A stretch of DNA of 63,786 nt, counting the filler, from an uncultured Acidimicrobiia bacterium (GTDB lineage Bacteria; Actinomycetota; Acidimicrobiia; Spongiisociales; JAOTWH01): NCBI GenBank assembly GCA_964347285.1. It is 3 parts of 3 records of this genome, joined end to end, with 100 filler letters (N's around TTAATTAATTAA, not from the genome) between each part and the next. Parts side by side here need not be neighbours in the genome. Positions count along the whole stretch, not along the records: positions 49,364 to 63,786 come from CAYFYE010000063.1; 2 more parts are not named here. One strand, written 5' to 3'. Below the pieces are notes generated by a model, which was given only the letters and a program-made list of their open reading frames with translations, ran no database searches and was not told the origin of the DNA. Below are positions 1 to 63,786 of the stretch, piece by piece; position 1 is the stretch's first letter; every line of letters starts with the position of its first letter. A program made the translations under genes and the position numbers.

Positions 1-402
1 CCCGGGACCACCGCCGTCATCGACGAGGCCGACCTGGGGATCGACACCACCGGGGTGGTCAGCTTCATCGCCGATTCTCCGGGCACCAACGAGGTGGGCG
101 GTTCCCAGATCTACGTCGAGGTGCTGGTGGACGACGCCCCGCCGTCGATCATCGGAGCGTCGGTCCGCCTCACCATCGCCGTCGAGTCGACCGGCGGGCC
201 GGTGCTGGCTGTGCCGGTAGGGGCGCTGTCGCTGGCCGCCGACGGCTCGACCCGGGTCCAGCGCCGGAACGGCTCGGTGCTGGAGTTCGTGACGGTGGAA
301 CCCGGGTTGTCGGCCGACGGCATGGTCGAGGTCACCCCGATCGACGGGTCGCTGGCCGCCGGCGACCTGGTCGTGGTGGGGTTCGACCAGGGCAATGCCT
401 GA
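1..402 (+). CDS. Efflux/MacA-like adaptor (peptidoglycan-binding family) protein, 5'-partial
   Basis: Frame is open from base 1. C-terminus VLAVPVGAL...VEPGLSADGMVEV...LAAGDLVVVG is typical of membrane-fusion adaptors; overlaps the downstream MacB-like gene. Confidence 0.7.
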   Translation, partial: PGTTAVIDEADLGIDTTGVVSFIADSPGTNEVGGSQIYVEVLVDDAPPSIIGASVRLTIAVESTGGPVLAVPVGALSLAADGSTRVQRRNGSVLEFVTVEPGLSADGMVEVTPIDGSLAAGDLVVVGFDQGNA

Positions 403-2344
403 GCCCGTCGTCGATCTGCGCGGGGTGAGTCGCCGCTACGGCGCCGATCCTCCGGTCGATGCGCTCCGGGGGGTCGACCTGGTGGTGAACGAAGGCGAAT
501 GGGTCGCCGTGGTGGGGCCGTCGGGCTCGGGTAAGTCGACCCTGCTGCACGTGCTCGGGTGCCTCGACCGGCCCACCGCCGGCACCTACCGCTTCCGGGG
601 GATCGATACCGCCCGGCTCAGCGACCGGCGTCGGGCCGGGCTGCGCAGCCGGGGTATCGGCTTCGTCTTCCAGGCGTTCCACCTCCTGCCTCATCGCACC
701 GTCCTCGAGAACGTGATGCTGTCCGAGGCCTACAGCAAGCACTCCCGCAAGGGCCGGCAGGAGCGCGCCGAGGCGGCCCTCGAGAAGGTGGGGCTCGCCC
801 ATCGGGCCCACTTCCTGCCCACCAAGCTCTCCGGAGGGGAGCGCCAGCGCGTCGCCATCGCCCGGGCGTTGCTCGCCGAGCCGGAGGTGCTGCTGTGCGA
901 CGAGCCGACCGGAAACCTGGACTCGAAGACCACCGACAGCCTGCTCGAGCTGCTGGAGACGCTGCACGGCAACGGGCTGACGATCGTGGTGATCACCCAT
1001 GATCCCCACGTGGCCGAGCGGGCCGAGCGGATCGTCCACATCGTCGACGGGAGGCTCGAGGAGCCGGCGGCCAAGACCCGTCCCGCCGAGACGGCGGGCG
1101 CCGAGGAGGAGGAGGAGGAGGACGCGGCGACGGTTCTCCCCGCCGGTATGTCGACTCGCGATCTGGGGAACGAGGCGCTCTCGGGGCTCCTGGCCCGCCC
1201 CGGGCGCATGGCGCTGACGGTGCTGGGGACGGTGATCGGGCTCACCGCCCTCGTGGCGACCCTGGGCCTGTCCCGGACGGCGAGCAACCGGATCATCGGC
1301 CGCTTCGACGCCCTGCAGGCGACCGAAATCGTGGTCAGCTCGCAGGAGCCCACCCTCAGTGGCGGCCCGGTGGCACTGCCCTGGGACGCTCCCGAGCGCC
1401 TGCGGCGCCTCGACGGCGTGGTCGAGGCGGGCCTCTTGAGCGAGGTCGACGTGGGCGACGCGCTGGTGTCGACGTCGCCGATCAGCGATCCGCAGCGCCG
1501 CACCGATTTGAAGCTCACCATCCAGACCGCCTCACCGGAGCTGTTCGACATCGTGCGGGCCGAAGTGAGGACGGGCCGGCTGTCCGACGAGGGGCATTCG
1601 ACGCGCGGCGATCGAGTTGCCGTGCTGGGGCCCAATGCCGCCGAGCGGCTGGGCATCACCGGGATCGAGGCGCTGCCGGCCATCAGCATCGGCGACGACC
1701 TATTCTCGGTCGTCGGCATTCTCGACGGCGTGTCCCGCCAGCATCAGCTGCTGGCCTCGGTCCTCATTCCCACCGGCACGGCCCAGCAGATCTACGGATT
1801 GCGCGACCCCGAGTTCGTGGTCATCGAAACGCGCATCGGCGCCGCCAAGCTGATCGCCCGCCAGGCTCCGCTGGCGCTGCGGCCCGACAACCCCACCGGG
1901 CTCCAGGTGGCCGCTCCGCCCGAGCAGCAGCGGGTGCGCGAGGCGGTGCAGAGCGACCTCAACATCCTCTTTCTGATGCTGGGCGCCGTCTCGCTGGTGG
2001 TCGGGGCCATCGGAATCGCCAACGTCACCCTGGTCGGAGTGATGGAGCGGACCGGGGAGATCGGCCTGCGGCGGGCCCTCGGGGCCCGGCGGGTTTACAT
2101 CGCCTGGCAGTTCCTGTTGGAGAGCGGGACGATGGGCCTCATCGGCGGAATCCTGGGCGCCAGCGTCGGGGCCCTGGTGGTGGTGTTGGTGTCGGCGGTG
2201 CAGGAATGGACCCCGGTCCTCGACCCGATCGTCCCGTTCGGGGCGGTGGCGGTGGGGATGGTGACCGGACTGCTCTCGGGCGCCTATCCGGCGATGCGGG
2301 CGGCCCGGATGGAGCCGGTCGAAGCGCTGCGGGTGGGGGCGTAG
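395..2344 (+). CDS. MacB/FtsX-type ABC transporter, fused ATP-binding domain and permease
   Basis: Walker A GPSGSGKS, LSGGE signature, DEPTGNLD; C-terminal FtsX-like ERTGEIGLRRALGA and YPAMRAARMEPVEALR. Confidence 0.9.
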   Translation: MPEPVVDLRGVSRRYGADPPVDALRGVDLVVNEGEWVAVVGPSGSGKSTLLHVLGCLDRPTAGTYRFRGIDTARLSDRRRAGLRSRGIGFVFQAFHLLPHRTVLENVMLSEAYSKHSRKGRQERAEAALEKVGLAHRAHFLPTKLSGGERQRVAIARALLAEPEVLLCDEPTGNLDSKTTDSLLELLETLHGNGLTIVVITHDPHVAERAERIVHIVDGRLEEPAAKTRPAETAGAEEEEEEDAATVLPAGMSTRDLGNEALSGLLARPGRMALTVLGTVIGLTALVATLGLSRTASNRIIGRFDALQATEIVVSSQEPTLSGGPVALPWDAPERLRRLDGVVEAGLLSEVDVGDALVSTSPISDPQRRTDLKLTIQTASPELFDIVRAEVRTGRLSDEGHSTRGDRVAVLGPNAAERLGITGIEALPAISIGDDLFSVVGILDGVSRQHQLLASVLIPTGTAQQIYGLRDPEFVVIETRIGAAKLIARQAPLALRPDNPTGLQVAAPPEQQRVREAVQSDLNILFLMLGAVSLVVGAIGIANVTLVGVMERTGEIGLRRALGARRVYIAWQFLLESGTMGLIGGILGASVGALVVVLVSAVQEWTPVLDPIVPFGAVAVGMVTGLLSGAYPAMRAARMEPVEALRVGA

Positions 2345-2384
2345 CGACCAGCTGTGGGGCTGCCGCCGCCACACCCAGGCCGGG

Positions 2385-2480
2385 GACGGTCGTCGGTGGG
2401 GTCGAGCACCGTGGATCGTCCATCGCCCTGGAGCGTGTCGACCAGACCGGCGGCGTTCAGTGCGGCCACCAACGGGAGGA
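2385..2480 (-). pseudogene. Fasciclin (FAS1/MPB70-like) domain remnant
   Basis: LVAALNAAGLVDTLQGDGRSTVLDPTDD matches the fasciclin H1 motif (LVAAL.AAGL..TL.G.GP.TVFAPTD); the flanking sequence does not continue the domain. Confidence 0.55.
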
Positions 2481-2607
2481 ACAGTGCTCGGCTCGAGCGG
2501 CGCGTGATACCGCGCCGGCCTGTCCCGTTGAGCGGGCCCGCAAAGGGTCGTCGATGGTCGTCGTTGACCCGGGTTGGCTAGGGGTGCCCGGCTCGGCCGG
2601 GCCACAC

Positions 2608-3090
2608 CTAGCCGAGTTCGGGCGCCCGCCCGAACTCGTTGGCGAAGATGCCGGCCAGGGCGGTCAGCAGCGCAGCGCCCAGCGGTGCGAACAGCGCCGC
2701 CAGGGGCACCTGGGTGGGGTCGGAGCCGGTCTCCAGTACGGGCAGGTAGATGCTGAGCAGGGTGGCCGCCAGCCACATCCCGATGACCGCTACGGCGAAC
2801 CCGATCCAGATCGGCTTTCGCTCCGCCTTCCAGCGCAGTCTGTTCATGGCCCACAAAACCCCGGCTGTGCCGATGAGACCCCAAAGCCAGGTTCCGAATG
2901 CGGCAAGAGGAAGGTGCTCCTGTTCACCACCGGACACGAGATCGGGAGCGAACACGCTGATCAGTATCACCGCGGTCCAGACCGCGGCCAGCGCCAAAGC
3001 GGTCCATAGCATCCACGATCCGTCGGCGGTGACCGCTCGCCGATCGGCAAGCGCTTTTGGTGGTGTCTTCTCGGTCGCCTGTGTTGTCAT
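2608..3090 (-). CDS. Hypothetical 4-TM membrane protein
   Basis: ATG at 3090 with AGGAGG upstream; four hydrophobic segments. The true start lies inside the longer 2608..4146 ORF. Confidence 0.7.
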   Translation of the reverse strand: MTTQATEKTPPKALADRRAVTADGSWMLWTALALAAVWTAVILISVFAPDLVSGGEQEHLPLAAFGTWLWGLIGTAGVLWAMNRLRWKAERKPIWIGFAVAVIGMWLAATLLSIYLPVLETGSDPTQVPLAALFAPLGAALLTALAGIFANEFGRAPELG

Positions 3091-3326
3091 GATGCCTCCT
3101 GCGAGACGAATCGAAGGCAGCGGTGCACGAGGCACACACCCCACTGATCGTGTCACGGTGTGAGGAGGCGGGCTAGAGCACTCCGTCGCCCGGTGCTCCG
3201 CCATCCGGCCCTGTGTCGTGTCCTCCCCGGGCGGACGGATCGAAGGGGAGCAGGCTCGACCGATCATGGCGCAGTGTGACCCCCCAGGGCGTGGCCAAGC
3301 CGGGCCGAAGAATCTCGAGGTCCCGG

Positions 3327-6040
<2,714 letters not shown>

Positions 6041-6044
<4 letters not shown>

Positions 6045-7252
6045 GAACTCTCCTCGGCGAGTTCGCGAACATACGTGGCTTCGCCCGGTTGGGCAGGGGA
6101 TTGGTCGGTGTCGGGGCCGTGATCGACGCGACCGCCGAGCTGGACGAACACCGGTCCCACGATGGCCAGCCCGACCACCACCGCCGTCGCCAGTGGAGCC
6201 AGCTCCGGCTCCAGACCACCCTCGATGCCGAGTTCGGCGATGATGATCGAGAACTCACCGCGGGCCACCAGCAGCGCGGCGGCGCGGCGCCGGCCACCGG
6301 TGCCGGCCCCGAACCTGAAACCGGCGACCCATCCCGTGGCGAGCTTGGTGCACGCGGCGACGACGACCAGCACCAGGGCGGGGACCAGGACCGGGGGAAT
6401 CGCACCGGGGTCGATCTGAAGCCCGAAGAACACGAAGAACGCCGCCCCGAAGAGGTCCCGCAGTGGCCCGAGGAGCCGGTCGGCCCGCTGGGCAGCCTCC
6501 CCCGACACGGCGAGCCCGATCAGAAAGGCCCCGACGGCCGCCGAGACGCGGAACTGCTCGGCGAGCCCGGCCACCATGAGGACCATCCCCAGCAGGCCCA
6601 GCAGCACCGACTCGTCCGACGGGGTGAAGACGAGCCGGCTGAGGTGAGGGCCGAAACGTCCGGCGGTCACCATGACGATCACCACCACCAACATCGCCCC
6701 GGCCACCGTCAGGGCGGCGGTGCCGGCGCCGGCGCCGAGCACGAGAGCCGCGGCAACGGCCAGGTAGACGGCCATCACCAGGTCCTCGATCACCAGCACG
6801 GACAAGACGGCCGGGGTCTCCCGGTTGCCCATCCAGCCGAGATCGCGCAGGAGCTTGGCGGCGATGCCCGAAGACGAGATGTAGGTGACCCCTCCGAGCA
6901 AGAACGACGCCGCCGGCGACCAGCCCAGGGCCAGCCCGACGACGAACCCGGGGGCGAAGTTGAGGACCAGGTCGACCGTTCCCGAGACGTAGGCCCGGCG
7001 GGCTCCGGCGGTGAGTTCGTCGACCGAGTACTCGACACCGAGGAGGAACAACAGGAGGATGGCGCCCAGCTCGGCGCCCAGATCGATGAACTCGCGGCTC
7101 ACGTCGAGCGGGACGGGACCGTGCTCACCGATCACCAATCCCAGCCCGAGGAACAGAGGAATCGGCGAGAACGAAAACCGGGCCGCCGCCCTCGCCAGGA
7201 CGGTCAGAGCGAGAAGGACTCCCCCCAGCTCGAGCAGGAACAACCCTCGCAT
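6041..7252 (-). CDS. CPA2 cation:proton antiporter (KhtU-like)
   Basis: Polytopic protein with YISSSGI, LVIEDL and RGEFSIIIA CPA2 motifs; start at 7252, just after the khtT-like gene. Confidence 0.9.
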
Positions 7253-7256
7253 GGCA

Positions 7257-7760
7257 TTACGACTCGCCTCTGAGGATCTCGCCCGCAGCGGAGAGGCCCT
7301 CAGAGGTGCCGACGGCCACCAGCACGTCCCCATCGGTGAACTCGAATGCCGGGGCGGGGGAGGGAACCACCTTGCCATCCCGAATGACGGCGACGATCGA
7401 GACACCGGTTCGTGTCCGCAGCCGGGTGTCTCCCAGCGGGCGACCCACGTAGGGGCTGGCGGCGTCGATCGGCAGCCAGTCGACGGCGATCCCGGCCGCC
7501 GCCTCCTGGAGATGCGACAGCTCGTGGGAGAACTCCGAGCCCCCGAACAATTCGGTGAGCGTGGCGGCTTCGGTCGGCGTCAACTGCACCGACGCCTGGG
7601 CCAGGTCGGGGTCGTCCTCATGGCAGATGAACAGCTCCAAGCCGCCCTGCTGGCGATGGATCACCCCCACCCGCCGGCCGTCTTCCGCCGTCAGTTCCAG
7701 CCGCAAGCCGACACCAGGAAGCGGTGTCCGCTCCACCCTCACATCTCGTCGGTCCGTCAC
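7257..7760 (-). CDS. Antiporter regulatory subunit with TrkA-C/RCK-C domain (KhtT-like)
   Basis: VERTPLPGVG N-terminus and LRTRTGVSIVAVIR...GDVLVAVGT RCK_C motif; GGAGG RBS before GTG at 7760. Confidence 0.88.
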   Translation of the reverse strand: MTDRRDVRVERTPLPGVGLRLELTAEDGRRVGVIHRQQGGLELFICHEDDPDLAQASVQLTPTEAATLTELFGGSEFSHELSHLQEAAAGIAVDWLPIDAASPYVGRPLGDTRLRTRTGVSIVAVIRDGKVVPSPAPAFEFTDGDVLVAVGTSEGLSAAGEILRGES

Positions 7761-7944
7761 CGTTTCGTCCTCCCGGCAGTCCTTGCAAGCCGGACCGTAG
7801 CGGCAAGGTTCGCTGCTACGAGCGTCCTCACCGAGCGGCGTCCGGCTGAAAGGTACCGTCACCGGGCGCCGTTGGCATACCGCTCGACTACTCGCATGCC
7901 ACCGTGTCGGAGCCGGCCGCCGCCACACTCTCGACCGTCGGAGG

Positions 7945-9060
7945 TCACCCCTGGCGCTCGCGCACGGGCTCGGTTGGCAGGGTCAGCGTGAAAGTGGATC
8001 CTCGACCGAGTCCTGGGGAGGAGGCGGTGATATTGCCACCGTGCAATCGTGCCAAGCTGCGAGCAATGGTGAGGCCGATACCGGTGCCGCCGGCGGTCGA
8101 CCGATCGGCCCGGTAGAACCGCTCGAACACCAGGGCGAGCTGATCGGGGCTCAGGCCTCGACCGGTGTCGGCCACCGTCACTTGCGCCATCCCGCCGTGC
8201 CTCTCTGCACGCACCGTGACGTGACCGCCCGTCGCCGTGTAGGAGAGGGAGTTGCCGATGAGGTTGGTGAGCACCTGGGCGATCCGGTCGCGGTCGACGG
8301 TCACCGGCACCGCCGGACCCTGGTCCACGGTGAGCTCCACACCCCCGTCGTCGAACTGGGGACGGAGCCGCCCGGCCACTTCGGCGGCCAGCACACCCAG
8401 GTCGACGTGCTCGGGTCGGAGGTCGATCCTGCCCTCTTCGGTTCGGGAAAGCTCGCTCAAGTCGGCGGCCAACCGCTCCATACGCCGGGCCTCCCGCACC
8501 GCCGCCCCGAGCGTCTCCGGGTCGGGCTCGAACACTCCATCCAGCAGCCCCTCCATGTATCCCTTCAAGGTGGTCACCGGCGTCCTCAGCTCGTGGGCGA
8601 CTTCCGACACGAGCCGTATCCGGCGCTGCTCCGTTTGTTCCAGGGCCTCGGCCAGCGCGTTGACGTCGGTCGCCAGACCGGCCAGCTCTTCTTCTTGGGG
8701 GATCGGAACACGTTCCCTGTATGAGCCGGTGGCAAGCCGTCGGGCGACCCGGCGAACGTGTTCGAGCGGGCGGAGCACACGAGCGGCAGCGAAGGTGGCG
8801 GCCGCCGCTGCGGCCAGGGCGCTGAAGATGGCCGCCCAGAGGAGGGCTCGATCGAAGGCAGCGGTTATCCCGACTTCCAACTCGAGCGCGTCGCCCGACG
8901 CCATTCCTCCCATCATGCGGCCCATCGACCGCAGGTGGTCGTCGACGAACACAGAACCGAGTCTCCGGCCGGCCACCAGCAGAACGACCAGGCCGATTGC
9001 CATCACGACCAGGTGGGAGAGCAGCAGCCTGGCTCGCAGGGTCCCGAACAGTCGTCTCAC
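7945..9060 (-). CDS. HAMP-domain sensor histidine kinase (BaeS/CopS-like)
   Basis: Two TMs, HAMP domain, HELRTP H-box, N box, DTGRG, FERFYRAD, GTGIGL. Confidence 0.93.
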   Translation of the reverse strand: MRRLFGTLRARLLLSHLVVMAIGLVVLLVAGRRLGSVFVDDHLRSMGRMMGGMASGDALELEVGITAAFDRALLWAAIFSALAAAAAATFAAARVLRPLEHVRRVARRLATGSYRERVPIPQEEELAGLATDVNALAEALEQTEQRRIRLVSEVAHELRTPVTTLKGYMEGLLDGVFEPDPETLGAAVREARRMERLAADLSELSRTEEGRIDLRPEHVDLGVLAAEVAGRLRPQFDDGGVELTVDQGPAVPVTVDRDRIAQVLTNLIGNSLSYTATGGHVTVRAERHGGMAQVTVADTGRGLSPDQLALVFERFYRADRSTAGGTGIGLTIARSLARLHGGNITASSPGLGRGSTFTLTLPTEPVRERQG

Positions 9061-9827
9061 TTGGGGGTCGCCACGAACTTGTAGCCGACACCGCGCACGG
9101 TGCTGATGAACCGGGGTTCTGATGCATCGTCGCCGAGGGCCTTACGCAGGTTGCCGATATGGACGTCGACGACGCGCTCGGCACCGAAGTAGTCCCACCC
9201 CCACACCCGTTCGAGCAGTTGCGCCCTGGTGAACACCCTGCCGGGCGCCGACGCCAACGCCTCCAGAAGGTCGAACTCCAGGGCGGTCAGGTCGACGTTG
9301 GTGCCGCCGACCCGGATCTCGCGCCGGGCGGTGTCGAGGATGATGCCGGTGAACTCCATCACGTCGTCACTGTCGGCTGCGTCTCGCCGTCCCCGTCGCA
9401 GGACGGCCCTGATCCGGGCCACCAGCTCCCGCGGGCTGAACGGCTTGGTCACGTAATCGTCGGCGCCCATCGTCAGGCCCAGTATCCGATCGATCTCCTC
9501 CGTCCGGGCGGTGAGCATGATCACCGGCGTGTCCGAGGCCTTGCGGACCTCCTGGAGCACCGAGAACCCGTCCATTCGCGGCATCCCAACATCGAGCACG
9601 ACCAGATCCACAGAACCACCCCGAAGTATCGAGAGGGCCTCCTCCCCGTTGCTCGCATCGGCGACGTCGAAGCCTTCTGCTTGGAGGTACCGCCGCACCA
9701 TGCGTCTCAGATCGGGCTCGTCGTCGACGAGCAGAATCCGCTGTCGTTCCACGCCGGCAATGGTAAAGGTGCCGTTCTCGGGGAACGGCACCTCACCGGT
9801 ACCTGCGGAAGCACGGTCGGCGGTCAC
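9057..9827 (-). CDS. OmpR-family response regulator (start may be at 9752)
   Basis: LLVDDE, VLDVGMP, GADDYVTKPF, winged helix with TVRGVGYK. Confidence 0.93.
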   Translation of the reverse strand: MTADRASAGTGEVPFPENGTFTIAGVERQRILLVDDEPDLRRMVRRYLQAEGFDVADASNGEEALSILRGGSVDLVVLDVGMPRMDGFSVLQEVRKASDTPVIMLTARTEEIDRILGLTMGADDYVTKPFSPRELVARIRAVLRRGRRDAADSDDVMEFTGIILDTARREIRVGGTNVDLTALEFDLLEALASAPGRVFTRAQLLERVWGWDYFGAERVVDVHIGNLRKALGDDASEPRFISTVRGVGYKFVATPK

Positions 9828-10183
9828 AGATTGGGCTCACGGCCCATCATGAATTCGGCACCCATCATGGGCCCCCAACCGGTCATAGAGGCTCCGTCCA
9901 TCATCGACCCGGGGTGACTGGTCATGGGGTGGCCGTGGTCACCGTGCTCGCCGTGCATCGTGGCAGTCATGTGCTCCGTGTGCGCCCATGAGGGTTCGGC
10001 GGGCATCGACTCATGCATCGACGTCATCCACTCGTCCATGCCGTCGTGAGGCACGGCGTCATGGTTCACGCACGTTCCCTCCGGATACACCGGCGCCGAC
10101 TCTTGCGCCACCGCGGGGAGCGCTATTGCGGCGAGCGCGATCACTGCGAGGAGGGTTGCCAGAGCGACGGTCGTCTTGGTCAT
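9824..10183 (-). CDS. Secreted His/Met-rich putative metal-binding protein
   Basis: Signal peptide (ending AVA-QE) followed by a His/Met-rich low-complexity region; stop overlaps the regulator start. Confidence 0.65.
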   Translation of the reverse strand: MTKTTVALATLLAVIALAAIALPAVAQESAPVYPEGTCVNHDAVPHDGMDEWMTSMHESMPAEPSWAHTEHMTATMHGEHGDHGHPMTSHPGSMMDGASMTGWGPMMGAEFMMGREPNL

Positions 10184-10215
10184 GGTTTTCCTTTCCCTTG
10201 TGCCGTGTGGGCGGG

Positions 10216-10674
10216 TCACCGATTGGGCAGAACTGTGAGGACGCCGCTCATGCCTGCAGCGGCGTGTCCCGGGAATGTGCAGAGAACTTCGAAGGATCTG
10301 GCCTCGTTGGCGACGATGCCGATGGTGGCTCGGACGCCCGGGTCGGCCGCGACGCGCCTACCCAGCGCGGGTATGACGAGATCGTGAGGCACGGCTCTGC
10401 CGTTGTTCAACGTCAGGTTGACCGGCTCGCCGACCTCGACCGTCGCCTCGGGCGGCGAGAAGGCCAAATCGGTGGCAACCCCGACGAGTTCGCGGGCTCC
10501 GTCGATTCGGCGCTCCGGGGTGGGACCGTTGGGCCACCAGCTCATGTGGTCGTGACCGAATGCGTACCACTGCGGCCGGGCCGGCGAGGACGTGATCGAA
10601 GTTCCGATGCCGGGCCCGATCACTGAGGCTGCCACCGCGATCAGGCCCACGGTGAGCAAGGTGCGCCGGCGCAT
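10216..10674 (-). CDS. Cupredoxin (type-1 copper) domain protein
   Basis: PHDLV...LCTFPGHAAAGM gives the His-Cys-His-Met ligand set; N-terminal MRRR signal. Confidence 0.85.
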   Translation of the reverse strand: MRRRTLLTVGLIAVAASVIGPGIGTSITSSPARPQWYAFGHDHMSWWPNGPTPERRIDGARELVGVATDLAFSPPEATVEVGEPVNLTLNNGRAVPHDLVIPALGRRVAADPGVRATIGIVANEARSFEVLCTFPGHAAAGMSGVLTVLPNR

Positions 10675-10678
10675 CGCC

Positions 10679-10885
10679 TCACCCGGCCAGCTCACGGCGG
10701 CGTGCTTCGAACTCGTTGGCGTCGAGCTCTCCCCGCGCGAACCTCTCTTCGAGGATCTCCATCGCCCGGCTGCCCGAGCGCCGACCGTATTCCTCTGGCC
10801 GGCGGATGGCCCATGCCACGACCAGGATCAACCCGATCCAGAACAGCGCCATCCACAGAAACCAGAGTTCTCCATGGCCCCACAT
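10679..10885 (-). CDS. SHOCT-domain small membrane protein
   Basis: TM helix followed by AMEILEERFARGELDANEFEARRREL; AAAGGAG RBS. Confidence 0.88.
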   Translation of the reverse strand: MWGHGELWFLWMALFWIGLILVVAWAIRRPEEYGRRSGSRAMEILEERFARGELDANEFEARRRELAG

Positions 10886-10958
10886 GAGGGCAACTCCTTT
10901 CTGTTCATGTCGTGCCGCTATTGAACGGGGACGACATCAAGCCATGACCTTTCTCAGA

Positions 10959-10974
10959 TCAAGATTGCGTGAAG
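10959..10974. promoter_or_regulatory. Putative OmpR/CopR-type direct-repeat operator
   Basis: TCAAGattgcgTGAAG has half-sites 11 bp apart, upstream of the SHOCT-cupredoxin operon; resembles the Corynebacterium CopR repeat TGAAGATTTnnTGAAG. Confidence 0.45.
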
Positions 10975-11002
10975 GTGGGGAAGGCTCACCCGGTCGTGGC
11001 CT

Positions 11003-11401
11003 TCAGTGCCACTGAAGTGGCGTCGCCCCGCGACCACCACGACCCTCACTGACGCAGGAAGCGGCGGGCCCATTGCGTGGGATCGGTTGGAGCTGCAGCG
11101 AACGGTTCCTGTTTCGTGTCCGTAGGAGAACCGGCGCCCGGGGGGGCGATGCTGAGAGGGCTGCTGCGGCGGCCTCGGGCGGGCGACGTCGCGGTCCGGC
11201 AAGTCGGGGAGGAGGCGTCGCCGGGTCCGAACGTACCCGCATTCGCAGATCGACGAGACGTTCCCAGACGGCGTTGCTGAGGCGTCCCGGGCCTGCCGGA
11301 CTCCCGGCCGGCGATCGGACGAGACGGTGCCGGGCGGCCGGCTCTCGTCTTGCACGGATGAGTTCTCGTGCCAGTTCCGTCCCGAGAAACGGGTGCGCCA
11401 T
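11003..11401 (-). CDS. Possible small hypothetical protein
   Basis: ATG at 11401 preceded by ACAGGAGG; MAHPFLGTELARELIRARR N-terminus looks protein-like, the C-terminus is doubtful. Confidence 0.3.
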   Translation of the reverse strand: MAHPFLGTELARELIRARREPAARHRLVRSPAGSPAGPGRLSNAVWERLVDLRMRVRSDPATPPPRLAGPRRRPPEAAAAALSASPPRAPVLLRTRNRNRSLQLQPIPRNGPAASCVSEGRGGRGATPLQWH

Positions 11402-11653
11402 GTGGCACCTCCTGTGAACGGTTCGACTGGGGGGACTGCGTAGGCGTAGACGCCCCATTCCTCGTCCCGGGCCGAGACCATCCGGAACGCACTCAGGCCA
11501 ACCGGAACATACTCGCCGCCCACAGCGGGCCGAGGTGGGGCACCGTCGCCCGAACCGTGGAGCCGCCGCGCCGGTTTGCCACGAAGAGTGCCCCCTCGGC
11601 CGTCACGCCGAGGGGGCGGGCACCTGCTTGGCGTCCGGCTTGGGCGCGGCCGG

Positions 11654-12445
11654 TCAATAGGTGAAGGTGACATCGGCGGCTCCGGCGGCCGCCTGATTGC
11701 GGAGGTGCCAGACGGAGCCGCGGACGACTCCGATGGTGTCGATGCCGTCTCCGTTCCAGTCGCCGGCGACCGGCCTATCCGACGAGTCGCCGAAGCGGAA
11801 GTCGATGTCGCTCGTACCGGAGGAGTTGGAGTTACGCAACAGCCAGCGGTCGCCCCGGACCACTCCGGGAGTGTCGATACCGTCGCCGTTCCAGTCGCCG
11901 ACCACCGGCCGGTCGCCCGCATTGCCGTAGGTGAACACGAGGTCGGCGGGGCCGGCCGAGTTCGAGTTCCGCAGGTGCCAGACGCCGCCGCGGACCACGC
12001 CGGAGGTCTCGATGCCGTCCCCGTTCCAGTCGCCCATCACGACGGTGCCTCCCGACTGGGGGGTCGGCGCCGGCGGGGTTGCCACGGGGGCGGTGAGAAA
12101 GCGGGCGCCGACCCACCCGGTGAGGCCTGAGTCGTTGTACTCCACCTGGCGCCACAGCGAGCCGGAGACGGTGGCGATCCGTCCGGTCGATGTGAGGTCG
12201 ACGGTGCTGTGGGCCAGCCGGGCGACAACCGGGTTGGTGGTTCCGGGCCGGCGCGGACGTTCAACGAGTCGCCGGCGGCCGGCCCGGTGACATCCCAGTG
12301 GCCGGCTTTCTCATTGCCGAATACCGGAGGCTCGACCGGGGTCACGTGGCGCACGAGGAACGCAGCACTCACCCTTCCGGTGTCGCCAGTGGGGTACTCG
12401 ACCTGCCGCCACAGCGAGCCGGAGGCCAGTGCGCCGTGTCCTCTT
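11654..12445 (-). pseudogene. Truncated, frameshifted surface protein with SH3b repeats and GDWNGDG (FG-GAP/VCBS-like) repeats
   Basis: DSLNVRAGP/GTTNPVVARL is joined by a 1-nt frameshift near 12244; GSLWRQVEY is duplicated; three GDWNGDGI[ED]T repeats; no start or signal peptide. Confidence 0.75.
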
Positions 12446-12494
12446 GCCGAGGCCGATCACGGCCAAGCCGGTTCCGCGTGGGCGCCTACGCCGC

Positions 12495-12785
12495 CTAGCT
12501 CAGATGAAGTACGACCCGTCCTTCCGAGACCGCTGGTGGGCTCGTGCCCAGGTCGGCTGCGTTCTCTTGGATCCAGTCTCGTGCCACCTGCATGCTCTCG
12601 TCGGTGCCCGCCTTGTCCTCGCAGACCGTAACGGTGACCCCGCCGTCGTCGGTGCGGATGAGCGAATAGCCGACGAACCCAGTTACCGGCCGAATGATGC
12701 TTTCGATTTCCCCTTGACGTTCCTCGAGCAGGTCGAACAACTCTTTCGCTCCCGACCCTGAGTAGCTTCTCACGACCGCGTACAT
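12495..12785 (-). CDS. Hypothetical protein (ABM/dimeric alpha-beta barrel-like)
   Basis: MYAVVRSY...GFVGYSLI...TVTVCEDKAG pattern; GGGAGG RBS. Confidence 0.7.
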   Translation of the reverse strand: MYAVVRSYSGSGAKELFDLLEERQGEIESIIRPVTGFVGYSLIRTDDGGVTVTVCEDKAGTDESMQVARDWIQENAADLGTSPPAVSEGRVVLHLS

Positions 12786-13106
12786 GGGTACGACCTCCCG
12801 TCCCCTCGACAACTAGCCGACGGGGAATCCACTCGCTTGGCCAAGCAATGCTCGGCTCGACCGGTGCACCGGCGCCACCGATGGATTGGTGGGGCGGGCG
12901 GGAACCACGCTCGATGCAACGGCGCCCAACAGCTTTTCGGTCGTGGGGCGGATGTCGTCGGTGGGAGACTTGCGTTGCCGGCTATTGCGTGACTTCCGGC
13001 ATCCGATTTGGGGATTCCGGCTCTGCCATCAGCGGATCTGATGCACGACGCTGGGGATGAAGAGGCAGCAGTGGCTCACCGGCGATCGATCGAGAGGAGG
13101 GCCCGC

Positions 13107-13454
13107 ATGACGAAGCTCGAAGAGCTGATGACCGGAGCGCGTGACGCGCTTGCGGTGGGACGCGTCTACGGCGAACCGTACGAGAAGAACGGCGTGACGT
13201 TCATACCGGCGGCCTCTGTGCGAGGCGGCGGAGGTGGGGGCGAGGGCGAGGGAGGTGAGACGGAGCCGAGTGGTGCCGGCGGCGGATTCGGCATGACGGC
13301 CCGCCCGGTGGGCGCTTACCAGATCAAGGATGACCAGGTGTCCTGGATCCCCGCCGCCGACACCACGCGGGTGATCATCCTGGCCGAGGTCGTGGCCATC
13401 GTGGCACTGCTGGTGGTCCGGTCCGTGCTCCGGTCGCGGCGGGGCACCGCCTGA
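13107..13454 (+). CDS. GerW/YtfJ-family protein
   Basis: VYGEPYEKNGVTFIPAASVRGGGGGG...GGGFGMTARPVG; GAGGAGG RBS. Confidence 0.8.
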   Translation: MTKLEELMTGARDALAVGRVYGEPYEKNGVTFIPAASVRGGGGGGEGEGGETEPSGAGGGFGMTARPVGAYQIKDDQVSWIPAADTTRVIILAEVVAIVALLVVRSVLRSRRGTA

Positions 13455-13495
13455 GCAGGGCGCCGGCGTCGTCAGGCAGGAGAGGCAAGGTGTAG

Positions 13496-14398
13496 ATGGG
13501 GTCGGTCGTCGAAGTGAGGGGCCTCGCGAAGCGGTACGGGAGCTTCGTCGCGGTGGAGGACGTCACCTTCAGCGTCGAAGAAGGCGAGATCTTCGGGATT
13601 CTGGGACCCAACGGAGCCGGTAAGACCACCACCGTCGAGTGCCTGCAGGGTCTGCGCAAAGCGGACGGCGGCGAGGTGCAGGTGCTGGGTTTCGACCCGC
13701 GCCACGAAGCGACCCGGCTGCGGCGGCATATCGGTTCCCAGCTCCAGGAGTCGGCACTCCCGGACCGTATCAAGGTATGGGAAGCGCTCGAACTGTTCTC
13801 CTCGCTCATCCCGGGTGGTCCTCCCTGGGCGACCGTGCTGGAGCAGTGGGGCCTCGGCGAGAAGCGCAATGCCACGTTCGCCAGCCTTTCGGGAGGCCAG
13901 CAGCAGCGACTGTTCGTCGCCCTGGCGCTGGTGAACGCTCCCCGGCTGGTGTTCTTGGACGAGATGACGACCGGACTCGATCCGATGGCGCGCCGGATCA
14001 CCTGGGATCTCATCCGCCAGATCCGGGACGGGGGGACGACCGTCGTCCTGGTCACCCACTTCATGGACGAGGCCGAGAACCTGTGCGATCGCATCGCGGT
14101 GATCAACGACAAGCGGGTCGTCGCCCTGGACACGCCCGACGGCCTCATCGAGCACTACGCGGGAGGCGCCGAGGTCACGTTCTCGACGGATGCCGGCGAC
14201 CTCGGGTTCCTCGATCGGGTCGCGGAAGTGGACGGGTTGGAGCGGCAGGGCCGCCGGGTCACGGTCACCGGGAGCGGAGCGTTGCTGGCGCGGGTGGCCG
14301 CCGAGCTGGTGGGCCACGGCCTGACGCCGATCGATCTCGAGGTGAAGCGAGCCACGCTGGAGGACGTGTTCTTGACCATCACCGGGGGGGAGCACTGA
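13496..14398 (+). CDS. ABC-2 exporter ATP-binding protein
   Basis: [30 protein letters not shown]. Confidence 0.93.
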   Translation: MGSVVEVRGLAKRYGSFVAVEDVTFSVEEGEIFGILGPNGAGKTTTVECLQGLRKADGGEVQVLGFDPRHEATRLRRHIGSQLQESALPDRIKVWEALELFSSLIPGGPPWATVLEQWGLGEKRNATFASLSGGQQQRLFVALALVNAPRLVFLDEMTTGLDPMARRITWDLIRQIRDGGTTVVLVTHFMDEAENLCDRIAVINDKRVVALDTPDGLIEHYAGGAEVTFSTDAGDLGFLDRVAEVDGLERQGRRVTVTGSGALLARVAAELVGHGLTPIDLEVKRATLEDVFLTITGGEH

Positions 14399-14399
14399 C

Positions 14400-15149
14400 A
14401 TGCGGACGCTGGCGCGGTTGTCGTGGGTGGAGCTGAAGCTGTTCGTGCGAGAGCCGCTGACCGTCGTCTTCTCGCTGGCTTTGCCGCTCATCATCCTTTT
14501 CGTGCTCGGCGGGGTGTTCGGCAACGAGCCGACCCGGCCGGGGGAGGAGGTGGTGTATCGGGGAGTGGGGCCGATGAGCTACTACGTTCCGGCCTATCTC
14601 GCCCTCGTGGTGGCCTCGGTGTGCGTGATCAGCATTCCCACCCACCTGGCCGGCAGCCGGGAGCGGGGCGTGCTCAAGCGTTTCCATGCGTCCTCGGTGA
14701 ACGCATGGGCGGTGGCCGGCGCCGAGGCGGCGGTCGCCTTCGTTCTGTCGGTGGTCAGTGCGGTGATTCTGCTCGCGGCGGCGAGGGTGGTCTACGACTT
14801 CGACACCGCCGATTCGATCCCGGCGGTGTTGGGCGTGTTTGCCCTGCTGACCCTGGGTTTCGCCGCCTTCGGGATCTTCCTCGGGGCGGTCCTGCCCACG
14901 GCTCGGGCCGCCCAGGCGGTGGGGATGCTGGTGTGGTTCGTGATGCTGTTCCTCGGGGGGGCGGGCCCTCCCCCGGAGGTGCTCACCGAGGGCATGCGAA
15001 CGGTGTCCGACATCACCCCCCTGTGGCATGCCGTGCAGATGATGCACGATGCCTGGCTCAGCCTGGACGCCGGGCTGTCCTGGCTGATCTTCGGGGGGAT
15101 CGCCGTGCTCAGCGCCGTACTCGGGCTCCGCTTCTTCCGCTGGGAGTGA
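14400..15149 (+). CDS. ABC-2 exporter permease
   Basis: Six TMs, RERGVLKR motif, FFRWE C-terminus; follows the ATPase gene. Confidence 0.9.
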   Translation: MRTLARLSWVELKLFVREPLTVVFSLALPLIILFVLGGVFGNEPTRPGEEVVYRGVGPMSYYVPAYLALVVASVCVISIPTHLAGSRERGVLKRFHASSVNAWAVAGAEAAVAFVLSVVSAVILLAAARVVYDFDTADSIPAVLGVFALLTLGFAAFGIFLGAVLPTARAAQAVGMLVWFVMLFLGGAGPPPEVLTEGMRTVSDITPLWHAVQMMHDAWLSLDAGLSWLIFGGIAVLSAVLGLRFFRWE

Positions 15150-15290
15150 TTTGGGGTTCTGCGCCTACGTGAAGCAGTCTGCGGCTCTGTGCCCAAGCCC
15201 ACTCAACCGATCGCGGTGTCGCCACGGTCTCCGCCGACGTTGCCCGGGACGAAGAGTAGGGTCGGGCGCAACTTTCTGGAGGAGGACCCG

Positions 15291-16697
15291 TTGAACAGCT
15301 CGCGCAATCGAATCGCCATCGTTCTCGTCGGTGTCCTCTTGGCCGGGCTGGCGGCGGCCGTGCCTTCAGTCGCCGCCAACGACGCCGAGAGGATCCCCAA
15401 CGACCCGAGCCTCCTCGGGCACCAGCTCGACGCCGACCAGGAGGTGAAGCGACTGCGCAACACCGGCAAGGGCATGCCGTCGGTGCGGGGGCCGTTCCCC
15501 GACACTGTCGGGATGGAATTCCTCGGCCAGGTCACCAACGAGGAGCTGGGCGTAACCCGGCTCGTCTTCACCGGCGCCAGCTTCCTGTCGGACATCTGGG
15601 GCTGGACGTCGCCGGACACGGGCCATGAGTACGCCCTCGTCGGTACCTCCTCCGGCGTGGCCTTCGTCCGCATCACCAATCCGACAGCTCCCGAGTACCT
15701 GGGGATCGTGCCCACCACCAACCCGGACACGCTGCGCAACTTTTGGTGGGACATCAAGGTGTTCAACAACTACGCCTACTGGACGACCGAGGTCAACGAC
15801 GCCGGCGTCGCCATCTTCGACCTCACCCGCCTCGATGCCCTCCTCGAGGTTCCGCCGGGCACCACCCTCGCCGTGGACGCCCGCTACACCGGCGGGGGCT
15901 ACATCCGGGCCCACAACATCTCGATCAACGAGGACACCGGCTTCGCCTACCTGACCGGGGTGACCAAGGACCCCGAGGTCGATCCCGGGTTCACCGACGA
16001 CGGTGTGGTCATCCTCGACCTCAACGAAGGCGCGCTGGCGCCCGTCGAGGTGGGCCAGATCCTCGGAATCGACTCCCACGACGCCCAGGTGGTCTCCTAC
16101 GAGGGGCCCGACCCCGACCACCAGGGCAAGGAGATCGCCTTCGTCTTCAACGGCGGCGATCTCGAGTTCGGCATCTACGACGTGACGGACAAGTCCAACA
16201 AAGTGCTCGACATCTCGACCACCACCTACCCGGGCGCATCGTTCACCCACCAGGGCTGGGCCACTGAGGACCACAGCTACCTGCTCGTGGGCGACGAAGG
16301 TGACGAGCTGGACGGCATCTCCGACCCGCGCAACCCCGTGCTGCCCGACACCGCCCGCACCTACATCTTCGACATCCGGGACCTCGACGACCCGGAGCTG
16401 ATCGGGACCTTCGATTCGCCGGCGGCGTCGATCGACCACAACCTGTTCGTCAAAGGCGACAGGGTGTACCAGGCGCACTACACGGCCGGCATCAGGGTGC
16501 TCGATGCCAGCGACGTGGCCAATGGGAACCTCACCGAGAAGGCCCATATGGACACCGAGCCCCGCCTCCCCAACAACCACATGAACCGCAACATCAACAT
16601 CTTTGTTGGACCGTGGGGCGTGTACCCGTTCTTCGACAGCGGAAGTATCATCGCCAGCGACGGGTTGAACGGCCTCATCATCATGAGACTGTCGTAG
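15291..16697 (+). CDS. Secreted choice-of-anchor B / LVIVD-like beta-propeller protein
   Basis: Signal peptide; SDIWGW...EYALVG, WWDIKV, AHNI, HDAQ, THQGW, IDHN, YQAHYTAG, WGVYPFF motifs; TTG start with GGAGGAGG. Confidence 0.8.
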   Translation: MNSSRNRIAIVLVGVLLAGLAAAVPSVAANDAERIPNDPSLLGHQLDADQEVKRLRNTGKGMPSVRGPFPDTVGMEFLGQVTNEELGVTRLVFTGASFLSDIWGWTSPDTGHEYALVGTSSGVAFVRITNPTAPEYLGIVPTTNPDTLRNFWWDIKVFNNYAYWTTEVNDAGVAIFDLTRLDALLEVPPGTTLAVDARYTGGGYIRAHNISINEDTGFAYLTGVTKDPEVDPGFTDDGVVILDLNEGALAPVEVGQILGIDSHDAQVVSYEGPDPDHQGKEIAFVFNGGDLEFGIYDVTDKSNKVLDISTTTYPGASFTHQGWATEDHSYLLVGDEGDELDGISDPRNPVLPDTARTYIFDIRDLDDPELIGTFDSPAASIDHNLFVKGDRVYQAHYTAGIRVLDASDVANGNLTEKAHMDTEPRLPNNHMNRNINIFVGPWGVYPFFDSGSIIASDGLNGLIIMRLS

Positions 16698-16889
16698 CGA
16701 GCGCGCACCGCTCCGGTGGGCGTTGGTCGCTTTGGGGGGCACTGGGAGCGGCCGCCGCGATCGGCCCTAACTGCGACCTCACCGAGGCGAGCAGTCGACC
16801 GTGCGAGGGGGCCCCTACTCCGGCGGGGGTCGCTGCGCGACCCCAAACGACCCGCCGGCACGCCGGGGAAGAACCTCGCCTGATTCCGT

Positions 16890-17303
16890 GTGGGCCGTCG
16901 CCGGGGCAAACGTGCCGGTGAGTCCGTCGAATGGATATGGGAGGAGGACGCGGAGGTCTGGGTTGATGCCGGCACGAACAAGACCGTGGTCAATCTCAAT
17001 GACGCCTTGGTACCGCCTGGTCCTCCGTTCGGAGGCAACGATTGGGGCACCTTCGAACTCGACCTGGGAGGGATCGGGGAGTTTGCCGGTAGCTGGAGGA
17101 CTGCCCTCCCTGAGTGGGGCAAGGCCGTCGGTCGGGCAACCGACGGCAGTGGAGGACTCATCAAAGCTGACCTCGCCCCCGACCTGGGCGAGTTCCCCGC
17201 CCTCGTCGACTTTGGCTTCTGTGGACCGGTTGACTTTGAACCGCCCGTGCTCGAGCTTCCCCCGCTGCACGCCAAGTACGTGGTGATCGATTCGCACGGA
17301 TAG
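16890..17303 (+). CDS. Hypothetical protein or 5'-truncated gene fragment
   Basis: Protein-like composition (W/F/D/G-rich), but no clear start or recognisable family. Confidence 0.35.
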   Translation: MGRRRGKRAGESVEWIWEEDAEVWVDAGTNKTVVNLNDALVPPGPPFGGNDWGTFELDLGGIGEFAGSWRTALPEWGKAVGRATDGSGGLIKADLAPDLGEFPALVDFGFCGPVDFEPPVLELPPLHAKYVVIDSHG

Positions 17304-17325
17304 CCGGAGGATGCAGCCGGAACCC

Positions 17326-18837
17326 TCAGTCTGATGCAGCGTCTGGGTCCCCTCCGGCCTGTTGGAACCAGGACCGAAGGGCCGGGTAGAGCATGCGGTA
17401 GCGCTGGTGGAGCTCGCCGTAGCGCTCGGCGTCCGGGCCCGGCTCGGTCACCTGGTCGATGGCGACCCAGGCCGCGGTCGCTGCGTCCACATCGGCGTGC
17501 CAGCCGGCCCCCACCGCCGCCAGCACGGCCGCCCCGTATGCCGCCCCCTCGGCCGTCGTGACCGTGGCGATCTCGGCGTTCATGACGTCGGCCAGGATCT
17601 GACGCCACAGCCGGCTGCGGGTTCCGCCGCCCGTCGCTCTCACCTGCTCGGGGTGGCCGGCTCCGGCCTCAACCATAAGGTCGAGCCCGTCCCGCAGGCC
17701 GAACGCCACGCCCTCGAGGACGGCCCGGGTGAGGTGGTCGAAGGTGTGGCGGACTTCCAGGCCGATGAAGGCCCCCCTCGCCGTCGGGTCGGGATGGGGC
17801 GTGCGCTCGCCGGTGAGGTAGGGGAGGAAGTTCACGCCGTCGGCGCCGGCCGCCACCCGGGCGGCGCCGGCGGTCAGGTCGTCGAAGCTCGTGCCGCTGG
17901 TGAAGGTGTCCCGGTACCAGCGCAGGCTGCCGGCGGCGGACAGCATGACCCCCATGAGGTGCCAGCGGTCCGGCACGGCGTGGGGGAAGGCGTGCACGCG
18001 TCCCTCGGGCTCGAAGCGTGGCTCGTGCGTTGCCATGAACACCACCCCCGAGGTCCCCAAGGACAGCGACACCACGCCCTCGGTAACGGCGCCCGTTCCC
18101 ACCGCCCCGGCCGCCTGGTCGCCCCCTCCCGCCACTACCGGGGTGCCGGCGGCGAGCCCGGTGGCCTCGGCGGCGGACGCCGTGACTGCGCCGGTGACCT
18201 GTGGTCCTTCGTGGGTGGGCGGGAGCAGGCCGGCGTCGATGTCCAATGCGTCGAGCACTTCCGGTGACCAATCTCGGGTGGCCAGGTCGAGGAGGATCGT
18301 GCCGCCGGCTCCGGCCTTGTCGGTGGCATGCTCGCCGGTGAGGTGGAGGCGGACGTAGTCCTTGGGCAGCAACATGGAGGCGGCCCGCCGGTACAGCTCC
18401 GGCTCGTGGCTGCGCACCCACAGCAGCTTGGGGGCGGTGAAGCCGGTGAGGGCGTCGTTGCCGGTGACGGCGATCAGTCGCTCCCGGCCCATACGCTCGC
18501 GGATCTCGTCGCACTCGGCGCCGGTGCGCTGATCGTTCCACAGGATGGCGGGGCGCAGGACCCGGTCATCGCCGTCGAGCAGCACCAGGCCGTGCATCTG
18601 GCCGGTAAGGCCGACGGCGGCGATCTCGTCAGCGCCGGTTCCGGCCGCGGCGAGGGCGGCCCGGATCGCCGACTGGGTGGCCTCCCACCACAGGGCCGGG
18701 TCCTGCTCGCTCCACAGCGGCCGGGGCGTCTCGAACCCGTACTCGGAGATCCCGACCGTCGCCACCGATCCGTCCTCGGCCACCAGCACGGCCTTGGTGG
18801 CGGTCGTCGAGGTGTCGATACCCAGCACGTAGCTCAT
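17326..18837 (-). CDS. xylB: Xylulokinase
   Basis: FGGY kinase: LGIDTSTT, GQMHG, ILWNDQRT, GGGDQ, PYLTGERTPH; divergent from xylA. Confidence 0.93.
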   Translation of the reverse strand: MSYVLGIDTSTTATKAVLVAEDGSVATVGISEYGFETPRPLWSEQDPALWWEATQSAIRAALAAAGTGADEIAAVGLTGQMHGLVLLDGDDRVLRPAILWNDQRTGAECDEIRERMGRERLIAVTGNDALTGFTAPKLLWVRSHEPELYRRAASMLLPKDYVRLHLTGEHATDKAGAGGTILLDLATRDWSPEVLDALDIDAGLLPPTHEGPQVTGAVTASAAEATGLAAGTPVVAGGGDQAAGAVGTGAVTEGVVSLSLGTSGVVFMATHEPRFEPEGRVHAFPHAVPDRWHLMGVMLSAAGSLRWYRDTFTSGTSFDDLTAGAARVAAGADGVNFLPYLTGERTPHPDPTARGAFIGLEVRHTFDHLTRAVLEGVAFGLRDGLDLMVEAGAGHPEQVRATGGGTRSRLWRQILADVMNAEIATVTTAEGAAYGAAVLAAVGAGWHADVDAATAAWVAIDQVTEPGPDAERYGELHQRYRMLYPALRSWFQQAGGDPDAASD

Positions 18838-18974
18838 GATCCGGGCATTGTGGTGGCTCGAGTCACGTCGTGCCGCATCGAGCCGGGCGAGGGCGCGCCC
18901 CAACCCGGTCGATTACGCTCGGCGAGCGACCGTGGCGAGGCCAAGCCGGCCCTTTCTCGACCCGAGGAGACCCG

Positions 18975-20306
18975 ATGCCCGAACCGTTCTTCACCGAGAT
19001 CACCGAGCCCATCTCCTACGCCGGGCCCGATAGCACCGATCCACTGACCTTCCGCTGGTACGACGCAGACCGGGTGGTCGCCGACCGCTCGATGGCCGAG
19101 CAGCTGCGCTTCGCCGTGGCCTACTGGCACAGCTTCAACTGGACCGGCTTCGACATCTTCGGCGCCGGCACCCTGGACCGGCCCTGGCTCGATGCCGCCG
19201 GCGATCCGATGGAGGCAGCCAAGATCAAGATGGCGGCGGCCTTCGAGTTCTTCGAGAAGCTGGGCGTTCCGTTCTTCTGCTTCCACGATCGCGACATCGC
19301 CCCCGAGGGCGACAGCTTCAAGGAGTCGGCGGCGGCGCTCGACGTCATGGTCGACGAAGCTGCCGCCCACATGGAGCGCACCGGCACCGGGCTGCTGTGG
19401 GGCACGGCCAACCTGTTCTCCCACCCCCGCTATCAGGCCGGGGCGGCCACCAACCCGGACCCCGAGGTGTTCGCCTATGCGGCGGCGCAGGTGGCCCACT
19501 GCCTGGAAGCCACCCATCGCCTGGGCGGAGCCAACTATCTCCTCTGGGGTGGCCGCGAGGGCTATGAGACCCTGCTGAACACGGACATGCGGCGCGAGCT
19601 CGACCAGCTGGGCCGGTTCCTCACCATGGTGGTGGAGCACAAGCATCACATCGGGTTCGAAGGCGGGATCTTCCTCGAGCCCAAGCCGTTCGAACCCACC
19701 AAGCACCAGTACGACTTCGACGTCGCCGCGGTGTACGCCTTCCTCCAGAAGTACGACCTGGCCGACGAGGTGAAGGTGAACATCGAGGTGAACCACGCCA
19801 CCCTCTCCGGCCACGATTTCGCCCACGAGATCGCCGCCGCGGTGGCCGCCGGGATCTTCGGCAGCATCGATGCCAATGCCGGCGACGACCGGCTGGGGTG
19901 GGACGTCGATCGCTTCCCGACCTCTGTGGAGCAGATGACCCTGGGCATGTACGAGATCCTGCGGGGAGGCGGGTTCACCACCGGAGGCTTCAACTTCGAT
20001 GCCAAGCTGCGTCGCCAGTCGATCGACCGCACCGATCTCTTCCATGCCCACATCGGCGGCATGGACACGCTGGCCCACGCCCTGGTGGTGGCGGCGGCCA
20101 TGCTGGAGGACGGTGCCCTCGAGGATGCCCGTTCCGACCGCTATGCCGGCTGGGACGGCGACCTGGGCCGCCGCATCATGGCCGGCGAGGAGACGCTGGC
20201 CACCCTGCACGAGCGGGGCACGGGCGCCGGTGAGCCGGCGAGACGATCCGGGGCCCAGGAGGCGCTGGAGAACGTCGTCGCCCGCTACATCGATCAGGCC
20301 AGGTGA
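18975..20306 (+). CDS. xylA: Xylose isomerase (class II)
   Basis: [50 protein letters not shown]. Confidence 0.97.
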
Positions 20307-21184
20307 GCCTGGAGCGGACGACCCGGGCCGGACTGGAGGCGGTCCGGCTGGCCAACGATGACGTCGAGGTGCTCGTCACCGCGTCGGTGGGGCCCCGCAT
20401 CCTCGGCTTCACCCGCCACGGCGCCCCCTCGATCTTCGCCGAGCTCGGCGATCTCGGCCTGGATCTCCCCGACGGGCGTCGCTTCACCCTCTACGGCGGT
20501 CACCGGCTGTGGGCGGCCCCGGAGGAACCGGAGCGCACCTACGAGCCGGACGATCTGCCCGTCGACATCGTCGAGACCCCGACCGGTCTGGCCGCCACCG
20601 GGCCGGCGTCGGCCGACATCGGCCTCCAGAAGTCGATCGCGCTGTCCTTCGGCGAGGGGGCGTCGCTCGAGGTCACCCACCGGATCACCAATCGGTCCGC
20701 AGAGGCGGTGGAACTGGCGCCGTGGGCGATCACCCAGCTGGCGCCGGGCGGGACCGGCATCCTCCCCTACGGCGCGGAGTCGTCCGATGGGCTACAGGCC
20801 AGCTCGCTGCTGGTGGGCTGGCCGTACACCGATTTCGCCGACCAAGGCCTTCGGATCGGGTCGGGCCTGGTGCTGGTCGAGGCGCGGCGGAGCTCGCCCA
20901 TCAAGATCGGAACCGATCTGAGCCGGGGGTGGCTGGCCTACCTGATCGGCGACCAGGTGTTCGCGAAACGGGCCCGGCAGGAACCGGGGGCCTGGTACGC
21001 CGACCGCGGCGCCTCGGCCCAGATCTACTGCAATGAGCGGTTTCTCGAACTCGAGACCCTGGGCCCGCTGGTGACCCTGGGTCCGGGGGAGAGCACCGAT
21101 CACGTCGAGACCTGGTCGCTCCATCAAATCGGTGAGGCCACCGATGCGCGAGGGATTCCCGAGCTGCTCGGACTGGACGGTTGA
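20303..21184 (+). CDS. DUF4380-like / aldose-epimerase-superfamily protein
   Basis: [40 protein letters not shown] overlap with xylA. Confidence 0.65.
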
Positions 21185-21260
21185 CGCAACGACTGGTTCG
21201 ACCCCGGGTCATTGCTGCCGGGAGTAGGTTGCGCCCCGACTTCTACCGCAAGGAGCCCGC

Positions 21261-22448
21261 ATGGACGCCAATCCCGTGATCGAGATGCTCGGGCGACGAC
21301 TTCGGCTGGCCGTCATCGGGGGCGGTCCCGGAAGCTTCATCGGCGGCATGCATCGGGCGGCGGCCCGGCTGGACGACCGGTACGAACTGGTGGCCGCGGT
21401 GCTGTCTGCCGACCCGCAGCGCTCCAAGAAGGCCGCCGCCGCCCTCGGGGTCCAGGCGGACCGCGCCTACGACCATGCCATCGCCCTCCTCGAGGGTGAA
21501 GCGGCCCGATCCGATGGCGCCGATGTGGTCGCGATCATGACTCCCAACGACACCCACCATGAGTACGCCCTCGCTGCCCTCGACCGGGGCTTCGACGTGA
21601 TCGTCGACAAACCGCTGGCCAACACGCTGGACGAAGGCCTCGAGGTGCTCGATCGGGTGCAGTCCACCGGCCTGGTGCTCTGCCTCACCCACAACTACAC
21701 GGGGTATCCGCTGGTCAGGCAGGCCAAGGCGATGGTGGATGACGGCCAGCTCGGCGAGATTCGGCTGGTGCAGGTGGAGTACGTACAAGGCGGCAAGGCG
21801 GATGAGCACGACCCCGACCCCGGAGAGGAACTGCCCTGGCGCTACGACCCGGTCCGCGGCGGTCCGTCGCTCGTGTTGGGCGACATCGGAACGCATGCGC
21901 ACAACCTCGTTCGCTTTGTCACCGGGCTGGAGGTAGCAGAGGTGGCGGCCGAGATAGGCACGATCGTTCCCAACCGTTTGGTACACGACTATGCGGGGGC
22001 GCTACTCCACTTCGAGGGCGGTGCCAGAGGCACCTTCTGGGTCACCCAGGCGGCCGCCGGGGTGGAGAATTGTCTTCGCATCCGGGTCTCGGGGACCAGG
22101 GGCAGTCTCGAGTGGACGCAGGAAAAGCCCACCGTGCTGACGTTCGGGCCGCTGGACGGGCCGGTCGAGATCCGTACCCCCAATGGGCCGGGGACCCTGC
22201 CGCTGGCGGCGAGGGCGAGCCGCATCGTCGCCGGTCACCCGGAAGGTTTTCACGAGGGATTCGCCAACCTCTACTCCGATGCCGCCGAGGCCATCGCTGC
22301 CCGGCGCATCGGCGTCACGCCGGACCCGCTGGCGCTTCATTTTCCGAAGGCCCTCGACGGGGTGCTGGGGCTGCGGTTCACAGAAGCGGCCATCGAATCG
22401 AGTGCCGCCGGGGGTGCCTGGACCTCGAGCACGCTCGACTCCGCGTGA
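21261..22448 (+). CDS. Gfo/Idh/MocA oxidoreductase
   Basis: IGGGPGSFIG..HR, TPNDTH, DKPL, HNYTGYP, GDIGTHA, GHPEGF. Confidence 0.9.
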   Translation: MDANPVIEMLGRRLRLAVIGGGPGSFIGGMHRAAARLDDRYELVAAVLSADPQRSKKAAAALGVQADRAYDHAIALLEGEAARSDGADVVAIMTPNDTHHEYALAALDRGFDVIVDKPLANTLDEGLEVLDRVQSTGLVLCLTHNYTGYPLVRQAKAMVDDGQLGEIRLVQVEYVQGGKADEHDPDPGEELPWRYDPVRGGPSLVLGDIGTHAHNLVRFVTGLEVAEVAAEIGTIVPNRLVHDYAGALLHFEGGARGTFWVTQAAAGVENCLRIRVSGTRGSLEWTQEKPTVLTFGPLDGPVEIRTPNGPGTLPLAARASRIVAGHPEGFHEGFANLYSDAAEAIAARRIGVTPDPLALHFPKALDGVLGLRFTEAAIESSAAGGAWTSSTLDSA

Positions 22449-22494
22449 GTACCGTCGCCTCGTGCCGTAGAGAGCCGGCGTAGAAGGGAGAGAG

Positions 22495-23475
22495 ATGGAC
22501 AAGGTCCGCTGGGGCATCGTGAGCACGGCCGACATCGGCATGTCCAAGGTGACGCCGGCGATTCAGCAGGCGTCCAACTCCGAGGTGGTGGCGATCGCCT
22601 CGCGGGAGGCCGACAGGGCGGCGGCGGCGGCGGCGCGGCTGGGGATACCGTCCTCGTACGGGTCGTACGAAGACCTGTTGGCGGCGGAGGACATCGACGC
22701 CGTCTACATACCGCTGCCCAACGACCTGCACGCCGAGTGGACGATCAAGGCGGCCCGGGCGGGCAAACACGTGTTGTGTGAGAAGCCGCTGGCGGTCTCC
22801 GCGTCACAGGCGACCGAGATGGCGGCGGCCTGTGCCGAGGAGGGGGTGAAGCTGGCCGAGGCCTTCATGTACCGCCACCACCCCACCTGGGTGGAAGCGG
22901 TCCGATTGGTCCGCTCGGGGGCCATCGGAGAGCTGCAGGCGGTCCAGAGCTGGTTCAGCTACTTCAACGACGACCCGTCGGACATTCGCAATCGTGTGGA
23001 GAACCACGGCGGGGCGCTGATGGACATCGGTTGCTACAACATCAACTTGTCGCGGATGCTGTTCGGCGGAGAGCCCGTCGGCATCCAGGGCGCGGTCCGG
23101 CGCGATCCGGAGATGGGCATCGACATCCTCACCTCAGGGCTGCTCGAGTTCGAAGGCGGCGGCCAGGCCACGTTCTCCTGCGCCATCCGGGCCGAGAACG
23201 ATCAACGGGTGCACATCGCCGGCACCGGGGGCCGCATCGAGATCGAGATTCCCTTCAATATTCCACCGGACCTCGAAACGCGCCTTTTCGTGACCTCGGG
23301 TGGCAGCCCGCCCACCGCCCCGGCGACGAAGACGATGACGTTCCCGCCGGCCGACCAGTACACCATCCAGGCCGAGCTGTTTGCCGGGGCGGTGCTGGAA
23401 GACGAGGACTACCCGGTGGGCATCGACGACGCCGTCGCCAACATGGCGGTCATCGACGCGATCTTGGGCAACTAG
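22495..23475 (+). CDS. Gfo/Idh/MocA oxidoreductase (xylose dehydrogenase-like)
   Basis: [45 protein letters not shown]. Confidence 0.88.
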
Positions 23476-23490
23476 CCGCCGGGTCGGCGC

Positions 23491-24291
23491 TCAGTCGTGG
23501 AGGTACTCCAGCTCCGCCTGGGACACCTCGCCGGGCAGCTTGCCCATGATGATCATCGCCAGCACCTGGTCCTTGGTCACCCGGTCTTTGAAGACGGTGC
23601 CCACCAGCTTGCCCTGGAGCATCACGGCGATGCGGTCGGCGAGGTCGAAGACATCGTGGATGTCGTGGCTGATCAGGAAGATGCCGAGACCCTCCGCCTT
23701 GAGCTGCTGGATCAGCTCCGCCACCTGCTGGGTCTCGGCGGGGCCGAGGGCGGCGGTGGGCTCGTCCATGATCATGATGCGGGCGTTGAAGTGGACGGCT
23801 CGGGCGATGGCGACCGACTGGCGCTGGCCGCCGGACAGCGAGTTCACCGGCGTCTTGAAGTTCTCGAACTTGGGGTTGAGCCGTCCCATGACCTGCCGTG
23901 CCGCGCTCTCCATGGCCGAGTCGTCCAGCGTCCCGAATCGGGTGCGCAGCTCCCTTCCCAGGAACATGTTGGAGGGGGCATCGATGTTCTCCGCCAGCGC
24001 CAGCGTCTGATAGATGGTCTCGATGGCGTACTGCTTGGCGTCGAGCGGGGTGTTGATCGTCACCTCTTTGCCATCGATGAAGATCTGTCCCGAGTCGGCC
24101 CGGTGGGCACCCGACAGCGTCTTGATGAGGGTGGTCTTGCCGGCGCCGTTGCCGCCCACGAGGGCCAACACTTCCCCGGGGAAGAGGTCGACGGACACGC
24201 CGTCGACGGCGTGGACGCCGCCGAAGGCGACCCGGATGTCGCGCATCTGGACGAGCGGCGTGCCCTCCCTGGTTGCCACAGTCGTGGTCAT
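23491..24291 (-). CDS. Sugar (xylose-type) ABC transporter ATP-binding protein, single NBD
   Basis: [29 protein letters not shown]. Confidence 0.9.
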
Positions 24292-24700
24292 GTCGCCCTC
24301 CTACGGTAGAACGAGTCTATGGCAACGGCGACCACCAGGACGACGCCGACGGCGATGTCCTGGATGGGCGCGTCCACTCCCACCAGGACCATGCCCGATT
24401 GCAGGGACTGCATCACCAGCGCGCCGAGCACGGCGCCCGGCACAGTGCCGATGCCGCCGGCGAGGGACGTTCCTCCGATCACTGCGGCCGCGATGACGTA
24501 GAGCTCGCTCAGCGTTCCCAGGCCGCTCACCGCGGCGTTGAGGCGGGCAATCTGCACTGCGGCGGCGATACCCACCAACACGCCCATCAGGGCGAAGGTC
24601 TTTACGATGGTCCAGCGGGTCTTGATGCCGCCCAGCTCGGCCGCCTCCGGATTGCCGCCGATGGAGAACACGTAGCGGCCGAATCGCAGGCGGGTGGCGA
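24288..24700 (-). CDS. Sugar ABC permease (XylH-like), 5'-truncated at contig end
   Basis: [31 protein letters not shown]. Confidence 0.88.
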
Positions 24701-24800
24701 NNNNNNNNNNNNNNNNNNNNNNNNNNNNNNNNNNNNNNNNNNNNTTAATTAATTAANNNNNNNNNNNNNNNNNNNNNNNNNNNNNNNNNNNNNNNNNNNN
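24701..24800. other. Artificial contig linker (N44-TTAATTAATTAA-N44)
   Basis: 100 nt with a six-frame stop cassette; identical to the second linker. Confidence 0.97.
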
Positions 24801-24848
24801 CTCGCCTCGCGCCGGGAATTGGCGGCTGCCGACTTCTACCATCTCGGT

Positions 24849-25868
24849 GTGTCGATCACCCCCTACGAGCCCCGATCCGCAAAAGTCCGCCGCCGGATCG
24901 TCACCATTCCCCGACTGTTCGTGGCGTTCACCTTGGCAACCCTGGCGCTCCCGGTTCTGTTCGTCGGGGCGGTGGTGGTGGACGCGTTTCGCGGCCTTTG
25001 CCGCCGGAAGCCGTGGGTGGCGGTACGGCTGACGGCAATCGGCTGGGTCTACCTGGCGGCCGAGGCGGCCGGAGTGTTGGCCCTCGGAGCAGCGTGGGTT
25101 CTCTGTGGCTTCGGTTCCCTGGGCCCGCCACTGATGACGTCGTCCTACGCCATACAGCGCTGGTGGGCGGCAACGATGTTTTCCGCCGCCCGGACCATAT
25201 TCGGCCTCCGGCTCTCGGTCGAGGGCGACGAGCATGTGGCACCCGGGCCCATCATCCTGCTCTTCCGCCATGCCAGCATCGTCGACAACTTGCTGCCCGC
25301 CGTCCTCGTCTCCGGGCGCCACCACATCAGGCTCCGGTGGCTTCTCAAGCGAGAGCTCCTTTCCGACCCGGCCCTGGACGTAGCCGGCAATCGCCTCCCC
25401 AACTACTTCGTCGACCGTGCCGGCGAAACCACCGTCGAGGTCGCCAATATCCGTGCACTGGCAGCCGATCTCGGGCCCGGTGACGGCGTGATGATCTACC
25501 CCGAGGGCACCCGCTTCACGCCCGACAGGCAGGAGCGGGCATTGGCCCGCCTGGCCGATGGTGACCCCAAAGCGCATGCGGCGGCCCGTCGGCTCCGCCA
25601 CGTCCTCCCGCCCCGCCCCGCCGGAACGCTGGCCCTGCTCGAAAGCGCCCCCGAGGCCGACATCGTGGTGGCCGCCCATACCGGACTCGACGGCTTTGCC
25701 CGGGTGAGCGACATCTGGGCTGGGGCCCTGGTGGGCCGCACGATTCGGGTCGCCTTCTGGCGGATTACCCGCAACACAGTCCCCGAGGGCACTTCGGCGC
25801 GCCGCGACTGGCTGTATGACCAATGGCGGCAAGTCGACGACTGGATCGAAGACCATCGGGAGGCGTAA
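24849..25868 (+). CDS. 1-acyl-sn-glycerol-3-phosphate acyltransferase family protein
   Basis: HASIVD (HX4D), LKRELL, YPEGTRF; start approximate. Confidence 0.85.
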   Translation: MSITPYEPRSAKVRRRIVTIPRLFVAFTLATLALPVLFVGAVVVDAFRGLCRRKPWVAVRLTAIGWVYLAAEAAGVLALGAAWVLCGFGSLGPPLMTSSYAIQRWWAATMFSAARTIFGLRLSVEGDEHVAPGPIILLFRHASIVDNLLPAVLVSGRHHIRLRWLLKRELLSDPALDVAGNRLPNYFVDRAGETTVEVANIRALAADLGPGDGVMIYPEGTRFTPDRQERALARLADGDPKAHAAARRLRHVLPPRPAGTLALLESAPEADIVVAAHTGLDGFARVSDIWAGALVGRTIRVAFWRITRNTVPEGTSARRDWLYDQWRQVDDWIEDHREA

Positions 25869-26644
25869 TGGAGGTGCTCTGGATCAACGCGGCGGTGGCG
25901 GCCGGGGCCTTCTGCGGCCTCTGGCTGGTCAGTCTGGCGCTGCGTGACGCCAGCATCGTCGACATCTTCTGGGGTTTCGGCTTCGTGGTGGTGGCCTGGG
26001 CGACGTTCCTCGTGGCCGACGGGCCCCTCGAGCGCCGTCTCCCCCTTCTCCTGCTGGTGACCATCTGGGGATTGCGCCTCTCCGGCCATCTGGCGTGGCG
26101 CAACATCGGTAAAGGAGAGGATTATCGCTATCAGGCGATGCGGCGTCGCCACGGGTCCCGGTTCGCGCTCGTGAGCCTGTTCACGGTCTTTCTGCTGCAA
26201 GGCATCATCCTGTGGATCGTGTCGCTCCCGGTGCAGGTGGGCATGGTCCCCACCGGCCCGGACACCTTCCTTCCGGCAGTGGTGGTCGGCATCGGACTGT
26301 GGGGCGTGGGGCTCTTCTTCGAGACCGTCGGCGATCTGCAGCTGGCTCGTTTCAAGGCCGATCCCGCCAACGACGGCAAAGTCATGGACCGGGGCCTGTG
26401 GCGGTATACCCGCCACCCCAACTACTTCGGCGATTTCCTGGTGTGGTGGGGTATCTATCTGGCGGCGTTGGGCGTCCTCGAGGTGTGGTGGACGATCGTC
26501 GGGCCCCTCCTGATGTCGTTCCTCCTGTTGCGGGTCTCGGGGGTGGCCTTGCTGGAACGCTCGATCGGCAAACGCCGTCCCGGCTATGAGGAGTACGTTC
26601 GACGCACCAGCGCCTTCTTCCCTCGACCTCCCCGCGAAGCCTGA
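25868..26644 (+). CDS. DUF1295 / steroid 5-alpha-reductase-like membrane protein
   Basis: DASIVDIFWG, EDYRY, GLWRYTRHPNYFG, YVRRTSAFFP. Confidence 0.88.
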   Translation: MEVLWINAAVAAGAFCGLWLVSLALRDASIVDIFWGFGFVVVAWATFLVADGPLERRLPLLLLVTIWGLRLSGHLAWRNIGKGEDYRYQAMRRRHGSRFALVSLFTVFLLQGIILWIVSLPVQVGMVPTGPDTFLPAVVVGIGLWGVGLFFETVGDLQLARFKADPANDGKVMDRGLWRYTRHPNYFGDFLVWWGIYLAALGVLEVWWTIVGPLLMSFLLLRVSGVALLERSIGKRRPGYEEYVRRTSAFFPRPPREA

Positions 26645-26699
26645 GCCCGGTTTTTCGCGGGAACCAGTCCCCGGCGACTACTACCCTGACGCGTAGCGA

Positions 26700-26800
26700 C
26701 CCCCCGGGGAGCTCGGGAAAGCCGGGCTGAGAGGGCGGCCGGGCAGCAGGTAACGCCGCCGACCCGTGGAACCTGAACTGGGTAATGCCAGCGGAGGAAG
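26700..26800 (+). ncRNA. TPP riboswitch (THI element)
   Basis: GGGGAGC...GCTGAGA...GACCCGTGGAACCTGA...GGTAATGCC.GCG.AGG core directly upstream of thiamine genes. Confidence 0.93.
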
Positions 26801-26802
26801 CC

Positions 26803-27453
26803 GTGGACGTACACCCCACAGCATGGGTCCTCACCGGTGGTGATCCGGTGGGGCCCGATCTGGGCTCCGAACTCCCACCTGCTCGCTGGGTGCTGGCCGC
26901 CGACTCCGGCCTGTCCCTGGCGGCAACCATGGGGGTGATGGTCGACGTCGTCGTCGGCGACATGGACTCGGTCGAACCTGCCCTGCTGGCCGACGCCGAA
27001 GCGGCCGGCGCCCGCCTCGAGCGCCATCCGATCGACAAGGACGCCACCGATCTGGAGCTCGCGGTGGCTGCGGCCGTCGGCCTCGGTGCCGGCCGGGTCG
27101 TAGTCGTCGGCGGACACGGAGGACGCCTCGACCACCTCCTCGCCAATGCGTTCCTCCTCGCCGCACCCGGCCTGGCCGGTCTCCAGATGGAGTGGTGGGT
27201 GAACGGTTTTCGGGTCGTGGCGGTACGGCGAGAGGCCGAATTGCATGGTTCCCCCGGTGACGTGGTCACCCTGCTCCCGGTCGGCGGAACGGCGAGCGGA
27301 ATCACCACGAGCGGTCTTCGCTGGCCCCTCCACAACGAGCAGCTGGAGGCCGGCTCCACCCGCGGAGTCAGCAACGTGATGACCACCGGTGCCGCGGCGG
27401 TATCGGTTCGGGACGGGGTCGTGCTCGCCATCCATCACAGGAGCCAGCTATGA
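26803..27453 (+). CDS. thiN: Thiamine diphosphokinase
   Basis: AADSG, VGDMDS, DKDATDLELA, GGRLDH, GLRWPL, RGVSN. Confidence 0.9.
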   Translation: MDVHPTAWVLTGGDPVGPDLGSELPPARWVLAADSGLSLAATMGVMVDVVVGDMDSVEPALLADAEAAGARLERHPIDKDATDLELAVAAAVGLGAGRVVVVGGHGGRLDHLLANAFLLAAPGLAGLQMEWWVNGFRVVAVRREAELHGSPGDVVTLLPVGGTASGITTSGLRWPLHNEQLEAGSTRGVSNVMTTGAAAVSVRDGVVLAIHHRSQL

Positions 27454-28496
27454 GATCCAGACTCTTGAGCGTGCTGCTGGCTGCCGTGGCGTTGACGGTC
27501 ACGGCGTGCGCCGAGGAAGCCGCCGACACCCCCCGCCCTCTGGTGCTGCTCACCCACGACTCGTTTGCCGTGTCGGAAGAGGTGCTGGCCGGATTCACCG
27601 CGGAGACCGGCATCGGGGTCGAGGTGCTGCGAGGCGGGGATGCCGGCACGATGCTCAATCAGGCCATCCTCACCAAGGACAACCCCATCGCCGACGTGCT
27701 CTTCGGCGTCGACAACACCTTCCTGGCTCGGGCCCTCGATGAGGAGATCTTCGAGAAGTACGAGCCCTCCGGCCTGGATGACGTCCCCGGCGAGCTGAAG
27801 GAGGGCACCGAGAGCCGGGTGGCGCCGGTCGATTTCGGCGATGTGTGCCTGAACTACGACAAGGAGGCCTTTGCTGCCTCCGCTGTGACAGTGCCCGAGA
27901 CTCTCGACGACCTGCTCGAACCCGACTACCGGGGAATGTTGGTCGTCGAGGACCCAGCCACTTCCTCCCCGGGCCTGGCCTTCCTCCTCGCCACTATCGA
28001 CCGGTTCGGCGAGCAGCAATGGCGTGGCTTCTGGGAGGGCCTGCGGGCCAACGACGTCGAGGTCACTTCCGGTTGGGAGGAGGCCTACTACGGGTCCTTC
28101 TCCGGCGGCTCCGCCGAGGGTGATCGGCCTCTCGTGGTCTCCTACGCCTCCTCCCCGCCGGCCGAGGTCATCTTCGCCCCCGAGCCGATCACCGAGGCTC
28201 CCACGGGAGTGGTCCTCGACGGCTGCTTCCGCCAGGTGGAGTATGTCGGGATCCTCGATGGAACCGAGGCTCGCGACGAGGCCGAGCAGCTCGTCGACTT
28301 CATGCTGTCGATCCCCTTCCAAGAAGACATCCCGCTCAACATGTTCGTGTTCCCGGCCAACGAGCAAGCCGAGCTCCCCGTCGAATTCATCGAGCACACC
28401 GAGATCCCGTCGGATCCGGCCACCCTCGACCCGGCGATGATCGCCGCCAATCGCGACCGCTGGATCAAAGAGTGGGCCGAAATCGTATTGCAGTGA
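27450..28496 (+). CDS. thiB: Thiamine ABC transporter substrate-binding lipoprotein
   Basis: Lipobox VTAC; THDSF, GVDNT, SSPGLAF, W..AY, SYASSP, CFRQVEY. Confidence 0.9.
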   Translation: MRSRLLSVLLAAVALTVTACAEEAADTPRPLVLLTHDSFAVSEEVLAGFTAETGIGVEVLRGGDAGTMLNQAILTKDNPIADVLFGVDNTFLARALDEEIFEKYEPSGLDDVPGELKEGTESRVAPVDFGDVCLNYDKEAFAASAVTVPETLDDLLEPDYRGMLVVEDPATSSPGLAFLLATIDRFGEQQWRGFWEGLRANDVEVTSGWEEAYYGSFSGGSAEGDRPLVVSYASSPPAEVIFAPEPITEAPTGVVLDGCFRQVEYVGILDGTEARDEAEQLVDFMLSIPFQEDIPLNMFVFPANEQAELPVEFIEHTEIPSDPATLDPAMIAANRDRWIKEWAEIVLQ

Positions 28497-30109
28497 CCGC
28501 CCGGTACGGCTGGGTCCTCGTTGCCGCACCGCTGGCCTTCCTCGGATACTTCTTCGTCTACCCGGTGGCCCGCATCCTCGGCGAGGCGCTCTCGGGGAGC
28601 GACGGATGGGAGGCCGCGCCGTTCTTCGACGTGTTCACCGATCGACGGCTGCGCGGTGTTGCCTGGTTCACTCTGTGGCAGGCCGCCCTGTCCACCGTCC
28701 TCACCGTGATCGTGGCCATGCCGGGCGCCTACGTCCTGGCTCGGTACGAGTTCCCCGGCAAGAGACTGGTGAGGGCGGCGGTGACCGTTCCATTCATGCT
28801 CCCCACGCTCGTGGTCGGCTCCGCTTTTCTTGCTCTGTTCGGCTCATCGGGCGCCCTCGGCATCAGCCTCGAGCGCACCGTGTGGGCGATTCTCATTGCC
28901 CACGTCTTCTTCAACTACGCGGTGGTGGTGCGTACGGTTGGGGGCCTGTGGGCCCACCTCGACCCTTCTCTCGAGGAGGCCGCCCGGATGCTGGGCGCCT
29001 CCCGCTGGAGGATCTTTCGAGAAGTGACCCTGCCGCTGCTCGGTCCGGCCCTCGCCGCCGCCTCGTCGATCATCTTCCTATTCACGCTGACGTCGTTTGG
29101 CGTCATCCTCGTCCTGGGAGGGCCCCGACTCGCCACAGTGGAGGTCGAGATATACCGCCAGGCCACCGCATTTCTCGCCCTCGACGTGGCCGCGGCCCTG
29201 GCCATCGTCCAGCTGCTGGCGGTCGCCGTCATCCTCATCATTTACTCCCGCTATCAGGAGCGGCGAGCGGTACGACAGCGCTTGCGCCCGGTGGCCGAGG
29301 TGGCCCGGCGGCCTCGCAACCGGCGGGAGCAAATGGTGGTCGGGGCCAACCTCGGGCTCATGGCGATCCTCCTGGGCGGCCCGCTGCTGGTGCTGGTGGA
29401 ACGGGCACTGCGAGTCGCCGACGGCTACGGCATCGGCAACTTCACCGCGCTCGGCGAACCGACGTCGGCCCTGCTGGTGCCTCCGGTCGAGGCCCTGCGC
29501 AACTCCTTGGGTTTTGCCCTGGCGGCGACTGCGCTGGCGCTGACGATCGGGCTGACGGCCGCAGTCGTCATCGCTCATCGCAGCGGACCGGCCTCTCGCT
29601 GGTTCGACACACTGCTCATGCTCCCGCTGGGCACGTCGGCTGTGACCATCGGATTCGGCTTGCTGCTCGCCCTCGACTGGCCGCTGGACATCCGTACCTC
29701 TCCGGCGGTACTCGTCGTCGCTCAGGCCCTCGTGGCCATTCCCTTCGTGGTGCGGGCCGTCACCCCGGTGATGCGGTCGATCCAGCATCGCCTCCGTGAG
29801 GCTGCGGCCGTGTTGGGCGCCGCTCCAGGGCGGGTGTGGCGCGAGGTCGACCTACCCATCGTGGGCCGGGCTGCGCTCGTGGGAGCGGGATTTGCGGCCG
29901 CGATCTCTCTGGGCGAGTTCGGCGCCACTGCATTCGTCGTGCGGCCCGACGCCCCCACGCTCCCGGTGGCGATCTTCCGGCTGCTCTCCCAGCCGGGTTC
30001 GGCCAACTTCGGGCAGGCGATGGCGATGAGCGTCATCCTGATGATCCTCACCGCGGTCGTGGTGCTCGCCATCGACCGGTTCCGAGCCGGGGAGATCGGA
30101 GAGTTCTGA
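28493..30109 (+). CDS. thiP: Thiamine ABC transporter permease
   Basis: Duplicated permease with two EAA loops, AHVFFN and SLGEFGAT; operon context. Confidence 0.88.
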   Translation: MTARYGWVLVAAPLAFLGYFFVYPVARILGEALSGSDGWEAAPFFDVFTDRRLRGVAWFTLWQAALSTVLTVIVAMPGAYVLARYEFPGKRLVRAAVTVPFMLPTLVVGSAFLALFGSSGALGISLERTVWAILIAHVFFNYAVVVRTVGGLWAHLDPSLEEAARMLGASRWRIFREVTLPLLGPALAAASSIIFLFTLTSFGVILVLGGPRLATVEVEIYRQATAFLALDVAAALAIVQLLAVAVILIIYSRYQERRAVRQRLRPVAEVARRPRNRREQMVVGANLGLMAILLGGPLLVLVERALRVADGYGIGNFTALGEPTSALLVPPVEALRNSLGFALAATALALTIGLTAAVVIAHRSGPASRWFDTLLMLPLGTSAVTIGFGLLLALDWPLDIRTSPAVLVVAQALVAIPFVVRAVTPVMRSIQHRLREAAAVLGAAPGRVWREVDLPIVGRAALVGAGFAAAISLGEFGATAFVVRPDAPTLPVAIFRLLSQPGSANFGQAMAMSVILMILTAVVVLAIDRFRAGEIGEF

Positions 30110-31113
30110 TGCTGACCGTGGAAGACGTCGCGGTCCACTTCGAGACCAAAGCGGCGCTCGACGGCATCGACCTGACCGTCGGCGGACGCGAGGTGGTGGC
30201 CGTGCTGGGCCCGTCGGGATGTGGCAAGACCACGTTGCTGCGCGTGATCGCCGGCTTGCAAGATCCCGAGCGAGGACGGGTGCGCTGGGATGGACGGAAC
30301 CAGGCCGGTGTTCCGTCCCACCTGCGGCGCTTCGGCTTGATGTTTCAGGATCTGGCGCTGTTTCCTCACAAAAGCGTCGGAGGGAACGTGGCCTTCGGGC
30401 TGCGCATTGCCGGGCTCGAGGAAAGAGACATCGAGGCCCGGGTGGCTGAGGTCCTGGAGCTGGTCGGACTCGAAGGCCAGGAACACCGCCGCATCGGCAC
30501 CCTCTCCGGCGGGGAGCAGCAGCGGGTGGCGCTGGCCCGGGCGCTGGCACCGTCGCCACAGCTTCTCATGCTCGACGAGCCCCTGGGAGCGTTGGACCGG
30601 GCGCTGCGGGAACGACTGACCCTGGAGTTACGGCGGATTTTCGACGAGGTCGGCTTGCCGGTCCTCTACGTCACCCACGATCAGGAAGAGGCCTTCGCCG
30701 TCGCCGATCGCATCGCAGTGATGAACCGGGGCCGCATCGAAGCGGAGGGCGCCTCCGATGAGCTGTGGGATGACCCCGGCACCGAGTTCGTGGCCCGGTT
30801 CCTCGGCTTCAACAACATCGTCGACGCCGAGCTGGGCGACGGACGGGCCATCACGCCGTGGGGCGAGCTGACGGTCGGCGATGATCTCCCCCCTGGGCAT
30901 CATCGGCTCGTCGTCCGCCCCGACGCCGTCCTCCTCGACGACACGGCGCCCCTGCGAGCGTCGGTCGACTCGATCACGTTCCGGGGTGATCACGTCCTCC
31001 TCCGCCTACGTCCGGTGACGGGACCCCCCCTCGAGGCAGTGGCGGCCCGCCGGCCGGAGTCCTCTCACGTCCGCTGGAGAGTGGATCCAAGCGGAGTACG
31101 GGTCGTCGACTAG
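30109..31113 (+). CDS. thiQ: Thiamine ABC transporter ATP-binding protein
   Basis: GPSGCGKTT, LSGGEQQR, LDEP, THDQEEA; TGATG coupling to the permease. Confidence 0.85.
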   Translation: MLTVEDVAVHFETKAALDGIDLTVGGREVVAVLGPSGCGKTTLLRVIAGLQDPERGRVRWDGRNQAGVPSHLRRFGLMFQDLALFPHKSVGGNVAFGLRIAGLEERDIEARVAEVLELVGLEGQEHRRIGTLSGGEQQRVALARALAPSPQLLMLDEPLGALDRALRERLTLELRRIFDEVGLPVLYVTHDQEEAFAVADRIAVMNRGRIEAEGASDELWDDPGTEFVARFLGFNNIVDAELGDGRAITPWGELTVGDDLPPGHHRLVVRPDAVLLDDTAPLRASVDSITFRGDHVLLRLRPVTGPPLEAVAARRPESSHVRWRVDPSGVRVVD

Positions 31114-31184
31114 AGTGTCGGCTTCAGTCTGGCCCCGTAGCGGCCGATACCACTCTCTGTGTCATTGACCGGGGAGCCCTCCTA

Positions 31185-32948
31185 GTGCCACGTCCCACCC
31201 ACGCGATCATGTCCGCCATCGTCCTCGCCGCCCTGCTGGCGCTCGCCCCGGCAACCGCCCACGCCGGCGGCGAGGTCCTCATCGAGTCCGACGGTGTGGT
31301 CCGGGCCGGCTACTACCCGGATTCGTCAGTGCCCTTCTTCGGAATCGACGCCGACATCGAGTCCTTCGGCGTGGCCGCCGGCAAGAAGGCCACCTTCGTG
31401 GGCTCCTTCCACCGTATCGACGAGAACAATCCCGGCGATCCGTTCTCGAACACCGGTCACCTCCTCGAGTCGGCCTGGTCGGCCGGGGCCACCCCCTTCG
31501 CCAATGTGGCGGTGCCCGGCAAGTTCGGCAACGACGCCAAGATCGCCGAGTGGGCCGGCCGGGTGAAGGACTGGCTCAACCAGGGCGGAGGGCGCTCGCT
31601 CATCGTCGCCCCGATGCAGGAAATGAACTGGCTGGTGCCCGGCGGCGTCGTGCCCTGGCAGTGCGACCCGGCTTTCTACCGGAGCGAGTATCGCAAGTTC
31701 GTCTCCACCTTCGCCTCCTTCGGCATCGACGAGACCAAGGTCCGCTGGGCGTACGCACCCAACAACGCCACTGCCCCCGGTTGCGGCTCGATCGCCGACT
31801 ACTACCCGGGCCACGACGTCGTCGACATCCTCGGTGTGTCCGCCTACAACCAGGAAGGGGTGGGGGGCGGCTACGACAGCCCGTACACCGCAATGGACGC
31901 CGCCTTGGCAGAGCTGACCGCCCTGGCCCCCGCCAAGCCGCAGATGATCGCTCAAACGGCTTCCTGTGCCGGGATCGGCCAGGACGACTGGGTCTCGCAG
32001 CTGTTCGACTACACGGCGGCCGCCGACAACGTCGTCGCGTTCATCTGGTTCAACCACAACAAGGAGTGCGACTGGCGTTTCTGGAACGGGAGCTCGATCA
32101 CGTCGGGCGCCCGATCCGGCATGCTGCGGGCTACGACCCGCTACGAAGCAGCTCCGCTCAGCGACTGGTTCAAGGCGGGCACGACCCTGGCCGTGGCCGG
32201 ACCGCCCCCTGCTCCGGATCCCTGCCCCGACGGTAAGGACTGTGACACGGTGGCCCTGGTGGATGGCGGCGCCAAGTTCTATCTGCGCGACGGCCTCACT
32301 ACCGGCGCCGAGCAGGACTCTTTCTTCTACGGCAATCCCGGGGACTACCCACTCATGGGCGACTGGAACTGCGACGGCACGGCCACGCCCGGCCAATACC
32401 GACAGAGCGACGGCTACGTCTACCTGAGGAACTCCAACACCCAGGGCGTGGCCGACATCCGCTTCTTCTTCGGCAACCCGGGTGACCTGCCGCTGGTGGG
32501 CGACTTCGATGGAAACGGTTGCGACTCGGTGTCGCTGTACCGCCCGGCCGACCAGAGCTTTCACGTCATCAACCGACTGGGGAGCAACGAGGGCGGTCTG
32601 GGCGCCGCCGACACCGCCTACGTCTTCGGCAACCCCGGCGACAAGCCCTTCGTCGGCGATTTCGATGGAGACGGGATCGACACCTTCGGCCTGCACCGGG
32701 AGTCCACCGGTTTCGTCTACTTCCGCAACTCCCACGGTTCGGGCATCGCCGACAAAGAGTTCTTCTTCGGCGATCCGGGCGACATCATCTCCGCCGCCGA
32801 CTGGAACGGAGACGGTGTGGACACGGTGGCGGTCTACCGCCCCGGCGACGGGAAGATCTACGTCCGACTCTCCAACACCGCCGGGAACGCCGACGTCGCA
32901 TTGGGCGTAGGGACCGGGTTCATCGGCTTCCTGCGCTCGGCCCGCTGA
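31185..32948 (+). CDS. Secreted GH26-like protein with C-terminal GD[WF]xGDG repeat domain
   Basis: Signal peptide; QEMN, WAYAPN and YYPG.DVVDILGVSAYN GH26 motifs; four GD[WF][ND]xDG-like repeats. Confidence 0.8.
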   Translation: MPRPTHAIMSAIVLAALLALAPATAHAGGEVLIESDGVVRAGYYPDSSVPFFGIDADIESFGVAAGKKATFVGSFHRIDENNPGDPFSNTGHLLESAWSAGATPFANVAVPGKFGNDAKIAEWAGRVKDWLNQGGGRSLIVAPMQEMNWLVPGGVVPWQCDPAFYRSEYRKFVSTFASFGIDETKVRWAYAPNNATAPGCGSIADYYPGHDVVDILGVSAYNQEGVGGGYDSPYTAMDAALAELTALAPAKPQMIAQTASCAGIGQDDWVSQLFDYTAAADNVVAFIWFNHNKECDWRFWNGSSITSGARSGMLRATTRYEAAPLSDWFKAGTTLAVAGPPPAPDPCPDGKDCDTVALVDGGAKFYLRDGLTTGAEQDSFFYGNPGDYPLMGDWNCDGTATPGQYRQSDGYVYLRNSNTQGVADIRFFFGNPGDLPLVGDFDGNGCDSVSLYRPADQSFHVINRLGSNEGGLGAADTAYVFGNPGDKPFVGDFDGDGIDTFGLHRESTGFVYFRNSHGSGIADKEFFFGDPGDIISAADWNGDGVDTVAVYRPGDGKIYVRLSNTAGNADVALGVGTGFIGFLRSAR

Positions 32949-33660
32949 ACGGACCCCAGCGCACCCACAGCATCCGGACCACCGTCGTTCCATACTTCGG
33001 GATGAGGGGCAGATAGCGCATCTTCGAGGTGCCGGCGGCTCGGTCCTTCAGCAGCAAGGGCACTTCGGCAATGTGAGCACCGCGACGGATGAGCCGGACC
33101 GAGATCTCCAGCTGGGCCTCGAACCCCTTGGCCCGGAATCCGAGGCGGCGGACCAGATCTGTTCGATAGGCGCGCAGCCCGGTGGTCAAGTCGCGCAGCC
33201 GTGTCCAAAACAGCAGCCGGAACACCAGATTGCCGATCCGGGACAGCCAGGCTCGCAACCAGGGAACACCGACCATCCCGCCGCCGGGCACAAACCGGCT
33301 GGCGAAGGCGGCGTCGGCGTCGTTGCAGGCCGCCACCAGCCGGGGAATCAACTCCAGGGGGTGGCTGAGGTCGGCATCAACCGTGACCACGATCCGTCCC
33401 CGGGCCGCGGCAAATCCGGAGGCGAGGGCCGCCCCCAGGCCCCGGTTGCGCTCGTGGGTGACCACCCGGAGCCGGGGATCAGCCTCTTCCAGGCGGGACA
33501 GCGTATCGGCGGTGCCATCGGTCGAACCATCGTCGACGATCAGGAGCTCCCACGAGGGCAGCAGGGAGGCGAGGGCTGCCTCCACAAACTGTCCCACCAC
33601 CGCCTCCTCCTGGTAGGCCGGAGCGAGGATCGTGACCTTTATCGATGCCGGCTCGGCCAT
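32920..33660 (-). CDS. GT2 glycosyltransferase (polyprenol-phosphate-mannose synthase-like)
   Basis: PAYQEE, VDDGSTDGT, NRGLGAA, DADLSH, DLTTGLRAYR. Confidence 0.88.
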   Translation of the reverse strand: MAEPASIKVTILAPAYQEEAVVGQFVEAALASLLPSWELLIVDDGSTDGTADTLSRLEEADPRLRVVTHERNRGLGAALASGFAAARGRIVVTVDADLSHPLELIPRLVAACNDADAAFASRFVPGGGMVGVPWLRAWLSRIGNLVFRLLFWTRLRDLTTGLRAYRTDLVRRLGFRAKGFEAQLEISVRLIRRGAHIAEVPLLLKDRAAGTSKMRYLPLIPKYGTTVVRMLWVRWGPFSGPSAGSR

Positions 33661-35594
33661 CAGCTCTCGGTGACCAGCACCGTGGAGACCCGGCCCCATC
33701 CCCAGCCGGTCTCGATTCCCGGCTCGGCCACCACGGCGATCTCGACCTCGGCCTCGCCGTCGTCCGGCAGAGGAATCTCGACGTCGACCCAGCGACTGCG
33801 GGCCGCGATGTCGGTCTCGTAGAGAATCTCGGCCCCGGCCCGCACCTGGAGGACGATCCGCCCCTCGTTGAACCCGTGGCCGTACAGCCAGCGGATCCGC
33901 CGCTCCTCGATCGAGATCTCCCCTCCGCCGGAGACCCGGCCGAGCAGCGCCGCCTCGGCGCCGGGCGCCGGATCGTCGGCGGTGAACTCGAGGGCCATGT
34001 AGGGCGACGGTCGAATGGGCACCTCCGTTCCGTCTTCGGCCAGATACACCCATCCCTCGCAGCCGCAGCCGGCCGTATCGAGATCGAGTCGTTCCGCCCC
34101 CGGACCGAACAGGTGGTAGCGACCGACCACGGCGTCGGCGGGGCCGCCGATGTCCCTGATGCGTTGCGGCAGACGCTCCACCCACAGATCGATGTGGGGC
34201 GGAGCGGCGGCCGGATCCTCGGTTCCCACATCGGAGAACCGGCTGACCAGCACCCTGGCGCCGTTCGTCACCGAGAGCGGGATGGCCTCGTCGTCGACGC
34301 CGGGGCCGAGGGCGATGTGGATCGGGTCCTGGTCGCCCGCCGTGGCGCGGCCCAGCGCCGCGTTGAGCTCCAAGAGATCGGGGGCGTGAGTCCACTCGCG
34401 GGGCCGATCGGCGGTGCGCACGACGGTCACCCCGACCACCAAGCCGGCAAGGGCGATTCCCACGGCGATGGCGGCTCGAGCCGGCCGCAGTCGGCCTACC
34501 AGACCCGGCAGGGCACCGACCAGAGGTGCCAGCGCCAGGATGAAGGCGAACATGAAACGCTCCGAGAAGGCACCCACCGCCGAGGACAGCAACGAGGTGC
34601 CGTAGAACATGGCGAAATGAAGCCCCACCAGAAAAGTCAGTCCCCGTACCGGACGTTTGCGCCGGCTGGCTACCAGGCCGACGGCCACCAGCACTCCCAG
34701 GAGTGGAGCGCTTCGGACCAGTGCTCCCGGGTAGTAGAGAATCCGGCCCAGCGGGTCCGAGAAGAGAGTGCCCCCAAACGCGCCCGAGAAGTAACGAGCC
34801 GACTCACGGGCAAAGTGCAGCGGATCGCCGGTCTGGGCGTAGTTGACCGCCACATACCAGAGCGGCACGAGGAGCGGAGCGGCCGCCAGCGCCACGGGCC
34901 GCCAGTGCCGCCTCAGCGCCGGCCGCCAGCGGCTACCCGAGGCGGGAGGCGCGCCGGTGAGCCGGGGAAAGATGCCCAGCTCCCATGCCGCCACCGTCGC
35001 CGCCCAGGCGGCGGCCAGGGTCCACCCGTCGTAGCGGAGCAGTGTTGCCGAAGCGACCGCCAGACTCCCCAAGGCGAGGGCGATCCAGGAGCGACTCTGC
35101 AGCCAGCCCACCAGCCCGGCGACGAGGCCGGCCACTGCCAGGTAGTACAGCCCCTCGGAGAGGCCCGACAGCGAGACGAACAGGCCCCACGGCGCAAAGA
35201 GGATCACCAGGAACGCGAAGAAGGCTCCGAGGCGGGATTGGAACAGACGCCACGCCGACCACCCCACCAGCAGGGAGGCCGCCACCACTGCGACCGTGTT
35301 GATGACTGCGGCCAGCACCATCGGGCTGTCGGCGAACCCGTCGCCGACGGCCCACTGAGCCATGCCGTACACCCAGGTCTGCAGCGGGAGCCAGACCAGG
35401 TCTCCGATGACCAGGAACGGGTCCTGAGCCCACTCCCTGGCCAGCACCACCCTGGTGAAGTCATCCCAGGTCAGCGCGCTCCAACCCGGCTCCCACCTCA
35501 TCACCCCCAACAGGGCGCGCCCGACCACAGCTGCGGCGCCGGCGGCGCCGAGAGCCAGGGCGTTGTGGGTTCGGAGGCTTGCCGGACGGGACAA
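33660..35594 (-). CDS. GT-C (PMT/ArnT-like) membrane glycosyltransferase
   Basis: WDDFTR acidic motif after TM1, WLPL, LSEG, LRYDGW, ERF; about 11 TMs plus a soluble C-terminal domain; coupled to the GT2 gene. Confidence 0.65.
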   Translation of the reverse strand: MSRPASLRTHNALALGAAGAAAVVGRALLGVMRWEPGWSALTWDDFTRVVLAREWAQDPFLVIGDLVWLPLQTWVYGMAQWAVGDGFADSPMVLAAVINTVAVVAASLLVGWSAWRLFQSRLGAFFAFLVILFAPWGLFVSLSGLSEGLYYLAVAGLVAGLVGWLQSRSWIALALGSLAVASATLLRYDGWTLAAAWAATVAAWELGIFPRLTGAPPASGSRWRPALRRHWRPVALAAAPLLVPLWYVAVNYAQTGDPLHFARESARYFSGAFGGTLFSDPLGRILYYPGALVRSAPLLGVLVAVGLVASRRKRPVRGLTFLVGLHFAMFYGTSLLSSAVGAFSERFMFAFILALAPLVGALPGLVGRLRPARAAIAVGIALAGLVVGVTVVRTADRPREWTHAPDLLELNAALGRATAGDQDPIHIALGPGVDDEAIPLSVTNGARVLVSRFSDVGTEDPAAAPPHIDLWVERLPQRIRDIGGPADAVVGRYHLFGPGAERLDLDTAGCGCEGWVYLAEDGTEVPIRPSPYMALEFTADDPAPGAEAALLGRVSGGGEISIEERRIRWLYGHGFNEGRIVLQVRAGAEILYETDIAARSRWVDVEIPLPDDGEAEVEIAVVAEPGIETGWGWGRVSTVLVTES

Positions 35595-35661
35595 ATGACT
35601 CCCGGTCGACGGCCGCTCACGTTAGCCGGAGGACAACGTCCGCCTCCGGCCCGCAACCCTC

Positions 35662-36060
35662 CTAGCGGCCCCTGCGCCTCGCCTTGGAGCGGGCTTTGAG
35701 GACCGTACGCAACGCCAGCACGGCGACCACGGCCACCACCTGAGCGCCCAGAACGATGCGCGACACGTCCACGGCCGGCTGCCAGGTCGCCTCGCCCCGC
35801 TTGATGACGAATGCCCCGACTGGTCGGGCGGAGGCCCCGAAGCCGCCGCCGACCCCCTGACCGCTGCCCGGCTCTCCTCCTACGCCACCACCTCCGCCGC
35901 CGCGCACGGCCGCCACCGGGATGATGGTGACGCCATCCTTCTCGAACGGCTCGCCGTAGACCCGCTTCACCGTCAGCACGTCCTGAGCCCCCGTCCACGG
36001 TCCCTCTGTGGGGAATCCCATGGGGCTCTTCTCGAACAGACCCTCTTCCACGGTGGCCAT
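35662..36060 (-). CDS. GerW/YtfJ-family protein (paralog of 13107..13454)
   Basis: RVYGEPFEKDGVTIIPVAAVRGGGGGG...GGGFGASARPVG; GGAGGAG RBS. Confidence 0.8.
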   Translation of the reverse strand: MATVEEGLFEKSPMGFPTEGPWTGAQDVLTVKRVYGEPFEKDGVTIIPVAAVRGGGGGGVGGEPGSGQGVGGGFGASARPVGAFVIKRGEATWQPAVDVSRIVLGAQVVAVVAVLALRTVLKARSKARRRGR

Positions 36061-36148
36061 TGCTCCTCCCTTCATCCCGCTACCGAACGGTACATGCCCA
36101 GTCTGATGCTATCCACGTGCGATTCGTAGGGCCGAACGGCCGACCTCC

Positions 36149-37198
36149 TCAGTCCTCCGCCAGATCGGCCCAGGTGGCCCCGGTGACCCGGATCAGATCA
36201 TCCAGGTCGATCGGAAAGACCGTGGTCGGTGTCCCCGCCGCCGCCCAGACTTCCCGGTGGCGGCCCAGGTTCGGATCGGCATAGAGGACCAACGGACGGG
36301 TGTGGCCGAACGGCGGCGTCCCTCCGGCGACATAGCCGGTCGCCGCCCGGACCTCGTCCAGGGAGGCCCGGCGCGCCTCGGCGCCGCCGTGCACTTCGGC
36401 CAGCTTGGCCGGATCGAGGCGTACGTCGCCGGGAAGAAGCGCAATCACCGGCTGACCGTCCACCACGAACACAAGTGATTTGACGATGGCCGACACCGGA
36501 CAGCCGATGGCGTCGGCCGCCTCCTGCGACGTCTTGGTGCCCTCGGGAAAGAGCAGCACGGCGATGTCGAGCCCCAAGTCCCGTCCGGCCGCGGCCACCC
36601 GGTGGGAGGCCGTCGGCAGATCCGACAGGGCGGTGGGCGGAGGAGGTGTCCTGCACACCGAGACGCCCCCCTCCGTAGCCAGATGGGTCATCGCAACGTC
36701 ATGAGGTTTCTCGGGAAGAGCGTCTACCACCAGTGCAGAAGGCACGATCCCCACCCGAGGTACCCCGGGCTCCAGCCGGGTCAGCAGCTCATCGAAGTAC
36801 CCCGAACCCCTCCCCAGGCGGATGCCGGTCCGGTCGAAGGCCAGCCCGGGAACCAACGCAACATCGATCTCGACGGGATCCACCTGCGGTGCGTCGGCCA
36901 ACGGCTGCAGGAACCCGTATCGGTGCCACTCGGTCGGCGAGGCGTACGGGTGCACGGTCAACGGCCCGCGATCAGGAGTCCTGGTGACGACCAACTCGAC
37001 CTCAGATTCGGCGAGCGGCGACAGGTCGATTTCATCGGCCAGAGGGTGGTAGGTGAGGACCACCCCCTGGAGTCCCTCCCAGGCGAGCAGCCCGACGACC
37101 ACTCGCTGCGATAGCTCTTGGAAGTCGAGCCCACTCCGAACACTCCGGGCCCAGGTCCGCCACTCCTCCTTGGAGGCCCGCGACGACGGCCCGGCCAT
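36149..37198 (-). CDS. 5-formyltetrahydrofolate cyclo-ligase fused to a YbaK/EbsC (INS-superfamily) aminoacyl-tRNA deacylase domain
   Basis: N-terminal LVPGLAFD...RLGRGSGYFD...PHDV; C-terminal IVKSLVF...GYVAGGTPPFGH...VWAAAG in the same frame; TGATG coupling with the upstream SDR. Confidence 0.85.
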   Translation of the reverse strand: MAGPSSRASKEEWRTWARSVRSGLDFQELSQRVVVGLLAWEGLQGVVLTYHPLADEIDLSPLAESEVELVVTRTPDRGPLTVHPYASPTEWHRYGFLQPLADAPQVDPVEIDVALVPGLAFDRTGIRLGRGSGYFDELLTRLEPGVPRVGIVPSALVVDALPEKPHDVAMTHLATEGGVSVCRTPPPPTALSDLPTASHRVAAAGRDLGLDIAVLLFPEGTKTSQEAADAIGCPVSAIVKSLVFVVDGQPVIALLPGDVRLDPAKLAEVHGGAEARRASLDEVRAATGYVAGGTPPFGHTRPLVLYADPNLGRHREVWAAAGTPTTVFPIDLDDLIRVTGATWADLAED

Positions 37199-38100
37199 CA
37201 CCCGGCGAGCTTCTGCCCCAATTTGCCCAGCTCCTCCTGGGACGAGGCGGGGACGCCGTAGCCGTCCTCGCTGCGAATGGCCTCCAGGTTGGCGGCTACT
37301 TCCTCGATGGTGGGCGGTCCCTCCTCCCCGTCCTTGAAATAGCCCTCGGCGAGCCCGATGAACATGCGGGCCACCTTGCCTCCTCCAACCGACCAGAGCT
37401 CGCCGCTCAACTCGCATTCCTCAGAGCAGAGATAGGCGACGACCGGCGACACCTGTTCGGGCCGGAGCTTTTCGGCCAGTGGACCGAGCAGTTCGGACGT
37501 CATGCGGGTGTGAGCGATGGGGGCGATGGCGTTGACGTTGATGTTGTACTTGGCACCTTCAAGCTTCAGCACATTCATCAAGCCGACCAGGCCCATCTTG
37601 GCTGCGCCGTAATTGCTCTGGCCGAAGTTACCCAACACCCCCGAACCAGAGGAGGTCAGCACGATGCGGCCGTAGCCCTGCTCTTTCATGTGGAGAAACG
37701 CCGGTCTGGTGACGTAGAACGCTCCCTTGAGGTGCACGTCGAGCACGGCATCGAGATCGGGCCAATCCAGCTTGCCAAAGCTCCGGTCCCGCAGGATGCC
37801 GGCATTGTTGACCAGGATGTCGACGCGGCCGAACTCGTCGAGGGCCTTGCCGACGATGGCCTCGCCGCCTTCCGGGGTCGCTACCGAGGATCCTTCCGCC
37901 ACCGCCACCCCTGCCGCGGCAGTGATCTCCTCCACCACCCGGTGGGCCGGCTCCGTGCTCGAGCCCTCTCCCGACACCGTGCCACCGAAGTCGTTGACGA
38001 CCACGGCGGCACCGCGCGAGGCGAGGAGAAGGGCGTGCGAGCGACCCAATCCCCCTCCGGCGCCGGTGACGACGGCGACCCGATCCTGGAAGTCGATCAT
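37198..38100 (-). CDS. SDR family oxidoreductase (MFE-2/3-hydroxyacyl-CoA dehydrogenase-like)
   Basis: TGAGGGLG, NNAGILRD, YGAAK, NAIAP. Confidence 0.92.
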   Translation of the reverse strand: MIDFQDRVAVVTGAGGGLGRSHALLLASRGAAVVVNDFGGTVSGEGSSTEPAHRVVEEITAAAGVAVAEGSSVATPEGGEAIVGKALDEFGRVDILVNNAGILRDRSFGKLDWPDLDAVLDVHLKGAFYVTRPAFLHMKEQGYGRIVLTSSGSGVLGNFGQSNYGAAKMGLVGLMNVLKLEGAKYNINVNAIAPIAHTRMTSELLGPLAEKLRPEQVSPVVAYLCSEECELSGELWSVGGGKVARMFIGLAEGYFKDGEEGPPTIEEVAANLEAIRSEDGYGVPASSQEELGKLGQKLAG

Positions 38101-38174
38101 GACCGAACCTCCTCCGCGCCCTGTCGCAACCCTAGTCCGGCCCCCTCCAGCGCCCGCCGGGGTACGGTGGACAC

Positions 38175-39443
38175 ATGTCCGGCAACCAGCGTCCCCGCGG
38201 ATCGGTCCGCCCCATCGGCCCGACCGATCAGCAGCCGCCGCGCTTCGGAGCCGCTCTGGCAGCCGCGGCGCTGGTCACACTGGCGGTGGGAACGGTCGCC
38301 CTGGTGCTGGCATCCCGGCCCGATAATCCAGGAGACCGGCGGGAGTCGGCAACGGAAGAAGCCGTGGAAACTACCACGACAACGTCGACGACGACGCCCG
38401 CCCTCTCGCTCGGGGAACAGGTCCGTGGATTTCAAGGTGCCCTCCGAGCTACGTTCGTTGGCGAGAGCGGCTCCCCACATCCGTGGACGTGGGGAGCCGA
38501 GCGGCTCTCACCTCTCCTCCTCGATTTCCCCAACGGCACCGAGACGCTCTCCTGGGACCCGGCAGCATCGCTCCTGGCGGCCATCGTCCGACCCGACACC
38601 GGGCCGGGCACGCTCCACCTCGGGCCCCCGACGACCATTCGCGGGGCTTTCGACGCGGTGGCCTCTTACGTGTGGCATGACACCGAACCGGAGCGCCTGG
38701 CGTTCCTGACCGAGCCTCGACCGGACGGGTTCACCGAGCTGTGGAGGACCGTGCCCACCGTGCTCAGCCAAGCGAGCGGAGCGTTTACCGCTTTTCGCGT
38801 GGCCCGCCTGCCTTTCGAGGCCCGCCTGGCCGGCTACGGGAGCTGGGGGTTTGCCCTCGTCGACACCAACCCCACCGAAGAGCGTGTCGACCAGCTGATC
38901 ACGCTCGATCCGGACGGTGCCTTGGTCGCCCAGGCATCGCTCCGTCTGCTGGACACCGGCGCGGGGGGACGCTTGCTGGGCGCAATCAATCCCGCCGGCA
39001 CCGCCTATATCCTGATGATCACCGACCCCTCTCTGGCTAATCCCGAGCTTGTGGGGACTACCGGGGGCCCGGAGGGTTTGCTCTCTCCTAACGGCAAGTG
39101 GGTTGCCGGAGTCATAACCGCGTCGGGGAGAGCAGTGCTCGAGGTGTTTCCGACCGCCGAGGTCGAAACGCTCGACCTGCTGGCCACCGGCGGCCAGCCC
39201 TCCATCCGCATACCGATCGGCACGGCATGGGCCTCGCCCGCGGCCTGGAGCAGAAACGGCCGCTGGATTCTCCTGACCCAGACCCAGCAACGTGCCGGCG
39301 GCCCGGCGACGGCACTGTATTTCGTCGACCTCCTCGACGAATCGGTCTATGTCGTGCCCGTCGACGGCCTCATCCTCGATCCGGTTGTGGATGCCGACGG
39401 CGTCGGGGCGGCCGCCTTCGGGCTGACCTCAGGAAGCAGCTAG
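38175..39443 (+). CDS. Membrane-anchored hypothetical protein with TolB-like propeller repeats
   Basis: N-terminal TM, Thr-rich linker, then SWDP/LSPNG/WSRNG repeats. Confidence 0.65.
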   Translation: MSGNQRPRGSVRPIGPTDQQPPRFGAALAAAALVTLAVGTVALVLASRPDNPGDRRESATEEAVETTTTTSTTTPALSLGEQVRGFQGALRATFVGESGSPHPWTWGAERLSPLLLDFPNGTETLSWDPAASLLAAIVRPDTGPGTLHLGPPTTIRGAFDAVASYVWHDTEPERLAFLTEPRPDGFTELWRTVPTVLSQASGAFTAFRVARLPFEARLAGYGSWGFALVDTNPTEERVDQLITLDPDGALVAQASLRLLDTGAGGRLLGAINPAGTAYILMITDPSLANPELVGTTGGPEGLLSPNGKWVAGVITASGRAVLEVFPTAEVETLDLLATGGQPSIRIPIGTAWASPAAWSRNGRWILLTQTQQRAGGPATALYFVDLLDESVYVVPVDGLILDPVVDADGVGAAAFGLTSGSS

Positions 39444-39926
39444 CCGACGCCACCCGGAGAGCCCGGGCCAGACGGCCCGGGGTCGACTCCGACGTCGCCG
39501 AACTCCAGCCGGCCGCCCAGCTCCTCCAGCCTCCGGACCAGCGCAACCGCCACCCGAGACTTGTCGCAGCCTTCCTCGGGTAGGCACCCTTCACCTCGAG
39601 TCGCCCTCCGACCCGATCAGACTTCACATCGACGCGGGCCACGAATTCCTCTCTCAGCAGAAGCGGGAGCACGTGGTAGCCGTACAGCGCTGGGGCTTGG
39701 GAACGTAGATCCCTCTACCGACCCGAACCCCGAATGGTCGCTGGGGCGGCCGAGACGGGAGAACGGCAGGTAGTGGGGCCGCACCAACACGTTCACGGAG
39801 TCGATCCGGACCGCACCACCCGGCGCAGATGGTGCACGTCGATCCTGCGCCGGGGCGGGAGCCGACCGGATCCCCATTTGCGGCCGGGGCCAGTCGTCTC
39901 GCTTCGAATGCTGAAAGCTGGGCCAA
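39440..39926 (-). pseudogene. Degraded YcaQ/AlkZ-family crosslink-repair DNA glycosylase
   Basis: LSAFEARRLA, IDSVNVLVRPHYLPFSRLG, IYVP and LPLLL..EFVARVDVKSDR lie in different frames; the central region is deleted. Confidence 0.75.
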
Positions 39927-39952
39927 TGGGAGGACGGGCTAGCCTACCTGCG

Positions 39953-40693
39953 GTGGGGCGGACCCTCTTGGCTGCGGTGCGCACGGCCTTCGGCATGACG
40001 GTCGTCGTCCTGACCACGCTGGTGCTGGGGACCGTGGTGTGGATTGCCTCGGCCCGCAACCCAAGATCGCCCCTCATCGACCGCTTGCTTCTGGTATGGG
40101 CGCGCATCTTCCTGACCGTTGTGGGCGTCACCCTCTCGGTCGAGGGAGCCGAGCGCATCGATCCCTCTCGTACCTATGTGTTCGTGTCCAACCACCTCTC
40201 CAACATCGACATCCCCGTCCACTTCCTGGCGGCCCGGGTACCGATTCGGTACCTGGCCAAGAAGGAGCTGTTCCGGGTGCCGTTCCTGGGCGGGGTGATG
40301 CGCGCCATCGGCATCATCGAGGTCGATCGTCGGGCCGGGGCGGCCGCCCACGCCGCCGTCAACGAGCAGGTGGCTGCGGCTGTCCGGCTGGGCAGATCAC
40401 TGATGATCTACCCGGAGGGGACGAGGTCGCGCGGCGGTGAGATGGCATCCTTCAAGAAGGGGGCGTTCCGCATCGCCATCAGCAATCGCATGGATGTCCT
40501 CCCGATGGCGATCAGCGGAAGCCATGAGGCCTGGCCGCCCGGCAAGAAGATAATTCGGGGAGGCCCGGTTCGGTTGAGGATCCTCGAGCCGATCTCGGTG
40601 CAGGGGCTCGATGTGGCCGACATCGACCACGTGCGCCGGCGGGCCGAGCAAGCAGTGGCCGATGCCTTGAGGGAGCCGGCGCCCGGCCCGTAG
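39953..40693 (+). CDS. Lysophospholipid acyltransferase (PlsC-like)
   Basis: NHLSNID, AKKELF, YPEGTRS, FKKGAF; start approximate. Confidence 0.9.
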   Translation: MGRTLLAAVRTAFGMTVVVLTTLVLGTVVWIASARNPRSPLIDRLLLVWARIFLTVVGVTLSVEGAERIDPSRTYVFVSNHLSNIDIPVHFLAARVPIRYLAKKELFRVPFLGGVMRAIGIIEVDRRAGAAAHAAVNEQVAAAVRLGRSLMIYPEGTRSRGGEMASFKKGAFRIAISNRMDVLPMAISGSHEAWPPGKKIIRGGPVRLRILEPISVQGLDVADIDHVRRRAEQAVADALREPAPGP

Positions 40694-40888
40694 CGCGGCC
40701 GCTCGCCTCGGCACCTCGGACCGACCACACCTTCGGCGAGTGGCGACGGCCCGCATCGAAGAAGACGTACCGGGAGAGATTCCGGGCTCGGCCGCTTCCC
40801 GGCGGGCGAGGGTCGAGGCCGACCATGCCCTGGAGCCACCGGCCTGAGGCGAGCGACGACCCGTGAGCGGGACGTGGGGTGAGGCCAC

Positions 40889-42358
40889 TCAGTCGTAGAT
40901 GCCGGACAGGTAGGTCCGCCCGGCGCGTACCTCGCACAGCACCGCGCCCGCCGAAGTGACCACCTGGTAACGGTCGCACGAGCCTTCTCCTTTCCACCAT
41001 CGTCCCAAGCGCCGCCACGGTCCCGCCCACGACAGCACCGGCTCCCAGCGGGAGCCGAGCCGGATCCGGACCGGCATCCCTCCGTCCCACTCCACTTCCA
41101 GCGGAATGGGCTGGGGTGGTACCAGGGCCGGGGACGGGCCGGGAAGCCGGCCCGGCCAGGGCGCGGCCGGATCGCGCTCGGGGGCCGCCGCCTCCTCGCC
41201 CCACCGATACCACTGCACCCGCTCGAGGGGATCGCGCCCGCCCTGGGCCCTGGCCCGGCGCACGGCATCGGGCCCGCCCAGCGCCTGGACCCGGGCAAAC
41301 GACCGGGCTGCTTCGGCCTCGGTGGTGGCATCCTCATCGAGCGCCAGCTGGCGGCCCTCGTCGGAGAGATCGCCCGGCGCCAGCCGCAGCCGGGCCAGGC
41401 CGCCGGGAATGCCGCCTCCTTCCACCCAGGCCCGCAACTGCCACCACACCCGGTCCCCCAGCTCGGCCTCGCTCATCGGGTCGGCGCTTCGCCAGACCCG
41501 CCGCCGGATCTCCCCCCCGGCCGCCTCCGCCTCGACCTCGACCCGATACGGTGCGGAGCCGGTGGGCATCAGGCGCTCGACCAGCCGGGCGGCCAAGGCC
41601 CGGGCGGCGAACCCGGCCTGCTCCAAGACCTCCAGCGGAGGAACGAATCGCTCCTCGACGGCCTGATCCTCGGAGACGCGGCGCGGCGCAAGAGAGCGGT
41701 CCTCGCCGCTGGCGATCCGGTGGGCCTCGAGGCCGGGACGGCCAAATCGGGACAGGACCGCCGCCCGCGGCAGCCGGGCCAGATCGCCGAGCGTGGTGAC
41801 CCCGAGCCAGCGGAAGGTGGCCACGAGGTCCTCGGGAGCGATGGCGGCTACGTCGAGCGAGGCCAGAAAAGCGGCGTCGTCGGTCACGATGTGGATCGGG
41901 TCGCCCTCGCTCGCCAGGTCGGCGGCGCGCCGGGCGGCAAACGGCCCGGCGGCCAGCCCGAGCCGGACCCCGGGCCCGCCGGCACTCTCGGCTTCCTTCA
42001 GCACCCGGTCGGCGAGGGGCGCCTCGCCGCCGTAGTAGCGAACGGCGCCGGACACCGGGACGAAGAGCAGGCCGGGCTCGGCCACCTCGACCCGGGGTAC
42101 CACCTCCTCCACGGCAGCGACAACCGGCTCGAAGTCGGCGGCTTCCTTCCCGAGATCGCGACGCAGGGTCACCACCCGGGGACAGATCGCCTCGGCCTCG
42201 CCCCGGGCCATGCCGGGACGGATGCCGGCGGCGGCAGCCGGGCCGTTGACCGCCGCTACCCGATTGTCGTCGTCGACGGCCTGGCAGGGCTCATCCGGCG
42301 ACGTCCCCGGCCGTCGCAACGGCCACTCGGGGAACCACACGCAAAGCGTCCGTCCCAT
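40889..42358 (-). CDS. imuB: ImuB, catalytically inactive Y-family polymerase
   Basis: CVWFPEWP replaces the catalytic acidic motif; GIRPGM, RYYGGE, LGVTTLGDLARL, GRQLAL clamp motif, C-terminal AGPW...WW...YD. Confidence 0.88.
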   Translation of the reverse strand: MGRTLCVWFPEWPLRRPGTSPDEPCQAVDDDNRVAAVNGPAAAAGIRPGMARGEAEAICPRVVTLRRDLGKEAADFEPVVAAVEEVVPRVEVAEPGLLFVPVSGAVRYYGGEAPLADRVLKEAESAGGPGVRLGLAAGPFAARRAADLASEGDPIHIVTDDAAFLASLDVAAIAPEDLVATFRWLGVTTLGDLARLPRAAVLSRFGRPGLEAHRIASGEDRSLAPRRVSEDQAVEERFVPPLEVLEQAGFAARALAARLVERLMPTGSAPYRVEVEAEAAGGEIRRRVWRSADPMSEAELGDRVWWQLRAWVEGGGIPGGLARLRLAPGDLSDEGRQLALDEDATTEAEAARSFARVQALGGPDAVRRARAQGGRDPLERVQWYRWGEEAAAPERDPAAPWPGRLPGPSPALVPPQPIPLEVEWDGGMPVRIRLGSRWEPVLSWAGPWRRLGRWWKGEGSCDRYQVVTSAGAVLCEVRAGRTYLSGIYD

Positions 42359-42902
42359 CGTCCTCCACCTCATAGACCTGCATCATCCCGCCCGCCCCCT
42401 TCCCCGACGCTTCGATCACCATCCGCCGGCGCTGGAGGCGCCCGTGACCGGCATCGGGACCTTCCCAGGCCACCTCCTGTACCGCGAGGCGGAGATGGGC
42501 CACTCCAGCGGGCAGCACGCCTCGCAGCGGGCGAAGCAGCACCGACGACTTCCTGGCTCTGACCAAGGCCCCCAATCGGCGCAGTACGGGATCGGCCACC
42601 CCGGTGGGGACCTCGGCGTACACGGCCCGGACCCCCTCGACCAAGGCAGCCAGCACTCGGGGCCAACGCTCCCGATCGTTGCAGCGGACCACGATCAGCC
42701 GTTCCGGCAACACCCCGGCCTCCCAGGCGGCGAGGGGACAGAACCAGCCTCTGACGTCGAGGACGGCGATGGGTCCGGCCCGGGCCGGCTCAGCGAGGAG
42801 AGCCAGTCCGAGGCGGGTCAGCCCGGTCCCCACCGGACCGGAAAGCCCGATCACCCGGCCGGGCTGTAGCCCCGATAGCCCGGCCGGGTTCGCTTGCAGC
42901 AT
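42291..42902 (-). CDS. imuA: ImuA'-like RecA-fold protein
   Basis: GRVIGLSGPVGTGLT degenerate P-loop, AAWEAGV..ERL, W.G...GHGRL..R; overlaps the imuB start. Confidence 0.8.
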   Translation of the reverse strand: MLQANPAGLSGLQPGRVIGLSGPVGTGLTRLGLALLAEPARAGPIAVLDVRGWFCPLAAWEAGVLPERLIVVRCNDRERWPRVLAALVEGVRAVYAEVPTGVADPVLRRLGALVRARKSSVLLRPLRGVLPAGVAHLRLAVQEVAWEGPDAGHGRLQRRRMVIEASGKGAGGMMQVYEVEDDGTDALRVVPRVAVATAGDVAG

Positions 42903-42939
42903 GAACCCCACGTCCGCCCTCCAGAATGGACGAACATGG

Positions 42940-42959
42940 TATCGAACATATGTTCGATA
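42940..42959. promoter_or_regulatory. LexA (SOS) box
   Basis: Perfect 20-bp palindrome TATCGAACATATGTTCGATA containing TCGAAC-N4-GTTCGA, about 40 bp upstream of imuA'. Confidence 0.92.
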
Positions 42960-42971
42960 TGTCAAGAGAGG

Positions 42972-44027
42972 CTACGGACTCTCCCTCTTCTGCGCCTCAG
43001 AAGTGCCCCACAACTCGGTGGCCACGCCCATCACCGAGCGGATCGGGACGGCGGCCACGTGCACCAGGCCCTTGCCCACCGCCACCGGTATTCGGCCCGG
43101 TCGGAACCGACCGATGAACCCCCGCCGGATGAAGTAGATCCACTGCCCGATCGCCACGGCGGCCATGACACCCAGCAGAGCGAAGTACCCCCATCGCCAT
43201 TCCCGCTCGGGCATGTTGGCGAAATTCATGCCGTAGATCCCGGCGAGTAGCGACAGCGGGAGCAAGATGGCGGCGTATACGGTGAGCACCTTCATCACCG
43301 CGTTCATCCGCTCCGCCACAGTGCTCCGGTAGGTATCGAGGAGCGCCGCCAGCATCCCCTTGGCGACATCCAGGCTCTCGACGAGCCGGAAGTGGTGGTC
43401 GTAGACGTCTCCGAAGCGGCGCTGGGCGTGCTCGCTCACCACAGGCGAGTACTCGTGGCTCAGGGTGAGCAGCACCTCACGCTGGGGACCCACGATCCGG
43501 CGCAGGCGAGAGGCATCCCGGAGCAGGGCCTGAACCTCTCCCACTACGGCCGGGTCGCCTTCCACGGCCCGTACCTCGATCTCATCGACCTGATCGTCGA
43601 GTGCCTGGATGATCGGCAGGTACCTGCGAGCCTGGCCCTCGGCGAGGCGGGACAGCATGAGGTCCGGGCCGCCTTCGGCAAACGCCGGCCTGGACTGGGC
43701 CTGTTCGGCCAGCCAGGCGAGCGCCGGCACCGGGTCCTGGTGGAACGTGACCAGGAAGTCGGGGCCCACGAAGGCGTCCAACTCGACCGTCACGAGGCGA
43801 TCATCGCCCCGGCCCAGGCCGTGCAGCACGACGAAGAGGTACTCCCCGAAGTCCTCAACCTTGGGGAAATGCGCTTCGTCGATGACGTCCTCAGTGGCCA
43901 GCCGATCGAACCCGAGGCGCTCGCACAGGGCCACGATCTCGGCGACATCACCGCCTCCGAGGTCCAGCCAGAACCATCCGGCGCCGGCCCGCACGTCATC
44001 GAGCGCCGCCGGGTTCTCCTCCGTCAT
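42972..44027 (-). CDS. corA: CorA-family Mg2+/Co2+ transporter
   Basis: WFWLDL, PKVEDF, MNAVMKVLT, IYGMNF signature, two C-terminal TMs. Confidence 0.9.
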   Translation of the reverse strand: MTEENPAALDDVRAGAGWFWLDLGGGDVAEIVALCERLGFDRLATEDVIDEAHFPKVEDFGEYLFVVLHGLGRGDDRLVTVELDAFVGPDFLVTFHQDPVPALAWLAEQAQSRPAFAEGGPDLMLSRLAEGQARRYLPIIQALDDQVDEIEVRAVEGDPAVVGEVQALLRDASRLRRIVGPQREVLLTLSHEYSPVVSEHAQRRFGDVYDHHFRLVESLDVAKGMLAALLDTYRSTVAERMNAVMKVLTVYAAILLPLSLLAGIYGMNFANMPEREWRWGYFALLGVMAAVAIGQWIYFIRRGFIGRFRPGRIPVAVGKGLVHVAAVPIRSVMGVATELWGTSEAQKRESP

Positions 44028-44522
44028 GGCCCGGCCCTCGGTTTCCTTGTTGAAAAGTCTGATCACTCGACGATTATCCGCCACGAGTGGGCCAAAGCTC
44101 GGTATTGCCGGGGACTCCGTGCGATACCGCCGCCGAACAGAGTGCCGTTACGTCAAGGCGCGGGGGATGTCTGCCGGGATTCCGGCCGGCAACGGGTGTT
44201 CCTCCAGCGAAACACTCGAGTGCTCCCCTTTGGTCGGCTCGGCTTTCTCCGGTGGGTTGCGAGGCGGTCGTTGGGTCGACTCAGCCCGCTTCGGATCGCT
44301 CCACTCGGTCGACCCAATGGAGCCGCCCGTAGTGCGTGGTGTCCTGGAGTTCGACGAGATTGTGGAACACTTCAACGGTTGAGTGAGCCACGCCGCCGCC
44401 CGACCCAGCACCCGAGACACCACCCGCGAGGTGTGGCCAAAGGAGCATTAGTTCTGCAGGAACCGCCTGAGCGGCGGCGGCGTCCAATAGATGTCACATG
44501 CAATAGCAATAGGAGGTAGGCA

Positions 44523-44996
44523 ATGAGCCGAATCATCACGGCGCTGCTGCTGGGCGGAGTACTCCTTGCCGCGTGCGGCGGCGACACGACGAATGATGCC
44601 GCCGAGGTGCCCGCGGTGTCGGAGCCGGAGGTATCTGATCCTCTGCCGCTCGCAGACGACGACGCCACCCTCCCCGCGGGGATGGGCCCCGGCATCTCGG
44701 TCGCCGAGGCCCTCGAATCGACTCTCGACGAGCCGCTGCTCGTCAACGGATACGTGTTCGTATACGCCGATGGCTCGGTCGTGCTCGCCGATCTGATCGC
44801 CGAATCCTTTCCACCCCAGCCTGCCGGCGCGACGGTGTCGGTCGAAGGCATAGACGTCATGCAGATCCCGCTGACCGAGGCCGAGGGGCCCACCGACACC
44901 GACCTCGCAATCACGGCCTGGACGGACACGCCGGTCCAACTCATCGGCGAGATCGTCGACGGCGTCTTCGTGGGCAACTCGGCGGCATCGGGTTGA
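44523..44996 (+). CDS. Hypothetical lipoprotein
   Basis: AGGAGG RBS, signal peptide with LAAC lipobox, acidic mature domain. Confidence 0.75.
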   Translation: MSRIITALLLGGVLLAACGGDTTNDAAEVPAVSEPEVSDPLPLADDDATLPAGMGPGISVAEALESTLDEPLLVNGYVFVYADGSVVLADLIAESFPPQPAGATVSVEGIDVMQIPLTEAEGPTDTDLAITAWTDTPVQLIGEIVDGVFVGNSAASG

Positions 44997-45189
44997 CCGG
45001 GGACCGACTCGATCCATGGCCGGGCCCGAATCACAACCCGTGTGGGAGGGACTCCCCCTACGGCGGGGTGATGGGCTGCGGGAGTTGACCACTCGGTGAG
45101 CGTCGGGGCGTACACCCCCGGCAAGCAGAAGCCGGCGGCGTGCTTCGAGACCGAGGCAACGATCGACGGACCCACCGAGGTCAGCGCTC

Positions 45190-45345
45190 GGCTCGCTCGA
45201 TGTTGCCGGGCGACCCGCTGTGCCACTCGAGCCCGATCGGGGGGCCGGCCCTCCGCAAAGATCCACTCGGCCACCGCCGGATCAGCGTGGAGGGCAAAGA
45301 GCAGGTCGACATCTTCGGAATGCATCAGACGGAGGTGAGGCGATC
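45190..45345 (-). pseudogene. RimJ/RimL-type GNAT acetyltransferase N-terminal remnant
   Basis: LRLMHSEDVDLLFALHADPAVAEWI resembles the RimJ/L N-terminus; no acetyl-CoA-binding motif follows. Confidence 0.45.
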
Positions 45346-45362
45346 GGTGGTGACGACGTAGC

Positions 45363-45884
45363 TCACACCCGCACCAGGCGACGGCGGGTCGCCTGCCGGG
45401 GAGTCGTGACATCCTCCACGGTCACAAACGCCTCCGGTTCGACGTGACGCACGATGCTCAACACTTCGTCGGCCCGCCGCCGGGGGACGACCGTGAAGGC
45501 GATCGTGACGTCTCCGCCCATTCCTTCAGCGTCGACGACCGTCACCCCGAACCCGGCCGAGCGCAGGGCGGGGGCCACCGAGACGGAAGAAGCCGGCGTG
45601 ACGATGCGGATCATGCATTTGCCGACGGCCAGCCAGCGCTCCACCGTGGCACCAACCACTGTGCCGGTGGCGAAGCCCGCGGCGAAGGCCACCAGACGCA
45701 GGGGATTGTCGAGGTTGGTGATTACCTGGGAGGCGGCCACCACCCAGGTGAGTGACTCGAAGAAGCCGGCCAGACCGGCCCGCCACCGATCTCCCCTGGT
45801 CAGCAGCACGATGCGCAGGGTGCCCAGCGAGACGTCGATGACCCGCAGCGCGAAGATGAGCAGAGCCCCGAGAAGCGTTTCCAT
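45363..45884 (-). CDS. UPF0316 / DUF2179-DUF5698 membrane protein
   Basis: RVIDVSLGTLRI, GFFE, AAGFATGT, GFGVT..DAEG, P.AFV.VED. Confidence 0.85.
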   Translation of the reverse strand: METLLGALLIFALRVIDVSLGTLRIVLLTRGDRWRAGLAGFFESLTWVVAASQVITNLDNPLRLVAFAAGFATGTVVGATVERWLAVGKCMIRIVTPASSVSVAPALRSAGFGVTVVDAEGMGGDVTIAFTVVPRRRADEVLSIVRHVEPEAFVTVEDVTTPRQATRRRLVRV

Positions 45885-45904
45885 GGTCGGCGAAAGAAGC
45901 GGCC

Positions 45905-48241
45905 TCAGATCCCCTTCTCGAAGTCATCCTCGAAGGACACGACGGTCCGGCCTTCCTTGGGCGGCTTCGTCCCGGCGGCGACGGCCTCGCGACGGGCTCG
46001 CGGCTTGCGGTCCCTGGCGCCTCGACGCCGCTCGCCGTCGTCGTCCCGCTTCTCGCGCCGCGGCGGAGCCTCTCGCTCCCGGCCCTCCTCGTCGGCCGGT
46101 GCGCCGGCCAGATCGAGACTCACCTTGCCGCGATCGTCGATCTCCCGAACGACGACTTCGACCCGATCACCGAGCCGATACTCGTCTTCCACCCGCTCGA
46201 GACGACGTCCGCCGCCCATCTTCGAGATGTGGAGCAGTCCGTCCCGACCGGGGAGCAGGTTGACGAAAGCGCCGAACTTGGTGATGTTGACGATTTCGCC
46301 CTCGTAGGTTGCCCCCAACTCGACTTCCGGAGGAAAGGCGATCTCGAGCACCTTGTCTTTGGCGGCTTTCAATTGAGCACCGTCGGAGGAGCCGATGACT
46401 ACGGTCCCGTCCTCCTGGACGTCGAGCGATGCTCCGGTCAGCTCCTCGATCTCACGAATCGTCTTGCCCTTGGGGCCGATGATCTCGCCGATCTTGTCCT
46501 TGGGTATCTCCACCGCCTCGATGCGTGGTGCGAACTGGTTCAGGTCGCTGCGGGGCTCCGGCAACGCCTTCTTCATGGCGGCCAGCACCTCGAGGCGGGC
46601 CCGCTTGGCCTGTTCCAAAGCTCCGGTGAGCACCTCGGCCGGGAGTGCTTTGATCTTTGTGTCGAGTTGCATGGCGGTGATCATGTCCGCCGTGCCGGCG
46701 ACCTTGAAGTCCATGTCGCCGAGAGCATCCTCGGCGCCCAGGATGTCGGTCAGGGTCACGAATCCGTCTTCGTGAGCGATCAGCCCCATGGCGATGCCGG
46801 CCACCGGCTCGGCAATGGGAACGCCGGCATCCATGAGGGCCAGGCTCGATCCACACACCGAGGCCATCGATGTGCTGCCGTTGGAGCTCAGCACGTCCGA
46901 CACCACGCGCACGGCATACGGGAACTCCTCCGCCGTCGGCACGACCGGCAGCACCGCTTTCTCGGCCAGGTATCCATGGCCGATCTCACGCCTCTTGGGC
47001 CCGCGCATGAACCCGACCTCTCCGGTCGAGAAGGGCGGGAAGTTGTAATGGTGCATGTATCGCTTCGACTCCTCGAGGGAGATCGTGTCGAGCATCTGCT
47101 CCATGCGCAGCATGCCCAGGGTGGCGACGCTCAGAACTTGGGTCTCCCCGCGCTGGAAGAGCCCGGTGCCGTGGGCACGGCTGACCACACCCACTTCGGC
47201 ACTCAGGTCACGGATCTGATCGGGAACCCGGCCGTCCAACCGCACCCCCTCTTCGATGACCCGGCGTCGCATCGCCTCCTTCAACAGGTTCCGCAAGATC
47301 TTGGCCACCCGGCCCTGTGTCTCGACGTCGTCCTCGGGCACCTCGAGGGCTCCCAGGGTCTCTTCGAGGGCGGTCTCCTCTGCGCTGCGCCGCTCCCTCT
47401 TGTCGGCGATCGCGACCAGGCGGGTCACCTTCTCGGCCGCCACCGTCCGGACCTTGGAGAGCATCTCCTCGCTGTAGTCCTCGACCACGGGGAACTCCAC
47501 TTCGGGCGGCTCGCCCACTTGGCCCGCCAGCTCTAACTGGAGCTCGATCATTTGGCCGATGTATTCCTTGGCCTCCTCGAGGCCGCCGGCAATCGTTTCC
47601 TCGTCGCTCGGGACCTGACCGGCCTGCACATGGCGATACCCGTCTTCGGTGGTCCCTGCTTCGACCATGGAGATGTCGATGCCGCCGTCCTCGTTGCGGG
47701 TGCCGGCCACCACGAGTTCGAACACACTGGCGTCGAGCTCCTCGAACGTTGGATATGCGATCCACTCCCCGTCCTTGAGGGCGAGGCGTACGGCACCAAT
47801 CGGGCCTTCGAAAGGGATCGGTGAGATCGTCAGAGCAGCCGAGGCACCGTTGAGAGCCACGATGTCGTACGGATTCTCGGCGTCCACCGACAGGACGGTG
47901 GCCACGATGTGCGTCTCGGAACGGAAGCCCTCTCGAAACGAGGGACGCAGGGGTCGATCGATGAGGCGAGCCGTCAGGATCGCCTTCTCGGTCGGCCGGC
48001 CCTCGCGGCGGAAGAACGAGCCGGGGATCTTCCCGGCGGCGTACATCCGCTCCTCGACGTCTACGGTGAGAGGAAAGAAGTCGACGCCGGGACGCAGCCC
48101 TCGGTCGGCGGTGGCGGTGACGAGGACCTCGGTGTCTCCCATCCGGGCCACCACCGAGCCGTCGGCGAGCAGCGCCATCTTCCCGGTAGTGATTGCAGTG
48201 TTCTTGCCGCCGATGGTGCGGCGAGCGGTCATATCAGCCAC
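45905..48241 (-). CDS. pnp: Polyribonucleotide nucleotidyltransferase (PNPase)
   Basis: FFPLTVDVEER, RREGRP, RREIGHG, SNGSTSMASVC, GDMDFKVAG, KH and S1 domains; AAGGAG RBS. Confidence 0.97.
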   Translation of the reverse strand: MADMTARRTIGGKNTAITTGKMALLADGSVVARMGDTEVLVTATADRGLRPGVDFFPLTVDVEERMYAAGKIPGSFFRREGRPTEKAILTARLIDRPLRPSFREGFRSETHIVATVLSVDAENPYDIVALNGASAALTISPIPFEGPIGAVRLALKDGEWIAYPTFEELDASVFELVVAGTRNEDGGIDISMVEAGTTEDGYRHVQAGQVPSDEETIAGGLEEAKEYIGQMIELQLELAGQVGEPPEVEFPVVEDYSEEMLSKVRTVAAEKVTRLVAIADKRERRSAEETALEETLGALEVPEDDVETQGRVAKILRNLLKEAMRRRVIEEGVRLDGRVPDQIRDLSAEVGVVSRAHGTGLFQRGETQVLSVATLGMLRMEQMLDTISLEESKRYMHHYNFPPFSTGEVGFMRGPKRREIGHGYLAEKAVLPVVPTAEEFPYAVRVVSDVLSSNGSTSMASVCGSSLALMDAGVPIAEPVAGIAMGLIAHEDGFVTLTDILGAEDALGDMDFKVAGTADMITAMQLDTKIKALPAEVLTGALEQAKRARLEVLAAMKKALPEPRSDLNQFAPRIEAVEIPKDKIGEIIGPKGKTIREIEELTGASLDVQEDGTVVIGSSDGAQLKAAKDKVLEIAFPPEVELGATYEGEIVNITKFGAFVNLLPGRDGLLHISKMGGGRRLERVEDEYRLGDRVEVVVREIDDRGKVSLDLAGAPADEEGREREAPPRREKRDDDGERRRGARDRKPRARREAVAAGTKPPKEGRTVVSFEDDFEKGI

Positions 48242-48269
48242 GCTGTCTCCTTGTGCGTGTTGGGGAGGG

Positions 48270-48341
48270 AGACGGCGGGCCAATTACCAGTGGCCACCCC
48301 CCGCCTGGGGGCGGGAGGTCGCCACTGACAACCGGCCGTCA
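48270..48341 (-). promoter_or_regulatory. rpsO-pnp intergenic long stem-loop (putative RNase III processing site)
   Basis: GGCCGGTTGTCAGTGGC pairs with GCCACTGGTAATTGGCC (with G-U pairs), closed by GACGGC/GCCGTC; position matches known pnp leader hairpins. Confidence 0.65.
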
Positions 48342-48399
48342 GCTCCCTCCAGTTCTCGAGTTGTGCAGCGGCACCGGCCGCCGCCGGGCCGCATCCTCC

Positions 48400-48657
48400 C
48401 TATCTCCTGAGGCCCAGGCGGGCGATAACGCTCCGATAGCGCTCGACGTCCGTGTTCTTCAGGTAGTCGAGCAACCGTCGGCGCCTCCCCACCATCATCA
48501 GCAATCCCCGCCGGCTGTGATGGTCCCCTGTATGGACCTTCAGGTGCTCGGTGAGATGATTGATGCGCTCGGTCAGCAGTGCCGCCTGGACCTCGGGAGA
48601 CCCGGTGTCGGTGGCATGCGTGCCGAACTCGGCGACGATGGTCTGGGTGTCCTTCAT
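48400..48657 (-). CDS. rpsO: 30S ribosomal protein S15
   Basis: [19 protein letters not shown]...[20 protein letters not shown]. Confidence 0.97.
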
Positions 48658-48702
48658 GGAGAAGACCGGAACAGTTGGCCCGGCCCCGGAAGTGTAGCAG
48701 TG

Positions 48703-49086
48703 CTAGCCCTCCACCACGATGGCCTCGACCTCGACCTCCACCTTCCACGCCGGGTCGATGAGCGAGGTCACCACCATGGTCGCCGCCGGGGCCGCCCCAC
48801 CGAACACCTCCCGGTGGGCCCGCCCCACCTCATCGGCATCGACGGGGTCGGTGATGTACATGCGGGTCCGGACCACATCGGAGGCGGAAGCCCCGACTTC
48901 GGCCAGGGCGGCGTTGATGATCTCACCGCATCGCAGCATCTGCTGGTAGGCCGTCACCGGTTGTTCGCCTTCCCGGGCCGGTATCGGGGCGGTGCCGGAC
49001 ACGAACACCCGCTCGCCGACCCGAACTGCCCGGGAGAACCCGTAGCGATCCTCGTAGGGAGAGCCGGAGCGCGCTCGCACCGCCAT
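48703..49086 (-). CDS. RidA/YjgF-family protein
   Basis: GSPYE...GFSRAV, VSGTAP, DVVRTRMY, PAATMV, VEVEVEA. Confidence 0.88.
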   Translation of the reverse strand: MAVRARSGSPYEDRYGFSRAVRVGERVFVSGTAPIPAREGEQPVTAYQQMLRCGEIINAALAEVGASASDVVRTRMYITDPVDADEVGRAHREVFGGAAPAATMVVTSLIDPAWKVEVEVEAIVVEG

Positions 49087-49263
49087 GGCCGGCAGCGTAG
49101 CCAACGGGTGCGCAACCGGCCGGTCACCGCCACCAGCCGGGCGGCCACTCCCCTAATCGGGCCGGCAGCCGTTGGTGGCGGTCCCATCGACAGGAACCGG
49201 CGGCCCAGAGCTCGTCGAGGATGCAGGCCGCCACTGCCGTCGAGTGGAGGACGAAGCGGTGGG

Positions 49264-49363
49264 NNNNNNNNNNNNNNNNNNNNNNNNNNNNNNNNNNNNN
49301 NNNNNNNTTAATTAATTAANNNNNNNNNNNNNNNNNNNNNNNNNNNNNNNNNNNNNNNNNNNN
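49264..49363. other. Artificial contig linker (N44-TTAATTAATTAA-N44)
   Basis: Same 100-nt six-frame stop linker as at 24701. Confidence 0.97.
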
Positions 49364-50635
49364 GCCGCTGAACCGGAAGACGTTCAGTCCTTCGTTGATG
49401 TGGGTCTCGTAGATGAAGTTGTTGTACCAGTACGAGGACCACGCACCACCGATCTCACATCCGAGCCCACCGCAGAACGGTCCGCCCGGCGGTGGGATGG
49501 GGGGCGGATCCGAGAAGGCGATCTCCACGGCGTTCGCCGGGTCTGTGAAGTCGACCACGCTGGTGCCCGACTGATAGCTGCCGTGCACCAGAACGTCGCG
49601 ACCGCTGGGGAGCGGCACGACGTTGAAGTTGTGGATCGTGCAGTTCTCGATGTCCGACTGGAACCGGGTCAGTTCCCAGGTACCCAGCAGGTCTCCGTTG
49701 CCGGTGTCGTAGAAGAACAGTGACCGGTCCGAGGGTGGGTTGCTTTCCTGGCAGTTGGCCTGCACGCCGCCACCAGGCTCGTGGCCAAAGACCAGCACTT
49801 CACCGTCATAGCTGAAGGCTGCCGTGTGGCCGATGGAGACTCCCGGCACCGCTTCTGCCCTGACGAGTTCGGGGTCTTCGAGTGAGTCTTCCAGGCTCCA
49901 AAGCACGTAGCCCTCGTCCCCGGCGCAGGCCGCCAGCATGGCATCACCGAGGATGACCGCGGTGTCGTGACAGTCGGTTTCCGCCGGCTCGGTGCGGATA
50001 TATGCCGCTGCAGCCGGATCGTCCAAAGGCACCTCGACGATGTCGATCCCTTGACACTGACTGCCCGAGTTGTAGACGACGAGCCGACCGTTGGCCGGGT
50101 CGGGCACCCCCGTGGCCGTGTGCGAGCCGCAGCGACCGGGAATCGCACCCGTGCTCAGGTCGACGGACCCGACCAGGACCGGGTCTTCGACATCGCTGAT
50201 GTCGAAGACGTGCAGGCCCTCGAAGCCCTCAGCCACGGCTTCACCGTCGCAGTTGGCTCCTAGGCCGGCCGGTGAGTTCCACGACCTCACCAAGACGTCC
50301 TCCCACACGATGATGTCGCCCTGGTTGCCCGTACACGTCGTGAACGACACCTGCTTGGGATTGCCCGGCGCCGAGATGTCTCGAACGTTGAACCCGAGCC
50401 ATGAGCCCTGGAAGGCGTACTTGCCCCAGAAGGCCATGTCGGTGTGGATGTTCGGGTTGCCGACATCCGGGTTCAGCAGGCTGGCCGGCTCCTCGATGTG
50501 CCCCATCGGGTGCAGGTTCTTGGTCCGTGGATCGTCGTCGTGGCCGGCACCGGCCGGGCCGGCCGATAAGACCAGCACCACAGCCGACAGTGCAGCCAGC
50601 AGGACGAGCGCTCGAGTCTTTCTGAGTCGAGCCAT
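49364..50635 (-). CDS. Secreted LVIVD-repeat beta-propeller protein, 3'-truncated at contig end
   Basis: Signal peptide; TDMAFWG, C.G.QGD, FEG..VFDISD, CGSHT, CHD, GHT, CTIHN, YQSG, GAWSSYWYN. Confidence 0.8.
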
Positions 50636-51209
50636 GAGCATCCTCTCCCTTCCTGTTCGTTGCCGCAGTGCGGCAAAGCCCAATGGCGCCTGACACTACC
50701 AACTGTGGTCGTGCCGCATCGGATCGAGTGTTGATACTGCGGGTGGTCTCGGCACCGGCTGCTGAAGAATGGCAGCTCCATCATTCTCAACCGGGAGCCG
50801 GGGGGACCGGACTCAGCGACTTTCGGTACTGAGGGTCGCAGGGGCCGGCATGGATCTATCGAGGCCGAACTACCAAGAAGGAAAGCTCTGGCAACTGTGC
50901 CTTGACGGCCGACGCCTGGCCTCGCATCGGACGGCCGACACGAAGATGAACACGTCCATAAACCAAGGGCCGAGCTCCGGTAGGGCGGCAGTTGGGTCGC
51001 GAACCTCGCCGACAACGAGGAGCCGGGCGAAGACCGCGAAATCCGTTTTGGCTGCCGGTGTCGGGCCGCTTCGGCCCGGGACGGCCATCACATGCGAGCC
51101 CCTGTGTTCTGGGGCGGCCCGCGTAGTGGCAAACCCCCGGTGACGGCGCTGGCTCCAATGCCTGACGTCCCGGTGGGTGCGGCTTGCTCGGGTCGGGGAA
51201 GAGGCGGGC

Positions 51210-51686
51210 TCAGGCCTCCCTGGGGATCTTGCCACCCAGTCGCAGCATCCCTTTCATGATCCTGTGCCCGAAGTCGGCGGTGGGCGAATACATCAACGGG
51301 CACCCGCCCGCAATGCAGGTGATCCCCTGGTCCCGACACAACGAAGCGGCCGTCTCCGAGACGCTGCCCTCCCCAAACGAGCGGTGCATCCATACCCTGG
51401 TGATGCCCAGCTCGGCGCAATCCCTGACCACACTCTCGGCGACCTCGGGAGTGGTGGCCACCACGACCGCATCCACTCCTCCCGGAATGCTCTTGAGGTC
51501 GTGGTAGCAGGGATCGCCCTCGACCTCGTCGGCGTTGGGGTTGACCGCAAAGACCTCATACCCCCGGTCGCGCAGGCGCCGGTAGACGATGTTGCCGCCG
51601 TGCTCTTTGGGTTGGCGGGAGACCCCGGCTACGGCAATCCGCTTCTGGGCCAGGAAATCAGCCGCTGCTTCCTTCGCGGTTGGCAT
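51210..51686 (-). CDS. CoA-binding protein (YccU-like)
   Basis: IAVAGVSR, GYEVFAVNP, G..RVWMH, GGCPLM; GGAGGAG RBS. Confidence 0.85.
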   Translation of the reverse strand: MPTAKEAAADFLAQKRIAVAGVSRQPKEHGGNIVYRRLRDRGYEVFAVNPNADEVEGDPCYHDLKSIPGGVDAVVVATTPEVAESVVRDCAELGITRVWMHRSFGEGSVSETAASLCRDQGITCIAGGCPLMYSPTADFGHRIMKGMLRLGGKIPREA

Positions 51687-51723
51687 GGTGTTTCTCCTCC
51701 AGTATCTCCGCAGAGACGTCTCG

Positions 51724-51966
51724 TCAGGCAGCCGGCTGCTTGGCGGCCTCCCGCTCCTCGAGGATCTCGAGAATCCGCGTGGTCTGTTCACGGGTGGCGG
51801 CGACGTTGTCGAACATCACCCTCGGCGGGAAGTCCTCGGGCATCTCCGCCATGCGGGCCGCCATCCTCTCCCACATTGAGGCGCCGCCGGTGCACTTGCG
51901 AGCGAGCAGCGTCATGCCGACCACCGCACCGGCCACACCGAGTGTCACCAGGAGCCTTTTCTTCAT
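51724..51966 (-). CDS. Small membrane-anchored hypothetical protein
   Basis: GAGGGGG RBS, N-terminal TM, MPEDFPPRVMFDNV helical tail; co-oriented with the CoA-binding gene. Confidence 0.6.
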   Translation of the reverse strand: MKKRLLVTLGVAGAVVGMTLLARKCTGGASMWERMAARMAEMPEDFPPRVMFDNVAATREQTTRILEILEEREAAKQPAA

Positions 51967-52196
51967 CGTCAGTCCCCCTCTCGATCAGGGCCCGTCAACC
52001 TGTCTCTATACGACCGGTGGGCGGCCGTCCAGGGTCTAAGGACCCGACCCGACCGGGTCGGGCTGCCGGTCCGGAACACCTTCCCTCGAGCGGCCGTCCG
52101 GGCAACCAAGCAGGAGCCGGCGCCACCTAGGCTTGGCGGGGAGTGGTCAGCGCGCGCCGAAAGGGATGCCTTCGGCAACACACGGGAGGTAGCGGC

Positions 52197-53150
52197 ATGA
52201 GGAGCTTTGCCGGGAGGGACATCCTGTCCCTGAAGGACTTCGAGCGGGCCGAGTTCGAGCACGTGTTCGAGGTGGCCGACGAGCTGGAGCCGATCGCCCG
52301 GCGACGGCAGAACAGCGACCTGTTGAAGGACAAGACGCTGCTGACCGCCTTCTACCAGCCGTCCACCCGCACCCGCCTGGCCCACGAGGCGGCGATGCAC
52401 CGGCTCGGCGGGCACGTCCTCGGCTTTGCCGATCCCAAGATGACCCGGGCCGGAGACTTCTACCAGGAGTCGATCAAGGACACCGTCCACATGCTCGAGT
52501 ACTACGCCGACGTCATCGTGATGCGCCACTTCCAGCAAGGAGCGCCTCATGAGGCGGCAAAATGGGCCAGCGTGCCGGTGATCAACGCCGGGGACGGCTG
52601 GGGGGAACATCCCACCCAGGTGCTGACCGACCTCTACACGATCAGGCAAGAGGTCGGAGTGGTGGACGGGTTGACGTTCCTGGCGGTGGGTGACTGGCGG
52701 ATGCGGACCATGCACTCGCTCGGCTACGCCCTCACCCAGTTCGATTCCGACATCATCTACGTGTGTCCCGACGACATGGCCCCCACCAAGGAGTTCCTGG
52801 CCGAGGTGGAGGGCCAGAACCTCCGGATACGGCGGGCCGACCACGTGGCCGATGTGATGAGCGAGGTCGACGTGATCTACATGGAGCCGGTGGTGCAAGC
52901 CGACTACACCGCCAGCCGGGAGGAGGCTGTGGGGGAGAAAGGCCTCACTCCGGAGAACTTCAAGGTGACCCGGGAGCTGCTGGCGGACACAGCCAAGAGC
53001 GACTCGATCATCCTCCATTCACTGCCGCGCATGGACGAGCTGCCCACCGACGTCGACTCCACCCGTCACGCCCGTTACTGGCAGGAGGCCTACTACGGAG
53101 TGGTGATGCGCATGGCGCTGCTGGGCCTCGTGCTGGGAGCAATGGAGTAG
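52197..53150 (+). CDS. Aspartate-carbamoyltransferase-fold carbamoyltransferase, non-canonical
   Basis: STRTR, INAGDG..EHPTQ and HSLPR present; the PyrB R-x-Q-x-E-R motif is replaced by YMEPVVQ. Confidence 0.85.
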   Translation: MRSFAGRDILSLKDFERAEFEHVFEVADELEPIARRRQNSDLLKDKTLLTAFYQPSTRTRLAHEAAMHRLGGHVLGFADPKMTRAGDFYQESIKDTVHMLEYYADVIVMRHFQQGAPHEAAKWASVPVINAGDGWGEHPTQVLTDLYTIRQEVGVVDGLTFLAVGDWRMRTMHSLGYALTQFDSDIIYVCPDDMAPTKEFLAEVEGQNLRIRRADHVADVMSEVDVIYMEPVVQADYTASREEAVGEKGLTPENFKVTRELLADTAKSDSIILHSLPRMDELPTDVDSTRHARYWQEAYYGVVMRMALLGLVLGAME

Positions 53151-53179
53151 ACGCGGGAGCGGGGAGAGGAGGCGGTCGA

Positions 53180-54154
53180 ATGCAGACCTACCTGAAGGGC
53201 CGGGACATGATCACCACCCAGGAATGGTCCAAGGACGAGATCGACACCGTCCTCGACGTGGCTATGGATCTGAAGAGGATGCGCGCCCTCGGCATCGAGC
53301 ACCCCCTGCTGCGGGACAAGGTGCTGGCGATGCTGTTCTTCTTCTCGTCCACCCGGACCCGGGCCAGCTTCGAGGCGGGGATGGCCCAACTGGGCGGACA
53401 CGCCCAGTTCATCGAGTCGAAGACCACCCAGATCGCTCACGGCGACACCGCCACCGAGATCGGCGAGATCCTGGGCCGCTACAACGATGGCATCGCTATT
53501 CGCCAGGTGGATTGGGGAATCGGCAACAAGTACATCCGCGACGTGGCGGCGGCGTCGCGCACCCCTGTGCTCAACATGCAGTGCGAGATCTACCACCCGT
53601 TCCAGGTGCTGGCCGACCTACTGACGATCATCGAGCAGAAGGGGGATCCCGGCGGGCTAACCATCAACATGAGCTACGCCTACGCGGCCAGCTACCAGAA
53701 GCCGCTTTCGGTGCCGCAGTCGGTGATCCTGCTGATGAGCCGTTACGGCATGAACGTGCGCCTCACCCATCCGCCCGAGTTCATTCTCATGCCCGACATC
53801 GTGGCTCAGGCCGAGGAGAACGCGACGCGATCGGGAGGGTCCCTCGAGATCCTCGAGGACTTCGAGGAGGGCATGACGGGTGCCGATGTGGTCTACGCCA
53901 AGTCGTGGGGGTGCATGCTGACCACCGAGGACCCGGAGGAGTCGGCCAAGATCGGCGAGAAGTACCAGGACTGGATCACCGACGAGCGGCGGATGGGCCT
54001 GGCCAAGCCCGATGCCGTCTACATGCATCCGCTGCCCGCCGATCGCAACATCGAGGTGACCGATGACGTGATCGACGGTCCGCAGAGCGTCGTTTTCGAC
54101 CAGGCCGAGAACCGCCTCCACGTCCAGAAGGCGGTGATGGCGCTGACGATGTGA
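53180..54154 (+). CDS. YgeW-like knotted carbamoyltransferase
   Basis: STRTR, QIAHGDT, NMQC..YHPFQ, YAYAASYQKPLSVPQ, VVYAKSW and YMHPLPAD parallel E. coli YgeW motifs (QIAHGET, NLQC..DHPTQ, WAYSPSYGKPLSVPQ, YPKSW). Confidence 0.8.
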   Translation: MQTYLKGRDMITTQEWSKDEIDTVLDVAMDLKRMRALGIEHPLLRDKVLAMLFFFSSTRTRASFEAGMAQLGGHAQFIESKTTQIAHGDTATEIGEILGRYNDGIAIRQVDWGIGNKYIRDVAAASRTPVLNMQCEIYHPFQVLADLLTIIEQKGDPGGLTINMSYAYAASYQKPLSVPQSVILLMSRYGMNVRLTHPPEFILMPDIVAQAEENATRSGGSLEILEDFEEGMTGADVVYAKSWGCMLTTEDPEESAKIGEKYQDWITDERRMGLAKPDAVYMHPLPADRNIEVTDDVIDGPQSVVFDQAENRLHVQKAVMALTM

Positions 54155-54625
54155 CTCTTTGCTCGGCGGCCGGCCACTCTGTGACTTTGCTCGGCGGCCG
54201 GTGCCGCGACGAGCCCGTCGACCAGCAGCCGGCCGCCTCGCGGTGCTGCCGCCCCGCCGGACCCACCGCGTGGCTCGCCCGGAGGGCTCGCCTGGACCCA
54301 ACCCCGTGACTTTGCTTGGCGGCCGGGCACGATGGTCGGCGTCGATCTGCAGCCGGCCGCCTCGCGGTGCTGCCGCCCCACCCGGAGGCATCACCGGGCT
54401 CGCCCGCAGGGCTCGCTTGAATCCAACCCCGTGACCGTTTTCGGCGACCGGCCACGATGAGCGCCGTCGACCAGCAGCCGGCCGCCTCGCTGTGCTGCCG
54501 TCCCACCCGGAGGCATCACCGGGCTCGCCCGCAGGGCTCGCCTGAATCCAACCCCGTGACCGTTTTCGGCGATCGGCCACGATGAGCGCCGTCGACCAGC
54601 AGCCGGCCGCGTTGCGGTGCTGCCG
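54151..54625. repeat. Non-coding 125-bp tandem repeat array (about 3.5 copies plus a short partial copy)
   Basis: Units start with GTGAC at 54181, 54306, 54431 and 54556; shared CAGCCGGCCGC...GTGCTGCC and GGGCTCG...CCAACCCC; partial copy at 54151. Confidence 0.92.
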
Positions 54626-54667
54626 GCCCGTCGGAAGTCCAGCGGCGGAGCTGCCCGCCCGGCCCGG

Positions 54668-55633
54668 CTACTGCGCGGGTACGCCCACGACCGTGAACTC
54701 CAGATGGGGCGAGGGCACGCCGGGCGTGAATTCGCCAAAACAAGCGTTGACCGCGTAGATGGTGCTGCCGAACTTGGCCGCAGTCGTGGGGATCCGGAAG
54801 TCCGGGCTGGTCAGTGGGGCGTCGCTCACGACACCGGAGGTCAGCGATGGGTCGAGCGTCACGACGCCGATCTGATTGGAGAAATTCTGCACCACGTACA
54901 GGGTGCGGCCGGCCAGGACCAGACCATCTCCGTTCGGCACGCCGGCGCCTCCCAGGTCGATCTTGGAGGCGTAGCCGGTCCGGGAGTCCACCCGGTACAG
55001 GCTCGCGAAGGCCGTGTTCACGATCAGCCAATTGCCGTTGGGCGTGGCCTCGATGCCGTTCGCATTGGGGAACACCGCCGGGTCGAAGTCGAACTCGCCC
55101 CCGAGGGTGATTTCCTCAACGGCGGAGGGATCGGGCAGCTCGCCTCCCGCCCCAAGTGGGACCCGGTAGAGAACCGACCGTCCCGAGTCCGTGAAGTAGG
55201 CGGCATCGCGGGTCACGACGACATCGTTGATGAATACCCCGTTGAGCGGATACTCGGCCAGCTCGGCACCCGTCTCGGCGTCGTATACATAGGCCGATCC
55301 CGGAATGGGACCCAGGAACGGTCCGCCGCCGGCCACGAAGATCGCGTTGCTGCAGGTATCCGCGGCCAACCCCACGGCAATCCGGCCCTGTTGAGGCGGG
55401 ACCACCGTCTCACCGTCGCCGGTGCGCAGGTCGCCCCCGTACACGGCGCCGGTCAACAGCGAACCCACGAAGAAGTCGGTCCCGCGGCCAATCGCGATAC
55501 CTTCGGGCTGCCGACCGTTCGGAAGGTCGATCACTGCGGGAAACGTCTCGGGGTGTGGCGGAGTCGCCGACACCGACACCCCGGACGGGACCACCAGCGC
55601 CACGACCGCCAACACCTGAAGTAGCCGCTTCAT
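54668..55633 (-). CDS. Secreted SMP-30/gluconolactonase-like beta-propeller protein
   Basis: Signal peptide; QPEGIA, FINDVVV, YFTDS, NANGI, NGDGL, PTTAA; GAGGAGG RBS. Confidence 0.8.
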   Translation of the reverse strand: MKRLLQVLAVVALVVPSGVSVSATPPHPETFPAVIDLPNGRQPEGIAIGRGTDFFVGSLLTGAVYGGDLRTGDGETVVPPQQGRIAVGLAADTCSNAIFVAGGGPFLGPIPGSAYVYDAETGAELAEYPLNGVFINDVVVTRDAAYFTDSGRSVLYRVPLGAGGELPDPSAVEEITLGGEFDFDPAVFPNANGIEATPNGNWLIVNTAFASLYRVDSRTGYASKIDLGGAGVPNGDGLVLAGRTLYVVQNFSNQIGVVTLDPSLTSGVVSDAPLTSPDFRIPTTAAKFGSTIYAVNACFGEFTPGVPSPHLEFTVVGVPAQ

Positions 55634-55901
55634 CGTTCCTCCTCCCCTCGCGGGAGGCGAAACCTTGCATCTCGCCGTGCTTTCGGTGACGGAGCGCTCG
55701 AGCAGCCGCTGCCCGGACGATCCGGCGGCCACCGCGCCTAGCCGGCCGAGCATCGCGTCGGCCATCCGGGCCTGGGCCGCGCCGGTCGGCTCGGCGACCT
55801 CGGCCTGCTGCCGTTCCGTCGAGAGGCATTGCGCGGCTCGTTCGGAGGGGTACTCCCCGGGCCGCCGCGCCCCGCTCACCGAAACCGAGTAGAACTGGAC
55901 C

Positions 55902-56843
55902 ATGCCGCGCGCCGTAATTGCCATCGGGGGCAACTCCCTCATTGCCGACAGAGAGCACCAAACGGTCGAGGATCAGTACGAGGCGGCCAAGGAGACCACC
56001 GGGCACATCGCTGCGCTGATCGCGACCGGCTGGGAGGTGGCCATCTCCCACGGCAACGGACCCCAGGTCGGCTTCATCCTCCGTCGTTCCGAGCTGGCGG
56101 CCCACGAGCTGCACGAAGTGCCTCTCGACGTGTGCGGAGCCGACACCCAGGGCGCCATCGGCTACGCCCTTCAGCAGAATCTCTACAACCACTTTCGCCG
56201 CATGGGGGTCGAGCGGGAGGTGACCACCGTCGTCACCCAGGTAGAGGTGAGCGGGGACGATCCGGCCTTCAAGAACCCCTCCAAGCCCATCGGCTCGTTC
56301 ATGGATCAGCCCCAGGCCCAGCAGCGCCGAGAGCGGGACGGCTGGCACGTTGCGGAGGATGCCGGCCGGGGCTGGCGGCGGGTGGTGGCGTCTCCCGAAC
56401 CGTTGCGCATCGTCGAAGCCGAAGCCATTCGGCGCCTCATGGACGACGGCGTCGTCGTCATCGCCGTAGGGGGAGGAGGCATCCCGGTAGTGGCCGACGC
56501 CGAGGGAAACCTGTGGGGAGCGTCGGCGGTGATCGACAAAGACCTGGCGTCGGCGCTGCTGGCCCAGGTGATCGTTGCGGATCTCTTGCTGATCAGCACC
56601 GCCGTCGAGAAGGTAGCGCTCCACTTCGGCACCGATCGCCAGACGTGGGTCGCCAGCATGACTCTGGAAGAGGCCAAGGGCTACCTGGCTGAGGGGACCC
56701 ACTTCGCGGCGGGCAGCATGGCTCCCAAGATCCAAGCGGTGATCAACTATCTGGAGGCGGGAGGAGATCGGGCCATCATCACCGATCCGCCCAACATCGA
56801 GCGGGCCGTGGCCGGCGATACCGGGACCCACATCACGGCGTGA
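55902..56843 (+). CDS. arcC: Carbamate kinase
   Basis: AIGGNSL, HGNGPQVG, TQG.IGY, PSKPIG, WRRVVASP.P, AVIDKD, GSMAPKI. Confidence 0.95.
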   Translation: MPRAVIAIGGNSLIADREHQTVEDQYEAAKETTGHIAALIATGWEVAISHGNGPQVGFILRRSELAAHELHEVPLDVCGADTQGAIGYALQQNLYNHFRRMGVEREVTTVVTQVEVSGDDPAFKNPSKPIGSFMDQPQAQQRRERDGWHVAEDAGRGWRRVVASPEPLRIVEAEAIRRLMDDGVVVIAVGGGGIPVVADAEGNLWGASAVIDKDLASALLAQVIVADLLLISTAVEKVALHFGTDRQTWVASMTLEEAKGYLAEGTHFAAGSMAPKIQAVINYLEAGGDRAIITDPPNIERAVAGDTGTHITA

Positions 56844-58114
56844 TCCCCACTCCTACGCTCGACCACGTGCTCCGGCTGGAGTGCCTGGTGTGCAGGGAGC
56901 AGTACGACCCGGCCGACGTGGACTACGTGTGTCCCGAGCATGGGGCGGTGGGCACGCTCGACGTCGTCTACGACTACGAGCTGGTGGCCAGCCGTCTCAA
57001 GCGGCGCGACCTCCGCGACAGCCATGACACCACCATGTGGCGGTACAAGGCGCTGCTGCCGGTTCACTCCGACGCCGCGGTGCCTCCCTTGTCGATCGGC
57101 TGGACGCCGATATACCGGGCCGATCGCCTGGCGTCCGCCCTGGGCATCGGCGAGGTGTGGGTGAAGGACGACGGCCGCCAGCCCACGGCGTCGTTCAAGG
57201 ACCGGGCCTCGGCCGTTGCGGTCGTGAAGGCTCGGGAACGCCGGGCCGAGATCGTCACCACCGCTTCGACCGGCAACGCCGCAGCTGCACTCAGCGGAGT
57301 CAGCGCCAGCGTTGGCCAGCCCAACGTCATCTTCGTGCCGGAGTCGGCCCCCCAGGCCAAAGTGGCCCAGCTGCTGGCCTTTGGCTCGACGGTGCTGTTG
57401 GTCGAGGGCAGCTACGACCAGGCGTTCGATCTCTGCATGGAGGCCGCCGAGCGATTCGGCTGGTACAACCGCAATACCGGTGTCAATCCCTACATGACCG
57501 AGGGAAAGAAGACCGCCATGCTCGAGGTCTTCGAGCAGTTCGAGGGGGACCTCCCGGACGCGGTGATGGTGAGCGTGGGGGACGGCTGCATCATCGGGGG
57601 GCTGCACAAAGGGCTGACGGATCTGACCGCTCTGGGCTGGATCGAGGCGATGCCCAGACTCATCGGAGTCCAGGCCGAGGGCAGCAGCTTCTTCGTGCAG
57701 GCCTGGGAGAACAACGAGAACGTGCTCACCAAGCCGGCGGCGCCGGCCGACACCGTGGCCGACTCGATCTCAGCCGGGCTGCCCCGGGATCGCATCAAGG
57801 CAATGAAGGCGGTGCGGGACACCGGCGGCGAGTTCTTGGCCGTAAGCGATGCCGAGATCCTGGCCGCCATACCGGCCTTGGCGCGCGGCGCAGGGGTGTT
57901 TGCCGAGCCGGCCGCGGCGGCCTCCTATGCCGGCCTGGTGCAGGCGGCCGACCGGGGGATAGTTGGAGCCGACGACCGGATTCTGGTCATGTCCACCGGT
58001 TCCGGGCTCAAGGACGTCCCGGCGGCGATGGAGGCGGTGGAGGAGGCCGGGGTTGAGCCGGCGCGGGTGAAGCCGGAGCTTGGAGCCGTGGAGGAGGCCC
58101 TGGCCGCCCGGTGA
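56840..58114 (+). CDS. Threonine-synthase-like PLP enzyme (fold type II)
   Basis: N-terminal CxxC...C, PTASFKDR, ASTGNAA, EGKKT, SVGDG, FAEPAAAA, TGSGLKD. Confidence 0.85.
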   Translation: MIPTPTLDHVLRLECLVCREQYDPADVDYVCPEHGAVGTLDVVYDYELVASRLKRRDLRDSHDTTMWRYKALLPVHSDAAVPPLSIGWTPIYRADRLASALGIGEVWVKDDGRQPTASFKDRASAVAVVKARERRAEIVTTASTGNAAAALSGVSASVGQPNVIFVPESAPQAKVAQLLAFGSTVLLVEGSYDQAFDLCMEAAERFGWYNRNTGVNPYMTEGKKTAMLEVFEQFEGDLPDAVMVSVGDGCIIGGLHKGLTDLTALGWIEAMPRLIGVQAEGSSFFVQAWENNENVLTKPAAPADTVADSISAGLPRDRIKAMKAVRDTGGEFLAVSDAEILAAIPALARGAGVFAEPAAAASYAGLVQAADRGIVGADDRILVMSTGSGLKDVPAAMEAVEEAGVEPARVKPELGAVEEALAAR

Positions 58115-58178
58115 GCCCTCTTCTTGCTGGGCGTATCGGTCCGGGAGGGGCCAACCGTCGGCACGGTAGGGTTCTCCC

Positions 58179-59645
58179 ATGATCGACCTCTCCGTCAACG
58201 AGCAGGGCCTGGAGCGGGCCGTCGAGCAGGCCCGACAGCGCAACATCGTCATACCCACCTTCGCCCAGATGCGCGATCCGGGCCTGATTCCGGATTCGAT
58301 CAAGGCCGACCTCGAGCAGATCGGTCTGTGGGACCTCGATCCGCTGAACCTGTTCCGCATCAGCTGGCATAACGAGCCGGTGGAGAAAGGGGGCGGCTTT
58401 GGAGACGTCAACTACCTGGAGTTTCCCAGCGAGCTCACCGGCACCGAGGCCCGGATCGTGGCGCTGGTCGGCAAGTGGTTCCCCACCGGGGCCCACAAAG
58501 TGGGGGCCGCCTTCGGGTGCCTCGTGCCCCGGCTGGTGACCGGCCAGTTCGACCCCTCATCGCAGAAGGCGGCCTGGCCGTCGACCGGCAACTACTGCCG
58601 GGGTGGGGCCTACGACTCCAACCTGCTCGGCTGTGAGTCGATCGCCATCCTCCCCGAGGGAATGAGCAAGGAGCGCTTCGACTGGTTGGCCACCGTGGCC
58701 GGCGAGGTCATCAAGACTCCCGGTTCGGAGAGCAACGTCAAGGAGATCTTCGACAAGTGCAAGGAGTTGGCGGCGTCGGGGGAGGACATCGTCATCTTCA
58801 ACCAGTTCGACGAGTTCGGTAACTACCTCTGGCACTACGCGGTGACCGGGCCGGCGATGATGGAGGTCCTCGAGGAGGTGTTGGGGCCCGGGGATGCGTA
58901 TCGGGGGGTGACGGCCAACACCGGCTCGGCGGGGACGATCGGGTGCGGCGACTACCTCAAGCAGCAGTTTCCCACGTCGAAGGTGGCGGCCTCGGAGGCC
59001 CTGCAGTGCCCGACGCTCCTACTGAACGGGTTCGGGGCCCATCGCATCGAGGGCATAGGCGACAAGCACGTCCCCTGGATCCACAACGTGCGCAACACGG
59101 ACCTCGTGACCGCCATCGACGACGCCGCCCCGATGGCGCTGATCCGCCTCTTCAATGAACCGGCCGGCCAGGACTACCTGGCCGCTCAGGGAGTGCCGCC
59201 GGCCTTAATCGAGCAGCTGCCGCTCCTCGGTATCTCCGGAGTGGCCAACCTGCTGTCGGCGATCAAATTCGCCAAATGGTTCGAGATGGGGCCTCGGGAC
59301 GTGGTGCTGACGGTGGCCACCGACTCGATGGAGCTGTACCGCAGCCGCCTGGCTGAGCTGCGAGAGGACGAGGGAGACTTCAACGATACCGGCGCGGCCG
59401 CCGCCTATCACCGCTACCTGCTGGGGACAACCACCGACAACATGGGGGAACTCGACCACTACGGCCGCCGTCGCATTCACAATCTCAAGTACTTCACCTG
59501 GGTCGAGCAGCAGGGCAAGAGCGTCGACGACCTCGAAGCCCAGTGGTACGACCCGGAGTACTGGACCCGGATCCAGGACCTGGCCGGGCCCATCGACGAG
59601 CTCATCGAGGCGTTCAACGAGCGCACCGGGCTCCGGGCCACGTAG
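58179..59645 (+). CDS. Uncharacterised PLP-dependent beta-family (fold type II) enzyme
   Basis: FPTGAHKVG (PLP lysine), STGNY, MSKER, NQF, TGSAGT, HRIEGIG. Confidence 0.82.
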   Translation: MIDLSVNEQGLERAVEQARQRNIVIPTFAQMRDPGLIPDSIKADLEQIGLWDLDPLNLFRISWHNEPVEKGGGFGDVNYLEFPSELTGTEARIVALVGKWFPTGAHKVGAAFGCLVPRLVTGQFDPSSQKAAWPSTGNYCRGGAYDSNLLGCESIAILPEGMSKERFDWLATVAGEVIKTPGSESNVKEIFDKCKELAASGEDIVIFNQFDEFGNYLWHYAVTGPAMMEVLEEVLGPGDAYRGVTANTGSAGTIGCGDYLKQQFPTSKVAASEALQCPTLLLNGFGAHRIEGIGDKHVPWIHNVRNTDLVTAIDDAAPMALIRLFNEPAGQDYLAAQGVPPALIEQLPLLGISGVANLLSAIKFAKWFEMGPRDVVLTVATDSMELYRSRLAELREDEGDFNDTGAAAAYHRYLLGTTTDNMGELDHYGRRRIHNLKYFTWVEQQGKSVDDLEAQWYDPEYWTRIQDLAGPIDELIEAFNERTGLRAT

Positions 59646-59664
59646 CGCCGACGCTCGGCTGCGG

Positions 59665-60879
59665 CTAGTCGAAGTCGGCCTGGTCGAGTACCCGGGCGGC
59701 GACGTGGTCCCCGATCGCCAGCGATGCCGTTGCGGCCGGAGAGGGGGCATTGAGCACGTGGACCGCCCGCGGGGAATCGGCGAAGGCGAAGTCATCGACG
59801 AGCTTGCCGGTCGGGGCAACCGCCTGTGCTCGCACGCCCGACCCACCCGGGAGGAGGTCGTCCCGAACCACCTCGGGCACCAACCGCTGCAGGAACGCCG
59901 TCGCGGCCCGTTTGCTCAACGAGCGATACGCCTCGGCGAATCCGGTGCGCCAATAGGTACGGGCCAGCTTGGCGAAGCCCGGAGTGACCAGCGTTCTCCA
60001 CAGCTCGGACGGCTTGATGTGGCTCCACCGATAGCCCTCCCGGGCCAAGGCGAGGACGGCATTGGGGCCGACCTCCACGACCCCGTCCACCCGACGGGTG
60101 AAGTGGGCGCCCAGGAAAGGGAATCGCGGATCGGGAACCGGATAGACCATGCTCCGCACCAGGTGATCCCTCTCCGCCCGGAGCCGCTGGTACTCGCCGC
60201 GGAAGGGCACGATGGTGACCGGCGGATCAGCTCCGGCCAAACGGGCCACCCGGTCGGCGTACAGGCCGGCGCAGTTGACGAGGAAGCCGGTGGAGACGGC
60301 GCCCGCCGTGGTCTCGAGCAGGAGCTCACCGGCGCCATGGTGAATGGACTCCACCCGGGCGGTGGTACGGATCTCGGCGCCCATGCCCCGCAATCTCTTC
60401 GCCATGGCCGCAGCCACTGCGGTGAAATCCACGGCCCCGGCCGAGGCGACGTGGAGGGCCGCCAGGCCCCGGGCGTGGGGTTCGATCTCGGCCAGCTCAC
60501 CCGGACCGATCAGCCGTACTCCTTCCACACCGTTCTCAGCGCCCCGCCAGGCCAACTCGTGGAGTACCGGCAGCTCCTCCTCAGTGGTGGCCACGATCAC
60601 CTTGCCGTTGCGGGAGTACTCCACTCCTTCCTCTTCGCAGAAACGGATGAGGTGCCGGTACCCGTCGACGCACATCGCCGCCTTGGCCGAGCCGGGGGCG
60701 TAGTAGATGCCGGTGTGCAGTACTCCGCTGTTGTGGCCGGTTTGGTGCCGGGCCAGCCCGTCCTCTTTCTCGAGGACGACCAGGCGCAGCCCCGGACGGC
60801 GCCGCAGGACGCACAGCCCGGTGGCCAGGCCCACGATGCCGCCGCCGACGACGGCGATGTCGAAGTTCGGTCGGGCCAT
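59665..60879 (-). CDS. lhgO: L-2-hydroxyglutarate oxidase
   Basis: VGGGIVGLA, HQTGHNSGVLH, PFRGEY, YPVPDP.FPFLG.HFT, GVRAQ, NAPSPAATAS. Confidence 0.9.
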   Translation of the reverse strand: MARPNFDIAVVGGGIVGLATGLCVLRRRPGLRLVVLEKEDGLARHQTGHNSGVLHTGIYYAPGSAKAAMCVDGYRHLIRFCEEEGVEYSRNGKVIVATTEEELPVLHELAWRGAENGVEGVRLIGPGELAEIEPHARGLAALHVASAGAVDFTAVAAAMAKRLRGMGAEIRTTARVESIHHGAGELLLETTAGAVSTGFLVNCAGLYADRVARLAGADPPVTIVPFRGEYQRLRAERDHLVRSMVYPVPDPRFPFLGAHFTRRVDGVVEVGPNAVLALAREGYRWSHIKPSELWRTLVTPGFAKLARTYWRTGFAEAYRSLSKRAATAFLQRLVPEVVRDDLLPGGSGVRAQAVAPTGKLVDDFAFADSPRAVHVLNAPSPAATASLAIGDHVAARVLDQADFD

Positions 60880-61140
60880 GGCCGGAGCCTAGGTACGCGG
60901 GGTTTCGAGTCGCAGTTTTGGGATTCCCCGACCCGGGTGCCGAGACTTCAGATGCGGCGAATACCTCCGCCCGGTGAATCGTCTTCACGGGTCCGACCCC
61001 GACGGGGCCGGGGTACCCACGACCGCTGCCGGGCACCGAGGGCGCATGGGGTTTGGCCGCTGCGACGGGCGGTCACGCGGCGTCCACCACCCGCCTCGGG
61101 GCCCCAGCCCGGACCCGACGAAGGGGGCGCCGTTGGCCTG

Positions 61141-61537
61141 GCCGCCGTGGCCGAAGCGGGATTGATCAAGAAGTTCGGGATCGCCTCAGGAAGCCGGGTG
61201 CTCCTGCTGGACGCCCCGGCGGGGGTTTGGCTCCGATCTCGAGCCGCTTCCCGAGGGTGCCCGACCGTCGACGGCGGCCCGGGCTCCTTCGACATGGTGG
61301 CGGCCTTCGTGGCGTCCCGCGCAAGGCGGTCGAGCGAAGAGCGGCCACCGTGTTCAGGGTCTCCAAACCGGGTGGCCGGACCTGGCTGGTCTATCCCAAA
61401 GTGAGTTCGGGCCTCGGCGCCGACATCAACCGGGACATCCTCTAGGAGACGATGCTTCAGAAGGGGTGGCGACTGGTGTCCCAGTTCTCGGTCGACGCGA
61501 CCTGGTCGGCGGTGCGGCCCGGCCCTCCGGCGAGTAG
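61141..61537 (+). pseudogene. Disrupted DUF3052-like protein
   Basis: LIKKFGI...VLLLDAP, then a frameshift, then WLVYPKVSSG..DINRDIL*ETM..GWRLVSQFSVDATWSAVR with an in-frame TAG at 61443. Confidence 0.7.
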
Positions 61538-61616
61538 GGCGCTGAGGGGGGCCGGGTTCGGTCCGCGGGCGGCACTGGTCGGGGATCATCCATCGGGCCG
61601 CGGCTAGCTTGTCCCT

Positions 61617-62990
61617 ATGGCGACTCTCCTGGTGAAGAACGCCGAAGTGCTCGTCACCATGGACGACGCCGGTAGCGAGATCAACGGAGGGGGGCTCTTT
61701 GCCCGGGACGGGTTCATCGACCGGGTGGGCCCCGCCTCGGAACTGCCCGCCGAGGCGGACGAGGTCCTCGATCTGGCCGGCCACGCCGTGCTTCCCGGGC
61801 TCGTCAACACCCACCATCACCTCTATCAGACGCTGAGCCGGGCGGTTCCCGGCGCCCAGGACGCCGGGCTCTTCGACTGGCTGCGCACCCTCTACCCGAT
61901 CTGGGCCCGGCTCACTCCATCCGACGTGTACGTCTCCACCAAACTGGGCCTGGCCGAGCTGGCGTTGTCGGGCTGCACCACCAGCTCCGACCACCTCTAC
62001 CTGTGGCCCAACGGTTCCCGCCTCGACGACCAGGTGCGGGCGGCCCGTGAGGTCGGCCTGCGCTTCCACGCCGGGCGGGGCTCGATGAGCCTCGGGGAGA
62101 GCGCCGGGGGCCTTCCCCCCGACTCGGTGGTAGAGCCCGAGAACGAGATCTTCGCCGATACCCAGCGGGTCGTCGAGGCCTTCCACGATCCCGAGCCGGG
62201 GGCGATGATCCGGGTGGTGGTAGCGCCGTGTTCGCCGTTCTCGGTGACCCAGGACGCCATGCGGGAAGCGGCGGCGCTGGCTCGCCACTACGGCGTTCAC
62301 CTCCACACCCATCTGGCCGAGACCAAAGACGAGGAGGAGTTCTGCCTGGATACCTACGGCAAGCGTCCGGTCGAGCTGGCCGAATCGCTGGACTGGATGG
62401 GCCCCGACGTGTGGTTTGCCCACGGCGTCTTCGTCGATGAGGAGGAGGTGAGCCGCATGGCCGACGCCGGCACCGGGGTGGCGCACTGCCCGACGTCCAA
62501 CATGCGTCTGGCCTCGGGTATCGCCCCGGTGGCCGCCTACTCGGCGCACGGCGTCCGGCTGGGACTGGGCGTGGACGGTTCGGCGAGCAACGACGGCAGC
62601 CACATGCTGGCCGAGGCCCGCCAGGCCATGTTGGTAGCTCGGCTGGCGGCCGCCCCCGGGGTCGGTAAGGAGAGACCGCAGCTCAGTGCCCGCCGGGCTC
62701 TGGAGATGGCGACCCGGGGCGGGGCCGCAGTGCTGGGGCGCGACGACATCGGATCCCTGGAGCCGGGCAAGTGTGCCGACTTCTTCGCCGTGGACCTCGG
62801 CCGCATCGAGTATGCCGGAGCTCGCCATGATCCGGTGGCGGCGGTGGTGCTGTGCGCTCCGACTCCGGCCGCCTACACCTACGTGCACGGCCGCCCGGTG
62901 GTGGTCGAGGGCCGGTTTCCGGCCATCGACCTCGAAGCGTTGGTGCACACGCACAACCAGGCGGCGCAGCGACTGGTGGCGAGCGAGTAA
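61617..62990 (+). CDS. 8-oxoguanine deaminase (amidohydrolase superfamily)
   Basis: PGLVNTHHHLYQ, PCSPFS subfamily motif, HTHLAET, HCPTSN, GVDGSASND. Confidence 0.88.
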   Translation: MATLLVKNAEVLVTMDDAGSEINGGGLFARDGFIDRVGPASELPAEADEVLDLAGHAVLPGLVNTHHHLYQTLSRAVPGAQDAGLFDWLRTLYPIWARLTPSDVYVSTKLGLAELALSGCTTSSDHLYLWPNGSRLDDQVRAAREVGLRFHAGRGSMSLGESAGGLPPDSVVEPENEIFADTQRVVEAFHDPEPGAMIRVVVAPCSPFSVTQDAMREAAALARHYGVHLHTHLAETKDEEEFCLDTYGKRPVELAESLDWMGPDVWFAHGVFVDEEEVSRMADAGTGVAHCPTSNMRLASGIAPVAAYSAHGVRLGLGVDGSASNDGSHMLAEARQAMLVARLAAAPGVGKERPQLSARRALEMATRGGAAVLGRDDIGSLEPGKCADFFAVDLGRIEYAGARHDPVAAVVLCAPTPAAYTYVHGRPVVVEGRFPAIDLEALVHTHNQAAQRLVASE

Positions 62991-63041
62991 CCCCGACAGT
63001 CCATCGGGAACAGGGCGGCAGCCCGACTAGCTTTGGAGCCC

Positions 63042-63786
63042 GTGGACGTGACCCTGCCGACATCTCTCGACGAGGCACTGGCCGCGCTTTCCAGCCATCC
63101 CGAGGCCACGTTGCTGGCCGGGGGCACCGACGTCATGGTCGAGGTCAACATGGGGGGCTACCGGCCCGAGCACGTCATCGGCCTGCGCCGGGTCCCCGAG
63201 CTGGCGGAGTGGGAGGGCCGCCGCATAGGCGCCGGGGTGACCTACCGGAGAATGGAGAGCGGCCCCTATCCGGCCCTGGCCCAGCTGGCGCGCACCATCG
63301 GCTCGCCGCAGATTCGCAACGCCGGGACGATCGGCGGCAACCTGGGGACCGCCAGCCCGGCCGGCGACTCGCTGCCGTTCCTGGCCGCCCTCGACGCCGA
63401 GGTCGAGCTGGCCTCGGCAGAGGGGAGGCGGACGCTCCGCTGGGACGACTTCCTCACCGGCGTCAAGCAGAACGCCAGGAGGCCGGGCGAGCTGATCACC
63501 GCCATCACGCTTCCCGAGCGAGTCCCAGAGCGTCAGGCCTTTGCCAAGATTGGTGTCAGGAGCGCCATGGTGATCTCGACCGTCTCGGCCTGCCTGTTCC
63601 GCGACGAGGACGGCACCACCACGATCGCTCTGGGATCGGTGGCGCCAACCCCGATGCGAGCCCGCCGTGCCGAGGCGATGATCTCGGCGGAGTCGAGCCC
63701 CTCGGAAGCGGCCAAGGCCGAGTTCGCCCGTCTGGTCTCGGAGGAGGTGCGACCGATCACCGACCATCGCAGCACCGAGTCCTACC
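63042..63786 (+). CDS. Xanthine dehydrogenase/CoxM-family FAD-binding subunit, 3'-partial
   Basis: Read manually from GTG at 63042 (absent from the ORF track): PTSLDEALA, LAGGTD, IGSPQIRNAGTIGGNLGTASPAGD, GSVAPTP, PITDHRST; runs off the window. Confidence 0.9.
   Translation, partial: MDVTLPTSLDEALAALSSHPEATLLAGGTDVMVEVNMGGYRPEHVIGLRRVPELAEWEGRRIGAGVTYRRMESGPYPALAQLARTIGSPQIRNAGTIGGNLGTASPAGDSLPFLAALDAEVELASAEGRRTLRWDDFLTGVKQNARRPGELITAITLPERVPERQAFAKIGVRSAMVISTVSACLFRDEDGTTTIALGSVAPTPMRARRAEAMISAESSPSEAAKAEFARLVSEEVRPITDHRSTESY

Follow-up and report, generated by a model that had tools for sequence, protein, structure and literature searches.

A predicted pseudo-ATCase-type carbamoyltransferase with a rewired aspartate site in an uncultured Acidimicrobiia bacterium, and its probable place in purine catabolism

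The carbamoyltransferase gene and its neighbors

The stretch of DNA analyzed here (the window; 63,786 nucleotides, filler included) comes from an uncultured Acidimicrobiia bacterium (assembly GCA_964347285.1) and consists of three contigs separated by N spacers; only contig C63, at positions 49364-63786, is linked to the gene described below. PNPase and other genes at 45-49 kb of the window were considered as context for this gene and rejected, because they lie on a separate contig beyond an N spacer. The gene, designated CT1, occupies 52197..53150 on the plus strand and encodes a predicted pseudo-ATCase-type carbamoyltransferase of 317 aa with matches to PF02729 and PF00185. Its ORF is intact (317 codons plus stop), has a GC3 of 0.88, and is preceded by a GGGAGG ribosome-binding site 7 nt upstream of the ATG. 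The sequence-only reading had placed an ATCase-fold enzyme on precisely this interval, and full-length homologs align over residues 1-317. Upstream of CT1, a family match was found only for a CoA-binding-domain protein at 51210-51791 on the minus strand; a 317-aa ORF at 51177-52130 was discarded, as it has no family match and non-coding codon statistics.

A second carbamoyltransferase gene, CT2 (53180..54154, plus strand, 324 aa), begins 29 nt past the CT1 stop codon. The predicted protein is of the OTC/AOTC/YgeW branch and falls under every NCBIfam cut-off: it scores 260 bits against a cut-off of 306 for OTC, 248 against 288 for AOTC, and, with the YgeW models, 195 against 453 and 175 against 500. 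Its matches in the PDB include OTCase 1pvv (6e-62), AOTCase (6e-56) and E. coli YgeW 3q98 (6e-49). Between CT2 and a carbamate kinase gene at 55902..56843 (plus strand) lie a repeat array of 125 bp and a gene on the reverse strand; the kinase exceeds the cut-offs of both NF009007 (385.5 bits vs 266) and TIGR00746 (367.5 vs 358.25). The stop codon of the kinase gene is overlapped by a gene for a threonine-synthase-like fold-type-II PLP enzyme (56840..58114, plus strand; PALP, 246 bits). This appears to be a paralog; it scores 293 bits with NF006050, below the cut-off of 303, and a second thrC is present on contig C32. There follows a CysK-like fold-type-II PLP enzyme of 488 aa (58179..59645, plus strand; PALP, 52 bits), which reaches 84 bits with the cysK model, below the cut-off of 351. 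Toward the contig end are an amidohydrolase scoring as 8-oxoguanine deaminase (61617..62990, plus strand; NF006055, 664 bits vs 532) and a FAD-binding subunit of the xanthine dehydrogenase (XDH) family (62991..63785, plus strand). Because the latter gene is truncated by the contig end, its scores with TIGR02963 (157 bits) and NF043083 (149 bits) are below the cut-offs. A search of window positions 50600-56000 for riboswitches or other RNA elements near the operon found none at E values up to 0.01.

Active-site motifs and fold of CT1

The carbamoyl-phosphate motifs are readily located in CT1: STRT at residues 56-59, MRH at 109-111 (Arg110 being the counterpart of Arg105 in the carbamoyl-phosphate site), HPTQ at 138-141 and HSLPR at 274-278. 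The sequence GDWRMRTMHSL, residues 165-175, contains Arg170, which corresponds to Arg167 of E. coli. All of these but MRH had been reported as retained by the sequence-only reading, which also attributed binding of the aspartate beta-carboxylate to Arg229 and Gln231 and of the alpha-carboxylate to Arg167. These roles are given in the available text of Shi et al. 2015 (PMC4581275), where Lys84 shares the alpha-carboxylate with Arg167.

The regions that contact aspartate are altered, as that reading had also claimed. In the 80s loop (KMTRAGDFYQES, residues 81-92; 52437..52472, plus strand), alignment indicates an insertion of two residues, Gly-Asp, with Ser80 replaced by Arg84 and Lys84 by Tyr89. 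The 240s-loop motif YMEPVVQADY (residues 228-237; 52878..52907, plus strand) stands in place of the PyrB motif, YMT-RVQKER becoming YME-PVVQADY in alignments with both E. coli PyrB and the PyrB of this genome. It is one residue longer; Thr228 is replaced by Glu, Glu233 by Asp and Arg234 by Tyr, and Arg229 is lost. In sum, the aspartate-site residues Arg229, Lys84, Ser80, Glu50 and Arg234 are gone, and their replacements in the CT1 family (Pro/Val, Tyr, Arg, Gln and Tyr, respectively) are themselves invariant, as are STRT, Arg110, HPTQ and Arg170. All 120 of the closest homologs have YMEPVVQ[AP]DY (one reads YLE), HSLPR, and STRT, HPTQ and MRH; KMTRAGD[FY]YQES is found in the 80s loop of 110, and none of the 120 retains the RxQxER motif, Lys84 or Ser80. 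Since the motifs are kept across these homologs, the altered loops are, judged by conservation, not a product of chance or decay. Retention of the alpha-carboxylate binder with loss of the beta-carboxylate binders would fit an alpha-ureido acid whose side chain is neutral or cationic.

The closest solved structure is the P. abyssi ATCase 1ml4 (E 1.1e-70). An AF2 model of CT1 has a pLDDT of 94.4 and a TM score of 0.90 to 1ml4, and structural alignments give 37-40% identity to solved ATCases. The least confident part of the model is the 240s stretch (pLDDT 70 and 62, residues 231-250), as expected of a mobile substrate loop. These AF2 and Foldseek results, being predictions, speak to the fold only and not to the substrate.

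CT1 and authentic PyrB

In the databases, CT1-type proteins are named aspartate carbamoyltransferase, a name carried by thousands of entries of the family. CT1 itself passes the equivalog cut-off of TIGR00670 (253 bits vs 236.95). The mislabeling as pyrB foreseen from the sequence does occur. Since the best structural and sequence matches are likewise ATCases, a genuine second aspartate carbamoyltransferase, or PyrB isozyme, was considered. CT1 shares with the ATCase catalytic chain (E. coli PyrB; P. abyssi 1ml4) its fold, its carbamoyl-phosphate site and Arg167, but it lacks the five aspartate-site residues and RxQxER, has HSLP where ATCase has HPLP, and fails the NF002032 cut-off (226 bits vs 263). 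The genome's own PyrB scores 362.9 bits with TIGR00670 and 313.3 bits with NF002032; its gene, on contig C18, is located canonically between pyrC and pyrF. No pyrI or other pyr gene was found when the genes neighboring CT1 were profiled, and CT1 is outside any pyr operon. A phylogeny, which the sequence-only reading had suggested as a check, does not nest CT1 among PyrB sequences: in a tree of 97 rows with SH-aLRT support, the CT1 family is recovered as a clade (99) within a clade of 39 rows (97), none of which has RxQ, and E. coli PyrB and the PyrB of this genome sit in the other group. CT1 is thus almost certainly not PyrB, and that it serves as an isozyme is barely credible.

Relationship to described pseudo-ATCases

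By its sequence characters CT1 is a member of the pseudo-ATCases, a class named in 2013 by Barba et al. (PMC4016543). As in that class, annotation calls the protein an ATCase although the same genome encodes an authentic PyrB; STRT and HPTQ are retained, RxQ is missing and HPLP is altered. The nearest true ATCase is that of P. abyssi in both cases. Of the other pseudo-ATCase rows of our alignment, 92% have Arg at the Ser80 position. The tabulated motif pair "HSLP + VXP" of Barba et al. matches CT1 in HSLP and loosely in V-Q-A, with V-Q-P present in 25 of the 120 homologs; the rows of that table have no clear correspondence to the groups in the figure of the same paper. H(T/S)LP is the motif given for the Rubrobacter enzyme in the available text of Shi et al. 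(PMC4581275).

One subgroup, from Nocardioides sp. JS614, was described as having a ygeW homolog and xdh genes adjacent and hyuA nearby, with no function proposed (PMC4016543). Going by the published description, CT1 may belong to this subgroup: CT2 adjoins CT1 and an XDH gene is on the same contig, with HyuA on another contig. The CT1 family extends far beyond one organism. A plasmid search for a Nocardioides homolog of CT1 returned, in 56 records, only pyrB genes of less than 60% identity.

Distribution and gene neighborhoods

The CT1 family was found in at least 586 genome stretches, and members of the CT1 subfamily are 73-90% identical across Acidimicrobiia, Anaerolineae, Verrucomicrobiota and Zixibacteria. 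Cultured carriers include Pelolinea submarina and Leptolinea sp. HRD-7. Gene order was tallied for 65 related loci with at least 3 kb of downstream sequence. In 54 of these, CT2 lies downstream of CT1 in the same orientation, and the median distance between the two is a few tens of bases. Carbamate kinase occurs in 57 of the loci; 4 have carbamate kinase after CT1 but no CT2.

Genes within 10 kb of CT1 were counted for 80 loci. Many are purine-related, including an 8-oxoguanine-deaminase-like amidohydrolase (38-41 loci), adenine deaminase (33), a PnrA-type ABC transporter (about 25) and XDH subunits (10-15). ThrC-like PLP enzymes were found in 41 of the 80 and CysK-like enzymes in 21-24, together with a YgeY-like M20 peptidase in 16, a compact SsnA-like gene in 10, and YgfK, XdhD-like and HyuA genes in 2-4 each. 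Where a YgeY-like gene occurs in loci with both flanks, CT2 is also present in 10 of 11. Two loci, L017 and L014, have a true YgeY (469.8 bits vs 321.5) beside CT1 and no CT2 nearby.

In a class-level sample of 151 genomes, 12 have CT1 orthologs. Eight of the 12 have YgfK over the cut-off, a ninth has a copy cut by a contig end (803 bits), and in the remaining three a shorter YgfK-N-like gene lies at a distance of 6-8 kb from CT1. One of 139 genomes has YgfK but no CT1. In Anaerolineae, SsnA is present in 18 of 19 genomes with CT1 and in 71 of 102 without it; this co-occurrence was rejected as pathway evidence, as SsnA is too common (89 of 121 genomes) to discriminate. All such CT1 co-occurrence counts overstate the case, because related genomes are not independent.

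Genes of the reductive urate pathway

The intermediates of reductive urate degradation, according to the available text of Li et al. 2025 (PMC12507026) and of the Liu et al. 2025 preprint, are 2,3-diureidopropionate, then albizziin or 3-amino-2-ureidopropionate, and 2,3-diaminopropionate; YgeW and YqeA together phosphorolyze one ureido group of 2,3-diureidopropionate, yielding ATP. Candidates for the upper part of this pathway were identified in our genome, a MAG that is 90% complete, on contigs other than C63. Contig C22 carries an XdhD-like gene (TIGR03311, 833.6 bits vs 830.45) and YgfK (TIGR03315, 914.9 bits vs 835.3), with a compact SsnA-like protein of 340 aa (252.9 bits, cut-off 444) between them; HyuA is on contig C1 (TIGR02033, 553.7 bits vs 393.25). 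Profile searches of the same 90% complete MAG found no YgeW over the cut-off, the best match being CT2, and best matches of 91 bits for YgeY (cut-off 321.5) and 56 bits for YgeX (cut-off 276). No uricase was found in this genome or in any of the five CT1 genomes searched.

The E. coli YgeW-YqeA system has in common with our genome the pairing of a carbamoyltransferase with a carbamate kinase, and XdhD, YgfK, HyuA and, if the compact SsnA-like protein is its equivalent, SsnA upstream in the pathway. It differs in that YgeW, a knotted enzyme, belongs to the AOTC/SOTC branch and CT1 is of the ATCase branch (only 34 bits with TIGR03316), and in that here there are two carbamoyltransferases, with ThrC-like and CysK-like PLP enzymes instead of YgeY and YgeX. 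Neither an ATCase-type enzyme nor a pair of transferases is mentioned in the available portions of Li et al. and the Liu et al. preprint.

A proposed function for CT1

From these observations we infer for CT1 a substrate, a direction of reaction, a pathway and a ureido group that it attacks. CT1 would be an active carbamoyltransferase that has the ATCase fold but has given up aspartate as a substrate. It would run catabolically, converting an N-alpha-carbamoyl (2-ureido) acid and phosphate to carbamoyl phosphate, from which the carbamate kinase of the same cluster would yield ATP, CO2 and NH3. That CT1 makes carbamoyl phosphate for carbamate kinase is a prediction in which we have considerable confidence; that it belongs to the reductive purine route is probable. 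Its likeliest substrate would be one of the C3 ureides that arise in the reductive (2,8-dioxopurine) urate pathway, with either 2,3-diureidopropionate going to albizziin or 3-amino-2-ureidopropionate to 2,3-diaminopropionate. CT2 (OTC/YgeW-like) would take the 3-ureido group, so that carbamoyl phosphate would come from both ureido groups, and breakdown of the C3 amino acid would be completed by the ThrC-like and CysK-like PLP enzymes. A ureido- or amino-alanine substrate had been guessed from the sequence. The gene context is independent of that guess and points to the same compounds, through a carbamate kinase, purine genes and the first half of the reductive urate pathway; the guess had implied amine carbamoylation, but the reaction probably runs in reverse, as phosphorolysis.

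As a whole, phosphorolysis by CT1 of the 2-ureido group of a diaminopropionate ureide, feeding carbamate kinase, is the best explanation, and we hold it at slightly better than even confidence. Counting against it are the repeat array and reverse-strand gene that part CT2 from carbamate kinase and the location of the upper pathway genes on other contigs. ATCase, moreover, handles L-aspartate, whereas an R (D) configuration is proposed for the ureides in the available text of the Liu et al. 2025 preprint. The simple view that CT1 replaces the YgeY hydrolase was dropped as the whole story given the frequent presence of CT2 beside YgeY-like genes: with three ureido-cleaving candidates for two ureido groups, such a replacement is insufficient.

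The division of labor between CT1 and CT2 could be reversed, because the two 2025 studies, as far as their available text goes, disagree on the target of YgeW, the nearest characterized relative of CT2: removal of the 2-ureido group to give albizziin is described by Li et al. (PMC12507026), and the 3-ureido group is assigned to YgeW by Liu et al. In the same pathway with the roles swapped, CT1 would cleave the 3-ureido group, acting on albizziin or on diureidopropionate at N-beta, and CT2 the 2-ureido group. The occurrence of CT1 beside a true YgeY without nearby CT2 in L017 and L014 favors this arrangement as well. However, the alpha-amino nitrogen is what the ATCase architecture carbamoylates, and side-chain amines are used by enzymes of the OTC/AOTC/YgeW branch; CT1 also retains Arg167 and has lost the Arg229 that the carboxylate of a beta-ureido substrate would need. 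We consider the swapped arrangement unlikely. Also to be weighed is cleavage of a different purine ureide, since the sole assayed activity of a pseudo-ATCase is that of Rxyl_2847 from Rubrobacter xylanophilus, a ureidoglycine carbamoyltransferase that acts by allantoate phosphorolysis in an allantoin-type purine route. Rxyl_2847 likewise adjoins carbamate kinase among purine genes, and shares with the function predicted for CT1 the catabolic phosphorolysis of a purine ureide. Its cluster, however, contains uricase, HIU hydrolase and allantoinase; as noted, uricase was not found in any of the five CT1 genomes searched, and no allantoinase or HIU-hydrolase block was seen adjoining CT1 in the loci annotated. 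CT1 is in a separate conserved clade, in which a distinct 240s motif is invariant, and its YgfK, SsnA-like, HyuA and beta-eliminating-type PLP neighbors suit a C3 skeleton better, which makes a ureidoglycine substrate quite improbable.

A similarly small chance is given to degradation of a pyrimidine-derived ureide, N-carbamoyl-beta-alanine or carbamoyl-aspartate, for ATP. The HyuA matches are to the dihydropyrimidinase family (TIGR02033), YgfK is similar to reductases of the dihydropyrimidine-dehydrogenase type, and enzymes of this kind are raised as a possibility in the available text of Shi et al. (PMC4581275). Yet the recurrent neighbors are purine-specific (adenine/adenosine deaminase, XDH, the PnrA-type transporter and the 8-oxoguanine-deaminase-like protein), carbamoyl-aspartate would require the lost Arg229, and N-carbamoyl-beta-alanine has no alpha-carboxylate for Arg167. 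Lastly, CT1 might cleave oxalurate as an oxamate carbamoyltransferase, or might serve anabolically in a natural-product pathway. An oxamate transcarbamylase of the ATCase fold was long sought and would suit coupling to carbamate kinase, but the E. coli oxamate enzyme is, in the text available on it, AllFGH, of a different fold. Transcarbamylases of L-2,3-diaminopropionate are known in antibiotic biosynthesis; these (DPTCase) work on the same C3 diamino-acid skeleton, in that they turn diaminopropionate into beta-ureidoalanine (albizziin), but are anabolic OTC-branch enzymes with an HDLP motif that act on the beta-amine, whereas CT1 is of the ATCase branch and probably catabolic and N-alpha-directed. 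No biosynthetic genes were seen in the CT1 loci annotated, and some 75% identity across phyla is more typical of core catabolism. Either role for CT1 is very improbable.

Implications

Returning to phosphorolysis of the 2-ureido group as the preferred reading, we advance a more specific version only tentatively, at rather less than even confidence. In it, CT1 would be N-alpha-specific for diaminopropionate ureides, an undescribed activity, and with CT2 would allow two ATP per purine rather than one; the two PLP enzymes would replace YgeX; and this would be the common form of the pathway among uncultured lineages such as environmental Acidimicrobiia and Anaerolineae, far outside the circle of gut anaerobes.

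The naming of the CT1 family as ATCase overstates pyrimidine biosynthesis in metabolic models of uncultured bacteria, and in genome-based models it hides a predicted purine-catabolic function. CT1 is a clear example of altered specificity in an allosteric enzyme fold familiar from textbooks. About a dozen invariant substitutions distinguish it, most of them clustered in the pair of mobile loops closing over the second substrate. If the proposed function is true, the CT1/CT2 pair would be a natural experiment on which ureido group is taken by which transferase type, a point on which the 2025 studies disagree. The reductive urate pathway, which was described from gut bacteria in 2025, would then gain a second substrate-level phosphorylation step and would reach widespread lineages of soil, sediment and groundwater.

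CT1 and PyrB

The genome of the window (G000) is a metagenome-assembled genome of 2.63 Mb in 187 contigs, 90% complete, and its closest named relatives are Acidimicrobiia MAGs. In the window of 63,786 bases, contigs C30 (1-24700), C31 (24801-49263) and C63 (49364-63786) are separated by N spacers at 24701-24800 and 49264-49363. The ATCase-fold protein CT1 is encoded on C63 (14.4 kb, 68% G+C), and neither of the other two contigs is physically linked to it; genes to the left of 49364, such as that for PNPase (45905-48283), have no linkage to it. The CT1 gene (52197-53150, + strand) is intact (317 codons), is preceded by a GGGAGG ribosome-binding site and has the codon statistics of a coding sequence, and its product has both carbamoyltransferase domains (PF02729, 160.5 bits; PF00185, 91.3 bits). 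The nearest solved structure is the Pyrococcus abyssi ATCase 1ml4 (E 1.1e-70), on which an AlphaFold2 model made from a 71-sequence alignment (pLDDT 94.4, pTM 0.93) was superposed with a TM of 0.90. Model confidence was lower only at the 80s loop and residues 231-250.

Four genes with the carbamoyltransferase fold of CT1 were found in G000. That on contig C18 is canonical PyrB (TIGR00670, 362.9 bits; NF002032, 313.3 bits), with YVTRVQKERF and SKGES, and is flanked by dihydroorotase on one side and OMP decarboxylase on the other; that on C39 is ArgF. CT1 is narrowly over the TIGR00670 cut-off (253 versus 236.95) but under that of NF002032 (226 versus 263), and for this reason CT1 homologues are labelled 'aspartate carbamoyltransferase' in databases, as the sequence-only reading had predicted. 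CT1 is not PyrB.

Active-site residues

The carbamoyl-phosphate and loop motifs described in the sequence-only reading were all located in CT1 at the positions it gave. In an alignment with the PyrB proteins of E. coli and of G000 itself, CT1 retains Arg167 (E. coli numbering) as well as the carbamoyl-phosphate site, and has YME-PVVQADY in place of YMT-RVQKER, again in agreement with that reading; the 80s loop has a two-residue insertion, with Ser80 changed to Arg and Lys84 to Tyr. We compared 120 CT1-family members with 48 ATCases that bear the 240s-loop motif RxQ (Arg229, Gln231). Within the family, the following changes relative to ATCase were invariant: E50Q, S58A, F59H, S80R, K84Y, L140T, G166M, T228E, loss of R229, E233D, R234Y, P266S, F286W and Q288E. 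The register near Arg229 depends on the aligner, but the arginine is absent whichever alignment is used. The roles taken as established, binding of the aspartate beta-carboxylate by Arg229 and Gln231 and of the alpha-carboxylate by Arg167, are given in Shi et al. 2015 (PMC4581275).

Phylogenetic position

The best 150 matches from a search of 1.84 billion representatives yielded 91 sequences of 285-365 aa, to which were added five CT1-family members, E. coli PyrB, G000 PyrB, ArgF and CT2 (the second carbamoyltransferase of the window, from the OTC/AOTC/YgeW branch). Four apparently frameshifted rows (P0127, P0131, P0139, P0165) were removed, and a tree of 97 rows was made by quick IQ-TREE (LG+G4), with SH-aLRT as the only support measure. 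The eight CT1-family rows form one clade (support 99), nested in a larger clade of 39 rows (97), none of which has RxQ. The second group (support 90) comprises 51 rows, has RxQ in 48, and includes E. coli PyrB and G000 PyrB, so that CT1 falls outside the group of genuine PyrB proteins, the placement that had been anticipated. Five further rows without RxQ have an unresolved basal position. In the rows without RxQ the 80s loop reads T-R-A-G-D and one residue is missing before Arg167, but the 240s loop is highly variable. They are the 'pseudo-ATCases', a class named in 2013 by Barba et al. (PMC4016543). Table 1 of that paper gives HPLA as the 'pseudo-ATCase 1' motif and a figure places the Rubrobacter enzyme in group 1, but the motif of this enzyme is H(T/S)LP according to Shi et al. 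(PMC4581275); table rows and figure groups may not match one to one.

Gene neighbourhood

CT1 homologues 73-90% identical occur in Acidimicrobiia, Nitriliruptoraceae, Anaerolineae, Verrucomicrobiota, Zixibacteria and Eisenbacteria, including the cultured Anaerolineae Pelolinea submarina and Leptolinea sp. HRD-7. Relatives were found in at least 586 genome stretches, and 80 loci were retained. Of these, 65 extend 3 kb or more past CT1, and among the 65 CT2 follows on the same strand in 54, mostly after 2-170 bases, and lies elsewhere in the locus in 3 more; carbamate kinase is present in 57, and in 4 loci it follows CT1 without CT2. Other genes recurring in the 80 loci encode a ThrC-like PLP enzyme (41), an 8-oxoguanine-deaminase-like amidohydrolase (38-41), adenine deaminase (33), a PnrA/Bmp-type ABC transporter (about 25-28), a CysK-like PLP enzyme (21-24), a YgeY-like M20 peptidase (16), XDH subunits (10-15) and a compact SsnA-like protein (10). 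A 247-aa ORF lies directly upstream of CT1 in 41 of the 80, and its copy in locus L022 is a GntR/UTRA regulator.

In the window, CT1 is followed after 29 nt by CT2 (53180-54154, +), a repeat array, a reverse-strand gene, carbamate kinase, a ThrC-like gene that overlaps the kinase stop (56840-58114, +), a CysK-like gene (58179-59645, +; 488 aa), a reverse-strand L-2-hydroxyglutarate-oxidase-like gene, an amidohydrolase, and an XDH FAD subunit cut at the contig end. The ThrC-like and CysK-like proteins are fold-type-II PLP paralogues that accompany the CT1 module; G000 also has a separate thrC.

The array (54181-54629), situated between CT2 and the gene that follows, has 3.6 copies of a 125-bp unit (86% match), gave no match in Rfam, and breaks the CT2-carbamate kinase adjacency found in most relatives. 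Also inserted there is an ORF without family match (54668-55633, -), to which tblastn against the 80 related loci gave no counterpart; an internal Met with a hydrophobic stretch after it (MKRLLQVLAVV...) suggests a secreted protein of ~321 aa. Upstream of CT1 and divergent from it, at 51210-51791 (-), is a gene for a CoA-binding-domain protein (PF13380, 98.7 bits); many relatives have a putative GntR/UTRA regulator in its place. At verrucomicrobial locus L017 (7416-9919), CT1 has a true YgeY (469.8 bits) and an acetate kinase next to it, followed by XDH subunits; neither CT2 nor carbamate kinase occurs within 10 kb, and a CT2-like gene is on another contig.

Probable connection with the reductive urate pathway

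In the route shown by two groups in 2025 (Li et al., PMC12507026; Liu et al., preprint), XdhD converts urate to 2,8-dioxopurine and YgfK reduces it; opening of both rings, by SsnA and HyuA, then yields 2,3-diureidopropionate. One of its ureido groups is phosphorolysed by YgeW, which supplies YqeA, a carbamate kinase, and the second is hydrolysed by YgeY. YgeX finally forms pyruvate from 2,3-diaminopropionate. The two studies differ as to the ureido group that is the target of YgeW.

Contig C22 of G000 encodes an XdhD-like enzyme (833.6 bits; cut-off 830.45) and YgfK (914.9; cut-off 835.3), and C1 encodes HyuA (553.7; cut-off 393). Between the XdhD-like and YgfK genes (L088:5617-6639, -) is a 340-aa SsnA-like amidohydrolase (252.9 bits, below the cut-off of 444), whose match begins at model position 58. 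This compact form, which recurs at 70-79% identity in 9 loci from actinobacteria, at no more than 10 kb from CT1, may from its sequence be a distinct ring-opening variant. No G000 protein exceeded the YgeW cut-off, the top match being CT2 (175 bits); the top YgeY and YgeX matches reached 91 and 56 bits, and uricase was not found. In four of five CT1 genomes searched, a YgeX orthologue was not found. One related genome from the Acidimicrobiia has CT2, CT1, carbamate kinase and both PLP genes together, with adenosine deaminase, YgfK and HyuA at a distance of 10-20 kb on their upstream side.

Pelolinea submarina has HyuA just outside its CT1 cluster. About 0.5 Mb away (L085), SsnA is accompanied by XDH subunits, an F420-dependent LLM reductase, cofC/cofD/cofE, NADPH-F420 reductase and an M20 dipeptidase, by gene content an F420-based upper urate pathway in self-contained form; it is the Chloroflexota variant mentioned by Li et al.

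In a class-level sample of 151 genomes, 12 had a CT1 orthologue (at least 68% identity). YgfK was over cut-off in 8 of these, a ninth had a contig-cut copy (803 bits), and in the remaining 3 a YgfK-N-like gene, shorter than YgfK, lies 6-8 kb away from CT1; YgfK without CT1 occurred in only 1 of 139. Since the genomes are related, this contrast gives an indication but does not amount to a statistical test. In the Anaerolineae sample, SsnA was present in 89 of 121 genomes, over its cut-off in 85, and CT1 in 19; SsnA in 18 of these 19 says little, because it is so common in the class. Most of these SsnA-bearing genomes would have to complete the pathway by means of other enzymes.

Proposed function

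We infer the following scheme, including substrates, direction, ATP yield and the role of the PLP enzymes. Coupling to carbamate kinase implies that CT1 would make carbamoyl phosphate and therefore run phosphorolytically, by analogy with catabolic OTCase, PTCase, YgeW and the Rubrobacter enzyme. In the ATCase scaffold, carbamoyl phosphate meets an alpha-amino acid at its alpha-nitrogen. With the alpha-carboxylate clamp (Arg167, Arg105) retained, the two positive charges for the beta-carboxylate (Arg229, Lys84) lost and Glu230 gained, the pocket would suit a side chain with either a neutral ureido or a cationic amino group. Candidate reactions are 2,3-diureidopropionate to albizziin, or 3-amino-2-ureidopropionate to 2,3-diaminopropionate.

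Some points count against this proposal. The YgeY-like peptidase occurs together with CT1 and CT2 in 10 loci, so that ureido-cleaving enzymes outnumber the need; the R configuration proposed for the ureide intermediates (Liu et al. 2025) would call for a CT1 binding mode inverted relative to that of L-aspartate; and the upper and lower halves of the pathway are on separate contigs in G000. Barba et al. (PMC4016543) recorded the same neighbourhood in one Nocardioides genome and put forward no function for it; their alignment may already hold members of the CT1 subfamily. A full-text literature search returned neither a function assigned to this subfamily nor a described two-transferase variant, and neither is mentioned in the available parts of Li et al. 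(PMC12507026).

The 3-ureido group would most naturally fall to CT2, because its branch acts on side-chain amines, and the two PLP enzymes, from beta-elimination/replacement families, would remove the C3 amino acid in genomes that lack YgeX. If CT1 and CT2 both act, two carbamoyl phosphates, hence two ATP, would be obtained per purine.
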